From: a virus
Direction: 5' to 3' (one strand)
Virus record (IMG/VR): IMGVR_UViG_3300032236_000656
Coordinates: 8,694 to 72,693 of that record
Length of the DNA stretch: 64,000 nucleotides
The notes under the pieces were generated by a model. It searched no databases. It saw only the letters and a program-made list of their open reading frames with translations, and had not been told where the DNA came from. Positions 1-64,000 of this stretch are shown here, piece by piece. Made by a program: the position numbers and the translations under genes. How positions within the stretch are numbered: position 1 is the first letter of the stretch; each line of letters opens with the position of its first letter.

Positions 1-324
1 CATAGTAATATTTTAGTTACTGATATGGAATTTGGCGAACGAGTAACTTCAGGGGGAGTAATTCTTCCTGGAGACGATAAGGAAGAACGTGGCATTCGAC
101 CTCGTTGGTGTCGAGTTTTGGCAGTAGGACATAAAAACAAAGATGTTAATAAGGACGAATGGATCTATGTTGCTCATGGTCGTTGGACTCGCGGAATTGA
201 TTTAACTAACGATGACGGCGAATCAATTACAGTAAGAATGGTTGATCCCAAAGATGTACTACTGGTATCGCAAGATTTACCAGTTGATGATTATGTCGCT
301 CCCATGTATCATAAGCGTGATTAA
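1..324 (+). CDS. groES: Co-chaperonin GroES-like (5'-truncated by window edge)
   Basis: Frame open from base 1 (HSNILVTDMEFGERVTSGGVILPG...VLAVG); the TSGG-IL mobile loop and VLAVG are GroES hallmarks. Confidence 0.8.
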   Translation, partial: HSNILVTDMEFGERVTSGGVILPGDDKEERGIRPRWCRVLAVGHKNKDVNKDEWIYVAHGRWTRGIDLTNDDGESITVRMVDPKDVLLVSQDLPVDDYVAPMYHKRD

Positions 325-353
325 TTGACTTTATTAAAATTTTGTTGTATTCT
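325..353 (+). promoter_or_regulatory. sigma70-type promoter
   Basis: TTGACT-17 nt-TATTCT upstream of the clamp loader gene. Confidence 0.5.
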
Positions 354-370
354 AATGCTAGAGGTTGAAA

Positions 371-1303
371 ATGGCAATTGATAAGTTATGGGTTGAAAAG
401 TATAGGCCCGCAAGCATTAATGATTACGTATGGCGAGATGAGGCACAACGTCTCCAAGTAATGGAATGGATCAAAAATAAGTCCATTCCTCATATCATTT
501 TAAGTGGAAGTCCAGGAACAGGCAAAACTACGTTGGCTAAGGTACTAGTCAATGAACTAAATGTTGACGATTATGACTTCATGCAGATCAATGCCAGTCG
601 TGATAATGGTGTGGATTTTCTTAAAGATAAAATCGAAGGCTTTGTTAGAACAATGCCATTTGGTGATTTCAAAGTAGTTCTACTGGATGAAGCAGATTAC
701 TTAACACACAATGCACAAGCAATTATGCGTGGATTGTTAGAAACGTATGCTTCATCTGCTAGATTCATTCTAACTTGTAATTCTCCAAACAAAATTATTG
801 CTGCATTACACAGTAGATGCCAAGGATTTCATATTGAAAAACTAGACAGAGTTGAATTTACTGCAAGAGTTGCAACAGTTCTAGTAGAAGAGAATGTTGT
901 CTTTGATCTTGATGTATTAGACAATTATGTCAGTGCAACTTATCCAGACTTACGTAAGTGTTTGAATAGCCTACAGATGGCTTGTGTAAATGGTGAACTA
1001 CAAAATCCATCCTCAGATAGTAATTCAGTTGACGACTATAGAATCAAAGCAGTTGAATTGTTTAAAACAGGCAAAGTTAGAGATGCAAGAAAATTAATTT
1101 GCAGTCAAATTCGTGCAGATGATGTGGACGAACTATTTCGTTGGATGTATGATAACATTGAACTGTGGGGTAAAACTGAGGAACAACAAGACAAAGCAAT
1201 TACTATTATTCGTAATGGTCTTGTAAATCACAGCATGGTAGCAGATGTTGAGATTAATCTTTCTGCTACATTTATTGAATTATCGGAAATTACAAATGTC
1301 TAA
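371..1303 (+). CDS. Clamp loader (RFC small subunit / gp44-like AAA+)
   Basis: WVEKYRP, Walker A GSPGTGKTT, INASRD, Walker B LLDEAD, SRC motif. Confidence 0.92.
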   Translation: MAIDKLWVEKYRPASINDYVWRDEAQRLQVMEWIKNKSIPHIILSGSPGTGKTTLAKVLVNELNVDDYDFMQINASRDNGVDFLKDKIEGFVRTMPFGDFKVVLLDEADYLTHNAQAIMRGLLETYASSARFILTCNSPNKIIAALHSRCQGFHIEKLDRVEFTARVATVLVEENVVFDLDVLDNYVSATYPDLRKCLNSLQMACVNGELQNPSSDSNSVDDYRIKAVELFKTGKVRDARKLICSQIRADDVDELFRWMYDNIELWGKTEEQQDKAITIIRNGLVNHSMVADVEINLSATFIELSEITNV

Positions 1304-1574
1304 TAGAATGTTTATGGTTGTAAAGCATATTAAGGTCTTGCGTAATTCTAGCAGACCACAAGAAGGATTTATTGATAATGAATCATTCCACATCACTAAG
1401 AACATAAAGAAGAAAGATTTGACTGAAGCAAGTATTATTCTTGATATTCCAAATCAAAAGATTGTTAAGAATAGATTCAGTGAACGTACTTTTGACGATC
1501 TTTTCAAGTATATGTCTGAACATTATAGCGACTACATTAATAAGTGGTTACGTTCTAATACTAATGTCAGTTAA
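1296..1574 (+). CDS. Hypothetical protein
   Basis: ATG at 1296 overlaps the upstream stop; operon packing. Confidence 0.6.
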   Translation: MSNRMFMVVKHIKVLRNSSRPQEGFIDNESFHITKNIKKKDLTEASIILDIPNQKIVKNRFSERTFDDLFKYMSEHYSDYINKWLRSNTNVS

Positions 1575-1923
1575 AGGTAATCGATTGGCGAGTTTTAGTG
1601 AATATTTTGCAGACAATTTTCCTAAACCTCGCAAGCATAAGTTCACAGATAAACAAAAGAAACTGTTACGTCCAATTGCAGAAGTAATTGCACTTATGGA
1701 TGGCAATGGTTTCTTTGGTATTAGTAGCGATGAGAATGGAGAAGATATTTGGTATGAACAGTATCTTCCCGAAGCATATGTAATCTATAAAGAAAATGGA
1801 GGCGACAAGGGGTGGGCTAGTGCTGTCAGTTGGATACAAGAATCCAAGCATGAAAATGCCTCAGTGCGTGATGCGTATCAGCACTGGCAACTTCTTAAAA
1901 TATTAGCAAGAAAAACACTGTAG
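1564..1923 (+). CDS. Hypothetical protein
   Basis: ATG at 1564 overlaps the previous gene end. Confidence 0.6.
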   Translation: MSVKGNRLASFSEYFADNFPKPRKHKFTDKQKKLLRPIAEVIALMDGNGFFGISSDENGEDIWYEQYLPEAYVIYKENGGDKGWASAVSWIQESKHENASVRDAYQHWQLLKILARKTL

Positions 1924-1947
1924 GGCGCCCTACAGTTAATTTTTATT
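1911..1947. terminator. Bidirectional intrinsic terminator
   Basis: Perfect 20-bp palindrome ACTGTAGGGCGCCCTACAGT (1917-1936) flanked by A/T tracts, between convergent genes. Confidence 0.7.
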
Positions 1948-2668
1948 CGCCGTAAATGTTTAGAATTTCTTCAACAGCAGGATGACGTTCAATGTCTTTG
2001 TTATTAAACAAGATTGAACTTACATATTTGCTGTTTTCAAATTCTGCTAACAATTTTCTAAAATCTAATAGACCGTTTTCACCTTCCTTTCTATCAGTTT
2101 GACGAACATCGCCTGTTACTAAGATACGACTATTCTCACCTATACGAGTCAGTAGCATCTTCATTTGATTGGGTGTTGCGTTCTGCATTTCATCTGCAAT
2201 TATGTAGCAGTTTTTGAATGTACGACCACGCATGAATGCCAATGGGCAAATTTCAATTATGTCATTTTCTAACATAGATTGAGTATCACGCGGTGTGTAA
2301 TATTCATGCAACACATCGAAGAGCGGCTTAGTCCATGGTTCCATCTTTTGTTGAAGAGTACCTGGCAAGAAACCGTGCTTCTCATCTTCTACGCCTACTG
2401 CTGGGCGAGTAAGTATTATTTTTGTTATCTGGCGTTCTTTCAGTGCTTTAATAGCTGCCATCATGGCCAGCAGAGTTTTGCCTGTTCCAGCGGGTCCAGT
2501 TGCTATAATAATACTTTTCTTAGAGTCTAGTAGTAGGCTTAGATAATGTTCTTGATTTAAGTTTCGAGGAATAATTTCAACTCGATTCTTTTTTTGAGGA
2601 TTTTGTAAGTAGGGTTCAATATGTGTGACGTTGCTGATAAACTTTTCCTTGTGTTTACGCTTTTGCAT
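1943..2668 (-). CDS. phoH: PhoH-family ATPase
   Basis: GPAGTGKT, ILTRPAV, GFLPG, PLAFMRGRTF, DEMQN, TRIG, GDVRQTD, RHP motifs. Confidence 0.95.
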   Translation of the reverse strand: MQKRKHKEKFISNVTHIEPYLQNPQKKNRVEIIPRNLNQEHYLSLLLDSKKSIIIATGPAGTGKTLLAMMAAIKALKERQITKIILTRPAVGVEDEKHGFLPGTLQQKMEPWTKPLFDVLHEYYTPRDTQSMLENDIIEICPLAFMRGRTFKNCYIIADEMQNATPNQMKMLLTRIGENSRILVTGDVRQTDRKEGENGLLDFRKLLAEFENSKYVSSILFNNKDIERHPAVEEILNIYGE

Positions 2669-2808
2669 ATATTTGTGTTCTCCCGGAGCGTTGTTGAATG
2701 TTGTTGCTCAAAATTATTTAAGTACTTGTTCAAAAGAGTTATCAATACACATATCTTTTGACTCGAACGGCATAATTTATATTACTTGATTGTTATCGTG
2801 CTACATGG

Positions 2809-2815
2809 ATAAATA
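2809..2815 (+). promoter_or_regulatory. T4-like late promoter (ATAAATA)
   Basis: Same motif recurs in intergenic gaps ahead of many structural genes. Confidence 0.55.
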
Positions 2816-2822
2816 TTATACC

Positions 2823-3425
2823 ATGGCAGATATCATTGACAACGTAAAAAATATTAAGAAGATTTATATGAGCGATTCCAGTCTTGGGATGCTTATGGAT
2901 TTCGAGCGTGTACTCGATAGCATGGATCTTTATGCTTTTCCAAATTGGATTTATGGAGAATTAGTTGAAGGTCCTACCGTTAACAAATATTGGGTAAAAT
3001 GCAAATTTATGTGGCCTGAGAATCTTATGCCCGATCCCAGTGGTGCGAAACGATTATTGCCATATGGCGCAAAGATTACCTATCAGAGAGACACTGTCAG
3101 AATTCCCATAAAAATTAATAGTCCCAACGATTATCGTGATGGCAGTAAAAAAGGTAAACTTGTAGAAGCCAAAGTTTGGTACGTTGATATTATGATGCCA
3201 AAGAATTTGATGGCTGATATTAAGCAGGGTTCAGTTGAAATTGCAGGTGAAGATATTGATCTAAGTGATCTACAGAGTGCTTACGAAAAAGACCTAGATC
3301 AGAAGTCAATAACTCAACAAGATTCTGAAGCAGCAATTAATTCAGCGACTGCACAGGCAACTCCTGGCGGAGCACAACAGCAAACAGCACCTGCAGGAGG
3401 AGCACCCAATGCGCCAACTTTCTGA
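2823..3425 (+). CDS. Hypothetical phage protein
   Basis: Long ORF after a late-promoter motif; Ala/Gln/Pro-rich tail. Confidence 0.7.
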   Translation: MADIIDNVKNIKKIYMSDSSLGMLMDFERVLDSMDLYAFPNWIYGELVEGPTVNKYWVKCKFMWPENLMPDPSGAKRLLPYGAKITYQRDTVRIPIKINSPNDYRDGSKKGKLVEAKVWYVDIMMPKNLMADIKQGSVEIAGEDIDLSDLQSAYEKDLDQKSITQQDSEAAINSATAQATPGGAQQQTAPAGGAPNAPTF

Positions 3426-3927
3426 AGGTCTTAATAAAGAAGATTTAATCTACCTTGTTGGCGATAAAATTCACTTTGATGAATATGAAAGCAAGATGGG
3501 TGAGAATCAAGATGTTATAACTGCTAGTTTTAAGATTAAGCAGCGTATGCCTGCACAGGATTTAGTCAGTTTCATTGAAAATGGATACGAATGGGTACTT
3601 GATGCTGATGTTAGCAGTGGTGAAGTTCACGATGGTGAATTTTTAGTGTTTGTTGAAATGCCTCGTCAAGAAGGTATATTTGAAAATATGATGGAGTTGC
3701 TGTCTGATTTACAACATTTAACTGATATTAAATTAACTGAATGGAAGTTTAAATGGTACAAGCAAAAAGATTATCATCCATTAGATGAAGAAACTATTTC
3801 GCAGTTTGTGCCGACTAGTCCTGAAAAATACAAAGAGTTTACCGAACAGTTTAAGCCTTTTGTTAAAAATCAAGAAGCACTTAGCGATGAATTAGCACAA
3901 ATTAAAAAATTAAGTGGAATAGGATAA
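3409..3927 (+). CDS. Hypothetical protein, possibly head-associated
   Basis: SD GGAGG; N-terminal MRQLSEG, C-terminal DELAQIKKLSGIG. Confidence 0.65.
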   Translation: MRQLSEGLNKEDLIYLVGDKIHFDEYESKMGENQDVITASFKIKQRMPAQDLVSFIENGYEWVLDADVSSGEVHDGEFLVFVEMPRQEGIFENMMELLSDLQHLTDIKLTEWKFKWYKQKDYHPLDEETISQFVPTSPEKYKEFTEQFKPFVKNQEALSDELAQIKKLSGIG

Positions 3928-3931
3928 TCAA

Positions 3932-4330
3932 ATGTTTGGAGGCGGTATGTACAAAATTATAGCAATAATACTTGTAGTACTTGCTGCTGTTGGGTATTTT
4001 AAATATACTCAAGATAAAATAGCAGAACTTAATCAAACAGTAGCCACTAAGGAATTTGCATTGCAAACTGCTACTGCAACTATTGCTCAACAACAAGAAG
4101 ATTTAAAACGCCAAGGCGAAATATTACAAAAAACAAGTAAAGATTTTGAAGATGCTCGTGCTGCCGTTAACGAACTTGAAGATAAGTTTCGCAAGGACGG
4201 CAGAGATTTAGATAAGTTTGCCACAGCAAAACCTGGAGAAGTTCAAACTAGAGCCAATGCAGCAACTAAAAAAGTATTCCGTTGCATTGAGAACCAAATC
4301 AATAAAGGAAAGCAGGATGAAAGTTGCTAA
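3932..4330 (+). CDS. Inner-membrane spanin (Rz-like)
   Basis: N-terminal TM helix, coiled coil, C-terminal Cys; overlaps a lipoprotein gene. Confidence 0.7.
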   Translation: MFGGGMYKIIAIILVVLAAVGYFKYTQDKIAELNQTVATKEFALQTATATIAQQQEDLKRQGEILQKTSKDFEDARAAVNELEDKFRKDGRDLDKFATAKPGEVQTRANAATKKVFRCIENQINKGKQDESC

Positions 4331-4709
4331 ATTATTTGCCAGTTTTATTCTGGTAACAGCATTAGCAGGGTGTGCAGGAACACCCGCTCCAACTACTGCA
4401 ATCGTACAAGTTGATAAGCCTGCTATGATGTTACCTAATGTAGATCAAGTGCGTCTTAAAGATGTAGAATGGCATGTCATAACACGAGATGCAAAACTAG
4501 GAACTGATGGTCATATCGATAATGTATGGAAAAAAGCAACTAAAGATAGTTTATTTGCTGTTACAAGTACAGGATATGAAAATATGAGTTTGAATATGGC
4601 TGAAATGACAAGAGTCATTAGGCAAATGCAGGCACAAGTGCAGGCATACAAAGATTACTATCAAAAAGAACCAGCACCTAAGGAAGACCCAAATGGCCAA
4701 AAAAAGTAA
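4317..4709 (+). CDS. Outer-membrane spanin lipoprotein (Rz1-like)
   Basis: MKVAKLFASFILVTALAG-C lipobox; overlaps the i-spanin end. Confidence 0.7.
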   Translation: MKVAKLFASFILVTALAGCAGTPAPTTAIVQVDKPAMMLPNVDQVRLKDVEWHVITRDAKLGTDGHIDNVWKKATKDSLFAVTSTGYENMSLNMAEMTRVIRQMQAQVQAYKDYYQKEPAPKEDPNGQKK

Positions 4710-5298
4710 TAAAGGTGTAGAGGATATTGATCCAGATCTCGTAGCCCCAAAGATGGCTATGGACGAAGTTGATGCGCTGCATAGCAACGATCCTCTACCA
4801 CCACCTCCTCCTCCCCCACCACCAATGCCTGATATGGCTCCACCACCTCCCCCTATGCCAATGATGGCAGCGCCTACTCCTTTACCAGTTGCGCCTCCTC
4901 CGCCGCCCCCGTCATTTGGCAGCACACCATCATTTGGTGCTGCGCCATCTGGACCTGCTCAACCACAAAGCAGTTATCAGCAACAAGTAAATGCAGATAT
5001 TGATAAAGCAATTATTACTCAGCAATTAGAAAAAGAAAATGAGCACTGGGCAAAGGCATTTTGGCGTCCTGCAATGGGATGGCTATATATGGTCATTTGT
5101 TTCATGGACTTTGTTGGATTTCCATTACTAACTATTTTCCTACCTGTAATTTTTAAACCATTTGGATTCACTGTTCCATATCAGACATGGACCAGTTTAA
5201 CTCTTTCAAATGGCGGCCTAATACATTTAGCATTTGGTGCTATATTAGGCGTAAGCGCATTTACAAGAGGACAAGAAAAAATGTCAGGGAAAGTATAA
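4693..5298 (+). CDS. Holin-like membrane protein (GTA 3TM holin-like) with polyproline N-terminus
   Basis: WRPAMGWLY...LAFGAILGVSAFTRGQEK hydrophobic C-terminal half; lies next to the spanins. Confidence 0.6.
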   Translation: MAKKSNKGVEDIDPDLVAPKMAMDEVDALHSNDPLPPPPPPPPPMPDMAPPPPPMPMMAAPTPLPVAPPPPPPSFGSTPSFGAAPSGPAQPQSSYQQQVNADIDKAIITQQLEKENEHWAKAFWRPAMGWLYMVICFMDFVGFPLLTIFLPVIFKPFGFTVPYQTWTSLTLSNGGLIHLAFGAILGVSAFTRGQEKMSGKV

Positions 5299-5313
5299 GT
5301 CATAAATTAGTGT

Positions 5314-6141
5314 ATGACACATTATGCAACACTGGGAGTAGCAGATTCTGCTACTCCTGAAGAAATCAAATCTGCTTATAGAAAATTAGCAAAACAACAT
5401 CATCCCGATTTAGGAGGAGATGTTACAAAATTTCAACAAATCAGTGAAGCATATGAAACACTGAATGATGCTGATAAACGTGCTCACTATGATCACCAAT
5501 TAAGAAATCCGCAACCTCAGTTTCATCATAATCCTCATGATATATTCAATGATATCAATGACCATTTTAGTCAAATGTTTGGATTTAATTTTCGTCATGC
5601 ACAACAGGTTCCACGCAATCGTAATATAAGAATTCAGTTAACTTTAGATTTCTTAGAAACATTAGATGTATGTCAAAAGACTATCGAATTTAATTTAAGT
5701 AATGGCACGGAAAGAATTACATTAGATTTGCCTGCAGGCATAAGCGATCAAACAGTATTGCAAATGGCTGGTAGAGGCGACAATGCTATTCAATCAGTTC
5801 CAAGAGGTACATTAGAAATAGTAGTTAAGGTAACACCCCATCCTAAGTTTACTAGAATAGAAGATCATATTATTACTGATGTCACAATAGATTGTTTTCA
5901 AGCAATTGTTGGAACTGAAGTTGATATTACAACACCAAGAAATAGAAGAATAAGATTGAATATTCCTACCGGAACTCAAAACGGAACACAATTTGGAATA
6001 ACTGATGAAGGTTTTGCTCGGTTCAATAAAACTATGGGAAAACTTATTGTAAAGGTAAGTGTATTGATTCCCACTGCATTAACATCTGATCAAATTAATT
6101 TAGTACAACAGATTCAGTCGCTGCGGCCGGTAAATACTTGA
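5314..6141 (+). CDS. dnaJ: DnaJ/CbpA-type co-chaperone
   Basis: J-domain with HPD motif, C-terminal DnaJ domain, no Zn finger. Confidence 0.9.
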   Translation: MTHYATLGVADSATPEEIKSAYRKLAKQHHPDLGGDVTKFQQISEAYETLNDADKRAHYDHQLRNPQPQFHHNPHDIFNDINDHFSQMFGFNFRHAQQVPRNRNIRIQLTLDFLETLDVCQKTIEFNLSNGTERITLDLPAGISDQTVLQMAGRGDNAIQSVPRGTLEIVVKVTPHPKFTRIEDHIITDVTIDCFQAIVGTEVDITTPRNRRIRLNIPTGTQNGTQFGITDEGFARFNKTMGKLIVKVSVLIPTALTSDQINLVQQIQSLRPVNT

Positions 6142-6166
6142 CACAATGCTTATGCATTGCTATATT
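6138..6166 (+). promoter_or_regulatory. sigma70-type promoter with extended -10
   Basis: TTGACA-17 nt-TATATT, with TG at the extended -10 position. Confidence 0.7.
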
Positions 6167-6171
6167 TGTAA

Positions 6172-8415
6172 GTGATGAAACAGATTTATAGTTCAAACGG
6201 CGATATAGATAAAATTGTAAAAGCTGCTCGCGAGTATGCTAAAGAATTCAATCATGAATATTTCATGGTTGAGCACCTACTACTCAGTTTAGTACATGAA
6301 CGTCATTTTAATAGTTTGTTAGATGAACTGGGTGTACAAACTAGTCTCTTAATTGAAGAAATCGAAGCATATCTATTAACAATTAATGTATATGCTAACG
6401 AAGATGTGCAGGACGATTTAAAGAAAACCGCCAGTTTAGAACGTGTTTTCAATCGTGCTTTTACTCAAGTAATTTTTAGTGGCAGAAAACAAATCAATTT
6501 GATTGATCTGTATCTAAGTATTACTAACGAAACACACAGCCATGCTGCTCATTTCCTACAGAAATATGGTGTAGAGAAGGAAGAGGTTGTAAAGAGTTGG
6601 ACTAAGCAGCGTAAGGGCAAAACTAATAAGAGTTATGCCGAAAAAGTTCTCGAAAATTATTGTACGAATATGATGACTCTTGCTGGTGAAGGACGTATAG
6701 ATCCTGTTATCGGCAGAGATATGGAAATTCATGATCTTGTACAGATTCTAGCAAGGAAGAATAAGAGCAATGTTCTATTGGTCGGCGACGCTGGCGTTGG
6801 TAAGACTGCTATCGCAGAGGGCTTAGTATTAAAAATTGTTGATGACGATGTACCAGAATTCTTAAAGGGTTGGAAGGTATACAGTCTTAATATTGGGCAG
6901 TTACTTGCTGGCACAAAGTATCGTGGTGAATTTGAAGAAAGATTACAAGAAATTCTAACTGCTGCTCAAGACATGAAGAATGTTATTCTCTTCATTGATG
7001 AAGCACATCAGATGCGTGGTGCCGGCGGCGGCAATAATAGTGCTGTTGATTTGGCCAATATGATTAAGCCTGCACTTGCTCGTGGCGAGATCAAAGTAAT
7101 TGCATCCACAACTTGGGAAGAATACACTCAGAATTTCGAAAAAGATCGTGCATTAATGCGTCGATTTAATAGAATTTCAGTTGACGAACCTAGTGCTGCT
7201 GTTGCCATTCAAATTTTAGAAGGTATTCGTGACAATTACGAAGGCTTTCATAATGTTGAAATTACTGATGCAGCAATTAAAGCCGCAGTTGAATTAAGTA
7301 TTCGTTTCCAAAACGACAAGAAGTTGCCAGATAAGGCAATTGACTTAATCGACAGTGCGGCTGCGTTGAAGCGCAGTACTGATGCAGTTGATCGTCTAAT
7401 CGATGTTGTACAGATTCAACGTGAGATTAGTCGTATGACAGGTATTCCTGTTAACCAAATGGAAGAACAAAAGAACAGTGTTGATATTTCAACAGTTGAG
7501 ACTGATATTAAGCATCGTGTTTATGGTCAGGATACTGCTGTTGATCAAATATTAGATCGAGTATGGGTCAACCGTGCCGGTCTTAAGAGTAATAATCGCC
7601 CAGTTGGTGCTTTCCTCCTACTTGGTCCAACTGGCACAGGTAAAACAGAACTTGCTAAGACACTAAGCGAAAGACTTAGTATGAAGTTTATTCGCTTTGA
7701 TATGAGTGAATACGGCGAGCGACATAGTGTTAGCCGTTTGATTGGTGCACCTCCTGGCTACGTTGGCTATGAGGATGCTAACTTGGCTGGTGGTCTGCTC
7801 ATAAGTGAGGTTGCTAAGAATCCTCATGCCGTTATCTTGTTTGATGAGATAGAAAAAGCACATCCGGAAGTGGTCCAGATTCTGCTACAGATTATGGACG
7901 AGGGGTTTGTAACGGGCTCTAACGGCAAGCGAGCAGACTGCCGCCAAGCAATTATTCTATTAACAAGTAATTTAGGTGCTGCTGATAACGAACGTAATCG
8001 TATTGGATTTAGTTCGCTTGAACGTACAGGAGAAGATGATGCTGCTGTTAAGGAATTCTTCCGTCCTGAATTTAGAAATCGTTTAGATGCAGTTATTAAA
8101 TTCAATAAACTTAATAAAGAAACTATTAAGAAAGTTGCAGGCAAATTCATTGCTGAAATGCAAACTCAACTAATTGACAAGGATATGTCAGTTGAGTTAG
8201 ATGAAACTGCTTGGGAGTATCTTATTAAGAATGGCTATGATCCACAAATGGGTGCAAGGCCAATGGCAAGACTGATACATGAGAAAATTAAAGTTCCTCT
8301 GGCTAAGAAAATACTGTTTGACAACTTGTCTAACGGTGTTATAATTAAGGTCAGCGCCGTTGGCGACGAAGTGGAGCTGTCAGTTGGACAAGAATCAATA
8401 CCTACAGAAGTTTAA
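6172..8415 (+). CDS. clpA: ATP-dependent Clp protease ATPase ClpA
   Basis: Clp N domain, two AAA+ modules (GDAGVGKT; GPTGTGKT), GAPPGYVG pore loop, IGF loop, no ClpB M-domain. Confidence 0.92.
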   Translation: MMKQIYSSNGDIDKIVKAAREYAKEFNHEYFMVEHLLLSLVHERHFNSLLDELGVQTSLLIEEIEAYLLTINVYANEDVQDDLKKTASLERVFNRAFTQVIFSGRKQINLIDLYLSITNETHSHAAHFLQKYGVEKEEVVKSWTKQRKGKTNKSYAEKVLENYCTNMMTLAGEGRIDPVIGRDMEIHDLVQILARKNKSNVLLVGDAGVGKTAIAEGLVLKIVDDDVPEFLKGWKVYSLNIGQLLAGTKYRGEFEERLQEILTAAQDMKNVILFIDEAHQMRGAGGGNNSAVDLANMIKPALARGEIKVIASTTWEEYTQNFEKDRALMRRFNRISVDEPSAAVAIQILEGIRDNYEGFHNVEITDAAIKAAVELSIRFQNDKKLPDKAIDLIDSAAALKRSTDAVDRLIDVVQIQREISRMTGIPVNQMEEQKNSVDISTVETDIKHRVYGQDTAVDQILDRVWVNRAGLKSNNRPVGAFLLLGPTGTGKTELAKTLSERLSMKFIRFDMSEYGERHSVSRLIGAPPGYVGYEDANLAGGLLISEVAKNPHAVILFDEIEKAHPEVVQILLQIMDEGFVTGSNGKRADCRQAIILLTSNLGAADNERNRIGFSSLERTGEDDAAVKEFFRPEFRNRLDAVIKFNKLNKETIKKVAGKFIAEMQTQLIDKDMSVELDETAWEYLIKNGYDPQMGARPMARLIHEKIKVPLAKKILFDNLSNGVIIKVSAVGDEVELSVGQESIPTEV

Positions 8416-9082
8416 AGACTTAGGTCTCCAAACTTGGCGTATTAGGCAAGTTGATCAAACTTGGTATAAGCAGCGTTTTGAGTGGAAGATTGAGTTTAAC
8501 TTTTCTACCCAAGATAAAAGTTATGGTAGATATATGGTTGATCACCGTTGGGTACAATTGTTGCGTGAATGCGAAGTACTTAATTTTGAATTTCGCAAAC
8601 GTCGTGAAGTGTGGACTACTATCTATACAAGCGACAGCAATTTGATCAATCATATTTTGGATAGAGAAGAATATAGAACTGCGATTGTTAGTTTGGAATA
8701 TACTAATGATCTTTATATAAAAGAGCGCGGCAATCAAACTCAATTGGAAGCCGTCACTGATATCAAGTACGTTAAGCATCCAACTGAATTTTGTTATCAT
8801 GTTTATCTTGGTAATTTTGAATGGGAAGATAATTCTGTTAAACAACCGTTAACAGAATATCTTGCTGCAAATAGTAATGATTTTTTGTTTAAGGGGTATT
8901 ACCAAGAGGTAATAGACCGATGTAAAAAACATGTTGATCTTAGAGACTACTCTGGTAGATATCGTGGGGTATATGATGGTTTTAACTTCTTTGCTAAAAA
9001 CACAGATGATATTCTAATGTTACATATGATCGCCCCCGGCAAGATTCGTAAAATTATTAAACTTATGGAGAAGGTAAATTGA
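8360..9082 (+). CDS. Hypothetical protein
   Basis: 240-aa ORF filling the gap; start uncertain. Confidence 0.6.
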   Translation: MATKWSCQLDKNQYLQKFKDLGLQTWRIRQVDQTWYKQRFEWKIEFNFSTQDKSYGRYMVDHRWVQLLRECEVLNFEFRKRREVWTTIYTSDSNLINHILDREEYRTAIVSLEYTNDLYIKERGNQTQLEAVTDIKYVKHPTEFCYHVYLGNFEWEDNSVKQPLTEYLAANSNDFLFKGYYQEVIDRCKKHVDLRDYSGRYRGVYDGFNFFAKNTDDILMLHMIAPGKIRKIIKLMEKVN

Positions 9083-9417
9083 AAGTAACGCTCGCACAGG
9101 CATTAATCGAACGTGGTATCCTAGCCAATAATAGCCGTATTTGGGCTACTTGCCCAATCTTAGCAATGGGCAATGCACCAACTGAAGCATATATTCCTTT
9201 AACAGTTGATCGCATTGTACACGAAGATGGCACAATTAAGTTTCAAGCAGTTCATACATCCGGGCGTAAGTATAGTATTCCCTGCGAAGAAGTTGATAAG
9301 ATTGACGGGATGGCACCAGAACGACTAGCAGCAGCATATGATATTAAACCAAATGGCAATACTAAGACAGCAGGTAAGAAGCGAGGCCGTAAGCCAAAAG
9401 CATTGCTAGAAGTGTGA
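9079..9417 (+). CDS. Hypothetical protein
   Basis: TTG start coupled to the upstream stop; basic C-terminus. Confidence 0.6.
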   Translation: MKVTLAQALIERGILANNSRIWATCPILAMGNAPTEAYIPLTVDRIVHEDGTIKFQAVHTSGRKYSIPCEEVDKIDGMAPERLAAAYDIKPNGNTKTAGKKRGRKPKALLEV

Positions 9418-9438
9418 TAAATACTTCAGGAGCACAAT

Positions 9439-9603
9439 ATGGCCAAACTTAATTCAGAAACTATAGAAATCAAAATTAGCGAACTGCTGAAGGACAATGC
9501 CGAAGCAGAAATGATGTTAGACAATACTCTAATTGCTCAATTGATTGAGGTTATTGAAACATTGGTTGGTGATAAAAGACTTGTGGAAGTAACACGAAAA
9601 TGA
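9439..9603 (+). CDS. Small hypothetical protein (54 aa, not in the ORF track)
   Basis: ATAAATA (9417) and SD AGGAG, then MAKLNSETIEIKISELLKD...; stop overlaps the next ATG. Confidence 0.7.
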   Translation: MAKLNSETIEIKISELLKDNAEAEMMLDNTLIAQLIEVIETLVGDKRLVEVTRK

Positions 9604-10010
9604 GTATTGTACCAACAGTGATACTTAATCAAACATCATTTGGAGCAGCAAATGGATCAGGTAGTGGTGGTAATCCTCCTACTATTGGCGGGGGCGGCAG
9701 TTATAATGGCACGGACTTAGATTGGTATACTACAGGATATCATGCTAACGGCTATTATGGTTATTCAGACGGTCTACAAACAGTAAGTTATAAATTAACA
9801 AATTTTGTTGGAACTATTGGTGTGCAAGCAACACTTGCCACTAATCCTACATCAGACGATTGGTTTGATGTTCCCAACACACAGATTGGAGATGGTGAAA
9901 CTCCAGTTACAACTTCAACTTATTCTAACTTCATCGGAAGTTTTGTATGGATTAGAATTGCTGTTACCAATTTCACTGCTGGTACTATTAATAAAGTACT
10001 ATATAATTAA
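9600..10010 (+). CDS. Putative virion structural protein
   Basis: Gly/Thr/Asn-rich beta-type composition; late context. Confidence 0.55.
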   Translation: MSIVPTVILNQTSFGAANGSGSGGNPPTIGGGGSYNGTDLDWYTTGYHANGYYGYSDGLQTVSYKLTNFVGTIGVQATLATNPTSDDWFDVPNTQIGDGETPVTTSTYSNFIGSFVWIRIAVTNFTAGTINKVLYN

Positions 10011-10035
10011 AATCAACTAGAAAGAGTTTCAATCA

Positions 10036-10890
10036 ATGTCAGAAGAAATTATCGAACCAAATACACATGGCTTACCTCCTGAGGTACTAGAATACCTTCG
10101 CAACACACATATTCATTTTTGTTTACCGATGTATAATGGTGTTTGTAATGAAGCAACTTTTATTAGTATGATTAAGTTCAGTATCATTGCTGCTAAGTTA
10201 GGCATTAACTACAGTATCGATACAATGGTTAATGAAAGTCTAATTACACGAGGTCGCAACAATCTAGTTGCAAAGTTCTTGTTTAATCAAGCAGCAACAC
10301 ACTTAATGTTTATCGACGTCGATCTTGGATTTGATGCAGAGTCAATTCTAAGACTATTGGTTTCCAACAGAGATGTTGTTGGCGGTGTATATCCAATGAA
10401 GCGTATTCCAATTCGGTATGTCATCAATACAGTACCAAACCCTGTTGTAGATGGCGACTTAGTAGAAGTAAGCACATTGGGCACAGGTTTTATGTGCATT
10501 AAGCGTCAAGTAATTGAGCAGATGATTGCTGCACATCCTGAACTAAAGTATCGCGACAACATTGGTATTGGCGCACAGTATGAGCCACTTATGTATGGCC
10601 TATTTGATACTATGATTGATCCTGACGGAAACTATCTATCAGAAGATTGGACATTCTGTTATCTATGGCGTTTGATGGGTGGTAAGGTATTTGCTGATAC
10701 TGGCATTAAGTTAGATCATACTGGATATCACAAGTATGCAGGCGATCTTGAAGAACTTAAGAAAGTTTTAACTAATCAAATTTCTAATGGTGTCGGTGTT
10801 GGTGCTGATAATAATGTCCCAAAGATTCAACTTAATCTAAATGATACAAGTGAAGTGGAAATTATCAGTAAGGAGAATTCATCCCAATGA
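10036..10890 (+). CDS. GT-A fold glycosyltransferase-like protein
   Basis: LPMYNG, ESLITRGRN, HLMFIDVD (DxD), GTGFMCIKR, LSEDWTFC. Confidence 0.75.
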   Translation: MSEEIIEPNTHGLPPEVLEYLRNTHIHFCLPMYNGVCNEATFISMIKFSIIAAKLGINYSIDTMVNESLITRGRNNLVAKFLFNQAATHLMFIDVDLGFDAESILRLLVSNRDVVGGVYPMKRIPIRYVINTVPNPVVDGDLVEVSTLGTGFMCIKRQVIEQMIAAHPELKYRDNIGIGAQYEPLMYGLFDTMIDPDGNYLSEDWTFCYLWRLMGGKVFADTGIKLDHTGYHKYAGDLEELKKVLTNQISNGVGVGADNNVPKIQLNLNDTSEVEIISKENSSQ

Positions 10891-11354
10891 GCGACAATGT
10901 AGAATTTGAAATTTCTATGGCAGCACAATGGTGGCGCGATCCTCCAAAGGTTAACATTTACATAGATAATACCTTAGTGGATTTTGAAGTGTTCGTCGAT
11001 GCATCAAAGGATAAAGATGAAACTAAAGTATTCAAATTCAACAAAGAATTAGAAGAAGGCGAACATTCTATCGTAGTTGAATATCTTAATAAGACAAATG
11101 CAGATACTGTAATTGACGAAGAGGGAAACATCCTTAAGGATCAATTACTCTTTATTGAAAATGTAAGTATTGATGATATTGAACTAGGAAATGTAGTACG
11201 CAAATGCTCTGCATTTTATCCAACTGCTGAAAGATTGGCTTCATTAGATTGGTTAAATCCTGAACTTAAAGGTCAGATTGTTTCAGGTCATCCAGGCAAA
11301 TGGATTTTGAAATTTTCTACTCCAACATATTTGTGGCTATTAGAGAACCTCTAA
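10887..11354 (+). CDS. Hypothetical protein
   Basis: ATGA overlap with the upstream stop. Confidence 0.65.
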   Translation: MSDNVEFEISMAAQWWRDPPKVNIYIDNTLVDFEVFVDASKDKDETKVFKFNKELEEGEHSIVVEYLNKTNADTVIDEEGNILKDQLLFIENVSIDDIELGNVVRKCSAFYPTAERLASLDWLNPELKGQIVSGHPGKWILKFSTPTYLWLLENL

Positions 11355-11369
11355 TAGCATAAATATAAA

Positions 11370-12509
11370 ATGCGAGCAACAGAATTTCTTACTGAAGAAT
11401 ATGATCCAACCAAAGCAAGAGTACCTCACCCTGAAGATGAGGTACTTATTGGTGGTTCAGTAGGTGCTAAATCAGCCATTGCTGCAATTAAGCAGATGGC
11501 AACAAATCCTGAAACAATTAGTATTAAGCCAGACGGTAAACCTGCTTTAATTTGGGGAAGAGACGAAAAAGGATTTTCTCTTGTTGACAAACATATGTTC
11601 AAAGCAGGAACATTACCACGTAATCCTAATGAACTAGCACAAGTTTATTCTGCTCGTAAAGGTGGCGGCAGAGAAGATTTAATTGCAATGATGACTGCAC
11701 TTTGGCCTCAGTTTGAAGCAAGTGTACCAAATAGTTTTCGTGGGTGGCTATTTGGTGACCTACTATACAGTCAAACCCCTCCAATTCAAAACAACAATTT
11801 TGTGTTCAAACCTAATACCGTTGTATATACAGTTGCTACTAATAGCGAATTAGGGCAGCAGATGGCAAAAAGTACATCTGGTATTGTTGTACATACATTC
11901 TTTTCAAAAGCACCAGGAATGGATCCACAAGGTCAATTTGTTGCTCCTCCAGGAAGACATATTAGTAAATTACCCGCAGCCATTAATAATAAAGGTCCAT
12001 TATTAATGATAACTGATCAATTCACAACTCCTCCTAGAGTTAAACTTCCGCCTGATCTAAAGTCTATTGAAAACTTTATTACTTCTAATGGTGCTGTAAT
12101 GGATAAGTTCTTAGACGAAGCAACATTGACATCATTGAAGATAAAAGATCTTCCTTCATTGCTACAAGCATACGGCAATTATAGAGTTAAGCAACGTAAT
12201 TTTGATAATTTTGGTAGCGATTTTATTACTGATTTCTTAGCAAGCAAAAAAGTAAGTCCGCAAAAGATGAATAATATTCAAAAATATATCGAAGCAAATA
12301 GAGCAGGATATAAAGTATTGTGTCAGGCATTTATTGGTATAATGCGTGTTAAGGATCATATTGTTAATAATCTAGACGCACACCCTGCTCAAATGCAAGC
12401 ACATATTAATGATGTACCAGGGCAGGAAGGATATCTTGTTCATACTAAAACTGGTCTATTCAAAACAGTTGACCGCGCAAAGTTCAGTGCTGCTAACTTT
12501 GAACATTAA
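11370..12509 (+). CDS. RNA/DNA ligase-fold protein (DUF6267-like)
   Basis: KPDG (motif I), LFGDLLY (III), EGYLV (IV), FKTVDR (V); MRATEFLTEE N-terminus. Confidence 0.55.
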   Translation: MRATEFLTEEYDPTKARVPHPEDEVLIGGSVGAKSAIAAIKQMATNPETISIKPDGKPALIWGRDEKGFSLVDKHMFKAGTLPRNPNELAQVYSARKGGGREDLIAMMTALWPQFEASVPNSFRGWLFGDLLYSQTPPIQNNNFVFKPNTVVYTVATNSELGQQMAKSTSGIVVHTFFSKAPGMDPQGQFVAPPGRHISKLPAAINNKGPLLMITDQFTTPPRVKLPPDLKSIENFITSNGAVMDKFLDEATLTSLKIKDLPSLLQAYGNYRVKQRNFDNFGSDFITDFLASKKVSPQKMNNIQKYIEANRAGYKVLCQAFIGIMRVKDHIVNNLDAHPAQMQAHINDVPGQEGYLVHTKTGLFKTVDRAKFSAANFEH

Positions 12510-12536
12510 TAAATATATCATCAATCGGGCTTAATC

Positions 12537-15320
12537 ATGCGTGTAGAAGAACTTCATGAAGAAAATATTAAGAAAGTAGTTTTTACTTTTGGCCGATTGA
12601 ACCCTCCACATTTTGGACATCATGCATTAATCCAAACATTACAAAAAGAAGCACAGAAGCAAGGTGCCGATTGGTTCTTATTTGTCAGTGCTAAAACTGG
12701 CGATGAGAAGAATCCTCTTACATATGAACAAAAGATTTGGTGGATACAGGCATTATTTCCTGAGACTAAAGGACATATTGTCAATGATGCCAGTATCAAA
12801 ACTCCATTGATTGCTGCTACTTGGTTATACAAGCAAGGTTATCGTGCTGCTACCTTTGTTGCAGGCGAAGACGATATGTCCAGTTATGGAGAGATGATTA
12901 AAGGTGGCAATGCACATGGACAAAATAATCCAGATGCAGTTAAACAAGGTAAAGGATTTATTTTCAATCCATTAGACTTTGCTATTAGTCCACGTTTAGC
13001 CAGTGCTACTAATGCTCGTAGAAATGTCACAGATGGTGATCCAGAAGCATTTGTTCGCAGTATACTTGGTCCTAAGATTAATCCGCGATTAGAAAAATTA
13101 GTGCATGATCAATTGTATCCAACATTGCGTAAGGCAATGGGATTAAGTGAAAGCGTTGACGAAAGCGCAGAACTTAATAAGACTACTCCTAGTGTAAGAG
13201 ATCTTGCTAAGAAGTATGCAACAGATCCTTCTACCATACATCATCAAGTCAACAGAGGTGTTAAGGTAGAATTTGAACATACAAACGACATCGAAGTTGC
13301 TACTGAAATAGCAATGGATCATCTTGGTGAAAGATTGGATTACTACGATCTATTAGACAAGTTAGAGAAAACTCCAAAAAAAAAGTTTGGTGAAAACTTT
13401 GCTGATGGTAAAGGTCCGGGTAGACCAGGCGATAGTCAAAGACACAGTATCCCAAAAACAGTAGATGAAGCAATGTGGCCTTTCAAAAAGAAGAAAGCGC
13501 CAGAAATGTCGGCGCCTAAGCGTTGGCCAGATCGTGATGATGATCTAGAACAATGGATGCGTGATAAGATTACACATTATAAGAGCAAAGGTTGGGATCC
13601 TGCTGTATTCTTTAGTCCAGCTACTGGTGATTACTTCCCCATCTATTTCGCAACTGGCTTCAGATATAATGATGCTGCTAAACAAGCATACCGTAACATC
13701 AAGCGAGAGTTCCCAGATCTGGTCAAACGTGCTAGGGAAGAGATCAGCACTCCAATGGCAATGCGTATAAATCAAAGTAGAGTTGGTGATCACGAAGATT
13801 GGCCAGAAAATTCCCCTAGTGTATATGAGAACTTCGCTGATGGTAAAGGACCCGGACATCCTGGGGACAGTCAGCGTCATGGCATCCCAAAGAAAGCAAC
13901 AATAGCACAGTTAGAGAAAGCAAGTCATGCTAAAGGTCGTAAAGGACAATTAGCACGTTGGCAACTGAACATGCGTCGTGGTAAGAAGAAAGCCAATGAA
14001 GAAATAACTAACGAAGTTGCAGATCAGCCATATCGTTTTATTTCACCAGTAAGTACTTCAACCACACAAAAATCTATATTCCAAACTGATGGCGGCGCAA
14101 GAATGCAGGTCGCCATTATGATACCTCAAAATTCTGATACTGCACATATTGGCTTTTATGATGCCACTGATCAAGATAATCCTACAATAGCAGTAACAGG
14201 CAAGGGAGATGCTTTCCGTGTGTTTGCTACTGTAGGTGCTATCGTAAAGCAGTTTGTTGACAAGCGTAAGCCACCCTACATTAATTTTGCTGGTAAGTCA
14301 TCTGAATCAGGTCGTATTAAATTATATGATATGATTGCCAAGAACATTGGTCGTTATCTACCAGATTATAAGTTGGTTGATACTGGCATGGTCTCAGGCG
14401 GTGATAAAGGATATGTGTTTCAGAGAGTAGCACAAGAAAGTGTAGTTGAAGAAAAGAAACCTAAAAAGCCAAAAACTATTATTGACGGTGCGTTAAAGAC
14501 ATTGATTGCTAAAGGCCGTAGCGAAGATGAAGCAATTGCTGATCTAAAGAAAGAAATCGACAGCAAGTTTTATGATTTGGATGAATGGTCTCCTATGGAG
14601 ATAGCAATTATGGAAGGTGGTCATCTATTGGATGATTACGATGAGAATTTAGAAGAAACACTTAAAAAAGTTAAAGGCAAGTGGGCTTTGGTCAGTAGAC
14701 AAAATCCTAAAAAGGTGTTACAATACTATCATGGTAGTCAACATCCTAGCAAGGAATGGGTGAACAAAGTGGAACGCAGAGTTCATAGTTTTGAAAGTGT
14801 AATGGAAGATGATTCGGTTAAGCCTCGTGTTTACCTAGACATGGATGGCGTGCTTGCTGACTTCTTTGGAGAATGGTCAAGATTAGCAGGAGTTGATCAT
14901 TATAAAGATATTAACAATGCAGAGGAATCATTACAGTTAGTGAGAGATCATCCAACATTTTGGGTTGATCTTCCTATGCTGCCTCATGCAAAAGCATTAG
15001 TAAAAACAGTTATCGAAAAGTATGGTGAATATAGAATTTGCAGTAAACCACTAGAAGGTGATGATCGCAGTAAACCCGGCAAGATGGCATGGATTAAGAA
15101 ACACTTAAGTGACATGCCTCCTGTTGAAGTTGTATTAACTGCGGACAAAGCAAAGTATGCAATGCACGAAGGCGTGCCAAGTATACTTGTTGATGACTTT
15201 GGCGTTAACATTAACGCTTGGAAGACATCTGGTGGTATTGGCATCAAGTATGATGACTCGGCATTTCCGCAAGTTGAAAAGATACTGGAAAAGATTGCCA
15301 AGTCTGGAGTTCTAAAATGA
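12537..15320 (+). CDS. Multidomain polyprotein: cytidylyltransferase-like, DUF5661-like and other modules, HAD 5'(3')-deoxyribonucleotidase
   Basis: TFGRLNPPHFGH (HxGH); GVKVEFEHT...AMDHLGE; YLDMDGVLADF...ILVDDF; Glu-rich linkers. Confidence 0.7.
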   Translation: MRVEELHEENIKKVVFTFGRLNPPHFGHHALIQTLQKEAQKQGADWFLFVSAKTGDEKNPLTYEQKIWWIQALFPETKGHIVNDASIKTPLIAATWLYKQGYRAATFVAGEDDMSSYGEMIKGGNAHGQNNPDAVKQGKGFIFNPLDFAISPRLASATNARRNVTDGDPEAFVRSILGPKINPRLEKLVHDQLYPTLRKAMGLSESVDESAELNKTTPSVRDLAKKYATDPSTIHHQVNRGVKVEFEHTNDIEVATEIAMDHLGERLDYYDLLDKLEKTPKKKFGENFADGKGPGRPGDSQRHSIPKTVDEAMWPFKKKKAPEMSAPKRWPDRDDDLEQWMRDKITHYKSKGWDPAVFFSPATGDYFPIYFATGFRYNDAAKQAYRNIKREFPDLVKRAREEISTPMAMRINQSRVGDHEDWPENSPSVYENFADGKGPGHPGDSQRHGIPKKATIAQLEKASHAKGRKGQLARWQLNMRRGKKKANEEITNEVADQPYRFISPVSTSTTQKSIFQTDGGARMQVAIMIPQNSDTAHIGFYDATDQDNPTIAVTGKGDAFRVFATVGAIVKQFVDKRKPPYINFAGKSSESGRIKLYDMIAKNIGRYLPDYKLVDTGMVSGGDKGYVFQRVAQESVVEEKKPKKPKTIIDGALKTLIAKGRSEDEAIADLKKEIDSKFYDLDEWSPMEIAIMEGGHLLDDYDENLEETLKKVKGKWALVSRQNPKKVLQYYHGSQHPSKEWVNKVERRVHSFESVMEDDSVKPRVYLDMDGVLADFFGEWSRLAGVDHYKDINNAEESLQLVRDHPTFWVDLPMLPHAKALVKTVIEKYGEYRICSKPLEGDDRSKPGKMAWIKKHLSDMPPVEVVLTADKAKYAMHEGVPSILVDDFGVNINAWKTSGGIGIKYDDSAFPQVEKILEKIAKSGVLK
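13392..13893 (+). repeat. Two diverged copies of the ENFADGKGPGxPGDSQRHxIPK coding module
   Basis: Copies start at ~13392 and ~13827 and flank an unrelated ~120-aa module. Confidence 0.8.
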
Positions 15321-15330
15321 GGAGCGTAAC

Positions 15331-15597
15331 ATGCGTTGCACCAATGATAGAGACTGGGATCAGATCCTTACAATATGGGAGAATTTCTCTCTAATAGAAC
15401 CTATCAATATAAAGACTGTGGAAATAAAACGCCAAGCAGTTGAATACTTGGGCATCGATAATCATCACAAATTAAACAAACACGAATTAAGATCCTTGTT
15501 AAGCAAGGCACATAAAATGAAAAACAGCACGAAAAAAGAAGAACGTGCTAGAGGGAACGAATTAGAAAAACAACTTCTAAGCGTTTTTAACTACTAA
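15331..15597 (+). CDS. Hypothetical protein
   Basis: SD GAGGAG before the ATG. Confidence 0.6.
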   Translation: MRCTNDRDWDQILTIWENFSLIEPINIKTVEIKRQAVEYLGIDNHHKLNKHELRSLLSKAHKMKNSTKKEERARGNELEKQLLSVFNY

Positions 15598-15604
15598 GTA
15601 ATTG

Positions 15605-15895
15605 ATGGAATCATTACTAAGAGTTAGAATTAAAGTACCCGAATCATCAACTAAAAATGGTAGATATAGACTTTGGCTTGATAAATTTATGTTGATCGAG
15701 CGTATATATCCTATTGAAATTGGCAGTTATCTTCAATTAGAAGAAATTGTTCATGTTAAATTATCCCCTGGCATACACCATATAAAGATTGAAAATTTAG
15801 AGTTGGAAACGCAAGCAATTATAAATGCTGTGGCAATTAATGATACAATATATCTCAATTTATCCACTTTAGTTCAATCTTTCGAATTACGATAA
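15605..15895 (+). CDS. Hypothetical protein
   Basis: ORF in a packed operon. Confidence 0.55.
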   Translation: MESLLRVRIKVPESSTKNGRYRLWLDKFMLIERIYPIEIGSYLQLEEIVHVKLSPGIHHIKIENLELETQAIINAVAINDTIYLNLSTLVQSFELR

Positions 15896-15920
15896 ATATT
15901 TTCAACACAGGATTTTCCAG

Positions 15921-16970
15921 ATGAACGAACGACACGTTAAACTCCTTACCCAGCGTTATGCCGTTGAACAGCGCATTCGTGAATTACAAAATACAACAAT
16001 ATCAGAGTCAAATAGATCAGCAGCAGATGCATTGCTTGCTAAACTTCATGCTACACTTGCTAGAATTAATGAAAGTTCTGAAGTTGTTGAACTCAGTATT
16101 CCTTCAAGAGATAATAGCAATGATCACGAAATGGGACATCACCATCAAGAACTAGATCATGAAGTAGATATGGCACGTGCAGAATTACATCGTGCTGCAC
16201 ATTCTGCTATTGCACTTGGAAAAATTCTTGAAAGAATTAGCGAAGAACAAGGGTTAGAAGGTTGGGTCCAGGCTAAGATTACCAAGGCTGCTGATTATCT
16301 AGACAGCGTATATCATTATTTAGAATATGAGATGAATGCCAGTCATGATGTTGATGAAGGTGTTGCAGCATATGGCCCCGGCGAAGATCCAAATGATCCA
16401 CAGTCTGCAAAGCCTCAGGCTCCTGGTGCACCACAACAAAATCCAAATGCACAGCAGCCTGGACAACAGAGTACAACTCCTCCTGCAGGTGGCTCAACTC
16501 CTGGATCCACAAGTCCAGGTATGGTAAAGATGGCTAAGTTGGACGCACAAAAGAAACCAATTGGCACACCACTAATGGTCAAGAGTGCAGAAATTGCAGC
16601 AAAGCAAAAGCAAGGTTTCTTCGTTATTGGTGAAAGCAAAGAAGAAAAGAAAGTTGCACACTGTTCACAGTGCGGTAAAGGATTTAGTGCATCGGGTGTA
16701 GATGCAAAGTATAAGACTGGATTTAGTCATTGTAAAGATCATAAGGGTATGAAAGTAATTGCAGAAGATGCAAGTGCTGGTGCGAGTAGTGCAGGTTCAA
16801 TGGGAGGAAGTCCGACTGGATTTGCAAGCGGTGGCATTGGGATGCAGAAGCGTAAGAAAAAGAAGATTGGTGAAGAGACTGTAGAAAATGATGAACCAAC
16901 TTTTACAGGCTACTGGAAAGGCAAGGACAAAGGTAAGCCTGGCAAGAAGATGGTAGGAAGTAGTACATAA
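15921..16970 (+). CDS. Putative internal head protein (modular)
   Basis: After ATAAATA (15892); WVQAKITKAADYL module, CxxC...HC..H Zn module, Glu-delimited segments. Confidence 0.6.
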   Translation: MNERHVKLLTQRYAVEQRIRELQNTTISESNRSAADALLAKLHATLARINESSEVVELSIPSRDNSNDHEMGHHHQELDHEVDMARAELHRAAHSAIALGKILERISEEQGLEGWVQAKITKAADYLDSVYHYLEYEMNASHDVDEGVAAYGPGEDPNDPQSAKPQAPGAPQQNPNAQQPGQQSTTPPAGGSTPGSTSPGMVKMAKLDAQKKPIGTPLMVKSAEIAAKQKQGFFVIGESKEEKKVAHCSQCGKGFSASGVDAKYKTGFSHCKDHKGMKVIAEDASAGASSAGSMGGSPTGFASGGIGMQKRKKKKIGEETVENDEPTFTGYWKGKDKGKPGKKMVGSST

Positions 16971-18163
16971 TGCGAATTAACGAAGTAGCAACTTATTCAT
17001 ATATTGAAGAAACAAGCCAACTATTTCAGGCTCTTGCTCTTCGTCATACTATGCTAGTAGAGGGTCAACTAGACGAAGCAGGTGTGTGGGATATTGTTAA
17101 AGGAACAGTTGGCGGCGTAATGAAAGGCATTAAAACTGCCGATGATGCCATTAACAAACTTGGTCGTCTTGTTCAGCAAACTAAACCTGTTGAAGAATTT
17201 GATACTAAAGTTGATGCTGTTGTTGCTGATCTTAAACAAAAATTAGGTGCTAAATCTCCTAAAGCCGTTGCAACTGCTGAGAAGTATGCTGCTTGGGCTA
17301 AAGAACATCCCATTAAACAAGGTCTTATCATTGGTGCATTAACTGCTATTGCTGCTCTTGCTGTTGGTCCTGGTGCCGCAGCGGCCGCTGGATTTATTCT
17401 TCGTGCAACAAATGAATATATGAAAGGTGAAAAGGCATCAACTGCGATTGGCAAAGGTGTAAAGTCTGCGGCAGTTGGTGCTGCATTAGGTGCTCTTGCA
17501 AATGCTGCTATTCCTGAAATTGGAGAGATGTTTAAGTTAGCCAAACCTATATTAAAAGATGTACCTGGCTATAATGCATTAACAACATTTAATGCAACAT
17601 ATATATTTAACGGAAATCCGTTAGTTAACATTTCAAGAATGATGGATGATGATTCTATTAAAAAATATTATGCTCTTACTAAAGAATTAGATGCAGCATT
17701 AACTGAAATGACTGCTTGGCATCAAGATGGAACTAAAGTTGGTCCTGAAAAAGCTCAACAAGCCTTGGCTAAAATTAAAAATTTCTTGAACAGCAAAGAA
17801 TTAAACGAAAAAGTAGCAGACATACTAGCAAACAATGCTTCTGTAGTTGATAAACAGGCAGCGGCTCAAAAAGCTTACAATGCTGCCTTAGCAACTGCCA
17901 CAACAACTAATACTCAAATTGATAATGTAATAAAAATATTAAAACAAGTATCTACTGCTGGCGCTGCTGGTACAGCCGCTAGCGGATTAGCAGGAAAAGC
18001 AGCAGGAGCAGTTAAAGGTGCCGCTGGTGCTGCAAGAGATAAATTTAGAGACTTTGTTCCAAGTAAAACATTTAAAACTGTATCACAGCAAATTAAAGAT
18101 CTACAGCCTGCTGACAAGCAGAAGTTAGTATCAATATTAAAGCAAGAACTCGCAACAGCATAA
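16970..18163 (+). CDS. Putative internal head/ejection protein, Ala-rich with a hydrophobic segment
   Basis: MRINEV start; GLIIGALTAIAALAVG hydrophobic stretch. Confidence 0.55.
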   Translation: MRINEVATYSYIEETSQLFQALALRHTMLVEGQLDEAGVWDIVKGTVGGVMKGIKTADDAINKLGRLVQQTKPVEEFDTKVDAVVADLKQKLGAKSPKAVATAEKYAAWAKEHPIKQGLIIGALTAIAALAVGPGAAAAAGFILRATNEYMKGEKASTAIGKGVKSAAVGAALGALANAAIPEIGEMFKLAKPILKDVPGYNALTTFNATYIFNGNPLVNISRMMDDDSIKKYYALTKELDAALTEMTAWHQDGTKVGPEKAQQALAKIKNFLNSKELNEKVADILANNASVVDKQAAAQKAYNAALATATTTNTQIDNVIKILKQVSTAGAAGTAASGLAGKAAGAVKGAAGAARDKFRDFVPSKTFKTVSQQIKDLQPADKQKLVSILKQELATA

Positions 18164-18176
18164 GGGAGTATCAATC

Positions 18177-18323
18177 ATGGCAAAGGCAATCAAAGAAGTA
18201 AAGTTAGAAAGAGTTAAGAATAATAAAGGCACAAGCCAAGGTATTGGCAACCTTAAGATGAGTTCAATGAATAAACATACAAAGCGCAGTTTTAAGAAAT
18301 ATAGAGGCCAGGGTAAACCATGA
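18177..18323 (+). CDS. Small basic protein (48 aa, not in the ORF track)
   Basis: SD AAGGGAG; MAKAIKEVK...KKYRGQGKP; stop overlaps the next ATG. Confidence 0.7.
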   Translation: MAKAIKEVKLERVKNNKGTSQGIGNLKMSSMNKHTKRSFKKYRGQGKP

Positions 18324-19495
18324 GAATAAGTGAGATATTAGAAGCAAATTATTGGAAGGCAGACAAAACTTTTAGACAAAAGCGTTTGCCAACATTAGAG
18401 CCTGATCCAGTAGATAATGCTGAAAGATTTGATGCTGCTAAACATGATCAAGCAGATGATCACGGTCCAGAGATCGATGTTAACAATGCTCAAATGAGAG
18501 CAGCAATAACTCAATTGTTATTGAAGTTACCACCAAGACTCGAACGTATTCTTAGAGAAAGATTCTTCTTAGATAAAACATTAGAAGAAATTGGTGCAAA
18601 ATATAATATATCTCCAGGTAGAATTAGACAACTGGAAGCAAAGGCATTGAGACTGTTAAAGCATCCTAGTCGTTCTAAACAACTAAAGTCAATGCTACAA
18701 ACCAGTACTCAAGAAGCAGCCAACCCTGCACAACAAGCAGCCATTGCTATCAATATGAAAAAGCATGGTAAGAAGCCTAAAGATGACATGGACGAAGCCA
18801 AGCAACGCCTAGATCCAAAATGCTGGACTGGTTATCATAAAGCCGGTACTAAGATGAAGGGTGGCATCAGAGTTAATAACTGTGTCAAGGATGAAAGCAT
18901 CAATGAATTTGCCCCAGACGAAGGTCCAGAACGTGATGATGGCGGCAAGCCAGAATTCATGTCATGGGAAGACTTTGTTGCCGCAGTTGCTAATCTGACT
19001 AAGTCTGCTTTTGATGTTAAGATTGGTTTCAAAAATAAGAAACTAAACAAGACACAAGCAGCAGCAAAGTTTATTCCACACGATCCATTTGAATTTGGAC
19101 CTGTATCCTTGTATGCTTTTAAGGATCGCAGACCTCCTTACCGTGTAGGTGTTAGGGCACATATGCAGATTGGTGCATACAGCAAACACGGAGAACAACT
19201 TCTTAGTCAGTATAAGATCCCGCAGAACAATCTACGCGAAGTCTTGATGACCCCTGCAAATGCAACCAGGATTGCTCATGCTATCATGCAGAATACTAAT
19301 GGAGCATTGAAGGAAAGTGTTGAAGAATCAAGCGGTCACATTCCTAAAAACGAAAAAGAAGCACATGATCCACGTTGGTCCAATGCTTTAACTGTTGATA
19401 TTGGTCCTGGTGAAGATAAGAAACAAGCTGCTAAGTTTGGTTTTAAGGTAAGTAATAGTGGTCCACCCAAACTACGAGCAAATGGAAAATTCTAA
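18320..19495 (+). CDS. Modular protein containing a sigma70 region 4 domain
   Basis: LPPRLERILRERF...TLEEIGAKYNISPGRIRQLEAKALRLLKHPSRS matches RpoD regions 4.1/4.2. Confidence 0.8.
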   Translation: MRISEILEANYWKADKTFRQKRLPTLEPDPVDNAERFDAAKHDQADDHGPEIDVNNAQMRAAITQLLLKLPPRLERILRERFFLDKTLEEIGAKYNISPGRIRQLEAKALRLLKHPSRSKQLKSMLQTSTQEAANPAQQAAIAINMKKHGKKPKDDMDEAKQRLDPKCWTGYHKAGTKMKGGIRVNNCVKDESINEFAPDEGPERDDGGKPEFMSWEDFVAAVANLTKSAFDVKIGFKNKKLNKTQAAAKFIPHDPFEFGPVSLYAFKDRRPPYRVGVRAHMQIGAYSKHGEQLLSQYKIPQNNLREVLMTPANATRIAHAIMQNTNGALKESVEESSGHIPKNEKEAHDPRWSNALTVDIGPGEDKKQAAKFGFKVSNSGPPKLRANGKF

Positions 19496-19848
19496 TGCGT
19501 GTTAAAGAAATTATGGAAGCAGTGATGTCGGTTGGTGTACAGTCTAAACATCCTATCAGCGCAGGTGCTCGTGGATTAATGGGCGCACGTTTTCGTTATG
19601 ATCTTGCAGTTGAAAATAATGCAAACGACAGCGATAAAAATGCAGTTGATCAACTTGAACATAATTTAAAGTATATTCCAAAAACTGACTACGATCACAT
19701 TGATATGCTAATGCAGACTATCTGCGAAAAATTTAGAATTGAACCTAAAAAATTGCATGATATGTTTATTCAAAAATTTAATTGCACTCCTGACGCTTAT
19801 GCTATAAACTATAAGAAGTCAAGAGAAGGTCAGCCAAGAAAGATCTAA
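19495..19848 (+). CDS. Hypothetical protein (MRVKEIMEA start)
   Basis: Coupled start; shares the N-terminal motif of its neighbours. Confidence 0.6.
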   Translation: MRVKEIMEAVMSVGVQSKHPISAGARGLMGARFRYDLAVENNANDSDKNAVDQLEHNLKYIPKTDYDHIDMLMQTICEKFRIEPKKLHDMFIQKFNCTPDAYAINYKKSREGQPRKI

Positions 19849-19867
19849 CCCTTGACATAAAGGGTTA
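19846..19867. other. Hairpin at the end of the head-protein block
   Basis: TAACCCTT-GACATA-AAGGGTTA, 8-bp inverted repeat. Confidence 0.45.
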
Positions 19868-19871
19868 ATAT

Positions 19872-20408
19872 ATGTTTTGGTCTACTAAAAATTCAACAGT
19901 TTATAGTTATCCTAGCCCCAATATAGCATCACCTTCTACTGTTACTGTTACAGGAGGGGGCGGTGGCGGTTCATCCGGAATAGTTGCTATCCCAGCATCC
20001 AGTATAGTCAACACTGCTACTGGCAGTACAGGACTTTCAGGACAATATTTAGGTACAAGTGGATGGACTTCAGTCGTTTCTTCATCATCTAATCTTTCAC
20101 AAGGCAGTATTACAATATCAGGTAATATTGTTTTAGATAATGATGTTGCAATAATTAATACCAAAAAGCATAAAATTGACATCGATAAGGTATACGAAAA
20201 TTTACAGATCATAAACGAAATGTTTCATGTCATTGTACCAGATTTCAATAAATTCGAAAAGCATCCTACATTAATGGATGCATTTGTGCAATATGATAGT
20301 GCAAAACATATAGAACCACGCTATAATAGCGAAGAATTCAAAGCAGCATATCATCAATTTAAGTTGCTAGAAGCATTACTAACAGAGGAAAAAAATGACA
20401 ACTCGTAA
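19872..20408 (+). CDS. Hypothetical protein
   Basis: Ser/Gly/Thr-rich N-terminus; HPTLMDAF segment. Confidence 0.6.
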   Translation: MFWSTKNSTVYSYPSPNIASPSTVTVTGGGGGGSSGIVAIPASSIVNTATGSTGLSGQYLGTSGWTSVVSSSSNLSQGSITISGNIVLDNDVAIINTKKHKIDIDKVYENLQIINEMFHVIVPDFNKFEKHPTLMDAFVQYDSAKHIEPRYNSEEFKAAYHQFKLLEALLTEEKNDNS

Positions 20409-20667
20409 TTTTAACGCAGAAGAAAAGGCCAAGTTGAAGAATCTCATCAGCGAGAGTTCAACAGTTATGACCGAAGTTGAAACATTAACTGAGGGCCTAA
20501 ATGATACCATTAAGCACATTGCTGAAGAAATGGAAATTAAGCCAAGTTTGCTTAAGCGAGCAATTAAGATGGCACAGAAGCGCGATTATGATCGTGTGCG
20601 TGATGATCTTGATATGATTGAAAGCATCTTAAACAGCACAGATAATCTACGTCACGAGGACGAATAA
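20395..20667 (+). CDS. dsDNA-binding protein, T4 DsbA/GapR-like
   Basis: 90-aa helical protein; size and pattern resemble T4 DsbA; lies upstream of the polymerase. Confidence 0.5.
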   Translation: MTTRNFNAEEKAKLKNLISESSTVMTEVETLTEGLNDTIKHIAEEMEIKPSLLKRAIKMAQKRDYDRVRDDLDMIESILNSTDNLRHEDE

Positions 20668-20680
20668 GTACACACAGGTC

Positions 20681-20731
20681 GCCGACCTTATTCGGCATGT
20701 AGCGGCAATGCTGGCCCTAAGCAGCGAAGGA
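20681..20731 (+). promoter_or_regulatory. Structured 5' leader of the DNA polymerase gene
   Basis: Two GC-rich hairpins immediately before SD AAGGA. Confidence 0.45.
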
Positions 20732-20737
20732 ATGTAA

Positions 20738-23386
20738 ATGTACGTAGATGCTATCATTGATAGAGAGAAAGAGCGTATCCATGTTGTGGAACGTCGAGAT
20801 GGTAAAAGAGTTTATCATGATTATCCAGCAAACTATGTGTTCTATTACCCCGACGAGCGCGGCAAGTTCCGCACTCTTTGGGGAGAACCATGCCAGCGAG
20901 TAAGCACTCGTAGTAGCAAAGAATTCCGTAAGGAAATGTCTGCTTTTAAAGGAAAGCAAATATACGAAAGTGATATTAATCCAATCTTTCGTTGTTTAGC
21001 AGACAATTATCTTGGACAAGATGCTCCAGAACTAAACACTGCATTTTTCGATATCGAGACGGACTTTGATAAGGTCCGTGGATACAGCAGTCCCGAAGAT
21101 CCTTTTACAAAAGTTACCGCAGTAACAGTATATCTCAATTGGCTAGATCAGTTGATTACACTGTGTATGCGTCCGCCTACACTTTCAATTGAAGAAGCAC
21201 AAGCAATTTGTAACAGTATCCCAAATTGTTTTCTATTTGAAAATGAAGCAGACTTATTGACAACATTTATGGATTTAATTGAAGATGCTGATATACTAAG
21301 CGGTTGGAACAGCGAAGGCTTTGATATTCCTTACATGATCAATCGTACTTCTAGGGTATTAAGCAAAGATGATACACGTCGCTATTGTCTTTGGGGACAG
21401 ATGCCAAAAGATAGGACATACGAGAAGTTTGGACTAGAACGTCAAACTTTTGATCTTGTTGGCAGAGTTCACATGGATTATATGAACCTCTATCGCAAAT
21501 ATACCTATGAAGAACGTCATAGTTATGCACTGGATGCCATTGGCGAATACGAACTAAATGAACGTAAGATTCCATATGAAGGTTCACTGGATCAGTTATA
21601 CAACGATGACTTTAAAAAGTTTCTCGAATATAACAGACAGGATACTGCACTGTTGGATAAGTTGGATAAGAAGTTAAAGTTTCTTGATCTTGCAAACGAA
21701 CTTGCTCATGCCAATACTGTGTTGCTACAAACAACAATGGGTGCTGTGGCTGTGACTGAGCAAGCAATTATCAATGCTGCTCATGCTCGTGGAATGGTTG
21801 TGCCAACACGTAAAGGATATAGCGATGATAATCAAGCAGCAGGCGCTTATGTTGCATATCCTAAGAAAGGTATTCATGAGTGGATCGGTGCAATTGATAT
21901 TAATTCACTTTATCCCTCAGCCATTCGTGCATTGAATATGAGTGTTGAAACTATCATTGGACAGTTACGTCCTGTGATGACTGATCAATATATCAAAGAC
22001 AAGATGGCACGTGGTAAGACGTTTGCTGATGCATGGGAAGGTATGTTTGGTACACTTGAATATACCGCAGTTATGAATCAAGAAATTGGTACTGAGATTA
22101 CAATTGATTGGGAGGATGGCGACAGTGAAACGTATAGCGCAGCGCAGATATACAGGATGGTCTTTGATTCGAACCAAACATGGAGTCTTAGCGCCAACGG
22201 GACGCTGTTCACTCTTGACAGACAGGGTGTCGTTCCAGGCCTGCTTGAACAATGGTACAAAGAGCGTCAGGAACTCCAGGCCAAAAAGAAAGAATCCAAA
22301 GATGCTAAAGAAGCAGCCTTTTGGGACAAACGACAGTTAGTCAAGAAGATTAATCTAAATAGTCTATATGGAGCAATTTTGAATCCAGGCTGTAGATTCT
22401 TCGATAAACGTATTGGACAAAGCACTACACTAAGTGGTCGTGTTATTGCTCGTCATATGGACGCTACTGTTAATGAATGTCTAACAGGTGAATATGATTA
22501 TATTGGTAAGGCTGTAATATATGGCGATACTGATTCTGTTTATTTCAGTGCGTGGCCAGTTGTTAAGGATGATGTTGCTGCTGGACTTATGGAATGGAAC
22601 AGTGATATCTGTATTAATCTATATGATCAGATTGCCGAACAAGTTAACATTAGTTTCCCTCCATTCATGGAAAAAGCATTTCATGTACCAACTGAAAATG
22701 GTAAGATCATTAAAGGTGGCAGAGAACTTGTTGCCAGTAAGAGTTTGTTTATTACTAAGAAGCGTTATGCTGCATTGATTATTGATCTTGAAGGCAAGCG
22801 TTTGGATCGTGAAGGCAAGACTGGCAAGATCAAAGCAATGGGTCTCGATCTTAAACGCAGTGATACCCCAAAAGTAGTTCAAGACTTCTTAAGCAGTATT
22901 TTACAGCAAGTACTAGAAGGCGGCACAAGAGACGATGTTATTGTTTCAATTAAGAAGTTTAAAGAAGAATTTAAACTACGTCCAGCATGGGAGAAAGGTA
23001 CTCCAAAGCGTGTTAATAAACTAACATATTATGGTGATCTTGAAACTAAGAATGGCAAAGCAAATATGCCAGGGCATGTTCGTGCTGCAATTAACTGGAA
23101 TAATATGCTTCGTATGCATGGCGATAATCGTAGTATGAAGATCACCGATGGAATGAAAGCAATTGTATGTAAGTTACGTTCAAATCCATTAGGTATGACT
23201 AGTATTGCATATCCAACTGATGAGCAGCGTTTACCACAGTGGTTTAAAGATATGCCATTTGATAACGGATTAATGGAAGAAACTATTATAACGCAAAAAG
23301 TAGAAAATCTACTGGGAGTGTTAGAATGGGATCTTGCAAGTAATACTAACATTAACAATACTTTTGAATCATTATTCACTTTTTAA
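20738..23386 (+). CDS. DNA polymerase family B
   Basis: Exo FDIETD and GWNSEGFDIPY; pol DINSLYPS, KINLNSLYG, YGDTDS, KKRY. Confidence 0.97.
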   Translation: MYVDAIIDREKERIHVVERRDGKRVYHDYPANYVFYYPDERGKFRTLWGEPCQRVSTRSSKEFRKEMSAFKGKQIYESDINPIFRCLADNYLGQDAPELNTAFFDIETDFDKVRGYSSPEDPFTKVTAVTVYLNWLDQLITLCMRPPTLSIEEAQAICNSIPNCFLFENEADLLTTFMDLIEDADILSGWNSEGFDIPYMINRTSRVLSKDDTRRYCLWGQMPKDRTYEKFGLERQTFDLVGRVHMDYMNLYRKYTYEERHSYALDAIGEYELNERKIPYEGSLDQLYNDDFKKFLEYNRQDTALLDKLDKKLKFLDLANELAHANTVLLQTTMGAVAVTEQAIINAAHARGMVVPTRKGYSDDNQAAGAYVAYPKKGIHEWIGAIDINSLYPSAIRALNMSVETIIGQLRPVMTDQYIKDKMARGKTFADAWEGMFGTLEYTAVMNQEIGTEITIDWEDGDSETYSAAQIYRMVFDSNQTWSLSANGTLFTLDRQGVVPGLLEQWYKERQELQAKKKESKDAKEAAFWDKRQLVKKINLNSLYGAILNPGCRFFDKRIGQSTTLSGRVIARHMDATVNECLTGEYDYIGKAVIYGDTDSVYFSAWPVVKDDVAAGLMEWNSDICINLYDQIAEQVNISFPPFMEKAFHVPTENGKIIKGGRELVASKSLFITKKRYAALIIDLEGKRLDREGKTGKIKAMGLDLKRSDTPKVVQDFLSSILQQVLEGGTRDDVIVSIKKFKEEFKLRPAWEKGTPKRVNKLTYYGDLETKNGKANMPGHVRAAINWNNMLRMHGDNRSMKITDGMKAIVCKLRSNPLGMTSIAYPTDEQRLPQWFKDMPFDNGLMEETIITQKVENLLGVLEWDLASNTNINNTFESLFTF

Positions 23387-23397
23387 AAGGAACAATT

Positions 23398-24237
23398 ATG
23401 GACGTAGTTGAATTAGCAAAATTAAAGGATTATATAGAAAACTCTATTATCCTAACTAAGGATACAGAGAATAGTAAAATTGCAAATATGCTATTGCCTA
23501 TATTGTCTGAAGTTAAAAGTAAAGTACAGGTAAAATTAGATGAAATTAATATTGCTGCTGAAAGTTTAAAACAACGTAGAATTAGATTGCCGGGTCCAAA
23601 TCGACTACAATTCTTTAAGAGTCATGATTACAATCCAGCAGAAGTTGAATTTTTCAATAATATCTTATCTGGATTTTCGGGTTGGAATTATCCTGGATTA
23701 GTTTTATTTCCTGGTGTTGGGCACGTTCTAAATAGTATGGTAAGTTCCGAACCACTGTACATTGCAGATACTTGTGATGAGGTTTTGCAGCATTGTGCAG
23801 GAACATTCAACGAACATTATAGTACTAAAAGATTGATGCAATATAGAATATCTAAGTATGATTTATCTCCGCTCCCACAAGAAGCATTTGGATTAGTAAC
23901 CAGTGTCAATTGGACAGTGTTTGAAAGTTTAGATGGTCTGAGTGAAATTGCCGATAGTGTTTACGAGTTGTTATTGCCAGGAGGCATTTATCTCTTTAAC
24001 TATAATCCTTTGGACAAGTATTGGGGAGTGGAACAGAATACAAAACAACTTGGATACGGTGCATTGACTGAAGATTTAATTGAGAATTTAATATCAATTG
24101 GATTTGAAATTGAAAAAGTAAACAAGCAACCTCATAAAATGGCTTATGTTATCTGTAAGAAAGCAGGTACGTTGGATTCACCAAAATTAACAAGCATACT
24201 TGCGAAAATTATTGCAACCGATGAAGAATTACTATAA
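23398..24237 (+). CDS. Class I SAM-dependent methyltransferase-like protein
   Basis: LVLFPGVG (motif I-like) and LLLPGGIYLFNY. Confidence 0.5.
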   Translation: MDVVELAKLKDYIENSIILTKDTENSKIANMLLPILSEVKSKVQVKLDEINIAAESLKQRRIRLPGPNRLQFFKSHDYNPAEVEFFNNILSGFSGWNYPGLVLFPGVGHVLNSMVSSEPLYIADTCDEVLQHCAGTFNEHYSTKRLMQYRISKYDLSPLPQEAFGLVTSVNWTVFESLDGLSEIADSVYELLLPGGIYLFNYNPLDKYWGVEQNTKQLGYGALTEDLIENLISIGFEIEKVNKQPHKMAYVICKKAGTLDSPKLTSILAKIIATDEELL

Positions 24238-24263
24238 AATATAACAATATAAAAGGACAAAAT

Positions 24264-24992
24264 ATGAAAGATTTTCTATTAGACATAGTGTCGCATACAT
24301 TACCATTGAATATTTCCCTTGTTAAGATCACAGGAGATGATAATAGCACTGTTGTTGAAGCAGCAGCAGATGATAAGAGTGTTATTCTAAAGGGTACGTT
24401 TAAGACTGCTAATCCTGCGTTCAAGGGAGTTTTTGGTATGCCAAATATTCCAAAGTTGAATACTATTCTAAATATTCCAGAATATAACGAAAATGCACAG
24501 ATCAAGTTAGAGACTCAAGATCGTAATGGAGAAATTATTCCTAGCGGACTTGAATTTGAAAATGCTTCTGGAGATTTTAAGAACTATTATCGTTTCATGG
24601 GCACTGAAATGGTAAATGAAAAGTTAAAGAGCATGAAGTTTAAGGGTGTAAATTGGCAGACAGAGTTTGAACCTTCAGTTGCCAGCATACAGCGTTTTAA
24701 GTTTCAAGCAAACGCAAACAACGGCGAAACAGTATTCATTGCAAAGATTGAGAACAATCAACTAAAGTTCTACTTTGGAGATCATAGCACAAACACTGGT
24801 AGTTTTGTCTTTCATTCGAATGTAAGCGGAAATATTACTAAGACATGGTACTGGCCAATTGCACAGTTTCAAAGCATACTAAATCTGTATGGCGATAAGA
24901 CTGTATACTTCAGTGACGAAGGCGCAACTCAAATTACAGTTGATAGCGGTCTTGTTGTATACGAATATATTTTGCCAGCACAGAGCAAGTAA
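24264..24992 (+). CDS. Putative sliding clamp
   Basis: ~240 aa beta-rich protein near the polymerase; C-terminal YEYILPA typical of clamps. Confidence 0.55.
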   Translation: MKDFLLDIVSHTLPLNISLVKITGDDNSTVVEAAADDKSVILKGTFKTANPAFKGVFGMPNIPKLNTILNIPEYNENAQIKLETQDRNGEIIPSGLEFENASGDFKNYYRFMGTEMVNEKLKSMKFKGVNWQTEFEPSVASIQRFKFQANANNGETVFIAKIENNQLKFYFGDHSTNTGSFVFHSNVSGNITKTWYWPIAQFQSILNLYGDKTVYFSDEGATQITVDSGLVVYEYILPAQSK

Positions 24993-25000
24993 GGAAGAAA

Positions 25001-26557
25001 ATGATACCTCAGGATAATATGGCATTACGGCAAAAAGATTATGCAGTCTTTTTGCCAGCATTGAGTAGTTTCTATACTTTTCAAATTTGTAAGTATGGGA
25101 AGAAGATGCAAGCAAGTCGCATACCACAATCAATGCAAAATGGTATTAGGGGATTAGATTTTTTAGATCCTAATATCAGTTATTTCTATTATCCTTGGTG
25201 TCTATATTCTGCAGGACATGCTATTCTAGATGTGCGGCCAGAAGAAAAAGAAGAAATGGTTCGCAATCGTGATCCAAATAGTTTTGTCTTAGGAGATAGT
25301 GGTGGTTTCCAAATTGGTAAGGGAGTGTGGGAAGGTGATTGGCGTGATCCTAACTGTCCCAAAGCACATGCTAAACGTGATGGTGTTCTTCGTTGGATGG
25401 ATGCTTACATGGATTATGGCATGGTGCTTGATATTCCTGCTTGGGTCGCTCGCAGTCCTGCAGGGGCTAAAGCAACAGGTATTAGCACTTATGCGGAAGC
25501 AGTAAAAGGTACTCGTATTAATAATGAATACTGGATGAAGCATCGCACAGGTCGTTGTAAGTTCCTAAACGTACTACAGGGCGAGAATCATACTGAAGCA
25601 GATGATTGGTACAATCAGATGAAGGACTTTAATGATCCTAAACTGTATCCAGGCACACACTTTAATGGGTGGGCAATGGGTGGGCAGAATATGTGTGATA
25701 TTCATCTTGTTCTTCGCCGTATTGTACAGATGATTCGTGATGGCTTACTTGAAAAGGGCACACATGATTGGATGCATTTTCTTGGCACAAGTAAGTTAGA
25801 ATGGGCTACCTTATTAACAGATGTTCAACGTGCTGTTCGTAAATACCATAATGAGAACTTTACTATTAGTTTTGATTGTGCAAGTCCATTCATGGCTAAT
25901 GCTAAAGGTCTCGTTTACGATCACTTAAGGATAGAGCATGAGTCAAAATGGACGTATAGCATGGCTGCTGGGATCGACAACAAAAAGTATGCAACAGACA
26001 CTAGGTTATATGGAGATGTGGCTCGCAGTGATGGTATTATCCCTTCCTTTATGGATAGCCATATATCTAAGCATATCACAGTAAACGACGTTTGTTGCTA
26101 TAAGCCTGGCGATCTTAATATGATTGGCAAGGAAGGAAAGACATCTTGGGATAGTTTCAGTTATGCTATCCAGATGGCGCATAATGCTTGGATGCATATA
26201 AATGCAGTACTAACAGCCAATGAGCAATATGATTTGGGTGTCGTTCCTGGAATGTTGATCAGCAAGAACACTGGCATTAGATTCCGTGAACTAGTGGATG
26301 AGGTCATCAAAAATGCTGCCAATCAACGTAGTTTAGACCTCATTGAAGAACATAACAAGTTTTGGCTTGATATTATTGGACAAAGAGGCTATACTGGTAA
26401 AAAGACTATCAATGCCAGTACAATGCATAAAAAACATTTCGAAGAAATTGAAAATGCAAATAAAGATGCTATACTTTTAAGTAAGCCTGAAAAGAAAGCA
26501 GTAGTCAAAGTTGATGATGAGCATTTTAATGCTTTGTTTGAACCTGGAGATGTTTAG
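25001..26557 (+). CDS. dpdA: DpdA-like DNA guanine transglycosylase (TGT fold)
   Basis: GDSGGFQ, MVLDIP, NVLQG, GWAMGG, HFLG, SFD motifs in TGT order; folE/queD/queE nearby. Confidence 0.8.
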   Translation: MIPQDNMALRQKDYAVFLPALSSFYTFQICKYGKKMQASRIPQSMQNGIRGLDFLDPNISYFYYPWCLYSAGHAILDVRPEEKEEMVRNRDPNSFVLGDSGGFQIGKGVWEGDWRDPNCPKAHAKRDGVLRWMDAYMDYGMVLDIPAWVARSPAGAKATGISTYAEAVKGTRINNEYWMKHRTGRCKFLNVLQGENHTEADDWYNQMKDFNDPKLYPGTHFNGWAMGGQNMCDIHLVLRRIVQMIRDGLLEKGTHDWMHFLGTSKLEWATLLTDVQRAVRKYHNENFTISFDCASPFMANAKGLVYDHLRIEHESKWTYSMAAGIDNKKYATDTRLYGDVARSDGIIPSFMDSHISKHITVNDVCCYKPGDLNMIGKEGKTSWDSFSYAIQMAHNAWMHINAVLTANEQYDLGVVPGMLISKNTGIRFRELVDEVIKNAANQRSLDLIEEHNKFWLDIIGQRGYTGKKTINASTMHKKHFEEIENANKDAILLSKPEKKAVVKVDDEHFNALFEPGDV

Positions 26558-27445
26558 TTGAAAAGTTTAATTATTGGTATGGGAATTGGAGAACTTTATA
26601 AAGAAGTTCTCACAGATTTGAAGCATGAAGTTGTTACAGTAGATACTTTTCGTCCTGCTGATTTTAAAAGTGTTGGTTTAGCATTAGACATTCATCCTCG
26701 TTTCGATGCTGCATTTATCTGCACTCCAAATCATACACATGAACAAATGGCCTACTTTGTTGCAGAACATAGTAAAATTGTCTTTGTTGAAAAGCCAGGT
26801 GTTAAGACAGCACACGATTGGCAGATCATGGTTGATTCCTGTCCTGAAACAAAGTTCATTATGGTAAAGAATAATCAATATCGTGAAGAATTACATTTTT
26901 TTAAAGAATTGAATAAACTTAGTACTAATGTAAAAATTAACTGGATCAATTATAATCGTGTCCCAAATCCAGGCAGTTGGTTTACCAATAGTCATTATAG
27001 TTTTGGAGGTGTCAGTAAAGATTTAATGCCGCACTTGCTCAGTTGGGTAGCAGTATTAAACCCTACAGCATATCAAGACTCTAATGTTCTAAAATTTAAT
27101 AGAGAACGTCGTTGGACTTTAGATGATTTAAAGAATACAACATATGGTACTGTTAATGCAGATGGGCTATATGATGTAGATGATTATGCCAATATTGATT
27201 TAAAAGTTGGTAAGGTACATTATAGTCTGACTGCTAATTGGCGCAGTTTAGAACAAGATGATCAGAGTATTAGTTTTATTGGTGATCGTGAGCGACGATT
27301 TGAACTTGGACTGTGCCCGGTTTCAGCATATAAAAAGATGATTGAAACAGCATTTGAAAATATTGGTAACAGTGAATGGTGGAAGGATCAACTTGAACAG
27401 GATCTTTGGATACACAATATGTTAGGACCATATGATGAGAAGTAG
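26558..27445 (+). CDS. Gfo/Idh/MocA NAD-dependent oxidoreductase
   Basis: IIGMGIG Rossmann start, ICTPNHTH, VFVEKP, GGVSKDLMPH. Confidence 0.85.
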   Translation: MKSLIIGMGIGELYKEVLTDLKHEVVTVDTFRPADFKSVGLALDIHPRFDAAFICTPNHTHEQMAYFVAEHSKIVFVEKPGVKTAHDWQIMVDSCPETKFIMVKNNQYREELHFFKELNKLSTNVKINWINYNRVPNPGSWFTNSHYSFGGVSKDLMPHLLSWVAVLNPTAYQDSNVLKFNRERRWTLDDLKNTTYGTVNADGLYDVDDYANIDLKVGKVHYSLTANWRSLEQDDQSISFIGDRERRFELGLCPVSAYKKMIETAFENIGNSEWWKDQLEQDLWIHNMLGPYDEK

Positions 27446-28349
27446 AATCCTATATACAGCAGGCGATGAAAAGTTCATCGAAACCCTATGGGATAAACCC
27501 GAGCCTGATGAAAATGAGATTGAAGTTAAGGCTGTTATGACAGGCATCTGTCGTAGTGATATTGACATGATGCAGGGTAACTTTGGTCCGCTGCCTATTC
27601 ATATGCAAGGGCACGAAGGCTTAGGCATTGTTACTAAGGTTGGCTCAAAAGTTAACCGTCCAGGGTTAGAAAATGTAGCAGTGGGAGACTTTGTAGCAAC
27701 TCGTGGTGAGCCAGCATATAGTGATTACTATAATGTTCGTAGATATGAATTTGTAGTTGTGCCAGAACTTGATCCCAAGTGGATTATTGAACCTATTGCT
27801 TGTGGAATTAATGTTGCCACGGAAGGGTTCCCTACATATAATACAGAGAACAAGCGTCTGTTGATTTTAGGTTCAGGTTTTCTATCTTGGATTGTTTTTC
27901 AAACCATGCTGATACATTCATATGATGGTGCCATCACTGTAGTTGGCAACAGCAATCGTCATCTTTGGCAAGATCATATTGAATTATCTAAAGAGCCTAC
28001 AGGACAGTATGATGTTGTCATTGATCTCAAGCAGGATGATACAGTATTCACAAAAGATGTACTGAAGAATAATGCCACAGTTGTGCTGGCAGCAGAGAAG
28101 CATCCTGCTGTAACTACTTCATTTGCCAATCTACTTTGGAAGAATTGCACAATAATATGCCCAAGTCCTCGTAATGATGAGTTCTATACTTCAATGACTA
28201 TGGCAGTATCTTACATTCAAAATTGCGGATTGAAGGTTGACGGGCTATGGACTAGGGGTTATAATCGTAATACAGAATGGCAACAGGCGTTTGAAGATGG
28301 TCGAACACGCCCAGCAGGATACAGCAGAGGATATTTGATATGGGATTAG
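27432..28349 (+). CDS. Zn-dependent medium-chain dehydrogenase
   Basis: GICRSD, GHEGLG, IEPIAC, ILGSG. Confidence 0.85.
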   Translation: MMRSRILYTAGDEKFIETLWDKPEPDENEIEVKAVMTGICRSDIDMMQGNFGPLPIHMQGHEGLGIVTKVGSKVNRPGLENVAVGDFVATRGEPAYSDYYNVRRYEFVVVPELDPKWIIEPIACGINVATEGFPTYNTENKRLLILGSGFLSWIVFQTMLIHSYDGAITVVGNSNRHLWQDHIELSKEPTGQYDVVIDLKQDDTVFTKDVLKNNATVVLAAEKHPAVTTSFANLLWKNCTIICPSPRNDEFYTSMTMAVSYIQNCGLKVDGLWTRGYNRNTEWQQAFEDGRTRPAGYSRGYLIWD

Positions 28350-28861
28350 ACACACTACAACGTCAAAATGTGACGTATTTTACCGGCTATGAAGTAGAGC
28401 ATACTATTTGCTATGGTAAGTTTACACTATTTGTTGTAGGCACTCCTCTTGTTGAAGAGATATTGGCTAAGGCAAAAGAGGCAGGAGTAGATCATATCTA
28501 TTTTGGCACAAGTCAAAGTTTCCCTGACATTGGCGTAAATGATGCTGAGGAATGGAATAAGTGGGAGCGGACTATTAAGGCTTGTTTAGATGAAGATTTT
28601 TGGTGTACATTGGATCTTGATGTTAAGCAAGCAGAAGGTTTAATTGAATCTGGATTATGCGAGCATGATCGCTTTGTTCCTATGCTCAGTGTCAAGTTGC
28701 CATATATCAAACAGTTCAACTATAATGCTACGTTGAAGATCGATGATCTAACTTGGGGCAAGACCAATTCAGGTGTTTGGACACATCAACTACATGATCT
28801 TATGGCCAAAGACAATTATACATATTGGGATCAATATACTAAAGATACAGTAATTAAGTAG
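28340..28861 (+). CDS. Hypothetical protein in the modification cluster
   Basis: Coupled ORF; GYEVEHT and HIYFG motifs. Confidence 0.65.
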   Translation: MGLDTLQRQNVTYFTGYEVEHTICYGKFTLFVVGTPLVEEILAKAKEAGVDHIYFGTSQSFPDIGVNDAEEWNKWERTIKACLDEDFWCTLDLDVKQAEGLIESGLCEHDRFVPMLSVKLPYIKQFNYNATLKIDDLTWGKTNSGVWTHQLHDLMAKDNYTYWDQYTKDTVIK

Positions 28862-28963
28862 ATATATTCCCACAAACCGTTATACGCAAAGCAATAAATA
28901 GTAACAGTAGCGTTTCAATTAATCATAGTATTTCGACGAATTTAATCAATTTGGAGAGATATA

Positions 28964-30889
28964 GTGATTAAAACATTTTTAAAAGCCTGTGCTTTGATCA
29001 CAGGCTTAATAATAACACCTGTGACAGCACAACAGTTGCCTGCAGGTTCAGTTGGTGTCGTAACAAATAATGCACCAAATACTTGGCAGACATTTACATA
29101 TACATTTAGAGCAACTACTACTGGTGCTAACTTTATCGGATTTGCTTTTAGACAGGATCCAGCATTTTGGACTTTTGATAATGTTAGACTCACTGCTGCT
29201 GGATCAACTACTAATTTACTAACAAATGGTGGATTTGATAACGGCGGTGCATTTAGTGTAACAACTAATAATGGCCCAAGTCAAATACAAGCCCCAACTA
29301 ACTGGGGTGTATGGTATCAAAATGGCACATATCCTGCTGCTGCTGGACAATGGCAGGATGGCGGAGCACCTCACGGTGGTGTTTGGTATGATGGTGCCGT
29401 TGGATCTTTTGATGGTATCTATCAAGGTGTCAATTTAACTGCTGGTACAACATATACTATTGCATTTGAAGTATCAGGTAATCATACATCAGATGGCGGT
29501 GCTGTACAACTTGGTGCATATAGTGGTGCTTGCGCCAGCGTAAGTGTTGCTCCAAATCAATGTACAATTCCAAGTTCAGTCGGCTTTACTACACTTGCTA
29601 CACCTGCTCAAGGTGCTGCTGCTGGCGGACCTGCTGTAACTGTTGTAAGTACTGCTCCCGGGACACCAAGAGTTACTACATCTTCTGCAAATGGCGCATC
29701 TAGTGTAACAAATACTTCAACACGCGGTTTAACCATTACTGTATCAACAAATACAGCAGGAGTAACTACATATACATCAAGTTATAGAGATGCTGCTGTT
29801 AGAAATACTAGAGTAATTGAAGTAACAAGAACAACTACTGTAATTGGATCAACTCCAATGACTAGAGTTGATACACTAACAACTCCAATCACAACAGTAA
29901 CAACTACTACTGTTCCAAGAACAACAACTACAACTACTATCCTTGTAACTGTTACAACTTACTCAGATGGTACAACAACTACTAGTGATGGAACACCAGT
30001 GGTAACAACATCAACAACTAATGTTGTAACTAGCAGTTCATCAACTACAAATGAAGTAATCACACAGACAACTAGAAGTACTAATATTACTTCAAATAGT
30101 TCAAACCAGTCTGCAAGTGCTAGTTCAAATGGGTTTAGTGATGCAGTTGCAGTTCGTAGATTTAATCCATTCCTAGTTGATGCATTAAGTAAAAATGATG
30201 GTGCATGGGTTAGCCCAACTGCAAGTTACTATAAGACTGTAGGCAGCATTTCAACTGGTGGTACAGGTGCTGGTTATCAATGGACTGCTGATAATAACAT
30301 TTTTGGAGTTGCTGTTAATTATGGCAGTTCAAAGAGTAATGGTCTTGTTAATAGCAAAGTACAAAGTGAAAACTATGATGCCAATGCTTATGCTTTGATC
30401 AAAGACAAGGATGTTTGGGTTAAAACTGCTGTAGGGTTTGGCTATAGTAAATTTAACGGAACTACTGCTTTGCCAATCTTTGCATTAGCAAACAATACCA
30501 AGTTCAATCAAAAGTTAATTTATGGTGATCTAACTGTTTATAGTGCAGATACATATTTTGATTTTAGACCATTAGTTGGTGTAACTGTAACTAACAGTTC
30601 AATCAACGGCATTGTTGAAAATGGCAGTGCGTTACTTTCAACTACTCCTGAATCAAAATCAAGTACCAGTTTCAATCCATATGTTGGTTTGAGATATGAC
30701 TTTGATAAGAATTTTGGTGTTGAAGGTCGTGTTACACAGAGTAAAGATTTCAAAACTGTTGGCAGCATCCGTGCTACAGCAAACACTGAAATCGACAAAG
30801 GCATATTCCTAAATGCTTCAGTTGGTGTAGATAAGAGTTCTAACCTAACTGGCATCGCAGGAACTATAGGTCTAAGAATAGATTTTTAA
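28964..30889 (+). CDS. Autotransporter-like outer-membrane protein
   Basis: Signal peptide, Trp/Gly-rich CBM-like domain, Thr-rich stalk, C-terminal beta-barrel ending GLRIDF. Confidence 0.7.
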   Translation: MIKTFLKACALITGLIITPVTAQQLPAGSVGVVTNNAPNTWQTFTYTFRATTTGANFIGFAFRQDPAFWTFDNVRLTAAGSTTNLLTNGGFDNGGAFSVTTNNGPSQIQAPTNWGVWYQNGTYPAAAGQWQDGGAPHGGVWYDGAVGSFDGIYQGVNLTAGTTYTIAFEVSGNHTSDGGAVQLGAYSGACASVSVAPNQCTIPSSVGFTTLATPAQGAAAGGPAVTVVSTAPGTPRVTTSSANGASSVTNTSTRGLTITVSTNTAGVTTYTSSYRDAAVRNTRVIEVTRTTTVIGSTPMTRVDTLTTPITTVTTTTVPRTTTTTTILVTVTTYSDGTTTTSDGTPVVTTSTTNVVTSSSSTTNEVITQTTRSTNITSNSSNQSASASSNGFSDAVAVRRFNPFLVDALSKNDGAWVSPTASYYKTVGSISTGGTGAGYQWTADNNIFGVAVNYGSSKSNGLVNSKVQSENYDANAYALIKDKDVWVKTAVGFGYSKFNGTTALPIFALANNTKFNQKLIYGDLTVYSADTYFDFRPLVGVTVTNSSINGIVENGSALLSTTPESKSSTSFNPYVGLRYDFDKNFGVEGRVTQSKDFKTVGSIRATANTEIDKGIFLNASVGVDKSSNLTGIAGTIGLRIDF

Positions 30890-30934
30890 TTGACAAACCA
30901 GTGTGCTCATAGTAATATAACACTATGAGCACAC
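30890..30934 (+). promoter_or_regulatory. sigma70 promoter overlapped by a 13-bp perfect inverted repeat
   Basis: TTGACA-17-TAATAT; arms GTGTGCTCATAGT / ACTATGAGCACAC. Confidence 0.7.
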
Positions 30935-31248
30935 ACAATGACAAGAGCGAAACAATCTACATTGGCTGTCAATGCCATGCCCCAGAGCATCTCATCCGTG
31001 TTAGTTATTATGAATGGGTAGGAAAGGATGAGCCAGAACTTTACTTCATGCTACAGTCTGATAAAGGTCATCTCAATTTTTGGGAACGTCTAAAGATGGC
31101 TGCTAAATTCCTTATTGGTCGTGCTGATGTTGAATGGCATGATGTGATCCCCGATCACAATGATATTGTTGAACTCAAACGAGTACTTGACACATATACA
31201 GAAGACTATAAACTATACGAAGAGACTCAAACAAATGGTCGTAATTAA
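30925..31248 (+). CDS. Hypothetical protein (CxCH motif)
   Basis: ATG at the predicted +1 of the promoter. Confidence 0.6.
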   Translation: MSTHNDKSETIYIGCQCHAPEHLIRVSYYEWVGKDEPELYFMLQSDKGHLNFWERLKMAAKFLIGRADVEWHDVIPDHNDIVELKRVLDTYTEDYKLYEETQTNGRN

Positions 31249-31675
31249 TATGAATCCTTTCAAAAAGAAGAAGATGGTAACTGATCGTCAGCCTGAAACT
31301 ATGCGTCGTAGCATGATTTGGGTGAAGTTTGAACGTGAAGGCATCCACAAGTATCCTGCTGCTTTGGATGATCCAAAGTTGGCTACAGGCGATGAGTATG
31401 ATGTTAGTTTTCTTGGATATCCTCATCGTCACATTTTCCATTTCCGTGTTTCTATCGAAGTATTCCACGATGATAGGGACATCGAATTCATCCAGTTTAA
31501 ACGCTGGTTGACAAGTTTATACAATACTGCTACACTACAACTTGACTACAAGAGTTGCGAAATGATAGCAGAAGACTTGTATAAGGTAATTTCAACTCGA
31601 TATCCTGGCAGGGCAGTAGAGATTGAAGTAAGCGAAGATAATGAAAATGGTTGTAACATCAAATGGGAAGTCTAA
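31235..31675 (+). CDS. dpdL: QueD-like T-fold protein, DpdL-like (proposed CDG decarboxylase)
   Basis: LGYPHRHIF fits LxxxHRHxF; SCEMIA and VSEDNENG T-fold motifs; start uncertain. Confidence 0.65.
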   Translation: MVVINMNPFKKKKMVTDRQPETMRRSMIWVKFEREGIHKYPAALDDPKLATGDEYDVSFLGYPHRHIFHFRVSIEVFHDDRDIEFIQFKRWLTSLYNTATLQLDYKSCEMIAEDLYKVISTRYPGRAVEIEVSEDNENGCNIKWEV

Positions 31676-31676
31676 T

Positions 31677-31898
31677 ATGATTAAGAATCGTAATGTTGCT
31701 CGTGTGTTTGACGAACTTGATGCATATCGTGAATTTTGTGTAGAATATGGTTATGTCTTTAACGAGTCTGACCTTTACAAGCGTAACACCGCATACGGAC
31801 AGTTTGAACGTGTCCGTCGTGGGGATCGTGTAATCAATAACTGGGCGGAGGATGCTAACTATGCAACAGTTGCTCCTCGTCGAGTAAGCCGTCACTAA
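31677..31898 (+). CDS. Hypothetical protein
   Basis: VFDELDAYREFCVEYGYVFNE; packed ORF. Confidence 0.6.
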   Translation: MIKNRNVARVFDELDAYREFCVEYGYVFNESDLYKRNTAYGQFERVRRGDRVINNWAEDANYATVAPRRVSRH

Positions 31899-31925
31899 TT
31901 CTACATACTGCCAGGTGAGAGTTGT

Positions 31926-31957
31926 GGGGCTAGTTGTATGACTAGCCCTTTTTATTT
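31926..31957 (+). terminator. Intrinsic terminator
   Basis: GGGCTAGT-TGTATG-ACTAGCCC followed by TTTTTATTT. Confidence 0.75.
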
Positions 31958-31967
31958 AGGAGATAAA

Positions 31968-32756
31968 ATGCAAAAGATTTTGATTATGGGACTGCCTGGT
32001 GCTGGCAAGACTACTTTAGCACAGGAATTAAAGAAGCGTATTGAAACTGAATTTCAAACTGTCGATTGGTTTAACGCCGATGCTGTTCGACAGCAGTATA
32101 ATGATTGGGATTTTAGTGAAAGCGGACGTATTCGACAGAGTATTCGTATGCGTGAACTAGCAGACAAAAGTACAATGGATTTTGTCATTGCCGACTTTGT
32201 TGCTCCACTAGTTGAGATGCGTAACAATTTTAAAGCAGATTGGATCATTTGGGTTGATACTATTGATCGCGGACGTTATGAAGATACTAACAAAGCATTC
32301 GTAGAACCCAATCTATACGATTTTCGTGTACCTGAGCAAAATGCTATTAAGTGGGCTGCTTTTATTTGGGATCACATTAAGGATAAGCGCCGTCGTCCAA
32401 TATTTGATTGGCGGAAAGAAACTGTACAGATGCTAGGTCGTTGGCAACCTTGGCATGAAGGGCATCGTGCATTGTTTAAGCGTCTATTAGAGCGCACCGG
32501 GCAAGTTATTATACAAGTACGTGATGTACAGGGTTGGCAGGGATCTAATCCATTTGAAATTGAACAAGTAAAGCGTTTTATTCGTAGAGACCTTGACCCA
32601 CTATATCAAGGTCAGTATGAGATCCAAGTTGTTCCTAATATTGTGCATATTGGGTGGGGGCGTGGTGTTGGCTATACAAGTGGTGAAGAAACATTTGATG
32701 AGTCTGTGACTACTATCAGTGCTACCAATATCCGTAAAGAAATGGGACTCAAATGA
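31968..32756 (+). CDS. cysC: Adenylylsulfate (APS) kinase fused to an HxGH nucleotidyltransferase
   Basis: GLPGAGKTT, NADAVR, DFSESGRIRQ, FVAP, FVEP; C-terminal GRWQPWHEGH...ISATNIR. Confidence 0.7.
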   Translation: MQKILIMGLPGAGKTTLAQELKKRIETEFQTVDWFNADAVRQQYNDWDFSESGRIRQSIRMRELADKSTMDFVIADFVAPLVEMRNNFKADWIIWVDTIDRGRYEDTNKAFVEPNLYDFRVPEQNAIKWAAFIWDHIKDKRRRPIFDWRKETVQMLGRWQPWHEGHRALFKRLLERTGQVIIQVRDVQGWQGSNPFEIEQVKRFIRRDLDPLYQGQYEIQVVPNIVHIGWGRGVGYTSGEETFDESVTTISATNIRKEMGLK

Positions 32757-33376
32757 GTTTGGATTTTATCAAAGATATTGATAAATCAGTTGTAATATTG
32801 TCAACACCAAGAACTGGTTCTACTGCATTATGTAGAGTATTGTCAGATAAATGCAATTTACTTTACTGCAATGAAGTATTTCATCTTGATGTAAATCCTG
32901 CACATATTAAATCTTTTTGGCATTATTTTAATAATAATGTAAAAACTGCTATTAAGATATTTCCCAATCATCATAGTCAATTTACCGAAGATGAATTTGA
33001 TAAAATTATCAACAATAGTTTTGTTATCTTTTTAGAACGTCTTGATATCGCACAACAGATAACCAGTTATCATATTCTATCTAGAACTAACAAAGCCTCG
33101 TATGGAAAAAATGAAAAAACAAAAGATTATCTGGTAGATGAAGATGAGATATCTGTAAGTGTTTCTAACATTTTAAAACTGAGAGAAGATGCAGAAAAAT
33201 ATCGTAAATTAGCAAATATTACATTATGCTATGAAGATATTATAAATGACATAGTAAACGATCATATTAAAGAATACCATAAGCCCGTCAATTACTCAAG
33301 TTTAAAACTTAAGGTTGATGAAGTTCTTTCAAATTTTTTAAAGTTAAAGCAAAAACATGAACGCAGCACTTGTTGA
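32753..33376 (+). CDS. Sulfotransferase-family protein
   Basis: STPRTGSTAL (5'-PSB loop), NEVFH, IFLER...QITSY (3'-PB), YED. Confidence 0.65.
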   Translation: MSLDFIKDIDKSVVILSTPRTGSTALCRVLSDKCNLLYCNEVFHLDVNPAHIKSFWHYFNNNVKTAIKIFPNHHSQFTEDEFDKIINNSFVIFLERLDIAQQITSYHILSRTNKASYGKNEKTKDYLVDEDEISVSVSNILKLREDAEKYRKLANITLCYEDIINDIVNDHIKEYHKPVNYSSLKLKVDEVLSNFLKLKQKHERSTC

Positions 33377-33644
33377 CCCTTGGTTAACTGAAAACTGGGA
33401 ATCAGTTGATTTTCCATTGATAGGACATAAAGCGGGAAGTTGGCATAATCGTAATGCTACTTTAACAGGATTGAAAGCATTACTTCAAAGAGAAAATTTG
33501 AAGATGTACGAAGATTATGTTATTATTATTAATCCTGAATACAAGGATTATCGAACAATAACAGTTAAATTTAAACAAGAAGGTCAAGGGCTTATTTGTT
33601 TAATACAATGGATGGCTAGTAACTATTATAAGGAACGAACATGA
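33357..33644 (+). CDS. Hypothetical protein
   Basis: Overlap-coupled ORF. Confidence 0.55.
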   Translation: MNAALVDPWLTENWESVDFPLIGHKAGSWHNRNATLTGLKALLQRENLKMYEDYVIIINPEYKDYRTITVKFKQEGQGLICLIQWMASNYYKERT

Positions 33645-34723
33645 CAGTTTATCTTGTTGATTTGGAAGCAGTTGAAACACGTTATACAGCACAATGGAAG
33701 CAATACCTACCAGAGCAGATGAAGACTGCTGGAATGGAAGTTGTTGTTATTAGTGGAGGAGAAGTTCCACAAGCAACTACGCCAGGCGCATTTCTAAATT
33801 TTGCAGGAACTAATAGTTATAAGAGTCAGCAACTACTGCAAATTGCTGAATTGTTTGCTTCAGGCACAGTTAAGGAAGGTGATTATTTTCTCTATACCGA
33901 TGCTTGGAACCCAACTGTTATTCAAGTAAAGTACATGAGCGAACTACTGGGCATACCTGTTAAATTAGGCGGCATGTGGCATGCAGGATCATATGACCCG
34001 CAAGATTTTCTAGGTCGATTGATTGGCGATACTCCTTGGGTTCGCAATGCTGAATCTAGTATGTTTTACTGTTACGATCACAATTTTTTTGCTACTAAAT
34101 TTCATCTTGATATGTTTTGTTTAAACTTGTTTGACGAACCATCTAGCGAATCATTTATGGAATGGCACCCTGACAAGATACACATTGTTGGCTGGCCAAT
34201 GGAATACCTAAATGATATTCTTAAGCCCTATGTTAACACTGCAAAGAAAGATAAGATTATTTTCCCCCATCGTCTTGCTCCTGAAAAGCAGTTAGAGATC
34301 TTTCGAGATCTTGCTAAGTCTATGCCTGAATATGAATGGTTTATTGCACAAGATCATCAGTTGAGCAAGCACGAATATCATACACATTTAGCAGAAAGTA
34401 AAATTGTGTTTAGTGCTAACTTGCAAGAAACACTAGGTATTAGTGTATACGAAGGTGCTATTGTTGGTACATATCCGCTAGTTCCTAATCGATTAAGTTA
34501 TGACGAAATGTGGGACACATTCTTTAAATATCCTAGTGATTGGACTAGAGATTGGAATCAATATCTACGAAATAAGAACAGATTAATGGAACGAATTCGA
34601 AATATTATGGGCAGTAACAACGCTGATTTACCAGGAACTGTTAAGAATCTAAATAATGCATCAACAGGAAACTTTTTTAATGGATCAAAATTGTATGAAA
34701 CAATTATTGACTCACAGGCCTAA
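33641..34723 (+). CDS. GT-B fold glycosyltransferase
   Basis: FPHRLAPEK and QETLGISVYEG (ExxxxxxxE, GT4-like). Confidence 0.8.
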   Translation: MTVYLVDLEAVETRYTAQWKQYLPEQMKTAGMEVVVISGGEVPQATTPGAFLNFAGTNSYKSQQLLQIAELFASGTVKEGDYFLYTDAWNPTVIQVKYMSELLGIPVKLGGMWHAGSYDPQDFLGRLIGDTPWVRNAESSMFYCYDHNFFATKFHLDMFCLNLFDEPSSESFMEWHPDKIHIVGWPMEYLNDILKPYVNTAKKDKIIFPHRLAPEKQLEIFRDLAKSMPEYEWFIAQDHQLSKHEYHTHLAESKIVFSANLQETLGISVYEGAIVGTYPLVPNRLSYDEMWDTFFKYPSDWTRDWNQYLRNKNRLMERIRNIMGSNNADLPGTVKNLNNASTGNFFNGSKLYETIIDSQA

Positions 34724-34735
34724 ATAATCTATATT
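34707..34735 (+). promoter_or_regulatory. Composite sigma70/late promoter of folE
   Basis: TTGACT-17-TATATT with CTAAATA inside the spacer. Confidence 0.55.
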
Positions 34736-34779
34736 ATAACTATATCGCAATACCTACTGCGTTATCATAAGGAAATTAA

Positions 34780-35463
34780 ATGAGCGTTTCAGAAACTATT
34801 CGTAATCGTATTAAGGCTGATGGCGGCCGCTATTGGGCTGGAGATAATATCTCAAAGTATATCTATTTTGATGAATATGACAGACTAATTGAAGAAACAA
34901 CAAGTGCATTTGAACAAGTTTTGGATGCACTTGTAATTGACAGAGAAACTGACCCAAATAGTCAAGGTACTGCTAAACGTCTTGCCAAAATGTATTTCAA
35001 TGAAGTAATGAGTGGCAGATACAATCCAGCACCCGATGCAACAAGTTTCCCAAATGATGGGACTGATGCATACACTGGTATGCTAGTTGTTCGAAGTGAA
35101 TTAAAGTCAATGTGTAGTCATCATCACCAGCCAGTAACTGGAGTTGCTTATATTGGTATTATTGCTGCACAAAAGTTGATTGGACTTAGCAAGTATACCC
35201 GTATTGCACAATGGTGTGCTCGTCGCGGCACATTGCAGGAAGAACTTTGTAACGACATTGCTCGTGAGATTCAAAAGGCTACTGGCAGTGAAAATGTTGC
35301 TGTTTATATACAGGCAACGCATGGATGTTGCGAGAATAGGGGCATTATGGCTCATAGTAGTCTAACACAGACTACTGTACTTAAAGGTGCGTTCAATGAA
35401 GATGCTGGCACAAAGAAGGAATTCTTTGATAATATTAAGTTACAGCAAGAGTATGCTCGATGA
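34780..35463 (+). CDS. folE: GTP cyclohydrolase I
   Basis: TAKRLAKMY, SMCSHH, IGLSK, LQEEL, HGCCENRG. Confidence 0.95.
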   Translation: MSVSETIRNRIKADGGRYWAGDNISKYIYFDEYDRLIEETTSAFEQVLDALVIDRETDPNSQGTAKRLAKMYFNEVMSGRYNPAPDATSFPNDGTDAYTGMLVVRSELKSMCSHHHQPVTGVAYIGIIAAQKLIGLSKYTRIAQWCARRGTLQEELCNDIAREIQKATGSENVAVYIQATHGCCENRGIMAHSSLTQTTVLKGAFNEDAGTKKEFFDNIKLQQEYAR

Positions 35464-35666
35464 CAAGGCTTGACCCCCCAATTCCAATAATGACTCCAAA
35501 AGGTCGTGCATTAGCACACTTCATCATTGACTACGGGCCAGAGCATGATCTCATGTGGGTCTGCTTCCAGGATGATACTGGGGAATGTTGGACTTGGGAG
35601 AACGCACAAATTCGTGCAAGAGTAAATCATACTATGGGAAGAAAGACAATATCGGAGATTGAATAA
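35460..35666 (+). CDS. Hypothetical protein
   Basis: Coupled at both ends. Confidence 0.6.
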   Translation: MTRLDPPIPIMTPKGRALAHFIIDYGPEHDLMWVCFQDDTGECWTWENAQIRARVNHTMGRKTISEIE

Positions 35667-35980
35667 TGAAGTGGTTTGATAATTGGTTTAGAAAGAAGTG
35701 TAAGGAAGCGTGGGAGACTCGTGATGCTGAGCCAGCAAACCCCAGCACATATACTGTTGGTTTAAAAGCAGTATCAGCAAATCATGGATTAGACAGTCAT
35801 GGGCTAAGTCTAACTATCTACGGTGCAGATGGCGGTACTGTAATGGAATTTAGACACTATGATTCCGCAAGAGATAGACACGATCATTCTCTGCATGTCA
35901 TTAGCCAACACGAGAATTTTGAAGAGCGTGTAGCAGGGGCGATTACTATGGAAATGATGCGTAGAGGATTAACAAGATAA
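35666..35980 (+). CDS. Hypothetical protein
   Basis: TAATG coupling. Confidence 0.6.
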   Translation: MKWFDNWFRKKCKEAWETRDAEPANPSTYTVGLKAVSANHGLDSHGLSLTIYGADGGTVMEFRHYDSARDRHDHSLHVISQHENFEERVAGAITMEMMRRGLTR

Positions 35981-36495
35981 TGGCAAAGTATTATTCGACA
36001 AAGACTTATGGAACTGATCGTGGATTAAGTTGCTGCTTTAGACAGTGGCGTGCTACTCATAGTCATTGCAGTACACTACATGGATACAGCATTGGTATTA
36101 AACTTACTTTTGAAAGCGAAACACTAGATGATCGTAACTGGGTTATGGACTTTGGTGGACTAAAGCAGTTTAAAGAATGGGCAGATGCAATGTTCGATCA
36201 TACACTTGTAATTGCTGCTGATGATCCGCATCTTGAGTTCTTTCAGAAGATGTCTCTAATTGGTTATGAAGGAATGTCAAGTGGTAAACCACACGAGAGA
36301 GGAGCCTTATGCGATCTTCGTATTGTTCCAGGTGTTGGCTGCGAGTTATTTGCTAAGATGTGTTACGATGCCATGGCAAGACTACTAGATCAGTATAAAG
36401 TTGCGGGCGGACGTTATCCCGTAGGCGAGACTGTTAGACTTAAGAGTGCTGAAGTATTTGAACATGCTGGTAATTCAGCAATCTATGAGGGCTAA
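35980..36495 (+). CDS. queD: 6-carboxy-5,6,7,8-tetrahydropterin synthase
   Basis: HCSTLHGY, VMDFG, FDHT, GCELFA, VFEH. Confidence 0.88.
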   Translation: MAKYYSTKTYGTDRGLSCCFRQWRATHSHCSTLHGYSIGIKLTFESETLDDRNWVMDFGGLKQFKEWADAMFDHTLVIAADDPHLEFFQKMSLIGYEGMSSGKPHERGALCDLRIVPGVGCELFAKMCYDAMARLLDQYKVAGGRYPVGETVRLKSAEVFEHAGNSAIYEG

Positions 36496-36496
36496 A

Positions 36497-37084
36497 ATGG
36501 CTAAGATTAAGAGTGCTCGTCCTAAAAATATTATAGGAAGCGTAATTGATCCAATTGGCAACGGTGACGGACGATTTGGTAGAGCAATCCAAGAAGAGTA
36601 TGATAAAGCGGGTATTAGAACAAATCGAGGTTCAGGTCCTGATTTACCGCAGTACAATACTGAAATCAAATCAAGGAAGAAGAATACTTGGGCACCTGCT
36701 ACTATTGGAACTGCACCAATTAAGCAAATTATTGCTACTAATGGGGAAGTCTTTCTAACTAAATTAGACCAGTGGGACTTACATGTTTTAGATGATGAGC
36801 CTCTTGAATTAATCGAAACAGTTGTTTGTAAAATAGAAATCTTAGATTGGAAACCAATACATTCTTTTCTGAAGGATGAACTAAAAGATCTTGCTAATCA
36901 ATTGGCTAATAATCCGCCGTTAACTAATTGGGTTCTTGCACAAACACAATTTTTTAGAATTGAACGTGTTAAAGAATTTGATGATAAAAGTGGTAAGTTG
37001 CGTGTTAACGGAAACAAATGGAATAATATTCTAGCAATGCTAAAGTCTGCGCAGCAGTACAATAATCTATTTGAGGAAATTTAA
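36497..37084 (+). CDS. Putative PD-(D/E)xK endonuclease
   Basis: GRAIQE...GPDLPQYNTEIKSRK (E...PD...ExK). Confidence 0.5.
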   Translation: MAKIKSARPKNIIGSVIDPIGNGDGRFGRAIQEEYDKAGIRTNRGSGPDLPQYNTEIKSRKKNTWAPATIGTAPIKQIIATNGEVFLTKLDQWDLHVLDDEPLELIETVVCKIEILDWKPIHSFLKDELKDLANQLANNPPLTNWVLAQTQFFRIERVKEFDDKSGKLRVNGNKWNNILAMLKSAQQYNNLFEEI

Positions 37085-37911
37085 TGTTTGGTAAAAACGA
37101 AATTGTAGGACAGAAGTATTTCGATGCTGCTGGTGATAAATTGTTTGTCACCAGTATCTTTTATACACTACAGGGGGAAGGACCATATCGTGGAGAGCCC
37201 GCAGTATTTGTGCGTCTTGCTAAGTGCAATTTGGCTTGTAGTTTTTGTGATACTTATTTCGATGGAGGAGACTGGTTAACTTTCGACGAGATCGATTTTC
37301 GTATTGGCAATGTTCTTCGTGAGTATTTTGATGGTGGTGTTCCGGACTGGGCTGAACAGAAGATTGGTCTAGTAGTAACTGGTGGCGAGCCTATGCTACA
37401 GAAGAATCTTGGTGCATTCCTTGAACGGATGGAAGGACACTTTGCTTTCGTACAGATTGAAAGTAACGGCACTATTGTACAAAACATTCCAGATTACGTT
37501 ACATTGGTTGTCAGTCCAAAATGTCTAGAGAAGAATGGTAAGCCAGTAAAGTATCTAGAACCTAATCGCAATATGCTAGAACGTGCTGATTGTCTAAAAT
37601 TTGTTATGAATGCTGATGAGGATAGTCCATATAGTAGCATCCCCAAGTGGGCAAAAGATTTTAAGCAAGTATTCATTAGTCCTATGAATATCTATAATAG
37701 CGAGCCCCAGAAAAGTAAACAATTGCGTACTACTAAGAATGATATTACTTTAGAAGAGCGCAGTGCTGTCGACGAAGTTATCAGTTTCTGGGAAGAAGGT
37801 TTGCTGGATATGAAGGCCAACCAAAAGAATCATGAATATGCTGCTAGATATTGTGCTCAAAATGGTTATATTTTGAATCTTCAAATTCATTTATATGCAA
37901 GTTTGGCATAA
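37084..37911 (+). CDS. queE: 7-carboxy-7-deazaguanine synthase (radical SAM)
   Basis: IFYTLQGEG, CNLACSFCDT, TGGEP, IESNG, VSPK, LQIH. Confidence 0.93.
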   Translation: MFGKNEIVGQKYFDAAGDKLFVTSIFYTLQGEGPYRGEPAVFVRLAKCNLACSFCDTYFDGGDWLTFDEIDFRIGNVLREYFDGGVPDWAEQKIGLVVTGGEPMLQKNLGAFLERMEGHFAFVQIESNGTIVQNIPDYVTLVVSPKCLEKNGKPVKYLEPNRNMLERADCLKFVMNADEDSPYSSIPKWAKDFKQVFISPMNIYNSEPQKSKQLRTTKNDITLEERSAVDEVISFWEEGLLDMKANQKNHEYAARYCAQNGYILNLQIHLYASLA

Positions 37912-37914
37912 CGG

Positions 37915-37942
37915 TTGACAGCGTGGGTAAATACTGTATACT
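37915..37942 (+). promoter_or_regulatory. Composite sigma70/late promoter
   Basis: TTGACA-16-TATACT with GTAAATA in the spacer. Confidence 0.55.
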
Positions 37943-37965
37943 AAAAATAGTCCAAAAGGAGGGCT

Positions 37966-38271
37966 ATGATGCGTAAGATTGCTATTGCTATGCTTGGAAT
38001 TGGTGCTACTTTACTTTCAGTATTGCCCGCTGAAGCCCAGTATTATCAGCGTCGTATGGAACGAAATCGTCCAGCGCCTAGATATTATGCTCCCCGTCCC
38101 CATTATGCTCCCCAGAGAAATTGGGTTCCATATGCTGTTGGAGCACTGGGTGCAATCGTTGCAGGGTCCTATTTTTATAATCGTTATGGCGAAACTTGCC
38201 AGAGAATTGTTGTTGGGCATGAGTGGAATGGTTACAATTATGCCCCCGTTACAGAAGTGGTGTGTAATTAA
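37966..38271 (+). CDS. Small exported protein
   Basis: Signal peptide ending PAEA, Arg/Tyr/Pro-rich segment, Gly-zipper helix, two Cys. Confidence 0.65.
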   Translation: MMRKIAIAMLGIGATLLSVLPAEAQYYQRRMERNRPAPRYYAPRPHYAPQRNWVPYAVGALGAIVAGSYFYNRYGETCQRIVVGHEWNGYNYAPVTEVVCN

Positions 38272-38672
38272 TGTTTGGTTGGTTTAATAAAAAGAAAGAA
38301 GAGACTAAGGTAGAGGAAACGCCTATTCAGCAGGCAGATCCACAAAAGGTTAAAAAGCCTCGTAAGCCCAAAGCCAAGAAAGAAAAAGCAGTTCCGCCTC
38401 CAAAAGCAGAACCTAAAGTAGATATTCTAAAGTTTGATTTCGATCCATCCAATCCTAAACTTGGATCTATTGAACTTGATTGGAATAGTGAATTCGTTGA
38501 ATTGCTGACTAAGCATGGGTATTTTGGTAATAGTGAAGAAGAAATCGTCGACAAATGGTTAAACGACGTTTGTAGAACTATTATAACAAATCAATATCCA
38601 GGTATGCCCATTAGTCCAGCAGCCATTGTTAATAAGAAAGATATTGGTAAAGGTAAGACTGAAATATCATGA
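38271..38672 (+). CDS. Hypothetical phage protein
   Basis: ELDWNSEFV...IVDKW segment; coupled ORF. Confidence 0.65.
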   Translation: MFGWFNKKKEETKVEETPIQQADPQKVKKPRKPKAKKEKAVPPPKAEPKVDILKFDFDPSNPKLGSIELDWNSEFVELLTKHGYFGNSEEEIVDKWLNDVCRTIITNQYPGMPISPAAIVNKKDIGKGKTEIS

Positions 38673-39331
38673 TATATGTAAACGGGGATGGTTTTGCTGC
38701 TGCAAGTTATAGTGCATCAAATTATAGTTGGGCAAGCCAAGATCCTGCTTACAAAGTAAAAGGGTATAGTTTACATCCTAATAATCATGATGTCAGTTTT
38801 GCAAAACATTTAAATCTAATCTTTCATGAAGATTTACGCAATGATGCCAGTGAACAAAATAACTGGCGTAAAATAATAAGAGACACATTAGAAGTAATAG
38901 AAACCAATGATGTAAATTATCTTGTTATTACATGGCCTAATTTTTTCAAAGGTGAAATTACATTTAACGATAGACTTATTTCATTTAATTTTAAAGAATC
39001 TGATAATGTTGATTTACCAATTGAATTACGCAATGCCATGCACGAATATTTCAAAACATTTGACTTAAAAAATGAACAAATTGATTTCATTAATGAAGTT
39101 AACAAACTAACAGATCGCTTAAATGAACGGAAAATAAAACATTCGTTCATTATGGGAAATGTTCTTCTCACCAATCCAAACTTAAAGAAAGATAAATGGA
39201 TGTTTGATCCATATACCCAAAATATCAAAGAGTGGGCCAGAAATAAATTCTTAAATAACTTTGAATACATTACAGCCAATGGCCATGCTGAATTGGCCAA
39301 ATTAATAACTTCACACTTGACAAACCAGTAA
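38669..39331 (+). CDS. Degenerate SGNH-hydrolase-like protein
   Basis: YVNGDGF resembles block I (GDS) without the Ser; C-terminal ANGHAELA. Confidence 0.4.
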   Translation: MIYVNGDGFAAASYSASNYSWASQDPAYKVKGYSLHPNNHDVSFAKHLNLIFHEDLRNDASEQNNWRKIIRDTLEVIETNDVNYLVITWPNFFKGEITFNDRLISFNFKESDNVDLPIELRNAMHEYFKTFDLKNEQIDFINEVNKLTDRLNERKIKHSFIMGNVLLTNPNLKKDKWMFDPYTQNIKEWARNKFLNNFEYITANGHAELAKLITSHLTNQ

Positions 39332-39345
39332 TAGTAGCATATATT
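39317..39345 (+). promoter_or_regulatory. sigma70-type promoter
   Basis: TTGACA-17-TATATT; ATG 7 nt downstream. Confidence 0.7.
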
Positions 39346-39351
39346 AACAAT

Positions 39352-40347
39352 ATGAAATACTTGCTAGTTGACACATCAAACATGTTCTTTCGTGCCCGTC
39401 ACGTTGCTGCTCGCGGAGCAGATTCGTGGAGTAAGGTAGGAATGAGTCTTCACATCACATTCAATGCACTGTTGAAAACATGGCGGCAAGTTAAGCCAGA
39501 CCATGTTATCTTCTGTCTTGAAGCAAGGAGTTGGCGCAAGAGCCATACTGAAACTTATAAGCGTAATAGACAAGATCTTAAAGATGCCATGAGCAAGACT
39601 CAAGCAGAAGAGGATAAACTTTTTTGGGAGACATATGATGAGCTCGTTCGATGGCTTGATAGTAACACTAACTCTAGTGTTATTCGTTGTGACAATGCTG
39701 AGGCTGATGACCTCATTGCTAGATGGATTAGTCTCCATCCTAACGATGAGCATATTATTTGCAGTACTGATTCGGATTTTTATCAACTTCTAGCACCAAA
39801 CGTAACTATTGAAAATGGTGTAACTAATCAAACTATTAGACTGGATGGCTTTTATGATGATAAGGGCAAGCCAGTAATTGATAAGAAGACTAAGGAACAT
39901 AAAGTTCCTGGTGATCCTAAGTGGATCTTGTTTGAAAAGATCATGCGCGGCGACGCAACTGATAACGTATTCAGCGCATATCCAGGCGTGCGCACCAAGG
40001 GCACTGCAAAGAAAGTAGGGCTCTTGGAGGCTTTTGAAGATCGTGATAAGAAGGGCTTTGCTTGGAATAACATGATGCTCCAGCGTTGGACTGACCATGA
40101 TGGAGTTGAACATCGTGTGTTAGACAAGTATGAACAGAATAAGACATTGATTGATCTTACTTGCCAGCCTGTAGATATTAAGCAAGCCATTGATGATTAT
40201 CTTATGAGCATCACACCAAAGAATGTTAGTATGGTTGGTGCTAAGTTTATCAAGTTCTGCGGCAAGTATGATCTCGAACGTATGAGTCAAAATGCACAGG
40301 GCATAGGTGAAATACTAAGTCAAAAACTTCCTAAGGAGATAGCATGA
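39352..40347 (+). CDS. rnh: RNase H / 5'-3' flap exonuclease (T4 Rnh-like)
   Basis: LLVD, SWRK, YKRNR, EADDLIA, STDSDFYQL, GDATDNV. Confidence 0.88.
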   Translation: MKYLLVDTSNMFFRARHVAARGADSWSKVGMSLHITFNALLKTWRQVKPDHVIFCLEARSWRKSHTETYKRNRQDLKDAMSKTQAEEDKLFWETYDELVRWLDSNTNSSVIRCDNAEADDLIARWISLHPNDEHIICSTDSDFYQLLAPNVTIENGVTNQTIRLDGFYDDKGKPVIDKKTKEHKVPGDPKWILFEKIMRGDATDNVFSAYPGVRTKGTAKKVGLLEAFEDRDKKGFAWNNMMLQRWTDHDGVEHRVLDKYEQNKTLIDLTCQPVDIKQAIDDYLMSITPKNVSMVGAKFIKFCGKYDLERMSQNAQGIGEILSQKLPKEIA

Positions 40348-40556
40348 ACGATCAACCATATTCGTGGACAGTTGAACTTGTAACGGATCCTGACACAGGA
40401 GCACTTATGCTTCCATTTCCTCCAGACTTGCTAAGTCAAATGGGGTGGAGTGAAGGCACTGATCTGTCATGGATTGATAATGAGAATGGTTCTTTTACTC
40501 TTAAGAAGAAGGAAGAACTTACTGTAGTAGACACAGATCAGGACGTGGGATGTTGA
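40344..40556 (+). CDS. AbrB/MazE/SpoVT-like DNA-binding protein
   Basis: LPFPPDLLSQMGWSEGTDL swapped-hairpin pattern. Confidence 0.6.
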   Translation: MNDQPYSWTVELVTDPDTGALMLPFPPDLLSQMGWSEGTDLSWIDNENGSFTLKKKEELTVVDTDQDVGC

Positions 40557-40557
40557 T

Positions 40558-41025
40558 ATGAAAGCCAAAACAATTGTAGAAAATAAATTTTGGATTCTTG
40601 AAGAAGAAGACGGTAAGAAGATTGGAACTGTAAGTTTTAAAAATAATGCAGTCACTGCAATTATTAATGATAAGCAGCAATCTTTTAAAAATTTAGAAGA
40701 ACTTACTGCTAGATATAATATATCCTTTAATAAGAAGACTAAGCAGGCTAAGTCAACTCCTGAGATGGAAGTATACGATTTCCCAACTGCTCATACTCCA
40801 TACAATGCATTATGGCATGTTGAACGCAAGTTGCCAATCTATACCAAAACTAACAAAAGCAACAGTTATCATTGTGCTGGATACTATATCATTAAGTTTG
40901 AACATGGGTGGGTTAAGAGTTTTAGTCCAAAGTTGATTACATTGCAGCGATACGAATATCGCGGACCTTACAAGACTAAGTTTGAAATGATGGAACAATT
41001 AAGGTTGCACAATGACACAGTTTAA
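40558..41025 (+). CDS. Hypothetical protein
   Basis: Packed ORF. Confidence 0.65.
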   Translation: MKAKTIVENKFWILEEEDGKKIGTVSFKNNAVTAIINDKQQSFKNLEELTARYNISFNKKTKQAKSTPEMEVYDFPTAHTPYNALWHVERKLPIYTKTNKSNSYHCAGYYIIKFEHGWVKSFSPKLITLQRYEYRGPYKTKFEMMEQLRLHNDTV

Positions 41026-41230
41026 TGGATTTCATATTAAAAATTTCAATCAACGTGTTAAGTCCTTAATTGGTGACGGAAAAGTTGTTTTTACTCACAA
41101 AGAATGTAGAGATTTACAAGGTGAAATATTAGATTTATTAGTTCATTTACAGTCTCTTGAATCTGAAAATTCAAACTTAAAGTCACAAGCAAGCGAAATT
41201 GTAATTGAATTAGATGGGAAATCGTTTTAG
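41012..41230 (+). CDS. Hypothetical protein
   Basis: Overlap-coupled ORF. Confidence 0.6.
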   Translation: MTQFNGFHIKNFNQRVKSLIGDGKVVFTHKECRDLQGEILDLLVHLQSLESENSNLKSQASEIVIELDGKSF

Positions 41231-41285
41231 CAAAGCATCATTTTCTTATGATAAATAACTATAGTAAATCAAAGTAGCCGAGTAA

Positions 41286-41582
41286 ATGTCAAGACCTAAA
41301 CCCAATGTTCTTCTGGAACAAGCAAATAAGTTAACTTATAAGTCAGATCAAATACTGGCAAGTGAAGGCATTTGGGCTGTGTACTACGATTCAAAACCTA
41401 TCAACTTAAAGACACAAAATCTATTACAGCAATATCCAGGACCTAAGTACAAAAAAGTAAGTTTCAGTAATCCAGGTCATGCTATTAATTTGTGTAAAAA
41501 ACTTAATGCTAAGTTCAAAACAGGTAAGTTTTCTGTAGTCCTATTAAATCAAGGATCTCAGATATTTCCAACGAAACCATAA
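41286..41582 (+). CDS. Hypothetical phage protein
   Basis: After ATAAATA (41251); GPKYKKVSFSNPGHA. Confidence 0.7.
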   Translation: MSRPKPNVLLEQANKLTYKSDQILASEGIWAVYYDSKPINLKTQNLLQQYPGPKYKKVSFSNPGHAINLCKKLNAKFKTGKFSVVLLNQGSQIFPTKP

Positions 41583-41602
41583 GAACCAAACTTAGTTGGA
41601 CT

Positions 41603-41935
41603 ATGGAACTGGCGCAGTATGCTAGGGATGTCATCCCTCATCTTAAACAACTAGACCGAGGTTATCCTTTATTTTGGTGTAACCCAGATAAAGTAAATGG
41701 TTTTAGACTTACACAACGTGGGTTTGATATTATGGTTGAACGTGGTTATAAGCATTATAATTTCCGTGTTGACAGACTTACTTCTCCAGACATCATTCTA
41801 ATGGATCAAAAAATTATGCATCCTTGGTTTTTATCTGGAATGGGTTCTCTTAATTTCTTTTATGAACCAATGGCAATTGCAATGGGATTATCAAATAATA
41901 ATGTTGACAGTGCTGTTAATTTAGTGTATTGTTAA
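41603..41935 (+). CDS. Hypothetical protein
   Basis: Packed ORF. Confidence 0.6.
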   Translation: MELAQYARDVIPHLKQLDRGYPLFWCNPDKVNGFRLTQRGFDIMVERGYKHYNFRVDRLTSPDIILMDQKIMHPWFLSGMGSLNFFYEPMAIAMGLSNNNVDSAVNLVYC

Positions 41936-42020
41936 ATAGTTAGCGTAAAGAAAATAATGCTTAACGGGGTTGAACGCCATAAATAGTTTCGTGTGCGGTC
42001 ATGGTTAACTGCACAAATAA

Positions 42021-42095
42021 GCGGGTGTAGCTCAGCGGTAGAGCTTCTGCCTTCCAAGCAGAATGTCGAGAGTTCGATCCTCTTCGCCCGCTCCA
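42021..42095 (+). tRNA. tRNA-Gly(TCC)
   Basis: Acceptor GCGGGTG/CGCCCGC, D-arm GCTC/GAGC, anticodon loop CTTCCAA, T-loop TTCGATC, encoded CCA. Confidence 0.95.
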
Positions 42096-42126
42096 ATTTA
42101 TTCGACCAACATAAGGAACAGTGAAA

Positions 42127-42390
42127 ATGTCAAGCAAAACTACTCCAAATTGGTCGCAACGTCTTGAAGAGCGTCGTCCAACTTCAGTTGTCTATACTAG
42201 GAAGAATACTTCATTGGAAGATTGGACACGTATGGTCATTGAAGAACTAGAAAAGCGATCTTTGGTTGATTTCAAACTGAATACACTGTCGACCAAACAT
42301 GCATGGGAAGGGGATGCTACACCTTCAAGTTATGCTTACACCCTGTGGCAACGCGAAGTTCGTGCTGAAGACAAGCGCCGTAATCCGTAA
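42127..42390 (+). CDS. Hypothetical protein
   Basis: SD AAGGA upstream. Confidence 0.55.
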   Translation: MSSKTTPNWSQRLEERRPTSVVYTRKNTSLEDWTRMVIEELEKRSLVDFKLNTLSTKHAWEGDATPSSYAYTLWQREVRAEDKRRNP

Positions 42391-42502
42391 CATATATGTA
42401 ACAATTGTAATAGTATTTGTTACAGTTGGGCTGCTTTTTTGGGCAAGATTTGGACAAGAAATCTACTGGGATCTGCTAGTTCTTGCTCAAATGTGCTTCT
42501 AA
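42362..42502 (+). CDS. Small membrane protein
   Basis: Single TM helix; start uncertain. Confidence 0.35.
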   Translation: MLKTSAVIRNIYVTIVIVFVTVGLLFWARFGQEIYWDLLVLAQMCF

Positions 42503-42531
42503 TTCAATGACTTAGCACAAAATCTTTTTGG

Positions 42532-42559
42532 TTGACGTATCCCCTATTGGTGCTATTAT
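42532..42559 (+). promoter_or_regulatory. sigma70-type (early) promoter
   Basis: TTGACG-16-TATTAT with extended TG; ATG 7 nt downstream. Confidence 0.65.
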
Positions 42560-42565
42560 AAGTGT

Positions 42566-42892
42566 ATGATACAGAGAAAGAAGCGCACTGACCGTAACCA
42601 CATTGTGTACCAAATTACCGTAAAAGGTAAGTTGTACATCGGTGTCACTGCTAAGACTCAAAGCACTGTGGACAAGAGCGTCCGTAGCCGTGTTGCCAAG
42701 CACTTCTATCGTGCTCAAAAGGAAGGACTCAACTGGCTGCTTTGCAAAGCACTTCGCACCTTAGAGTGCAAAGAAGACATCGAATACGCTGTACTTGCTG
42801 TCATCCGCGGTAAGACGGCAGCACATGACTATGAACGCGAACTCATTCGTAAGATGAAGCCGGCGCTCAATTCTGACAAGCGAGGAGCATAA
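42566..42892 (+). CDS. GIY-YIG-family nuclease domain protein
   Basis: IVYQI...LYIGVT, R..KH, ERELI, LN motifs. Confidence 0.65.
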   Translation: MIQRKKRTDRNHIVYQITVKGKLYIGVTAKTQSTVDKSVRSRVAKHFYRAQKEGLNWLLCKALRTLECKEDIEYAVLAVIRGKTAAHDYERELIRKMKPALNSDKRGA

Positions 42893-42893
42893 T

Positions 42894-43586
42894 ATGGCTA
42901 AACGTAAACGCATCACTGAAACCGTTGTTAATTACCTCATCGAGGATGTTTTTGCTGCGGCAGTTGCTGCCCAAAGAGCAAACGAATGTTATGTTAGTAA
43001 TAGCACAGGTGCTAATACCCCTAATAAAATGCACAATCGTTCTATTATGAACATCATTCTTAATAAGAGCAATCTAGAGGATTTTGATACTTGCGAAGCA
43101 GACTATGTCCGCGCTCGTGAGATTATCGAATATTATAAGAGTAAGACATTGGAAATTATGAGTGGCAAAGCCAATGCTTATACTATGAGTGCTGCTAATG
43201 CTGCTTATAAAGAATCAGTTGCATCTAATGATCAATTGACCATGGGTCTAATTGCTTCCCTGCCAAATGCGTGGGAGCGTTCTACTGCTTATGATAAGAC
43301 ATGGGATCGAGTTGACGAACTTAAGCGTAAGTCAACTCATTTCGATTCGGTTGGAGATAAGTTTGAAGGAACAGTCGAAATTCTTTCTTGTATCTACAGC
43401 AAGAATTGGTTCAAGTACTATACAACAGCATTGACATCTGCAGGAAATGTAGTAAACTTTGCCGGTGATCACGAATTTAAGCAGGGGCAAATAGTTGAAA
43501 TTACCACTGCTAAAATTAAGCAACATGCTGCGGAAAATATCACCCGCTTGCATTATGTGAGAACAAAGGTTGACAAAGAAGCGTAA
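42894..43586 (+). CDS. Hypothetical protein with a possible C-terminal OB fold
   Basis: SD GAGGAG; beta-rich C-terminus. Confidence 0.6.
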   Translation: MAKRKRITETVVNYLIEDVFAAAVAAQRANECYVSNSTGANTPNKMHNRSIMNIILNKSNLEDFDTCEADYVRAREIIEYYKSKTLEIMSGKANAYTMSAANAAYKESVASNDQLTMGLIASLPNAWERSTAYDKTWDRVDELKRKSTHFDSVGDKFEGTVEILSCIYSKNWFKYYTTALTSAGNVVNFAGDHEFKQGQIVEITTAKIKQHAAENITRLHYVRTKVDKEA

Positions 43587-43597
43587 GAGTATATAGT
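43570..43597 (+). promoter_or_regulatory. sigma70-type promoter
   Basis: TTGACA-16-TATAGT upstream of SD GGAGGT. Confidence 0.55.
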
Positions 43598-43631
43598 AAC
43601 AATATAGACATTAACAACTTGGAGGTGCCAA

Positions 43632-44762
43632 ATGTCGAAGAATAAGATGAGTGATTCCCTTACTGAAACCCGCAGTGTTACACTTGATGCTGCAAAGCGT
43701 GAACTTAAAGTTGCAATGCGTCGTAAGCGTCCTGTGTTCCTTTGGGGACCTCCAGGTATTGGCAAGTCAGAACTAGTTGCTGATATTTGTCAGGAACTGA
43801 AAGGCAAGTTGTATGATCTGCGTCTTGCACTCATGGATCCATCAGATCTTAAGGGTGTGCTGTATTACAACACCGAGCAGCATACTGCTACTTGGAGTGC
43901 CCCGCCTGATCTGCCTACTATGGAGGAAGCCGCTAAGTATCCAGTTGTTGTCTTGTTCCTCGATGAGATGAATAGTGCTCCGCCCGCAACGCAGGCCGCT
44001 GCTTATCAGTTGATTCTCAATCGTCGTGTTGGTACTTATGTACTGCCTGATAATGTTGTAGTAGTTGCTGCTGGTAACCGTGATACTGATCGTGGTGTTA
44101 CATATCGTATGCCAGCCCCGCTTGCTAACCGCTTTATCCATCTCACACTTCGTCCAGATTTTGAGACTTGGCAGACTTGGGCTATTGAGCATAAGATCCA
44201 TCCCGATGTTGTTGGTTACATTACTGCCAACAAGGTTGATCTGTTTAACTTCGATGCTAAGATGAGTGGTCAGAGTTTTGCTACTCCGCGTTCGTGGTCG
44301 TTTGTTAGCGAACTGCTTACTGAAGATAGCATCAATGAGATTGAACTTACTGATCTTGTCTCAGGTACTGTTGGTGAGGGTATTGCTCTTAAGTTTAACG
44401 CACACCGTAAGGTCAGTGCTAACATGCCTAACCCTACCCACATTCTTGAGGGCAAGGTTAAGGAACTTAAGAACAAGGACATTGCGGCTTGCTACTCGCT
44501 GACAGTTGCTCTGTGCTACGAACTTAAGGAATGCTGGGACAGGAATCATAATACCGATAAGGGCAATGATTTCTTCCACGCACAGTTTGATAATGTGCTC
44601 AGGTTCATTATGGATAACCTCGGTGTTGAGTTGCAGGTTATGCTCGTACATGCTGCACTAACTACTTACAAGATGACCTTTAAGGCATCGAAGTTGAAGA
44701 ACTTCCAGGAGTTCAATAAGGGTGCGGGCAAGCACGTTGTTGCTGCGGTGCAGGACCGCTAG
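43632..44762 (+). CDS. MoxR-like AAA+ ATPase
   Basis: GPPGIGKS, LFLDEMN, AAGNR, PLANRF, TPRSW. Confidence 0.85.
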   Translation: MSKNKMSDSLTETRSVTLDAAKRELKVAMRRKRPVFLWGPPGIGKSELVADICQELKGKLYDLRLALMDPSDLKGVLYYNTEQHTATWSAPPDLPTMEEAAKYPVVVLFLDEMNSAPPATQAAAYQLILNRRVGTYVLPDNVVVVAAGNRDTDRGVTYRMPAPLANRFIHLTLRPDFETWQTWAIEHKIHPDVVGYITANKVDLFNFDAKMSGQSFATPRSWSFVSELLTEDSINEIELTDLVSGTVGEGIALKFNAHRKVSANMPNPTHILEGKVKELKNKDIAACYSLTVALCYELKECWDRNHNTDKGNDFFHAQFDNVLRFIMDNLGVELQVMLVHAALTTYKMTFKASKLKNFQEFNKGAGKHVVAAVQDR

Positions 44763-44807
44763 TAGAATTTACTGGGGGCGGCACCTCCAGTAACTGCCCT
44801 CAGTAAT

Positions 44808-44839
44808 GGAAAAGCCCTGCATAATAGCAGGGCTTTTTT
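44808..44839. terminator. Bidirectional intrinsic terminator at the strand switch
   Basis: AAAAGCCCTGC-ATAATA-GCAGGGCTTTTTT between convergent blocks. Confidence 0.85.
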
Positions 44840-44861
44840 GTCTGTTTAGCAGTGCCTAAAA

Positions 44862-45119
44862 TTACTTAGTATCAATAACTGTAATATCAGCATCAATCAC
44901 ATCTGGATTGGGATCTGCTATCTCGGTTAACCAAGGATTATCATTTCCTAAACTATGCTGTACTGCCATTACAATCATACCATTGTATGTGAATACATGG
45001 CCTAGATCGCCTGTCATTCTAGCACATCTATCCAATGCTTCATTCATAGTTGGTAAGTTTACTTGATAAAAGTGAGTATGAGACGGAAACATATTGTCTA
45101 ACTCGTCGAATAGTGCCAT
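44862..45119 (-). CDS. Hypothetical late protein
   Basis: ATAAATA and SD AGGAG before MALFDELD. Confidence 0.65.
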   Translation of the reverse strand: MALFDELDNMFPSHTHFYQVNLPTMNEALDRCARMTGDLGHVFTYNGMIVMAVQHSLGNDNPWLTEIADPNPDVIDADITVIDTK

Positions 45120-45142
45120 TTTAATTCTCCTGTTGTATTTAT

Positions 45143-48100
45143 TTAATTCCAAAACTGAATTGGTGCAACAGTTTTGGCAGCAACATCAATCACGCCTTTG
45201 CCTAATGCCGCAGTTTGAAATTTAGTTACTATTCCTTGTGTAGCATCAAAGTATAACGGTTCGTTAGTAGACCCTATAAGAGAACTTCCATTTAGTAATG
45301 TAGCATAGTATAAGTTCTCTCTAGTATTAGTTGGCGGCATATTAGTTCTTATCAATGATTGAGGAATTACTTCTGGATCCCAAAGAGTTGCAGTCCAAAT
45401 ATTATTGATGTTTAAGTTCGTAAGATAAGTTGAAGCCAGCGATACAATGAAACTGGTTGTAGTAGATACTATAGTTGAATTGATAGGTGCAAGTGCCTGA
45501 TTGTTTGTGATACTGTCTGTCAGTAATAGATAATCATTGACCTTTGGCGGTACATTTCCAGCGACACTTGTGCTTGCTGTTGTTGTTACAGTACCAACAT
45601 TCGTAATAATATTATTTGGGGTATTATATGTTGTTGTCACTGAAGTTGTATTAGTAATAGGGAAGGTATTAATACTTTTATCAATGATTGTAGCATCTTG
45701 TAATGTTAATAATGATACATTAGATGCTGATGCGCCTTGGCTGGTTGTTGTTAAAGGACCACTCGGTGTAAAGTTTTGAGTATATAATGCTTGGCCCTTC
45801 ACAATACGGAAGTTTGAAATATAACCTGGAAAATTCCAAACAGGACTTGCAGAATCACCATTTGCACCAATGATAATGTTTTCAGTACTAGCAGGCGGTG
45901 TTCCATTTGCGGCAGGATTACTCTGTTGATAACCATTGATATAAAGATACCAAGTTGAGCCACTTCTGACCCAAGCAACATGGGTCCAAGTATTAAGAGA
46001 AGCAGCACCAGCATAACTTCCTGATGCTAATATACTGTTACTTACTTGAATATACCCATCTGCCCCAACTGTTATTAACCAAGATCTACCATTAGCTAAT
46101 CTATATTGTCCAGTTAATCCAAATGGAGCACCTGTAAAAGATGTTGGATACATCCAAAATTCAAGAGTAAAATCATTAGCATAACCAGCAACACCAGCAG
46201 CATTGGGTGCATAAAGATATTGACTAGAACCATTAAATGAACCGTAATATGTCGGTGATGATGGATTCATATATGTTATTAAATAATAAAAGGCATTATC
46301 AATAAAGGTTGAATTCTGTAAAGTTAGTAGGCTAGTTTCAGAACCAGTTAATGCTAAAACATTAGTTCTAGTATTCTGTGTGATACTTAATGGACCTTGA
46401 GGAGTAAAGTTACCAGTATATGCTGCTACACCTTTAACTATGCGAAGGTTTGAGACGTAACCATTAAGTTGGTAATTCACGTTAGCTGCGGTATCATAAC
46501 CAATAGCAAGTGTAACAGCACTAGCAGTTGGTAGTGTAATGGCCGTTGGCCCTCCACTTAGAGTACCGTTAATATATATACTTGCAGTTCCAGCAGTACA
46601 AACTACAGCAACATGGTACCAAATATTTGTTGTAATAGCTGAGGTAGCACTAGTAACACCAGGCGGCGAACCGTTTGGAACATATGCACTAATTGTTCCA
46701 CCTGGGTTAAGAGCAACATAAAATGAGTTAGCAGTACCATTAGTGCCAAATAGTAGAATACGACATTGATTTCCTGCTGTAACATTAGTTAAAGTGTAAA
46801 ACCAAAATTCTATAGTCCAAGTACCACTAGAAAGATCAAATGCCAAAGAAGATGGAATAGTTAATCTATTAGCATTAAAAACACCGTAATAAGTAGGACC
46901 CAGCGTCATATAATTAACATTACTAACGGCATTATTAAATGATAATAAAGTATTGGTTCCGCTTGTAATTTGAGAAACTGGTGTTGGATAAAGTATAGCA
47001 GGTTTTGGACTTGCTTGTCCTACAATAATATCATATACAGTTTTATTAGTATTGTCATACCAATATGTTCCATCAATAATTGAAAGTTTATCAGCAGCAG
47101 GAGTATCAAATGTTTGATTTTTTGTTGCTGGTTCTTTAAATTTAGTAATCGAAGTGACTGCTCTATTATCATTTATAGTTACTGGAGATTCAAATGGAAA
47201 TCTTCTGCCATATCTACCTCTTGCTAAAGTAGTATAATATAAATTCTCACGAGCATTTTGTGGACTTAAGTTTGTTAACACATTTGACTGTGCATACAAA
47301 TCAGGTTCCCAAATTTGATATGTCCAACTATTCGCAGTATTTAAATTTGAAATATCAGATGATGCTAAGGTGATTGAAATTTGTGTAGAAGTTACTATTG
47401 TTTGATCAGTTGCTAATGTACTTGGGAAACTTCTGCCAGTTCCCCACATAATTCTAACTGCACCAACACCCGCTGTTCCTGGAGATCCAGCGCCGCCTTG
47501 GTTATCAGTTGATCCAGCGCCACCACCGTATGTCCCGCCACTACCGCCGCTGTGTGTTCCATTAGGTACAGTTACCGAAGCCGTGCCACCAGAGCCGCCA
47601 ACACCGCCGCCGCCATTAGCTGGATAAGTTGTACCTGTTGCAACTGCACCTCCTGTACCATTTGTGATACTTGCTGGCGCGACTCCAACACCACCACCAC
47701 CACCACCACTGCCGTAAGGAGCAGCGCCTGCGGGATTAGTGCCACCGCCTGCGCCGCCACCGCCACCGCCTCCAGTACTTGCTGCGCCCGCTGTAACAGT
47801 ACCCGTAGAGTATGCACCATTGCCGCCGTTGCCGCCTGCGCCATTGTAGCCGCCAGCGCCGCCGCCGCCGCCACTACCAATGCCACCCGATGCAGTACCA
47901 CCAGTACCACCGCTTCCGCCGCCAAATGTTCCATAGGCATTAGAGGCTGTGAACGTTCCTCCTGCCGCAGTACCTGTGTTAAGAATACCGCCACCACCAC
48001 CACCACCAAATACAGTAGTATTGTTAATGAAATAACTGTCCCCGCCGGGAGAAGCATTTGCGGCGCCGTTTTGTACAGGTCCTCCACCACCAACAACAAC

Positions 48101-51100
48101 TGTATAAGTGTTGCCAGGCACAACAGTAATATTATTAACCCACGCTAAACCACCGCCGCCGCCACCGCCAGTTACACTAGTACCACTACAAGAGCCGCCA
48201 CCCCCACCTACTGCAACAGCACTAACACTTGTAACACCCGCAGGTGCAGTAAAGGTATATGTATATTGATTATTGACTGGTGTTGGTGCTACTATAGATC
48301 CAAAAGAACCCGATGCACCTGTAGGAGTATATAATTGTTGTCCTGTGGAAATGTAGTTTGTAGAAGTAGTTGATACAATAGATGCCAACGCTTGATTATT
48401 AGTTACCGTATCGGTTACTAGTACATAATCACCAACAATAGGAAATGTGCCCAATGTATTTGTTGTAATCGAACTAGATATTGTAGTATTTCCACTAACA
48501 GTTGTTTTATTAATGACTGAAGAAACACCCGATACTCTTGGACTAGAATTACCAACAGCAATTCTATTTGGATTATTAAAATAAGTCCAAGGTGTACTGA
48601 TATTAGAAAGCCTGTAAGTATTAGGAATTTGAACAGGAGTTTTTACAACTTCTATTCTCTTTTGTAAATTGTTTATATCAAATTTATAGTCCTCGCCAGG
48701 GATACTTGTTGGCATTTCAAATGGGAACCTTCTACCATATCTACCTCTTGCTAAAGTAGCATAATATAAATTCTCACGAGCAGTTTTTGGACTTGTATTT
48801 GTTATTAAGTTTGATTGAGGGAGTAAGTCTGCTCCCCATAACTGATATGCCCAAGCGTTGTTAATATTTAAATTTGATACACTTGTTGTTGCAACTGTAA
48901 TAGTTATTAATGGAAAATCTGCAGAATCTGCTAACAAAGTAGAAGGATATGATCTACCTTGACCCCATACAATCCTAACTGCGCCGCCAACACCACTGCC
49001 AGTAGAGCCACCGGCTCCGCCGCCATATGAAGTTCCTGAACCACCCGATCCTGCAACACCAGCAACCCCTTGTGCTCCTCCAGTACCAGTTGTACCGATT
49101 CCAAGTAAGCCAACGCCGCCGCCTGCTCCCCCTTGCACACCGCCACCGCCACCTGCGCCTGAATTAGCATCTCCATTGTTACCACTTAACGCACCCGATG
49201 CACCATCTCCGCCGCCTTGGCCACCGTTTCCTGCATAGCCGCCAGCGCCACCACCGCCTCCAGCGCCATAAGTACCAGCGTAACCACCTCTGCCGCCATT
49301 ACCGCCGCCATCACCAACATATGTGCCGCCGGAGTTACCACTATTAAGTGAAGAAGCAGTACCACCACCTCTACCTGCCACAGTAGTTGCATTAATAAAA
49401 TAACTAGTTCCGGCACTGGCACTGCCAAATACACCTCCGCCGCCAGTTACTACACTATATGTTTGCCCAGGCACAACTGTAATGTTATTTTTCCAACCAA
49501 GGCCGCCGCCACCGCCAGCAGTACCTGATATACCTGCGCCGCCTGCGCCACCAATAGCAACAGCACTAACACTTGTAACACCTGTTGGTGCAGTCCAAGT
49601 AAAGGTACCGGTACCAGTGTTTACTATGCTAGATCCAGTTGTTACGTTTGGATAAATTGCTACCGATTGTCCTGCGGGACTAACTGATGCACTTGAAATA
49701 CTGACTATCTGTGCCAATGCTTGATTGTTTGTTACTGTGTCTGTTATTAAAACATAATCATTCACAAAAGGTACAGTACCTAATGCAGCACCACTTAGTG
49801 TGGTTGTTACTGCACCTGTATTGGTTATAGTAAAACCACTTCCGCTATTGGCAGTACTATTATCAATTATAGTAGAATTTTGTAATGTTAATAAAACAGT
49901 TTCAGTGCCACCTAAAGCAGCAACATTTAGTCTAGCAGTCTGTTTAGTGCTCAATGGACCAAGTGGAGTAAAGTTACCTGTATAAACTGCTACGCCTTTA
50001 ACTACACGTAGATTAGAAATATATCCAGTTGTTAAAAAAGTTAACCCATTTATTCCATCAATTTGTAGAGCCTGCGAAGATACAGATATATTTTGTGCCA
50101 GTCCGCTAGAATAAACCTGACTTCCATTAGAATATAATCTTATTGTTCCGTTACTTCTTACAGCAGCAATATGATACCAAGTATTAGTGTTTCCTAACCC
50201 ACCGTTACTTTCAACAAACGTAGTTGTTGATCCATCTGATATGCCAAATCTTAGATTAGTTGCTGCTGTAGCACCTTGGGTAAATACCCATGCGCTAGTT
50301 GCTGCTGTTCCCGTCCATGGTCCAACAAATGCTGCTGATGTTGCGGCTGTTGTTATATAAACCCAACATTCTACAGTAAAATCACCAGTTCCAAATGCAA
50401 ATCCTATATTAGCAGGAACTGTTAGATATTGACTACTACCATTAAATGTACCATAATAAGTTAGCCCATTTGTAATATAATTTATGTTTGAACTAGGATT
50501 AAAGATGTTTAATACAGTATTGGATCCACTTATTGTTTGATATGTTACTGCGGTATTATTAAAAAGTCTTGGACTATTAGTTCCAACAGCAACCAAATTT
50601 GTATTAGCAGGATATGTCCAATAACTTGAATTAAAATCCGACAGTCGATAATTAACATCGATGTTAACAGGCAACTTAACAATTTCAAATTGCTTCTGTA
50701 GATTACTCGATTTTACTGTTTCAAATATTTGTGTGTTAGTATAAGGAACTTTTAATTTTAGTATGTTATTAACATCTAATACAATATCATCTCTAGGTGT
50801 TGGATTTTTGACGATATGAAGTTGTTTTTGTAAATTGTTTACATCATATAGAATGTTATCTCGTGGAGTTGGGTTTTTAACAACATGAAGTTGTTTCTGT
50901 AAATTAGTTACGTTATATACAACATTATCACGAGGGGTTGGATTAATGCTGATCGTTTTGAATTTAGATGGATATGTTACATCGAATAAAATATTATCAT
51001 TTGAATTTGGATTTTTAACAATAACAAGTTGTTTTTGTAAATTGTTTACGTCATATACAGTAGCATCTCTTGGAGTTGGGTTTTTAACAACATGAAGTTG

Positions 51101-52327
51101 TTTTTGGATATTGCTCAATGAAACTGTGTCAAATACCTGAGTTCGCAATTTTGAAAGTTTGAAGTTAGTTGGATATGTTATTAAATCAAATACACTAGCA
51201 TCAGCAGGCGTTGGGTTTTTGACTACTTCAATTTGTTTTTGTAAATTGAATACGTCAAATGTTACAGCATCGTTTCTATTTGGATTCTTAACAACTTCAA
51301 TACGTTTTTGTATATTTGAAACAATGCTATTTGCTCTATTAGGTGCAATTGTTAAACCTAACGCAGCAGGAGATATATCAAAGTTTGGCTGATATGAAGT
51401 AGCAGTTGACCCCGATTCTAATTGTGGCGCTGATATTAATGTAGTCCCAAACCCACTTGCAATTGTCCACACAGGATATACCGTCACATTGGCAGTATTT
51501 GATGCTGTAGTAAATGTTCCAGTTATACGTTGCCATCTAAGATCAGCAAATGTAATGCTACCACTTACCGTGCCACTATTATTAGTACTTAACGCTATAT
51601 TAGCAGTAGAAGGAGTTACACCAATAACTGTTGTTCCAGTTGTGACACCAGTAGCAGCAGTAACAGTCATGCCAACATAGATGCCGGCAGCATTGCCAAC
51701 AGTAACATAAGGTATACCACTTGTACCTGTTGCTGTAGTAATAACTGCAACATTAATATTCCCATAATAACTTGTTGGCGCAATTAAATTTGAACTATTA
51801 GTATTATCATATACACCAAATGTAGCAGCAGTAGCAGTTCCAATTTTAGCATAAAAACTAAATGTATATTGTGTACTACGAGATACTGAAATTGATTGAC
51901 CTAATGCTTGCGTGGCAGAACTACTAGTAACAGTATTATTACCAAAAGCATTATAGAAATTGTATGTACCAGACCCAGTTGATGTAAAATTTTTACTAAC
52001 TGTTATAGTTGTACTATTAATAGCAGTAACATAAGTGCCTGCTGGCAATCCAGTGCCGCTTATAGGTTGATTAATTGCTATACCTGTAGTTGATGTAACA
52101 GTAAAGGTATTTGTTCCTGTTGTGCCGCCTGTTAATAATGATTGCGATGCCACAGGAGTAATAGTAACATTTGTTTTAGACCAAGCAGCGTTACTTAAGT
52201 CCTGCGTGAATGTCAGTAAGTTTTTATATGTAGCACCTTGCACTGCTGCTGAATCAAACCCGGCAAAGTTAGTCAAATACTGTGTACTTGTACTAGAACC
52301 TGGTGCGGGAAAGATAGTGCTTGGCAT
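45143..52327 (-). CDS. Giant tail-fibre/adhesin-like virion protein (LamG and Gly-rich domains)
   Basis: 2394 aa; three LamG-like domains (FTVECW...WYHIAAVR...GYISNLR), two Gly-rich domains, repeats. Confidence 0.8.
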   Translation of the reverse strand: MPSTIFPAPGSSTSTQYLTNFAGFDSAAVQGATYKNLLTFTQDLSNAAWSKTNVTITPVASQSLLTGGTTGTNTFTVTSTTGIAINQPISGTGLPAGTYVTAINSTTITVSKNFTSTGSGTYNFYNAFGNNTVTSSSATQALGQSISVSRSTQYTFSFYAKIGTATAATFGVYDNTNSSNLIAPTSYYGNINVAVITTATGTSGIPYVTVGNAAGIYVGMTVTAATGVTTGTTVIGVTPSTANIALSTNNSGTVSGSITFADLRWQRITGTFTTASNTANVTVYPVWTIASGFGTTLISAPQLESGSTATSYQPNFDISPAALGLTIAPNRANSIVSNIQKRIEVVKNPNRNDAVTFDVFNLQKQIEVVKNPTPADASVFDLITYPTNFKLSKLRTQVFDTVSLSNIQKQLHVVKNPTPRDATVYDVNNLQKQLVIVKNPNSNDNILFDVTYPSKFKTISINPTPRDNVVYNVTNLQKQLHVVKNPTPRDNILYDVNNLQKQLHIVKNPTPRDDIVLDVNNILKLKVPYTNTQIFETVKSSNLQKQFEIVKLPVNIDVNYRLSDFNSSYWTYPANTNLVAVGTNSPRLFNNTAVTYQTISGSNTVLNIFNPSSNINYITNGLTYYGTFNGSSQYLTVPANIGFAFGTGDFTVECWVYITTAATSAAFVGPWTGTAATSAWVFTQGATAATNLRFGISDGSTTTFVESNGGLGNTNTWYHIAAVRSNGTIRLYSNGSQVYSSGLAQNISVSSQALQIDGINGLTFLTTGYISNLRVVKGVAVYTGNFTPLGPLSTKQTARLNVAALGGTETVLLTLQNSTIIDNSTANSGSGFTITNTGAVTTTLSGAALGTVPFVNDYVLITDTVTNNQALAQIVSISSASVSPAGQSVAIYPNVTTGSSIVNTGTGTFTWTAPTGVTSVSAVAIGGAGGAGISGTAGGGGGLGWKNNITVVPGQTYSVVTGGGGVFGSASAGTSYFINATTVAGRGGGTASSLNSGNSGGTYVGDGGGNGGRGGYAGTYGAGGGGGAGGYAGNGGQGGGDGASGALSGNNGDANSGAGGGGGVQGGAGGGVGLLGIGTTGTGGAQGVAGVAGSGGSGTSYGGGAGGSTGSGVGGAVRIVWGQGRSYPSTLLADSADFPLITITVATTSVSNLNINNAWAYQLWGADLLPQSNLITNTSPKTARENLYYATLARGRYGRRFPFEMPTSIPGEDYKFDINNLQKRIEVVKTPVQIPNTYRLSNISTPWTYFNNPNRIAVGNSSPRVSGVSSVINKTTVSGNTTISSSITTNTLGTFPIVGDYVLVTDTVTNNQALASIVSTTSTNYISTGQQLYTPTGASGSFGSIVAPTPVNNQYTYTFTAPAGVTSVSAVAVGGGGGSCSGTSVTGGGGGGGLAWVNNITVVPGNTYTVVVGGGGPVQNGAANASPGGDSYFINNTTVFGGGGGGGILNTGTAAGGTFTASNAYGTFGGGSGGTGGTASGGIGSGGGGGAGGYNGAGGNGGNGAYSTGTVTAGAASTGGGGGGGAGGGTNPAGAAPYGSGGGGGGVGVAPASITNGTGGAVATGTTYPANGGGGVGGSGGTASVTVPNGTHSGGSGGTYGGGAGSTDNQGGAGSPGTAGVGAVRIMWGTGRSFPSTLATDQTIVTSTQISITLASSDISNLNTANSWTYQIWEPDLYAQSNVLTNLSPQNARENLYYTTLARGRYGRRFPFESPVTINDNRAVTSITKFKEPATKNQTFDTPAADKLSIIDGTYWYDNTNKTVYDIIVGQASPKPAILYPTPVSQITSGTNTLLSFNNAVSNVNYMTLGPTYYGVFNANRLTIPSSLAFDLSSGTWTIEFWFYTLTNVTAGNQCRILLFGTNGTANSFYVALNPGGTISAYVPNGSPPGVTSATSAITTNIWYHVAVVCTAGTASIYINGTLSGGPTAITLPTASAVTLAIGYDTAANVNYQLNGYVSNLRIVKGVAAYTGNFTPQGPLSITQNTRTNVLALTGSETSLLTLQNSTFIDNAFYYLITYMNPSSPTYYGSFNGSSQYLYAPNAAGVAGYANDFTLEFWMYPTSFTGAPFGLTGQYRLANGRSWLITVGADGYIQVSNSILASGSYAGAASLNTWTHVAWVRSGSTWYLYINGYQQSNPAANGTPPASTENIIIGANGDSASPVWNFPGYISNFRIVKGQALYTQNFTPSGPLTTTSQGASASNVSLLTLQDATIIDKSINTFPITNTTSVTTTYNTPNNIITNVGTVTTTASTSVAGNVPPKVNDYLLLTDSITNNQALAPINSTIVSTTTSFIVSLASTYLTNLNINNIWTATLWDPEVIPQSLIRTNMPPTNTRENLYYATLLNGSSLIGSTNEPLYFDATQGIVTKFQTAALGKGVIDVAAKTVAPIQFWN
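50690..51320 (-). repeat. Degenerate ~23-aa coding repeats NLQKQLxVVKNPTPRDxxxYDV
   Basis: About 8-9 copies visible in the translation; boundaries approximate. Confidence 0.75.
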
Positions 52328-52341
52328 ATGAATATTTACCT

Positions 52342-52373
52342 AAAAAAATGGCTACTGGTTAAAGTAGCCATTT
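52342..52373 (-). terminator. Intrinsic terminator
   Basis: AATGGCTACT/AGTAGCCATT stem with a T-run on the - strand. Confidence 0.8.
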
Positions 52374-52391
52374 CATTAGTTTTCTTTTCAA

Positions 52392-55300
52392 TTAAGCAGG
52401 GAACGCATAACGGAAGTTGTTAACAAATAGACCGTTGGTGCTAGATGCCTGAATAGTATTATCTTCTAAACTTCTCCAAGACTGAGTAATCTGACCAGTG
52501 TTTGTTGTTAGTGTAAAGCGTGTAGTCTGAACTGGTATCTGACCTGGGTTAGTAGTAGTTAAAGTAATTGCTGGAGGAGTAGTAGTTACCCAGTGATCAG
52601 CAGCAGCAGAAGCTGTGTTATAGAAGAAGTTGCTGTCAACAGTAATTGATACAGTATCCATTAATGTTCCTAAACCACTCGGAAGAACCTTCAATCCAAA
52701 CAAACGTCCTCTAACGTCTGGATCGTATGCTGGACCAAGTACTACCACTGGGCTAAACATAAAGCGTTTTGCATTGTAGATGTTAGTGTACACTGGAACA
52801 ATCTGACCCATATGAATTTGAGGAAGGGCATTGATAACAGAAGTAAACAAGTTGGAAGTAGTAGTAATAGAACCACCAACTGATGCGTTGCTGTAAACAC
52901 CATGTGAACCAAATTCAACTACGTGACCCCAACGTCCTGTTGTAATTGTTAATGCTGAGTAAATGTGAGCATTGAAACCTACAAGATCTGAAACTGAGTT
53001 ACGTACTCTTGGAACAGAAATAACACAACCATGCACTGGATAGTTAGCAACACCAGCCTGAGGAAGTGTTGGAATCTGTTGAGCACCAGTTGGTAGTCTG
53101 TTTCCGTTAAAATAACCATAACATGGCCAAGGAGCAACACCAGGAGTGCTCTGAATTACGTTCTGACCAAAACCTGGAGTTGAGACTGGTGGGAACGTAC
53201 CTTGTGATAACTGAGAACCACCATAAGTACCACCAAAAGTAATACCTGAAGCTGTACCAGTACCTGTGCCAAGATCTTCTGGCTGCGCACGTTCAAATTC
53301 TAAACAACCTTGTAATTGTGTCTGAATGTTTGAAGAAGTTCTGCCTTGAATAGCAAGATAACGCTTATTGGCAAAAAGATATAAGAAGCCACCACTTACT
53401 TGTGACATTGCTGTAATATCACTTACACCATATAGTGAAGCAACATATGGGAAAGGACCAGTAATAGTTGAGGAACCCATAGTATAAGTTGATGCTGCTA
53501 AACCAGCAGTACCTGATGCTAATGCAGTCAGTACGTTAGGATAACCAGTCGATAGACCTTGTATACCCATACCAACTTGTAGTGAACCTGCTACTGGCTG
53601 TGTAAGTGTCATTGTAGTTGTACCGTTACCAGTACCCCAAATCATTGTGCCGCCACTCAAATCTGCTTGGTTGATGCCAACACCATGTGTTTGTGCATAA
53701 CTTGCTGACCAACGCTCATATACTGGAGTAGCATATGCACCAAAAGCAGTACCGATAGTAGCAGTACCAGTTGGAGTTACGTTGGTGCTTTGGAATAGTG
53801 GCCAGAAGCGGAAAGCAACATACTTACGATCATTTGAAGTGTTTAATAATGTAGTTGAACCCTGTTCTGCGCTGTAGTTCGGAGCACTGTAAACATATTC
53901 AATGAAGTCAGCACCAGTTGACGGATAAGCAATCTGTGGAGGATTAGCAGCCTGAACAAACAGGTTGTTCTTAAGTGGAGTTGCTAATGTAATAGTAGTA
54001 GTACCTGCTGTAGTATATGTATAAAGAGGTACACTTCTATAAATTGGACTTGCAACAGAAACAGTGGCAGTCTGCGATACAGTAAGTGAAGTATCTGAAG
54101 CAATAGCAGTAACAGTTAGATACTGTCCTGCTAGAATAATTTCAGCACCGACGTGTAATGATGAAGTAAAGTTAGTACCAACACCAGTAACAGTAGAAGT
54201 AGCACAAGTTGCTTGTCCTGCTAGTACTAATGGAGGACCACCGCCGCCACTAATCTTAACAAACTGATAAGGACCAACAACAGAAGAAGCAGCAGTAACA
54301 GTAATTGAAGTAGTGCCAACTGGATAGTTAGTACCAGTACCACCTGCTAATGTTGTAGCCTGTGACCATTTAAATAGACCAGTAGTAGTTGATGTGCCGC
54401 CTTCACGAGTACCTTCAAGTACGTATCCATGTAACTTTAACTTCTTGTAAAAAACAGATCCATTATAGAAGTTATAAGTGCCGCTTGCCTGAATGATGAA
54501 AGCATTACTTACAGTGATAGTAGTTGAACTTACTGCGGTAACATATGTTTCTGGACGTAGACCAACACCAGTAATTAACTGACCGACAGAAATATTAGAA
54601 GCACTGCTGACTACGAAAGTAGTAGCACCAGGAGCACCACCGCTTGAGTAAGTTGGACTTGCAGTAGCAGCAGCACCTGAGTTAGCAGCAGTTGTATGTG
54701 TAAAGTCATAGTTAACTTTAAACTGAGAGTCTGATACAATTTGTGTCACAGTTACTTCAGTACCGTCAATTATTAGATCGTCGCCAATACGTAAATCACT
54801 TGTAAACGCAGTAACAGCAGTAGAAGTACCTCTGTTCAATGTGCCGTTGATATATGAATCTTCACGTTTAAAGCTTGCCAAATATACTGGTTGACGTAAT
54901 ACACCAACCGCAGTACCTAATGTACCAAGAGAGTTAACATAATCAGTTACATAAGCGTTTAATGTATTACCTATACCAGTAATAGTACCACCAAAGCTGT
55001 TAAAGTTAAAAGTTCTAACTTCGTCGTTTACCCATACTTGATCTAACAAACTTGTTTGATACATGTATGGAGTACTTGTTGCTGCGTTAGTATTGTAATA
55101 ACCTAGATCCCAGAAGAAGTTAGTGTTAGTTCCTTGAATACTACCAACAGTTAATGTAGCAGCAGATATTGAAGCAGTAGTGGCCTGGTTAAATGTATAA
55201 CGACCAGCAGCGCCTGGAGTAGCAAAGTACACTGTGCCCGACACTGTACCAGTTAAGTTCTGACTTAGTGTAATTGTAAAGTTTGGTGATGTGCCAGTGA

Positions 55301-56534
55301 TACCAACAACATATGTACCAGCAGCAACACCAGAAACGATAGCACCGCTACCTGTTACCAGTTGACCAACAGTAATAGTACCAGTTTGAGAACCAGATGT
55401 TGTTAGAATATTAGTACCGTTAGTTCCTGCAACAGATGTGTTGTTTACAGTTGGACCAGTTGCCCAAACTTGGTTAAGAATATATGTACCGGCAGTGACG
55501 CTGGCAGCAGCATAAACAACAGCACCAGGAACAAATGGGTTAGTACCAGTAATAGTACCTGCAATATCAACAGTGGCGTTAGCAACACCACCAACAGTAG
55601 TAACAGATGTTGTCTGATAAATTGTACCACCAGCAGAAGTAGTGTTTGAAATAGTACCACGTGGATAAACTTTATAACGTAAGTTACTGTCAGTGAAATC
55701 CATTGCGAAGTTAACAGTCATTGAAGTGTTGCTGTTAATCGAAGTAATCTGACGGATACGACCGTTAATATTAATATAACGTCCTGAAGAACCGTTAGTT
55801 GCTTTGGCTAACGAAGCACCCGAAATGGCAATAGTTGGAGGAACAGTAACAGTGGCAGCAGTATCACTTGTTACAGTGGCAATAGTAAAGTAATACACAG
55901 CACCGTTAGTTAATGAAACTGCAATACTATCGCCTGGATATAAGCCGTTTACGTTACCCTGCTGAGATGAGAATAAAGTTGATGTACCAGTAATGTTGCC
56001 TGCTGTATCAATAGCAATTGTACCAGTTAAAGTAGCAGTTAATGTTACTGAGTTAGTTGCATCTGAGAGAAAGTAAGTACCAACACCGTTAACAGTAGTT
56101 GAACCGTTAGTAACATAAACTGTACCAGTAGTTGCACCTCTAACAGTTGTAGTTAGATACCCTGTAGTTTGAACAGGCTGTGTAGTGCTTATTGCTTTAA
56201 CTGCGCTAGGAAGTGTAATGGCAGGGCTAAATGAACCAGTAACAGTGAAGTTTTGATCACTTGATACGTTAGCAATAATTTTCTGTTGACCAGCAATCAT
56301 AATATAATCGCCAGCACGTGCCTGTGTATTCCAAATGGTACCACTTGTAGCACTACTGTTGCCCACTACAGCGTTTGCAGCAGTTACACCTGCTGAAACT
56401 GTAACACCTTGAAATGTATCGTTTCTAAACCATGTATCAACTGCTTGTAATGTTGGAAATAGGTCTGATCCTGAGGCAGATGGACCATATGTTACTGAAG
56501 CACTATTTCTTCCAAGTTCGTTTAGCGTTGCCAT
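52392..56534 (-). CDS. Large virion structural/tail protein
   Basis: 1380 aa, Thr/Gly-rich beta repeats; preceded by TATAAATA and SD GAGGAG. Confidence 0.75.
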   Translation of the reverse strand: MATLNELGRNSASVTYGPSASGSDLFPTLQAVDTWFRNDTFQGVTVSAGVTAANAVVGNSSATSGTIWNTQARAGDYIMIAGQQKIIANVSSDQNFTVTGSFSPAITLPSAVKAISTTQPVQTTGYLTTTVRGATTGTVYVTNGSTTVNGVGTYFLSDATNSVTLTATLTGTIAIDTAGNITGTSTLFSSQQGNVNGLYPGDSIAVSLTNGAVYYFTIATVTSDTAATVTVPPTIAISGASLAKATNGSSGRYININGRIRQITSINSNTSMTVNFAMDFTDSNLRYKVYPRGTISNTTSAGGTIYQTTSVTTVGGVANATVDIAGTITGTNPFVPGAVVYAAASVTAGTYILNQVWATGPTVNNTSVAGTNGTNILTTSGSQTGTITVGQLVTGSGAIVSGVAAGTYVVGITGTSPNFTITLSQNLTGTVSGTVYFATPGAAGRYTFNQATTASISAATLTVGSIQGTNTNFFWDLGYYNTNAATSTPYMYQTSLLDQVWVNDEVRTFNFNSFGGTITGIGNTLNAYVTDYVNSLGTLGTAVGVLRQPVYLASFKREDSYINGTLNRGTSTAVTAFTSDLRIGDDLIIDGTEVTVTQIVSDSQFKVNYDFTHTTAANSGAAATASPTYSSGGAPGATTFVVSSASNISVGQLITGVGLRPETYVTAVSSTTITVSNAFIIQASGTYNFYNGSVFYKKLKLHGYVLEGTREGGTSTTTGLFKWSQATTLAGGTGTNYPVGTTSITVTAASSVVGPYQFVKISGGGGPPLVLAGQATCATSTVTGVGTNFTSSLHVGAEIILAGQYLTVTAIASDTSLTVSQTATVSVASPIYRSVPLYTYTTAGTTTITLATPLKNNLFVQAANPPQIAYPSTGADFIEYVYSAPNYSAEQGSTTLLNTSNDRKYVAFRFWPLFQSTNVTPTGTATIGTAFGAYATPVYERWSASYAQTHGVGINQADLSGGTMIWGTGNGTTTMTLTQPVAGSLQVGMGIQGLSTGYPNVLTALASGTAGLAASTYTMGSSTITGPFPYVASLYGVSDITAMSQVSGGFLYLFANKRYLAIQGRTSSNIQTQLQGCLEFERAQPEDLGTGTGTASGITFGGTYGGSQLSQGTFPPVSTPGFGQNVIQSTPGVAPWPCYGYFNGNRLPTGAQQIPTLPQAGVANYPVHGCVISVPRVRNSVSDLVGFNAHIYSALTITTGRWGHVVEFGSHGVYSNASVGGSITTTSNLFTSVINALPQIHMGQIVPVYTNIYNAKRFMFSPVVVLGPAYDPDVRGRLFGLKVLPSGLGTLMDTVSITVDSNFFYNTASAAADHWVTTTPPAITLTTTNPGQIPVQTTRFTLTTNTGQITQSWRSLEDNTIQASSTNGLFVNNFRYAFPA

Positions 56535-56574
56535 TAAAAAATTCTCCTCAGACTAAAATCTGTTTATTTCAATA

Positions 56575-56582
56575 TATTTATA
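56575..56582 (-). promoter_or_regulatory. T4-type late promoter TATAAATA
   Basis: Exact T4 late consensus upstream of the 1380-aa gene. Confidence 0.7.
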
Positions 56583-56594
56583 CAGCAAATGAGT

Positions 56595-57305
56595 TTATAA
56601 ATTAATATTGTACAACGCCATGGAAAGATTAGTTCCATTTCCAGCAACAACATTCACAGTATAAGATTCACCAGGATATATCACATAATTCAAATCAGTA
56701 TACTTTGCATAATTTTGACCAGACGGAATTGTAAAAAATTGCAGAAACGAACCGCTATTATATAATCCAACTGTTAAGTCAGAAGATCTATTCACTCCAA
56801 CTGATAACACGACTGATTTAATAGTATCCTGCGCTGCGGGATAAAATCTTGCTGTACCCGGAAGTAATCCAAAATCACCTAATATGTTAAATGTTTTGAT
56901 TGGAGTAGCAGTACCAACTTGCCCTAAACTGACGAACACATTTCCGGTATCTTGAGTAGTAACAACTAATCCTGTTGATGCATCAAAATTAATAGAAGTA
57001 ACACTTGGAACTGTTTTAGTTACAGTACCAGCATTACCCAATGTGTTTCTTATAGTAAGACCAGATGCACTAGTGTTAATCCAAGTTGGATTGTTACTGC
57101 TATCTAATGCTAAAACTTGTCCATATGCCCCGCCTGAAGGAAATGGTTGAAGTGTTACTATACTTTCAGTGCCACCAACATCTTTTTTAAAGAATAATTT
57201 GCCATCATAGGTATTAAGTGCTAATTCACCAGCAGATAGTGATGTAGTAGCAGGTATGCTATTCGCAGTAGTACTGCGTTTTAATTTAATCGTAGTTGCT
57301 GTCAT
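56595..57305 (-). CDS. Tail-fibre-associated protein (Mtd N-terminal-like domain)
   Basis: IKLKRS...LSAGELALNTYDGKLF. Confidence 0.65.
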   Translation of the reverse strand: MTATTIKLKRSTTANSIPATTSLSAGELALNTYDGKLFFKKDVGGTESIVTLQPFPSGGAYGQVLALDSSNNPTWINTSASGLTIRNTLGNAGTVTKTVPSVTSINFDASTGLVVTTQDTGNVFVSLGQVGTATPIKTFNILGDFGLLPGTARFYPAAQDTIKSVVLSVGVNRSSDLTVGLYNSGSFLQFFTIPSGQNYAKYTDLNYVIYPGESYTVNVVAGNGTNLSMALYNINL

Positions 57306-57339
57306 AAAATGGCGCCTTTGGTGACGTCATATTTATTGA

Positions 57340-60300
57340 TTAATATGTGCCACCATCAAGATCAGCATACACAAGAGCAGTACCAGCACTGTTCATTTGT
57401 AATACCTGTCCGCCAGTTCCTTTAGATAGGATTTGAAGTGTGCCGTCTGATTTACCAACAAGCAAGTCATATGCACTAAAACTTGAGAATCCAGTACCAC
57501 CAGCATATGTAGAAATAGTATTTCCACTCCAAGTACCAGTTGTAATATTACCTAATGTTGTAATACTTGATTGGCCAATATATGTACTGGCGATATCAAT
57601 ATAATCACTTGCTACAGTAATCCTATCGGTCGTTCCACCAATATCAAGTACACCACTTGTATATGTTAAACCATTACCAGCAAGTGTTGCTTTTAATTGT
57701 ATTTGATTGCTGACAATTTCAATACCGCCGCTTGTACTGTTTACGTTGGCTTTGAAAGTTGTACCGTCTAAGTATAGACCTTGATCTGCCAAGTAAGTAC
57801 CAGCACCAGCAAACTGTTGGAATACAATTGAGTCTGAACCAATAGCAACAGCATCAGTTGTTTGTACCCAACCAGTTGAACCGTAACGAGTTCCTTTTAT
57901 AATGAATACGAAGTCGCCGCCATGAACAAGACTTGTGGTGTTGAAATCAATAGTACGAGTTAATATCTTACCAGTTGCATCAATTGTATAGATACCATTT
58001 TGAATTGCACTGGCTTGATCTTTAACTAAAATTCTATCACCTGAGTTAAAATCAACACCAAATGTTTGATTATCAATTAAAGTAATAGCATTCTGTAATG
58101 TTAATGTTGCACCGTCGCCGCTTGTGCCATTGTTATAAGTGACTGTGCCGCCAGTTGTAAGTGCTGCTAATGTATCAGTAGTTGCTACTACTGCAGGTTG
58201 ATGAACATGAAGTCCAGTTGCTATTGCATCAACATAATGCTTTGTAGCAGCATCATATGGGTCTTGTGGATCAACTAGGCTTGTAATTCTTGTATTATGA
58301 ACATCGATAACACCTGTGCCACTTGTTACTAAGTTGATGTTGCCGTTAGTTTGTGTATTGGTGATTTGATCACCACTATAAATCTTAATATTACCAACTT
58401 GGAAACTTGTAAGACCAGTGAATGCAGTTACAGTAGATCCAAGATTTACTACTGTACTACCAATCGTAACATTAGCATTAGCGAGACTGGCATTAGTAAT
58501 ACCACCTGCCTTAAGACTAACTTGAGCATTTGTAATGTCAAAGTTACTTGAACTAAATGAAGCAACACCAACAGTACTTGCTGTAGCATTAGCAACACTT
58601 GTAGTTACAGAAACAGTTGTACCAACCTTAGTAACGTCAGTATTAATTGGTCCTACACCAACAAAGTCTACTGTATCATTTATTAAGGAAACATTAGCAG
58701 TACCACTGTCACCTTGAACATTAAGATAAGCAGCAGTGTCTGGCTTGTTGATTAAATCATTATAGTCGCCGCTTGTAGCAACAGTAGCCAACATTGGCGT
58801 GCCACTTAGGTCGCTATATTGTCCACTAGTAGCAACAGTAGCCAACATTGGCGTGCCACTTAGATCACTGTATTGTCCACTAGTAGCAACTGTGGCAAGC
58901 ATTGGTGTGCCACTTAGGTCGCTATATTGTCCACTAGTAGCAACAGTAGCCAACATTGGCGTGCCACTTAGATCACTGTATTGTCCACTAGTAGCAACTG
59001 TGGCAAGCATTGGCTTGTTTTTAATATAATCTACTTGCCCGGAGTCAGTTTGATTCCAGTCTGATTGAATTTGACTGGCATTTGGAGCGACCCAACTTAA
59101 TATACCAGCCCCGTTTGACTTTAGAACATAACCGTTAGTTGTAGCATCAGCGGCAGGGAATGTATAAGCACTGTTAAAGGTAGTTGTACCATTAGCATTA
59201 AATGCCCATGTATGACCGTTATTAACGACCTTAGTAGTGTTTACTTGATTAGCAGTGACATATCCGTAACCAGAATCGCCGCCAATTTGGGCGCCACCAG
59301 CACCTATTGCTAATACTTGATTTGCATTATCCCAAGTAAGGTTAGTAGAGTCTTGTAATTTAGTACCAGTTGAATCACTTCCAGCAAACGGAACACGAGT
59401 TGCAGTTAACGAGGTTGAATATAAAGTCTTTACTTTAACTGAACTATTACCAGTTTGACCATTGAACATACCTTCACCAACATGCAATATTGTAGTGTCA
59501 GTGTCGTAGGTAAAATTAGTACTATTGATTAACTTGCCATCGCTATTAGTGAAAACAACGGCTTCATTGTTGTTTAATGAACTTACTGTAACATTACCAA
59601 CAGTCATACCGTGTGTTGATGTATTTCCGCTAGTAAGTACTGAATCTAAATTAGTAGCAGCAGATGCCCAACTTAAATTACCAGCACCATCTGTCTTTAG
59701 ATAATAGTTAGCACTGCCATCAGAAGCAGGGAAGGTATAAGAAGCATTATTAAATGATGTAGTACCATTAGCATTAAATGTCCAAGTATGCCCAACTGTT
59801 CCACCAGCACCAGTTTCAATACGAACAGCACTATCACTATTGGTAGTTCCAAGTGCTGGGCCAAATCCAAGATCGCTAACTTTTACATAATTTCCACTAT
59901 AATTACCACCGTTTAAATTAAGATTAGTAATTGTGCCGACATCACCACTTGAATTAAACAGATTAACAGCAGTAGAGCCAATATATGTTGTTGGGGCAGA
60001 CCAAGTAGCAGTGTCGCTGCCATTTGTCTTAAGAATGTAATTGTTTGTGCCAGCACTGCGAGGAAGTGTCCATGTACCAGCAATCTTAACCATGCCAGTG
60101 CCATTTGGATCGAGACTTAAGTTACCATTTGTGGCAGTAGTTGTAATTACATTGTCATAGATGTATGTGTTACCGGCATACCACTTATCAATTTTGCCCG
60201 ACGAATTTAATACAGGAACGCTATTGGCATTTGTTGTTAATGTGCCAGGAACACTAGCATCAATTAATCTTGTATAGTAAAGACCACCAATGGCGCTATG

Positions 60301-60462
60301 TACAGCGGCATCACCAGCAGTTTCAGTGCCTGTACCAATGAATAAACGATCACCAAGTGTGCTAACTGTTCCTGAAGCATAACTGTATGCTAACTCACCT
60401 TGACCCAGAACACTTGGAGATCCTGGATTAGACGAACGCTTAATTTTAATAATTGATGCCAT
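57340..60462 (-). CDS. Tail fibre protein
   Basis: IKIKRS...GELAYS N-terminus, LATVATSG repeats, DAATKHYVD, GDRILVKDQ...NGIY. Confidence 0.8.
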   Translation of the reverse strand: MASIIKIKRSSNPGSPSVLGQGELAYSYASGTVSTLGDRLFIGTGTETAGDAAVHSAIGGLYYTRLIDASVPGTLTTNANSVPVLNSSGKIDKWYAGNTYIYDNVITTTATNGNLSLDPNGTGMVKIAGTWTLPRSAGTNNYILKTNGSDTATWSAPTTYIGSTAVNLFNSSGDVGTITNLNLNGGNYSGNYVKVSDLGFGPALGTTNSDSAVRIETGAGGTVGHTWTFNANGTTSFNNASYTFPASDGSANYYLKTDGAGNLSWASAATNLDSVLTSGNTSTHGMTVGNVTVSSLNNNEAVVFTNSDGKLINSTNFTYDTDTTILHVGEGMFNGQTGNSSVKVKTLYSTSLTATRVPFAGSDSTGTKLQDSTNLTWDNANQVLAIGAGGAQIGGDSGYGYVTANQVNTTKVVNNGHTWAFNANGTTTFNSAYTFPAADATTNGYVLKSNGAGILSWVAPNASQIQSDWNQTDSGQVDYIKNKPMLATVATSGQYSDLSGTPMLATVATSGQYSDLSGTPMLATVATSGQYSDLSGTPMLATVATSGQYSDLSGTPMLATVATSGDYNDLINKPDTAAYLNVQGDSGTANVSLINDTVDFVGVGPINTDVTKVGTTVSVTTSVANATASTVGVASFSSSNFDITNAQVSLKAGGITNASLANANVTIGSTVVNLGSTVTAFTGLTSFQVGNIKIYSGDQITNTQTNGNINLVTSGTGVIDVHNTRITSLVDPQDPYDAATKHYVDAIATGLHVHQPAVVATTDTLAALTTGGTVTYNNGTSGDGATLTLQNAITLIDNQTFGVDFNSGDRILVKDQASAIQNGIYTIDATGKILTRTIDFNTTSLVHGGDFVFIIKGTRYGSTGWVQTTDAVAIGSDSIVFQQFAGAGTYLADQGLYLDGTTFKANVNSTSGGIEIVSNQIQLKATLAGNGLTYTSGVLDIGGTTDRITVASDYIDIASTYIGQSSITTLGNITTGTWSGNTISTYAGGTGFSSFSAYDLLVGKSDGTLQILSKGTGGQVLQMNSAGTALVYADLDGGTY
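58796..59011 (-). repeat. 4 x 54-bp in-frame tandem repeat (ABAB, a 108-bp duplication)
   Basis: Encodes MLATVATSGQYSDLSGTP; the two 108-bp copies differ at one base. Confidence 0.95.
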
Positions 60463-60466
60463 TTTG

Positions 60467-61441
60467 TTAGTAACCCCCGCCGTCTAAATTTATTTGTGCT
60501 GTATCAATTGGTTTAGTTTCCCATCGTTCTTGTCCAGCAGCATATATTAAAGTAACACCATCAACTAACATGGGATCACCTGGTCCTCCTGTGTAGACAT
60601 CTGGGATATCTATAAGTTTATTTATCGCCGTACCGGGCGGATTTGCGTCTACCCAATCGCCGTCTACATAGATTAAAGTTTTATGAACTAATGTATTATA
60701 CCACAAATCACCTGCTATAGGACGTCGTGGAGCAGTATTACCGATCTTAACTCTGAAGTCACCTTGGGGATTTGAATCAACCCAAGTATTGTTATAATAG
60801 ATATATGTTCTTCCTGAATCTGAGTTATACCATAAATCACCAATATAAGCAGTTGTTGGAGCAACTGTTCCCACTGTTGCTCTTGTTGTACCTGATGGAT
60901 TTGAATCGACCCAAGCATCGCCATAGTAGATATAAGTTCTGCCTGCAGTACTATCATACCATAGATCACCAGCAGCAGGATTTATTGGAGCAGTGTCACT
61001 TACCGTAACATGACTATTCCCGCCGCCACCTGATCCTGTTTGATCTTGCCAAGATAAATTACCCGATCCATCAGTTACTAATACTTGATTTGGACTGCCG
61101 TCTTCTGCTGGAAAAGTATAATTAGGAAATGATACTGTGCCATCAGCATTTAATGTTAGTGATACTGTACCATTTGTTAATTGATTTGCTGCCCTTGGTC
61201 CTGCTGTAGCAATGACATATTCAATATCAGTATCAGGATCAGTCCACATAAGACTATTTGTAGTATTATTGTACCAAACACCGCCGGCAACAATGCGGCC
61301 GCCAGGCCTAACACCATCACTAATTCTTATACTGTTAGTATCATTTTCATACCAAAGTCTACCTGCTTGGCCAACTCTAGTTTCACCGTCGCCGTAATTT
61401 TTTCTACTTGTAAAGAGTTCCTGTACGAACTTAGGCAGCAT
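60467..61441 (-). CDS. Tail-fibre-associated protein with three GDLWY...WVDxNP repeats
   Basis: Repeats visible in the translation; VLVTDGSGNLSW; ends LDGGGY. Confidence 0.7.
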   Translation of the reverse strand: MLPKFVQELFTSRKNYGDGETRVGQAGRLWYENDTNSIRISDGVRPGGRIVAGGVWYNNTTNSLMWTDPDTDIEYVIATAGPRAANQLTNGTVSLTLNADGTVSFPNYTFPAEDGSPNQVLVTDGSGNLSWQDQTGSGGGGNSHVTVSDTAPINPAAGDLWYDSTAGRTYIYYGDAWVDSNPSGTTRATVGTVAPTTAYIGDLWYNSDSGRTYIYYNNTWVDSNPQGDFRVKIGNTAPRRPIAGDLWYNTLVHKTLIYVDGDWVDANPPGTAINKLIDIPDVYTGGPGDPMLVDGVTLIYAAGQERWETKPIDTAQINLDGGGY

Positions 61442-61442
61442 T

Positions 61443-61751
61443 TTACTGTCCTGGTATGGCGGGATTACTCGACATTGTAGTTGCGTCTGTTTGATTGGCT
61501 GCTACATCAGCCTTTACTGTGTCTAAATGTTGCTGTAGTGGGGGTGTCCATTTGACTTTACCATCAGATCCTTTTCTATCCGCTGGATCCTTCACTGGTT
61601 CACCAGATGGTTTAATCGCATTTGTATCTGTTACTGAGGCTGTTCCACCATTAATGTTAATGACAATTTGCTGTGGAGGAGGAGCAGAAGTCTGCTTATC
61701 CATAGCATCTACCATCTTAACAAGTTTTTGTATAAACTCAGCAGCCCGCAT
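61443..61751 (-). CDS. Putative head-associated protein (MRAAEF start)
   Basis: ATAAATA (61771-61777, - strand) and SD AAGGTGAG. Confidence 0.6.
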   Translation of the reverse strand: MRAAEFIQKLVKMVDAMDKQTSAPPPQQIVININGGTASVTDTNAIKPSGEPVKDPADRKGSDGKVKWTPPLQQHLDTVKADVAANQTDATTMSSNPAIPGQ

Positions 61752-61779
61752 AATCTCACCTTATTAAAAGTATTTATTA

Positions 61780-62127
61780 CTATTCGGGTCTACGAGATAT
61801 TCCTGCTGAACGTTTCATAATCTCAAGTTCATCAGTCTGATCATTTGCCTCAGGCTCATCGCCGCCGCAACCACAATCTGCTGCGGGTTCTTCTGCCTTT
61901 TGATGTTCAGGTGCTGGAAATAATCCCTTAACTGCGGTACCATCTGTACTGGCTTTGTTATCAACTTTGACTGGAGTTAGGATTGCCATTGACGGAACTT
62001 CAACTTTTTCAATGCCGCCATCATGCTTAGGCTCCATTTCTGGCTCACCCATCTGTGGCTGCTGATCAGACCCAATGTTGTCTAATGCTGTCATAATGCT
62101 TCTGATTAGGTCTTGTGGATTCATCAT
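61780..62127 (-). CDS. Hypothetical acidic protein, possibly head-associated
   Basis: SD AAGGA; C-terminal DELEIMKRSAGI. Confidence 0.6.
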   Translation of the reverse strand: MMNPQDLIRSIMTALDNIGSDQQPQMGEPEMEPKHDGGIEKVEVPSMAILTPVKVDNKASTDGTAVKGLFPAPEHQKAEEPAADCGCGGDEPEANDQTDELEIMKRSAGISRRPE

Positions 62128-62133
62128 CGTTCC

Positions 62134-63999
62134 TTATAGGTCTTCTGTAAAATTAATTGTGCTAATAAGCGAGCCATTGGCACTACCACCATAAGCCAAC
62201 TTAACAACTAATACTAATAAGTCTGAATCTGTATAGTCGATGCTGCTGCCCATGTTTAGGAAGTTCAGTGCTGTCTTCAGATCCAAATTGGCAGTACCAA
62301 CAAAGTAGCCGCCATATAAGTTTACGCCACCACTGACAGTAACACCAGTAGCATACTGATACATCTGGCTTGCTTTGCCAACATTAATGGGAGTAGGAAT
62401 AGTTCCTGACAGTGTGGGATTCAAAATCAAACGATATTGATATACTGGAAACTGTTGACTGTTGACGTTGGCAACGTCAACTACCTGAGCAGCATTTATC
62501 TGTAGGTCTGCTCTCTGATAAGGTTCGCCGTGTCTCAACCCAATACCTAAAAGTGCGAATTCTTGATTTAGCCCTTTGTCATATGCCACAGGAGTAGTAG
62601 TTTGAGCAGTGCCAAATCCAGGATTAATTTCGCTTTGTGTCTCGATAGTAACAGCGGATCCTGCCACAGTCATGCTGGGAAGGAATGAAACAGGAACACC
62701 AGTGTTGACGATCTCCTTGCGATCCATCATTGATGGAGCATTGGTCCATTGTGTGCCAATCTCACCGAATGATTGCTGATGGACGACAACTTTTCCTGCA
62801 TCAGAATAAATGCCGAAACGCACTCTTGCTGTTCTCGTTCCGCTAAAATCAAACCAATATGTATGTGCGTTATGAAATTCTGTGTTAGTCAATACAGCAC
62901 TGCTCACTGAACTATAAGTTCCAGGATAAGCAACATATGCAACATTAGCACGATGGTTTACAGTGTCGATAGCAGTGACCAGGCCAGTGTCATTGAATCC
63001 TGTAGGCGATATGCCGCTGGCAGTTACTTTCTTACCTACTGTTAATCTTGTCTCTTCGCCTGCTGTCAATTGATATGTCACAGAGTAGACATTACCATCA
63101 CCGCTGATAGCAACATTAGCAGTGTTTGTAACTGCGGTAATATTGGCAGTCACAGCAGGTAAGTGCCAGTTATATCCACTGGGTCCTGTGCCATCCATCT
63201 TATCGTGTGTCCATTCAGTATAAGGTGTGCGAGACTCAACTAATGTGCCATCTGTTAGACGACGACGAACAACTGTGTTGATAGTAGTAGCATTTGCTTC
63301 TACGAAAATACCATTGTAATTAGTGAATAATCCGATACGCTTGACCACATTGTTCTGTAGCCCATCCCAGTTAACCATTCCCAACCATTCCATGCTGACA
63401 CCAGGACGAAGTTTGTGTCTGCGTCTGCTGGCACGGATAGCACTGCCTGTAAGTTTAGCATTGGCATTATATGTCTGCCCACTGGTCATGCGAACTGATG
63501 CCAAGTTCTGAATGAATGTGCTGCTGGCGCCTGTGCCTTGGAATGCTTCCTGTAGTCGAAGATCACCGTCTTTATCAACTGTTGGAACATACCACCACTG
63601 TTGTCCTTGAACGCTGACACGCAGTCTGTTAGTTGTATCCATCTGCGTAGTGTCACCATATGTAACATTAGCAGGTGCTGTGTTGCTGTTGAGGATATAG
63701 ACATTGCCGCTCATAGCAGGCATGCTCTTGATGTCTATAGCAGGCATCGTAGTGATACCAGCGATGTTGCCAACAACATTAACTGAGAATGGATTACTAT
63801 TGCTGACCGCACTACCACCAATGCTTATACCAATATTGCCGCTTGTGATAGTTGTGCTGATGGGGAAGTTATTGATATTAGCATACCAAACACCTGCCTG
63901 TGCTGCTTGAACAGCAAATGTTCCATTGTTAGTAACAGCAGGCATACTGTAGATTGACAAGTTACCACTTGTGATAGTTGTGCTGGTGGGGAAATTGTT
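62134..63999 (-). CDS. Virion structural protein (5'-truncated by window edge)
   Basis: Frame stays open to the window end (NNFPTSTTITSGN, repeated internally); beta-rich. Confidence 0.65.
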   Translation of the reverse strand, partial: NNFPTSTTITSGNLSIYSMPAVTNNGTFAVQAAQAGVWYANINNFPISTTITSGNIGISIGGSAVSNSNPFSVNVVGNIAGITTMPAIDIKSMPAMSGNVYILNSNTAPANVTYGDTTQMDTTNRLRVSVQGQQWWYVPTVDKDGDLRLQEAFQGTGASSTFIQNLASVRMTSGQTYNANAKLTGSAIRASRRRHKLRPGVSMEWLGMVNWDGLQNNVVKRIGLFTNYNGIFVEANATTINTVVRRRLTDGTLVESRTPYTEWTHDKMDGTGPSGYNWHLPAVTANITAVTNTANVAISGDGNVYSVTYQLTAGEETRLTVGKKVTASGISPTGFNDTGLVTAIDTVNHRANVAYVAYPGTYSSVSSAVLTNTEFHNAHTYWFDFSGTRTARVRFGIYSDAGKVVVHQQSFGEIGTQWTNAPSMMDRKEIVNTGVPVSFLPSMTVAGSAVTIETQSEINPGFGTAQTTTPVAYDKGLNQEFALLGIGLRHGEPYQRADLQINAAQVVDVANVNSQQFPVYQYRLILNPTLSGTIPTPINVGKASQMYQYATGVTVSGGVNLYGGYFVGTANLDLKTALNFLNMGSSIDYTDSDLLVLVVKLAYGGSANGSLISTINFTEDL

Positions 64000-64000
64000 G

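Follow-up and report, generated by a model that had tools for sequence, protein, structure and literature searches.

Background

Diverse internal proteins of the T-even phages have the CTS alone in common, and gp21 cleaves after L/I-x-E, according to the accessible parts of two papers (PMC9026906, PMC3012670). The CTS of T4 IPIII is given as MKTYQEFIAE in the accessible part of PMC8442874. The propeptides in the T4 record for gp24 (MAKINELLRE/S) and Alt (MELITELFDE/D) both resemble a short N-terminal sequence, termed the leader below, that recurs in the phage DNA analysed here (a slash follows the closing Glu of a leader or junction).

The window, meaning the whole stretch of DNA that was analysed (64,000 nucleotides, positions 8,694 to 72,693 of IMG/VR record IMGVR_UViG_3300032236_000656), comes from a T4-related giant (jumbo) phage whose contig of 72.7 kb was estimated by CheckV to be 21% complete. 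Its affinities are with Atu_ph07, Phosso and the Rak2-like phages; a 333-kb relative with 441 ORFs (G001) has a DNA polymerase that is 59% identical to its own. The locus under study is an 8.5-kb block (11370-19848) that adjoins the DNA polymerase gene, not head genes; a megablast search with the block found no match among 50,697 phage records. The explanation preferred here, with a probability of roughly 0.55, is that its genes code for proteins carried in the head of this T4-related jumbo phage, with removal of the leader and cutting at Glu junctions. Judged from sequence comparison, a T4-type head-cargo system with a CTS-like leader is likely, and cutting of the multi-module ORFs at Glu junctions by the prohead protease is plausible.

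Genes of the block and their leaders

The genes of the block, and one leader-like ORF outside it, are as follows.

11370..12509, + strand: 379-aa putative cargo gene, leader MRATEFLTE (11370-11396), then DUF6267 (Pfam, E 3.8e-32)
12537..15320, + strand: 927-aa multi-module ORF, leader MRVEELHE (12537-12560); modules from Pfam, PHROGs and homology breakpoints
15331..15895, + strand: two small ORFs of 88 and 97 aa (15331, 15602), no leader and no family match (Pfam, PHROGs)
15921..16970, + strand: 349-aa ORF without leader, rich in hydrophobic-x-Glu sites
16970..18163, + strand: 397-aa ORF, longer leader MRINEVATYSYIEE, Ala/Gly-rich hydrophobic stretches, large family
18177..18323, + strand: 48-aa basic ORF without leader (phrog_17967)
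18320..19495, + strand: 391-aa multi-module ORF, leader MRISEILE (18320-18343), mosaic homologues
19495..19848, + strand: 117-aa ORF, leader MRVKEIME, kept by orthologues in L002, L004 and L005
61443..61751, - strand: 102-aa ORF beginning MRAAEFIQKL, among tail-fibre genes, with ATAAATA 19 nt upstream

Seven genes had been described in an earlier note on this DNA as starting alike. This was borne out for the five in the block (11370 MRATEFLTEE, 12537 MRVEELHEE, 16970 MRINEVATYSYIEE, 18320 MRISEILEA and 19495 MRVKEIMEA), which have leader ends of the (L/I)-x-Glu type (LTE9, LHE8, IEE14, ILE8 and IME8, respectively) and differ in the Pfam content behind the leader; ORFs 15331, 15602, 15921 and 18177 carry no leader. 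It was not borne out for the gene at 3409, whose start MRQLSEG lies outside the pattern M[KR]xx[ED][FLIVM], and the ORF starting at 61751 is a doubtful member of the cargo because its leader-like start is missing the closing Glu; a similar ORF of G001 begins MKPSEILRSL. The motif scan that had been proposed as a check was run over the whole 72.7-kb contig, and found the pattern at the start of 6 of 82 greedy ORFs, against 0.40 expected from N-terminal composition (binomial P ~3e-6), with five of the six inside the block.

The Arg codons (CGA, CGT, AGA) and Glu codons (GAA, GAG) of the leader differ between copies, which indicates that it is conserved as a peptide. This observation, together with the finding that the copies share no long identical nucleotide run, makes it very improbable that the common start is a nucleic-acid signal, such as a translation-initiation context or a recombination linker. 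Such a signal would fit the tight packing of the genes, whose stop and start codons overlap at 16970 and 19495 (taATGCG), and an insert at residues 308-431 of the 927-aa ORF, which is present in the window sequence only and whose position between two ENFADGKGPG copies suggests recombination between repeats. The amino-acid pattern nevertheless holds in relatives whose polymerases are 59% identical, and in cyanophages.

Four metagenome searches recovered the strict leader on 82 of 120, 87 of 119, 44 of 55 and 70 of 149 homologues, the last figure being among the matches listed for the 397-aa ORF, whose family numbers 515 relatives at E<=1e-3. The consensus is M-R/K-x-x-E-h-h-x-E, with a length of 8-10 residues (up to 14 in one family), and the residue after the leader Glu is mostly A, S or E. 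The leader stands directly before at least six unrelated modules. In the genome-wide comparison it was present on 16 of the 441 ORFs of G001, where alone GNAT and lysozyme-type (GH19) domains were found on leader-bearing proteins.

ORF 11370 was modelled with AF2 (mean pLDDT 90.7), and its DUF6267 domain appears to have a ligase-like nucleotidyltransferase fold. The top 21 VIA rows of a structure search with this model were RNA/DNA ligases, with Z scores of only 5.0-6.7, and the best Foldseek E value was 0.06; phmmer against PDB gave no sequence match for this ORF. The motif K53-x-D55-G56 is invariant among 40 sequences of the family. The 44 of 55 homologues with strict leader given above belong to this family, in which the two most distant members start at the conserved core without a leader, and the homologues of S-SZBM1 and S-CRM01 have no leader as annotated. 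Residues 1-8 of the model have pLDDT <50, and the leader of ORF 11370 is accordingly predicted to be disordered. Depletion of hydrophobic-x-Glu sites within the DUF6267 fold was considered as a signature of exposure to the protease; with an O/E of 0.81, where the genome median is 1.2, it was set aside as weak.

Upstream motifs, head genes and virion homologues

The T4 late consensus TATAAATA occurs only once, so the shorter motif ATAAATA was adopted. The window holds 13 copies of ATAAATA, below the 25 expected from shuffles, and 8 of the 13 lie 4-40 nt upstream of the start of a called ORF (9439, 11370, 12537, 15921, 41286 and, on the - strand, 56534, 57305 and 61751), a placement for which chance position would give about 3% (an estimate from 82 ORFs x 45 nt / 128 kb). 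An earlier null, in which any ORF start within 60 nt of the motif counted, gave 39% and was useless; it was replaced by the 82 called ORFs. The copies next to the leader genes and the packed gene run are the following.

11359..11365, + strand: ATAAATA, 4 nt before the ATG of 11370
12509..12515, + strand: ATAAATA, 21 nt before the ATG of 12537
15892..15898, + strand: ATAAATA, 22 nt before the ATG of 15921, heading the packed and overlapping gene run 15921-19848

Late motifs had been claimed before several of the leader genes, and ATAAATA does precede 11370, 12537 and 15921; it is not the T4 consensus, however, and the copy at 11359..11365 leaves too little room before the ATG for the untranslated leader that a T4-style late promoter would give. 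ATAAATA also precedes tail-fibre and other structural genes, and the upstream pattern is repeated in G001 and S-SCSM1.

The 72.7-kb contig (21% complete by CheckV) yielded neither head genes nor a prohead protease (Peptidase_S77). The head cluster of G001 comprises a T4-type portal, Peptidase_S77 (93 bits), scaffold and Gp23, and is followed by three tandem leader-bearing kinase-like genes. A Peptidase_S77-type prohead protease is also annotated in Vibrio phage 2.275.O, where the small ORF after the portal gene, in the position of T4 gene 67, begins MKLVELFEA.

Homologues of the block have been reported from cyanophage virions. The cytidylyltransferase of S-SZBM1, which begins MRFRQFIIEA, is listed among the proteins of CsCl-purified virions (PMC9146016, Table 1, as accessible), and ORF91 of S-SCSM1, an NMNAT beginning MKSFLQFLKEA, is one of ORF89-93, all annotated as virion proteins in the accessible part of PMC9602691. 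Virions of S-CREM2 yielded the cytidylyltransferase and two neighbours (PMC10665884, accessible part), and the virion kinase of S-CRM01 corresponds to g130 by a secondary statement and by annotation. The cyanophage detections were of low abundance (2-3 peptides), and the authors allow for carry-over of abundant soluble proteins (PMC10665884 and PMC9602691, accessible parts). The words 'N-terminal' and 'cleav' occur 0 times each in the accessible text of PMC10665884, and the accessible part of the CBB paper gives virion proteins and nothing that bears on the leader. In RaK2 the cytidyltransferase gene is small, stands alone and lies in an unannotated cluster; it was uninformative.

These data bear on a further possibility, that the leader tags proteins for the phage ClpA/B-type AAA+ unfoldase and DnaJ, with timed turnover, unfolding or some other localisation as the outcome. 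The genes for the unfoldase (6172-8415) and for a full DnaJ (5314-6141) lie just upstream of the block, by 3-6 kb, and are syntenic in G001 and partly in L005; the accessible part of a review suggests that jumbo-phage ClpA/ClpX may translocate unfolded proteins or aid virion assembly (PMC7824862). We regard this alternative as improbable, as the form of the leader recurs on the ORF in the gene 67 position of 2.275.O and on the propeptides of T4 gp24, Alt and the IPs, and leader-bearing homologues have been detected in virions. The proposal that the leader targets proteins to the head has good, if indirect, support from the T4 propeptide form, the protease of a relative, the late-type motif, the cyanophage virion homologues and the predicted disorder.

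Module boundaries of the long ORFs

The modules and junctions of the 927-aa ORF (12537..15320, + strand) are listed here in order.

Module 1, to ~residue 209: NMNAT-like cytidylyltransferase
Junction Glu209 (SVDE/S), 13161..13163, + strand: aligns with the leader end MRVYEIFE/S of a homologue that starts with DUF5661 (P0019)
Residues 210-286: DUF5661
Junction Glu286 (KFGE/NFADGK), 13392..13394, + strand: before the FADGKGPG module
Residues 287-311: basic FADGKGPG peptide
Residues 312-431: module without family
Junction Glu431 (SVYE/NFADGK), 13827-13829, + strand: same type as Glu286
Residues 432-493: second FADGKGPG
Junction Glu493 (ITNE/VADQPY), 14013..14015, + strand: aligns with the homologue leader end MKIHDIINE/VADQPY (P0136)
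Residues 494-639: DUF6934
Junction Glu639 (VVEE/KKPKK), 14451..14453, + strand: the close relative L004 has a 119-aa extra module exactly here, ending ..GVNEE
Residues 640-683, 684-707 and 708-753/757: three small modules
Junction Glu683 (DLDE/WSPME), 14583..14585, + strand: a close relative has a 285-aa ParB_N-containing insert exactly here, ending ..ATYTE/S
Junction Glu707 (NLEE/TLKKVKG), 14655..14657, + strand: module 708-753 is a gene of its own in L003 and L007
Junction Glu757 (SVME/DD), 14805..14807, + strand: aligns with leader ends of stand-alone NT5C homologues
Residues 758-927: last module, NT5C deoxyribonucleotidase

The separate genes in two other contigs, L003 and L007, encode 54-55 aa, carry the leader MRAHEFITE/TLKKVKG.. 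and end in HSFG or HSFE followed by a stop; in the 927-aa ORF the corresponding Glu753 (HSFE) lies 4 residues upstream of Glu757. All distinct copies of the FADGKGPG module in the homologue set are preceded by x-[ED]-N (D in one, E elsewhere), and in most of them the third residue ahead of the putative cut is hydrophobic. A comparison of the 927-aa ORF with PDB gave chance-level rows for influenza HA2 and weak rows for NT5C (E 0.03-0.1), which were disregarded.

The 391-aa ORF (18320..19495, + strand) is built in the same manner; an identical protein is encoded on a contig of 353,857 bp.

Residues 61-115: sigma-70 region 4 (Pfam Sigma70_r4, E 7e-14)
Residues 133-159: basic ANPAQQAAIAI module
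Residues 160-196: DUF6321
Residues 197-336: module without family
Residues 337-391: C-terminal module, a leader-bearing gene of its own in L002 and L005
Junctions, + strand: Glu132 at 18713-18715, Glu159 at 18794-18796, Glu196 at 18905-18907 and Glu336 at 19325-19327

The 927-, 349- and 391-aa ORFs had all been proposed to be strings of packaged effectors; the first and the last carry the leader, whereas the 349-aa ORF has none. From ~residue 58 it matches homologues that start with the leader MKTNDILSE/, and alignment places a likely junction at Glu54 or Glu57 (16080-16091). A protein atlas search with the 349-aa ORF returned only a sub-threshold cluster of viral hypothetical proteins (0.76).

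All of the hydrophobic-x-Glu sites that the earlier note had named as separators exist in these ORFs. Their number is enriched in the 349-aa ORF (11 against 5.2 in shuffles; 0.4% of shuffles) but not in the 927-aa ORF (19 against 15.1; 15% of shuffles reach 19) or the 391-aa ORF (9 against 6.1; 12%). The site list alone therefore weighs little, and raw enrichment was dropped as evidence. Boundaries set by homology alone are a different matter: all ten follow Glu (E209, E493, E639, E683, E707 and E757 in the 927-aa ORF, E132, E159 and E336 in the 391-aa ORF, and E54/57 in the 349-aa ORF), with L, V or M at the -3 position in eight and Thr in two (E132 and E493). Among 327 internal sites homologous to post-leader starts, in 244 proteins, Glu occupied the -1 position in 64% (background 6.8%) and hydrophobic-x-Glu preceded the site in 51% (background 2.2%; shifted controls 0-9%). 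The proposal of Glu-delimited polyproteins is supported by boundary position and not by the raw motif count on which the earlier note relied.

Comparison of module order in relatives, which had also been suggested, gave a concordant picture. The order is shuffled among homologues, and it is precisely at the Glu junctions that relatives ~90% identical have gained or lost modules, or have split or fused them; the matches to junctions in close relatives comprise leader ends, split or fused genes and module insertions. The Glu travels with each module, and for this reason it may belong to the module fold or be left over from old leaders instead of serving as a cut site.

A related alternative is that the leader does target the head while the long ORFs stay whole as polyvalent effectors, the boundary Glu being a fusion relic or a linker or helix cap. 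In its favour, two junctions resemble leader ends: ALKESVEES/SGHIPK of the 18320 ORF looks like a decayed form of the L002 leader MRVKEITEA/SGHIPK, and KKANEEITNE/V resembles MKIHDIINE/V. The lack of enrichment in raw motif count in the 927- and 391-aa ORFs is in its favour as well, and injected polyvalent proteins with 2-15 domains are documented in the accessible part of PMC5512222. The internal junctions, however, keep only the hydrophobic-x-Glu half of the leader, its upstream half being replaced by Lys-rich or acidic linkers; the permuted order of modules and their occurrence singly with leaders of their own fit independent pieces better; and a head would have difficulty in holding and ejecting intact proteins of 927-1185 aa. 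On balance we consider intact effectors a serious but rather unlikely explanation.

Proposed mechanism and implications

Under the preferred explanation of cargo cut at Glu junctions, the leader-bearing proteins would be made late, and the acidic amphipathic leader (8-14 residues) would bind each protein to the scaffolding core of the prohead. A gp21-type protease would then cut off the leader behind (hydrophobic)-x-Glu, as happens with T4 IPI-III, Alt and gp24; in T4, exchange of this Glu for Asp prevents processing and leaves targeting intact. In the long ORFs, independent modules would be strung together, each closed by x-Glu, so this protease probably acts there too and releases small enzymes and basic peptides. 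The freed modules would remain in the head and enter the host along with the DNA. What the sequences show is the leader and how widely it occurs, the mosaic of modules and the boundary Glu; head targeting, cleavage and injection are what we infer. The predicted cargo would include a ligase-like nucleotidyltransferase, an NMNAT-like cytidylyltransferase, a 5'(3')-deoxyribonucleotidase, a sigma-70 region 4 domain, a protein with hydrophobic stretches and small basic modules, functions that are suited to early takeover of the host or to counter-defence.

A broader and more tentative proposal is that a packaging code legible from sequence is common to T4-related aquatic phages (cyanomyoviruses, and jumbo relatives of Atu_ph07 and of the Rak2-like phages), in which a M-K/R-x-x-E-h-h-x-E start means loading into the head and x-Glu junctions mean cuts. 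If so, one gene could send at least 10 separate enzymes or peptides into the cell together with the DNA, shuffling, splitting and fusion of modules could occur freely at junctions, and hundreds of DUF modules (DUF6267, DUF5661, DUF6321, DUF6934, FADGK/ANPAQQ peptides) would form a catalogue of injected anti-host effectors.

If the explanation is correct, the leader would allow the injected effectors of uncultured T4-related phages to be read from sequence, would explain the recurrence of NMNAT-like enzymes and kinases in cyanophage virion proteomes, and would give widespread DUFs a function class, namely head-delivered proteins for takeover of the host or counter-defence in the first minute. 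The Glu-delimited strings would be a compact way of packing many effectors behind one tag and a ready mechanism for module shuffling. The leaders also suggest natural alternatives to the T4 CTS, the tag by which foreign proteins are currently packaged in T4 heads.

Comparison with known systems

The hallmark domains of polyvalent proteins include MuF, ART, ArdC-N, SNF2, DNA methylase and zincin-like peptidase; none of these was found by Pfam and PHROGs in the ORFs of the window. The polyvalent proteins (Iyer et al. 2017) are alike in carrying many unrelated effector domains per polypeptide and in being thought to be delivered with DNA, but a CTS-like leader or cutting by a prohead protease is not part of their description.

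The NMNAT/cytidylyltransferases and kinases of cyanophage virions (S-SZBM1, S-SCSM1, S-CREM2, S-CRM01) are homologous to module 1 of the 927-aa ORF and share its neighbourhood (DUF6267 beside cytidylyltransferase), the N-terminal leader and the upstream ATAAATA. They differ in being mostly of a single module or a few, and the papers, in their accessible parts, report detection with no mention of a leader, CTS or cleavage.

phiKZ, 201phi2-1 and SPN3US are likewise jumbo phages with a large ejected cargo, and a distant gp21 homologue cleaves many of the proteins in their heads after Glu. Their motif is S/A-x-E, no short universal N-terminal leader is described for them in the accessible passages, and the present phage is set apart by its T4-type DNA polymerase and by the T4-type portal and capsid seen in its relative. 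T4 gp22, gp67 and gp68 resemble the long ORFs in having several Glu-X sites for the prohead protease per polypeptide (predicted here); most of the pieces cut from the T4 proteins are scaffold debris and are lost from the head, whereas the fragments predicted here would be folded enzymes or domains.

The likeness to T4 IPI, IPII, IPIII and Alt lies in unrelated proteins that share a leader of ~10 residues, closed by hydrophobic-x-Glu with Ala, Ser, Glu or Asp next, alongside a T4-type head and a gp21-family protease (here seen in a relative) and a cargo that suits anti-host roles. Here, by contrast, the leader has the consensus given above, mostly over 8-9 residues, and heads enzymes and strings of modules that reach 927-1185 aa, where the T4 IPs are small basic proteins. 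The metagenome repertoire of leader proteins is far larger than that of T4, and modular.

The shared leader

Five ORFs of the block at 11370-19848 (named by their start positions) begin with a common leader of 8-14 residues, M-R/K-x-x-E-h-h-x-E, where h is hydrophobic.

Leader-bearing ORFs of the block, with predicted cargo
ORF 11370: MRATEFLTEE; ligase-like nucleotidyltransferase
ORF 12537 (927 aa): MRVEELHEE; NMNAT-like cytidylyltransferase, DUF5661, two FADGKGPG basic peptides, DUF6934, NT5C deoxyribonucleotidase
ORF 16970 (16970-18163, +, 397 aa): MRINEVATYSYIEE; protein with Ala/Gly-rich hydrophobic stretches (about residues 118-180)
ORF 18320 (391 aa): MRISEILEA; sigma-70 region 4 domain, ANPAQQAAIAI basic module, DUF6321
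ORF 19495: MRVKEIMEA

The shared MRxxE start of these genes, claimed in the earlier note, was confirmed by counting: M[KR]xx[ED][FLIVM] opens 6 of the 82 ORFs of the whole contig, against 0.40 expected (P about 3e-6), and five of the six lie inside the block. Two further genes had been proposed as carriers; that at 61751 (61443-61751, minus strand) fits the start pattern but lacks the closing Glu, and MRQLSEG at 3409 falls outside the pattern. The conserved Arg and Glu are encoded by different codons from copy to copy, which argues that selection on the leader acts at the peptide level. In the AF2 model of ORF 11370 (40 sequences, mean pLDDT 90.7), the leader is predicted to be a loose extension from the fold, since residues 1-8 score below 50.

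The leader is portable among homologues. Those of ORF 18320 are mosaic, most aligning over one 35-65-residue piece only (70-90% identity); 82 of 120 carry the strict leader, and varied modules come straight after it. It is also present in 87 of 119 shorter homologues of the 927-aa ORF, in 70 of 149 listed representatives of the ORF 16970 family, and in 44 of 55 members of the DUF6267 family of ORF 11370, the two most distant of which have no leader and start precisely at the conserved core. A 333-kb relative (G001) carries it on 16 of 441 ORFs; the corresponding block, also upstream of the polymerase gene, has leader genes of its own (MKIREIITES, MKINDICEST, MRFREFLIEY, MRANEFITES, MRANEFIVET, MKINELLNES), and DUF6267, DUF6934, a GH19 hydrolase and a GNAT domain occur on leader-bearing genes in and outside it. 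A second small cluster at 303253-306843 of G001, distant from the polymerase-proximal block, has three leader-like ORF starts (MKINEFGNKQ, MKLNDFDKKN, MRLFEFDQEK). The ORF 16970 family numbers 515 representatives at E<=1e-3, and in many of these another h-x-E-S site follows the first by 15-25 residues (for example ..ILTES|C, ..ILNEGW), suggesting that the propeptide is longer.

Module boundaries

The h-x-E sites that the earlier note had listed as separators of modules in the 927-, 391- and 349-aa ORFs (the last being ORF 15921) are all present, yet in the 927- and 391-aa ORFs they are no more numerous than chance would give. Boundaries were therefore defined by homology, without the motif, from internal points of a window ORF that align with the end of a homologue's leader, the module that follows being shared, from split versus fused genes, and from insertions in the polyprotein of a relative (L004; 1185 aa, about 90% identical).

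Module boundaries defined by homology
End of a homologue's leader: E209, E493, E757 (927-aa ORF); E132, E159 (391-aa ORF); E54/57 (349-aa ORF)
Split gene: ORF 18320 residues 337-391, stand-alone gene with a leader in relatives L002 and L005 (MRVKEITEA|SGHIPK vs window ALKESVEES|SGHIPK)
Split gene: 927-aa ORF residues 708-753, separate 54-55-aa leader-bearing gene in relatives L003 and L007
L004 insertion: 119-aa module exactly after ..SVSEE, own end ..GVNEE, at window E639
L004 insertion: 285 aa, containing ParB_N, after FYDLTE, end ..ATYTE, at window E683

Glu stands immediately before 10 of 10 boundaries, with L, V or M at -3 in eight. At 327 internal sites homologous to post-leader starts, from 244 proteins, Glu occupies -1 in 64% (background 6.8%) and h-x-E is found in 51% (background 2.2%); controls shifted by 12-30 residues gave h-x-E in 0-9%. 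Ahead of the internal sites, Lys-rich or acidic linkers stand where the leader's targeting half would be, and module order is permuted among homologues. The Glu junctions could be relics of fusion or plain linker sequence, left uncut, which is a possible but less favored reading; because every piece closes with a site of the prohead-protease type, the module strings favor predicted cleavage into separate cargo.

A conserved basic module, E-N-F-A-D-G-K-(G/K)-(P/K)-G.., for which Pfam holds no family, occupies residues 287-311 and 432-485 of the 927-aa ORF and recurs in many homologues, nearly always last in the protein; in all of the 69 distinct contexts listed, x-E/D-N comes just before it. 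The two copies flank the insert 308-431, present in the window only, and this placement suggests that they have recombined. An extra module of L004 (2843-6400, residues 494-612; ANIPPVLYHATYRPLL..GVVYLATDPNVAESYAE..) is not in the window and gave 0 Pfam matches.

Proposed function and cargo

The leader is most likely a head-targeting propeptide of the T4 type. For the whole model of the block, in which leader-bearing, Glu-jointed modules would be packaged into the head, cut and injected, we estimate a probability of about 0.55; within it, we think head targeting by the leader likelier than internal cleavage. The fold of ORF 11370 matches RNA and DNA ligases best, at a modest level (Z 5.0-6.7; Foldseek E 0.06), with an invariant K53-x-D55-G56. 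Going by domain names only, the cargo may serve NAD or nucleotide supply, RNA repair and interference with host transcription.

ATAAATA is rarer than expected in the window (13 copies vs 25). Eight copies lie 4-40 nt upstream of called ORF starts, including 11370, 12537, 15921, the tail-fibre gene 57305- and the 1380-aa ORF 56534-; in G001, 54 of 120 copies have an ORF start no more than 45 nt downstream, and these ORFs include structural genes and those of the cargo block. This distribution fits a late promoter. The late motif claimed for the block genes precedes three of them; the copy before ORF 11370 is too near the ATG.

The phage and its relatives

The window spans bases 8694-72693 of a viral contig (72,693 bases, 21% complete by CheckV) that contains no head genes. 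Genes of the window include those for a family B DNA polymerase of the T4 type (20738-23386), a clamp loader and PhoH, a set of 7-deazaguanine (Que) genes, and genes for giant baseplate or fibre proteins. The nearest cultured polymerases are those of Sinorhizobium phage Phosso (51%), Agrobacterium phage Atu_ph07 (48%), Vibrio phage 2.275.O (46%) and the Rak2-like jumbo phages (about 42%); the polymerase of G001 is 59% identical. An identical copy of the ORF 18320 protein lies on a 353,857-bp contig. Judged by these polymerases, the gene content and that contig, the window is a piece of an uncultured T4-related jumbo phage genome. At the DNA level the block matched 0 phage records (megablast, 50,697 records).

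GTP cyclohydrolase I, QueD-like and QueE-like genes (34780-37911, +) make 7-deazaguanine DNA modification by the phage probable, and the same set adjoins the polymerase region of phage 2.275.O. A full-length DnaJ (J domain and DnaJ_C) lies beside a ClpA/B-type double AAA+ protein (Clp_N, AAA, AAA_lid_9, AAA_2, ClpB_D2-small) at 5314-8415 (+), 3 kb upstream of the cargo block, and the pair recurs in G001 at 23072-26163; it may unfold or refold cargo, or be unconnected to it. 'Virion structural protein' PHROGs (phrog_12928, 13138, 14467) match three ORFs at 2790-3927 and 9600-10010 (+), amid replication and lysis genes; copies of ATAAATA stand before the likely start at 2823 and before a small ORF at 9439.

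Comparison with cyanophages and T4

DUF6267 adjoins a cytidylyltransferase in T4-like cyanophages as well, and leaders there are nearer to the T4 capsid targeting sequence (CTS) than the window leader is. They include MMLDFKNFITEQ, MLSFKQFVSE and MITFKKYLEE in C48C1, and MNFSEFLEA, MISFDQFLSE (821-aa Ser/Thr kinase) and MKLFNQFFKE (cytidyltransferase) in S-CRM01. The S-SZBM1 cytidylyltransferase (MRFRQFIIEA) is reported from CsCl-purified virions (PMC9146016), and S-SCSM1 ORF89-93, including the ORF91 NMNAT (MKSFLQFLKEA), are all five virion proteins by annotation (PMC9602691). ATAAATA lies upstream of each of S-SCSM1 ORF90-92, and by eye its small virion protein ORF93 resembles the ANPAQQAAIAI module of ORF 18320. 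In S-CREM2 virions the cytidylyltransferase and both neighbours were detected; kinases and cytidyltransferases are reported as frequent in cyanophage virions, with the authors' caution that carry-over is possible, and 'N-terminal' and 'cleav' are both absent from the paper's text (PMC10665884). The leader is undescribed in the literature searched on CTS with cyanophages or jumbo phages and on the DUF names.

G001 has a T4-type head cluster comprising a portal, a small core-like ORF, Peptidase_S77 (93 bits), a scaffold and a Gp23 capsid protein. The major capsid gene and a homing endonuclease are followed immediately by three kinase-like paralogues in tandem, each some 190 aa long (174187-175903; L013 9188-10904, minus strand), all beginning MRI[NT]E[IL]I.ES and matched by phrog_15752 (T7 gp0.7-type protein kinase; E 1e-9 to 1e-15). 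In Vibrio phage 2.275.O, MKLVELFEA opens the small post-portal ORF, which stands where T4 has gene 67.

The T4 CTS, MKTYQEFIAE, receives a single cut by the prohead protease (PMC8442874). Cleavage by gp21 follows L/I-x-E, CTS residues 4 and 7 are reported to act in targeting and 8 and 10 in processing, and the CTS is described as the sole feature common to T-even internal proteins (PMC9026906, PMC3012670). In the T4 record, gp24 begins MAKINELLRES, Alt begins MELITELFDED and gp23 contains FLTEA. We take these to be cut as MAKINELLRE|S, MELITELFDE|D and FLTE|A. The window leaders share the length, charge pattern and ending of these T4 propeptides.
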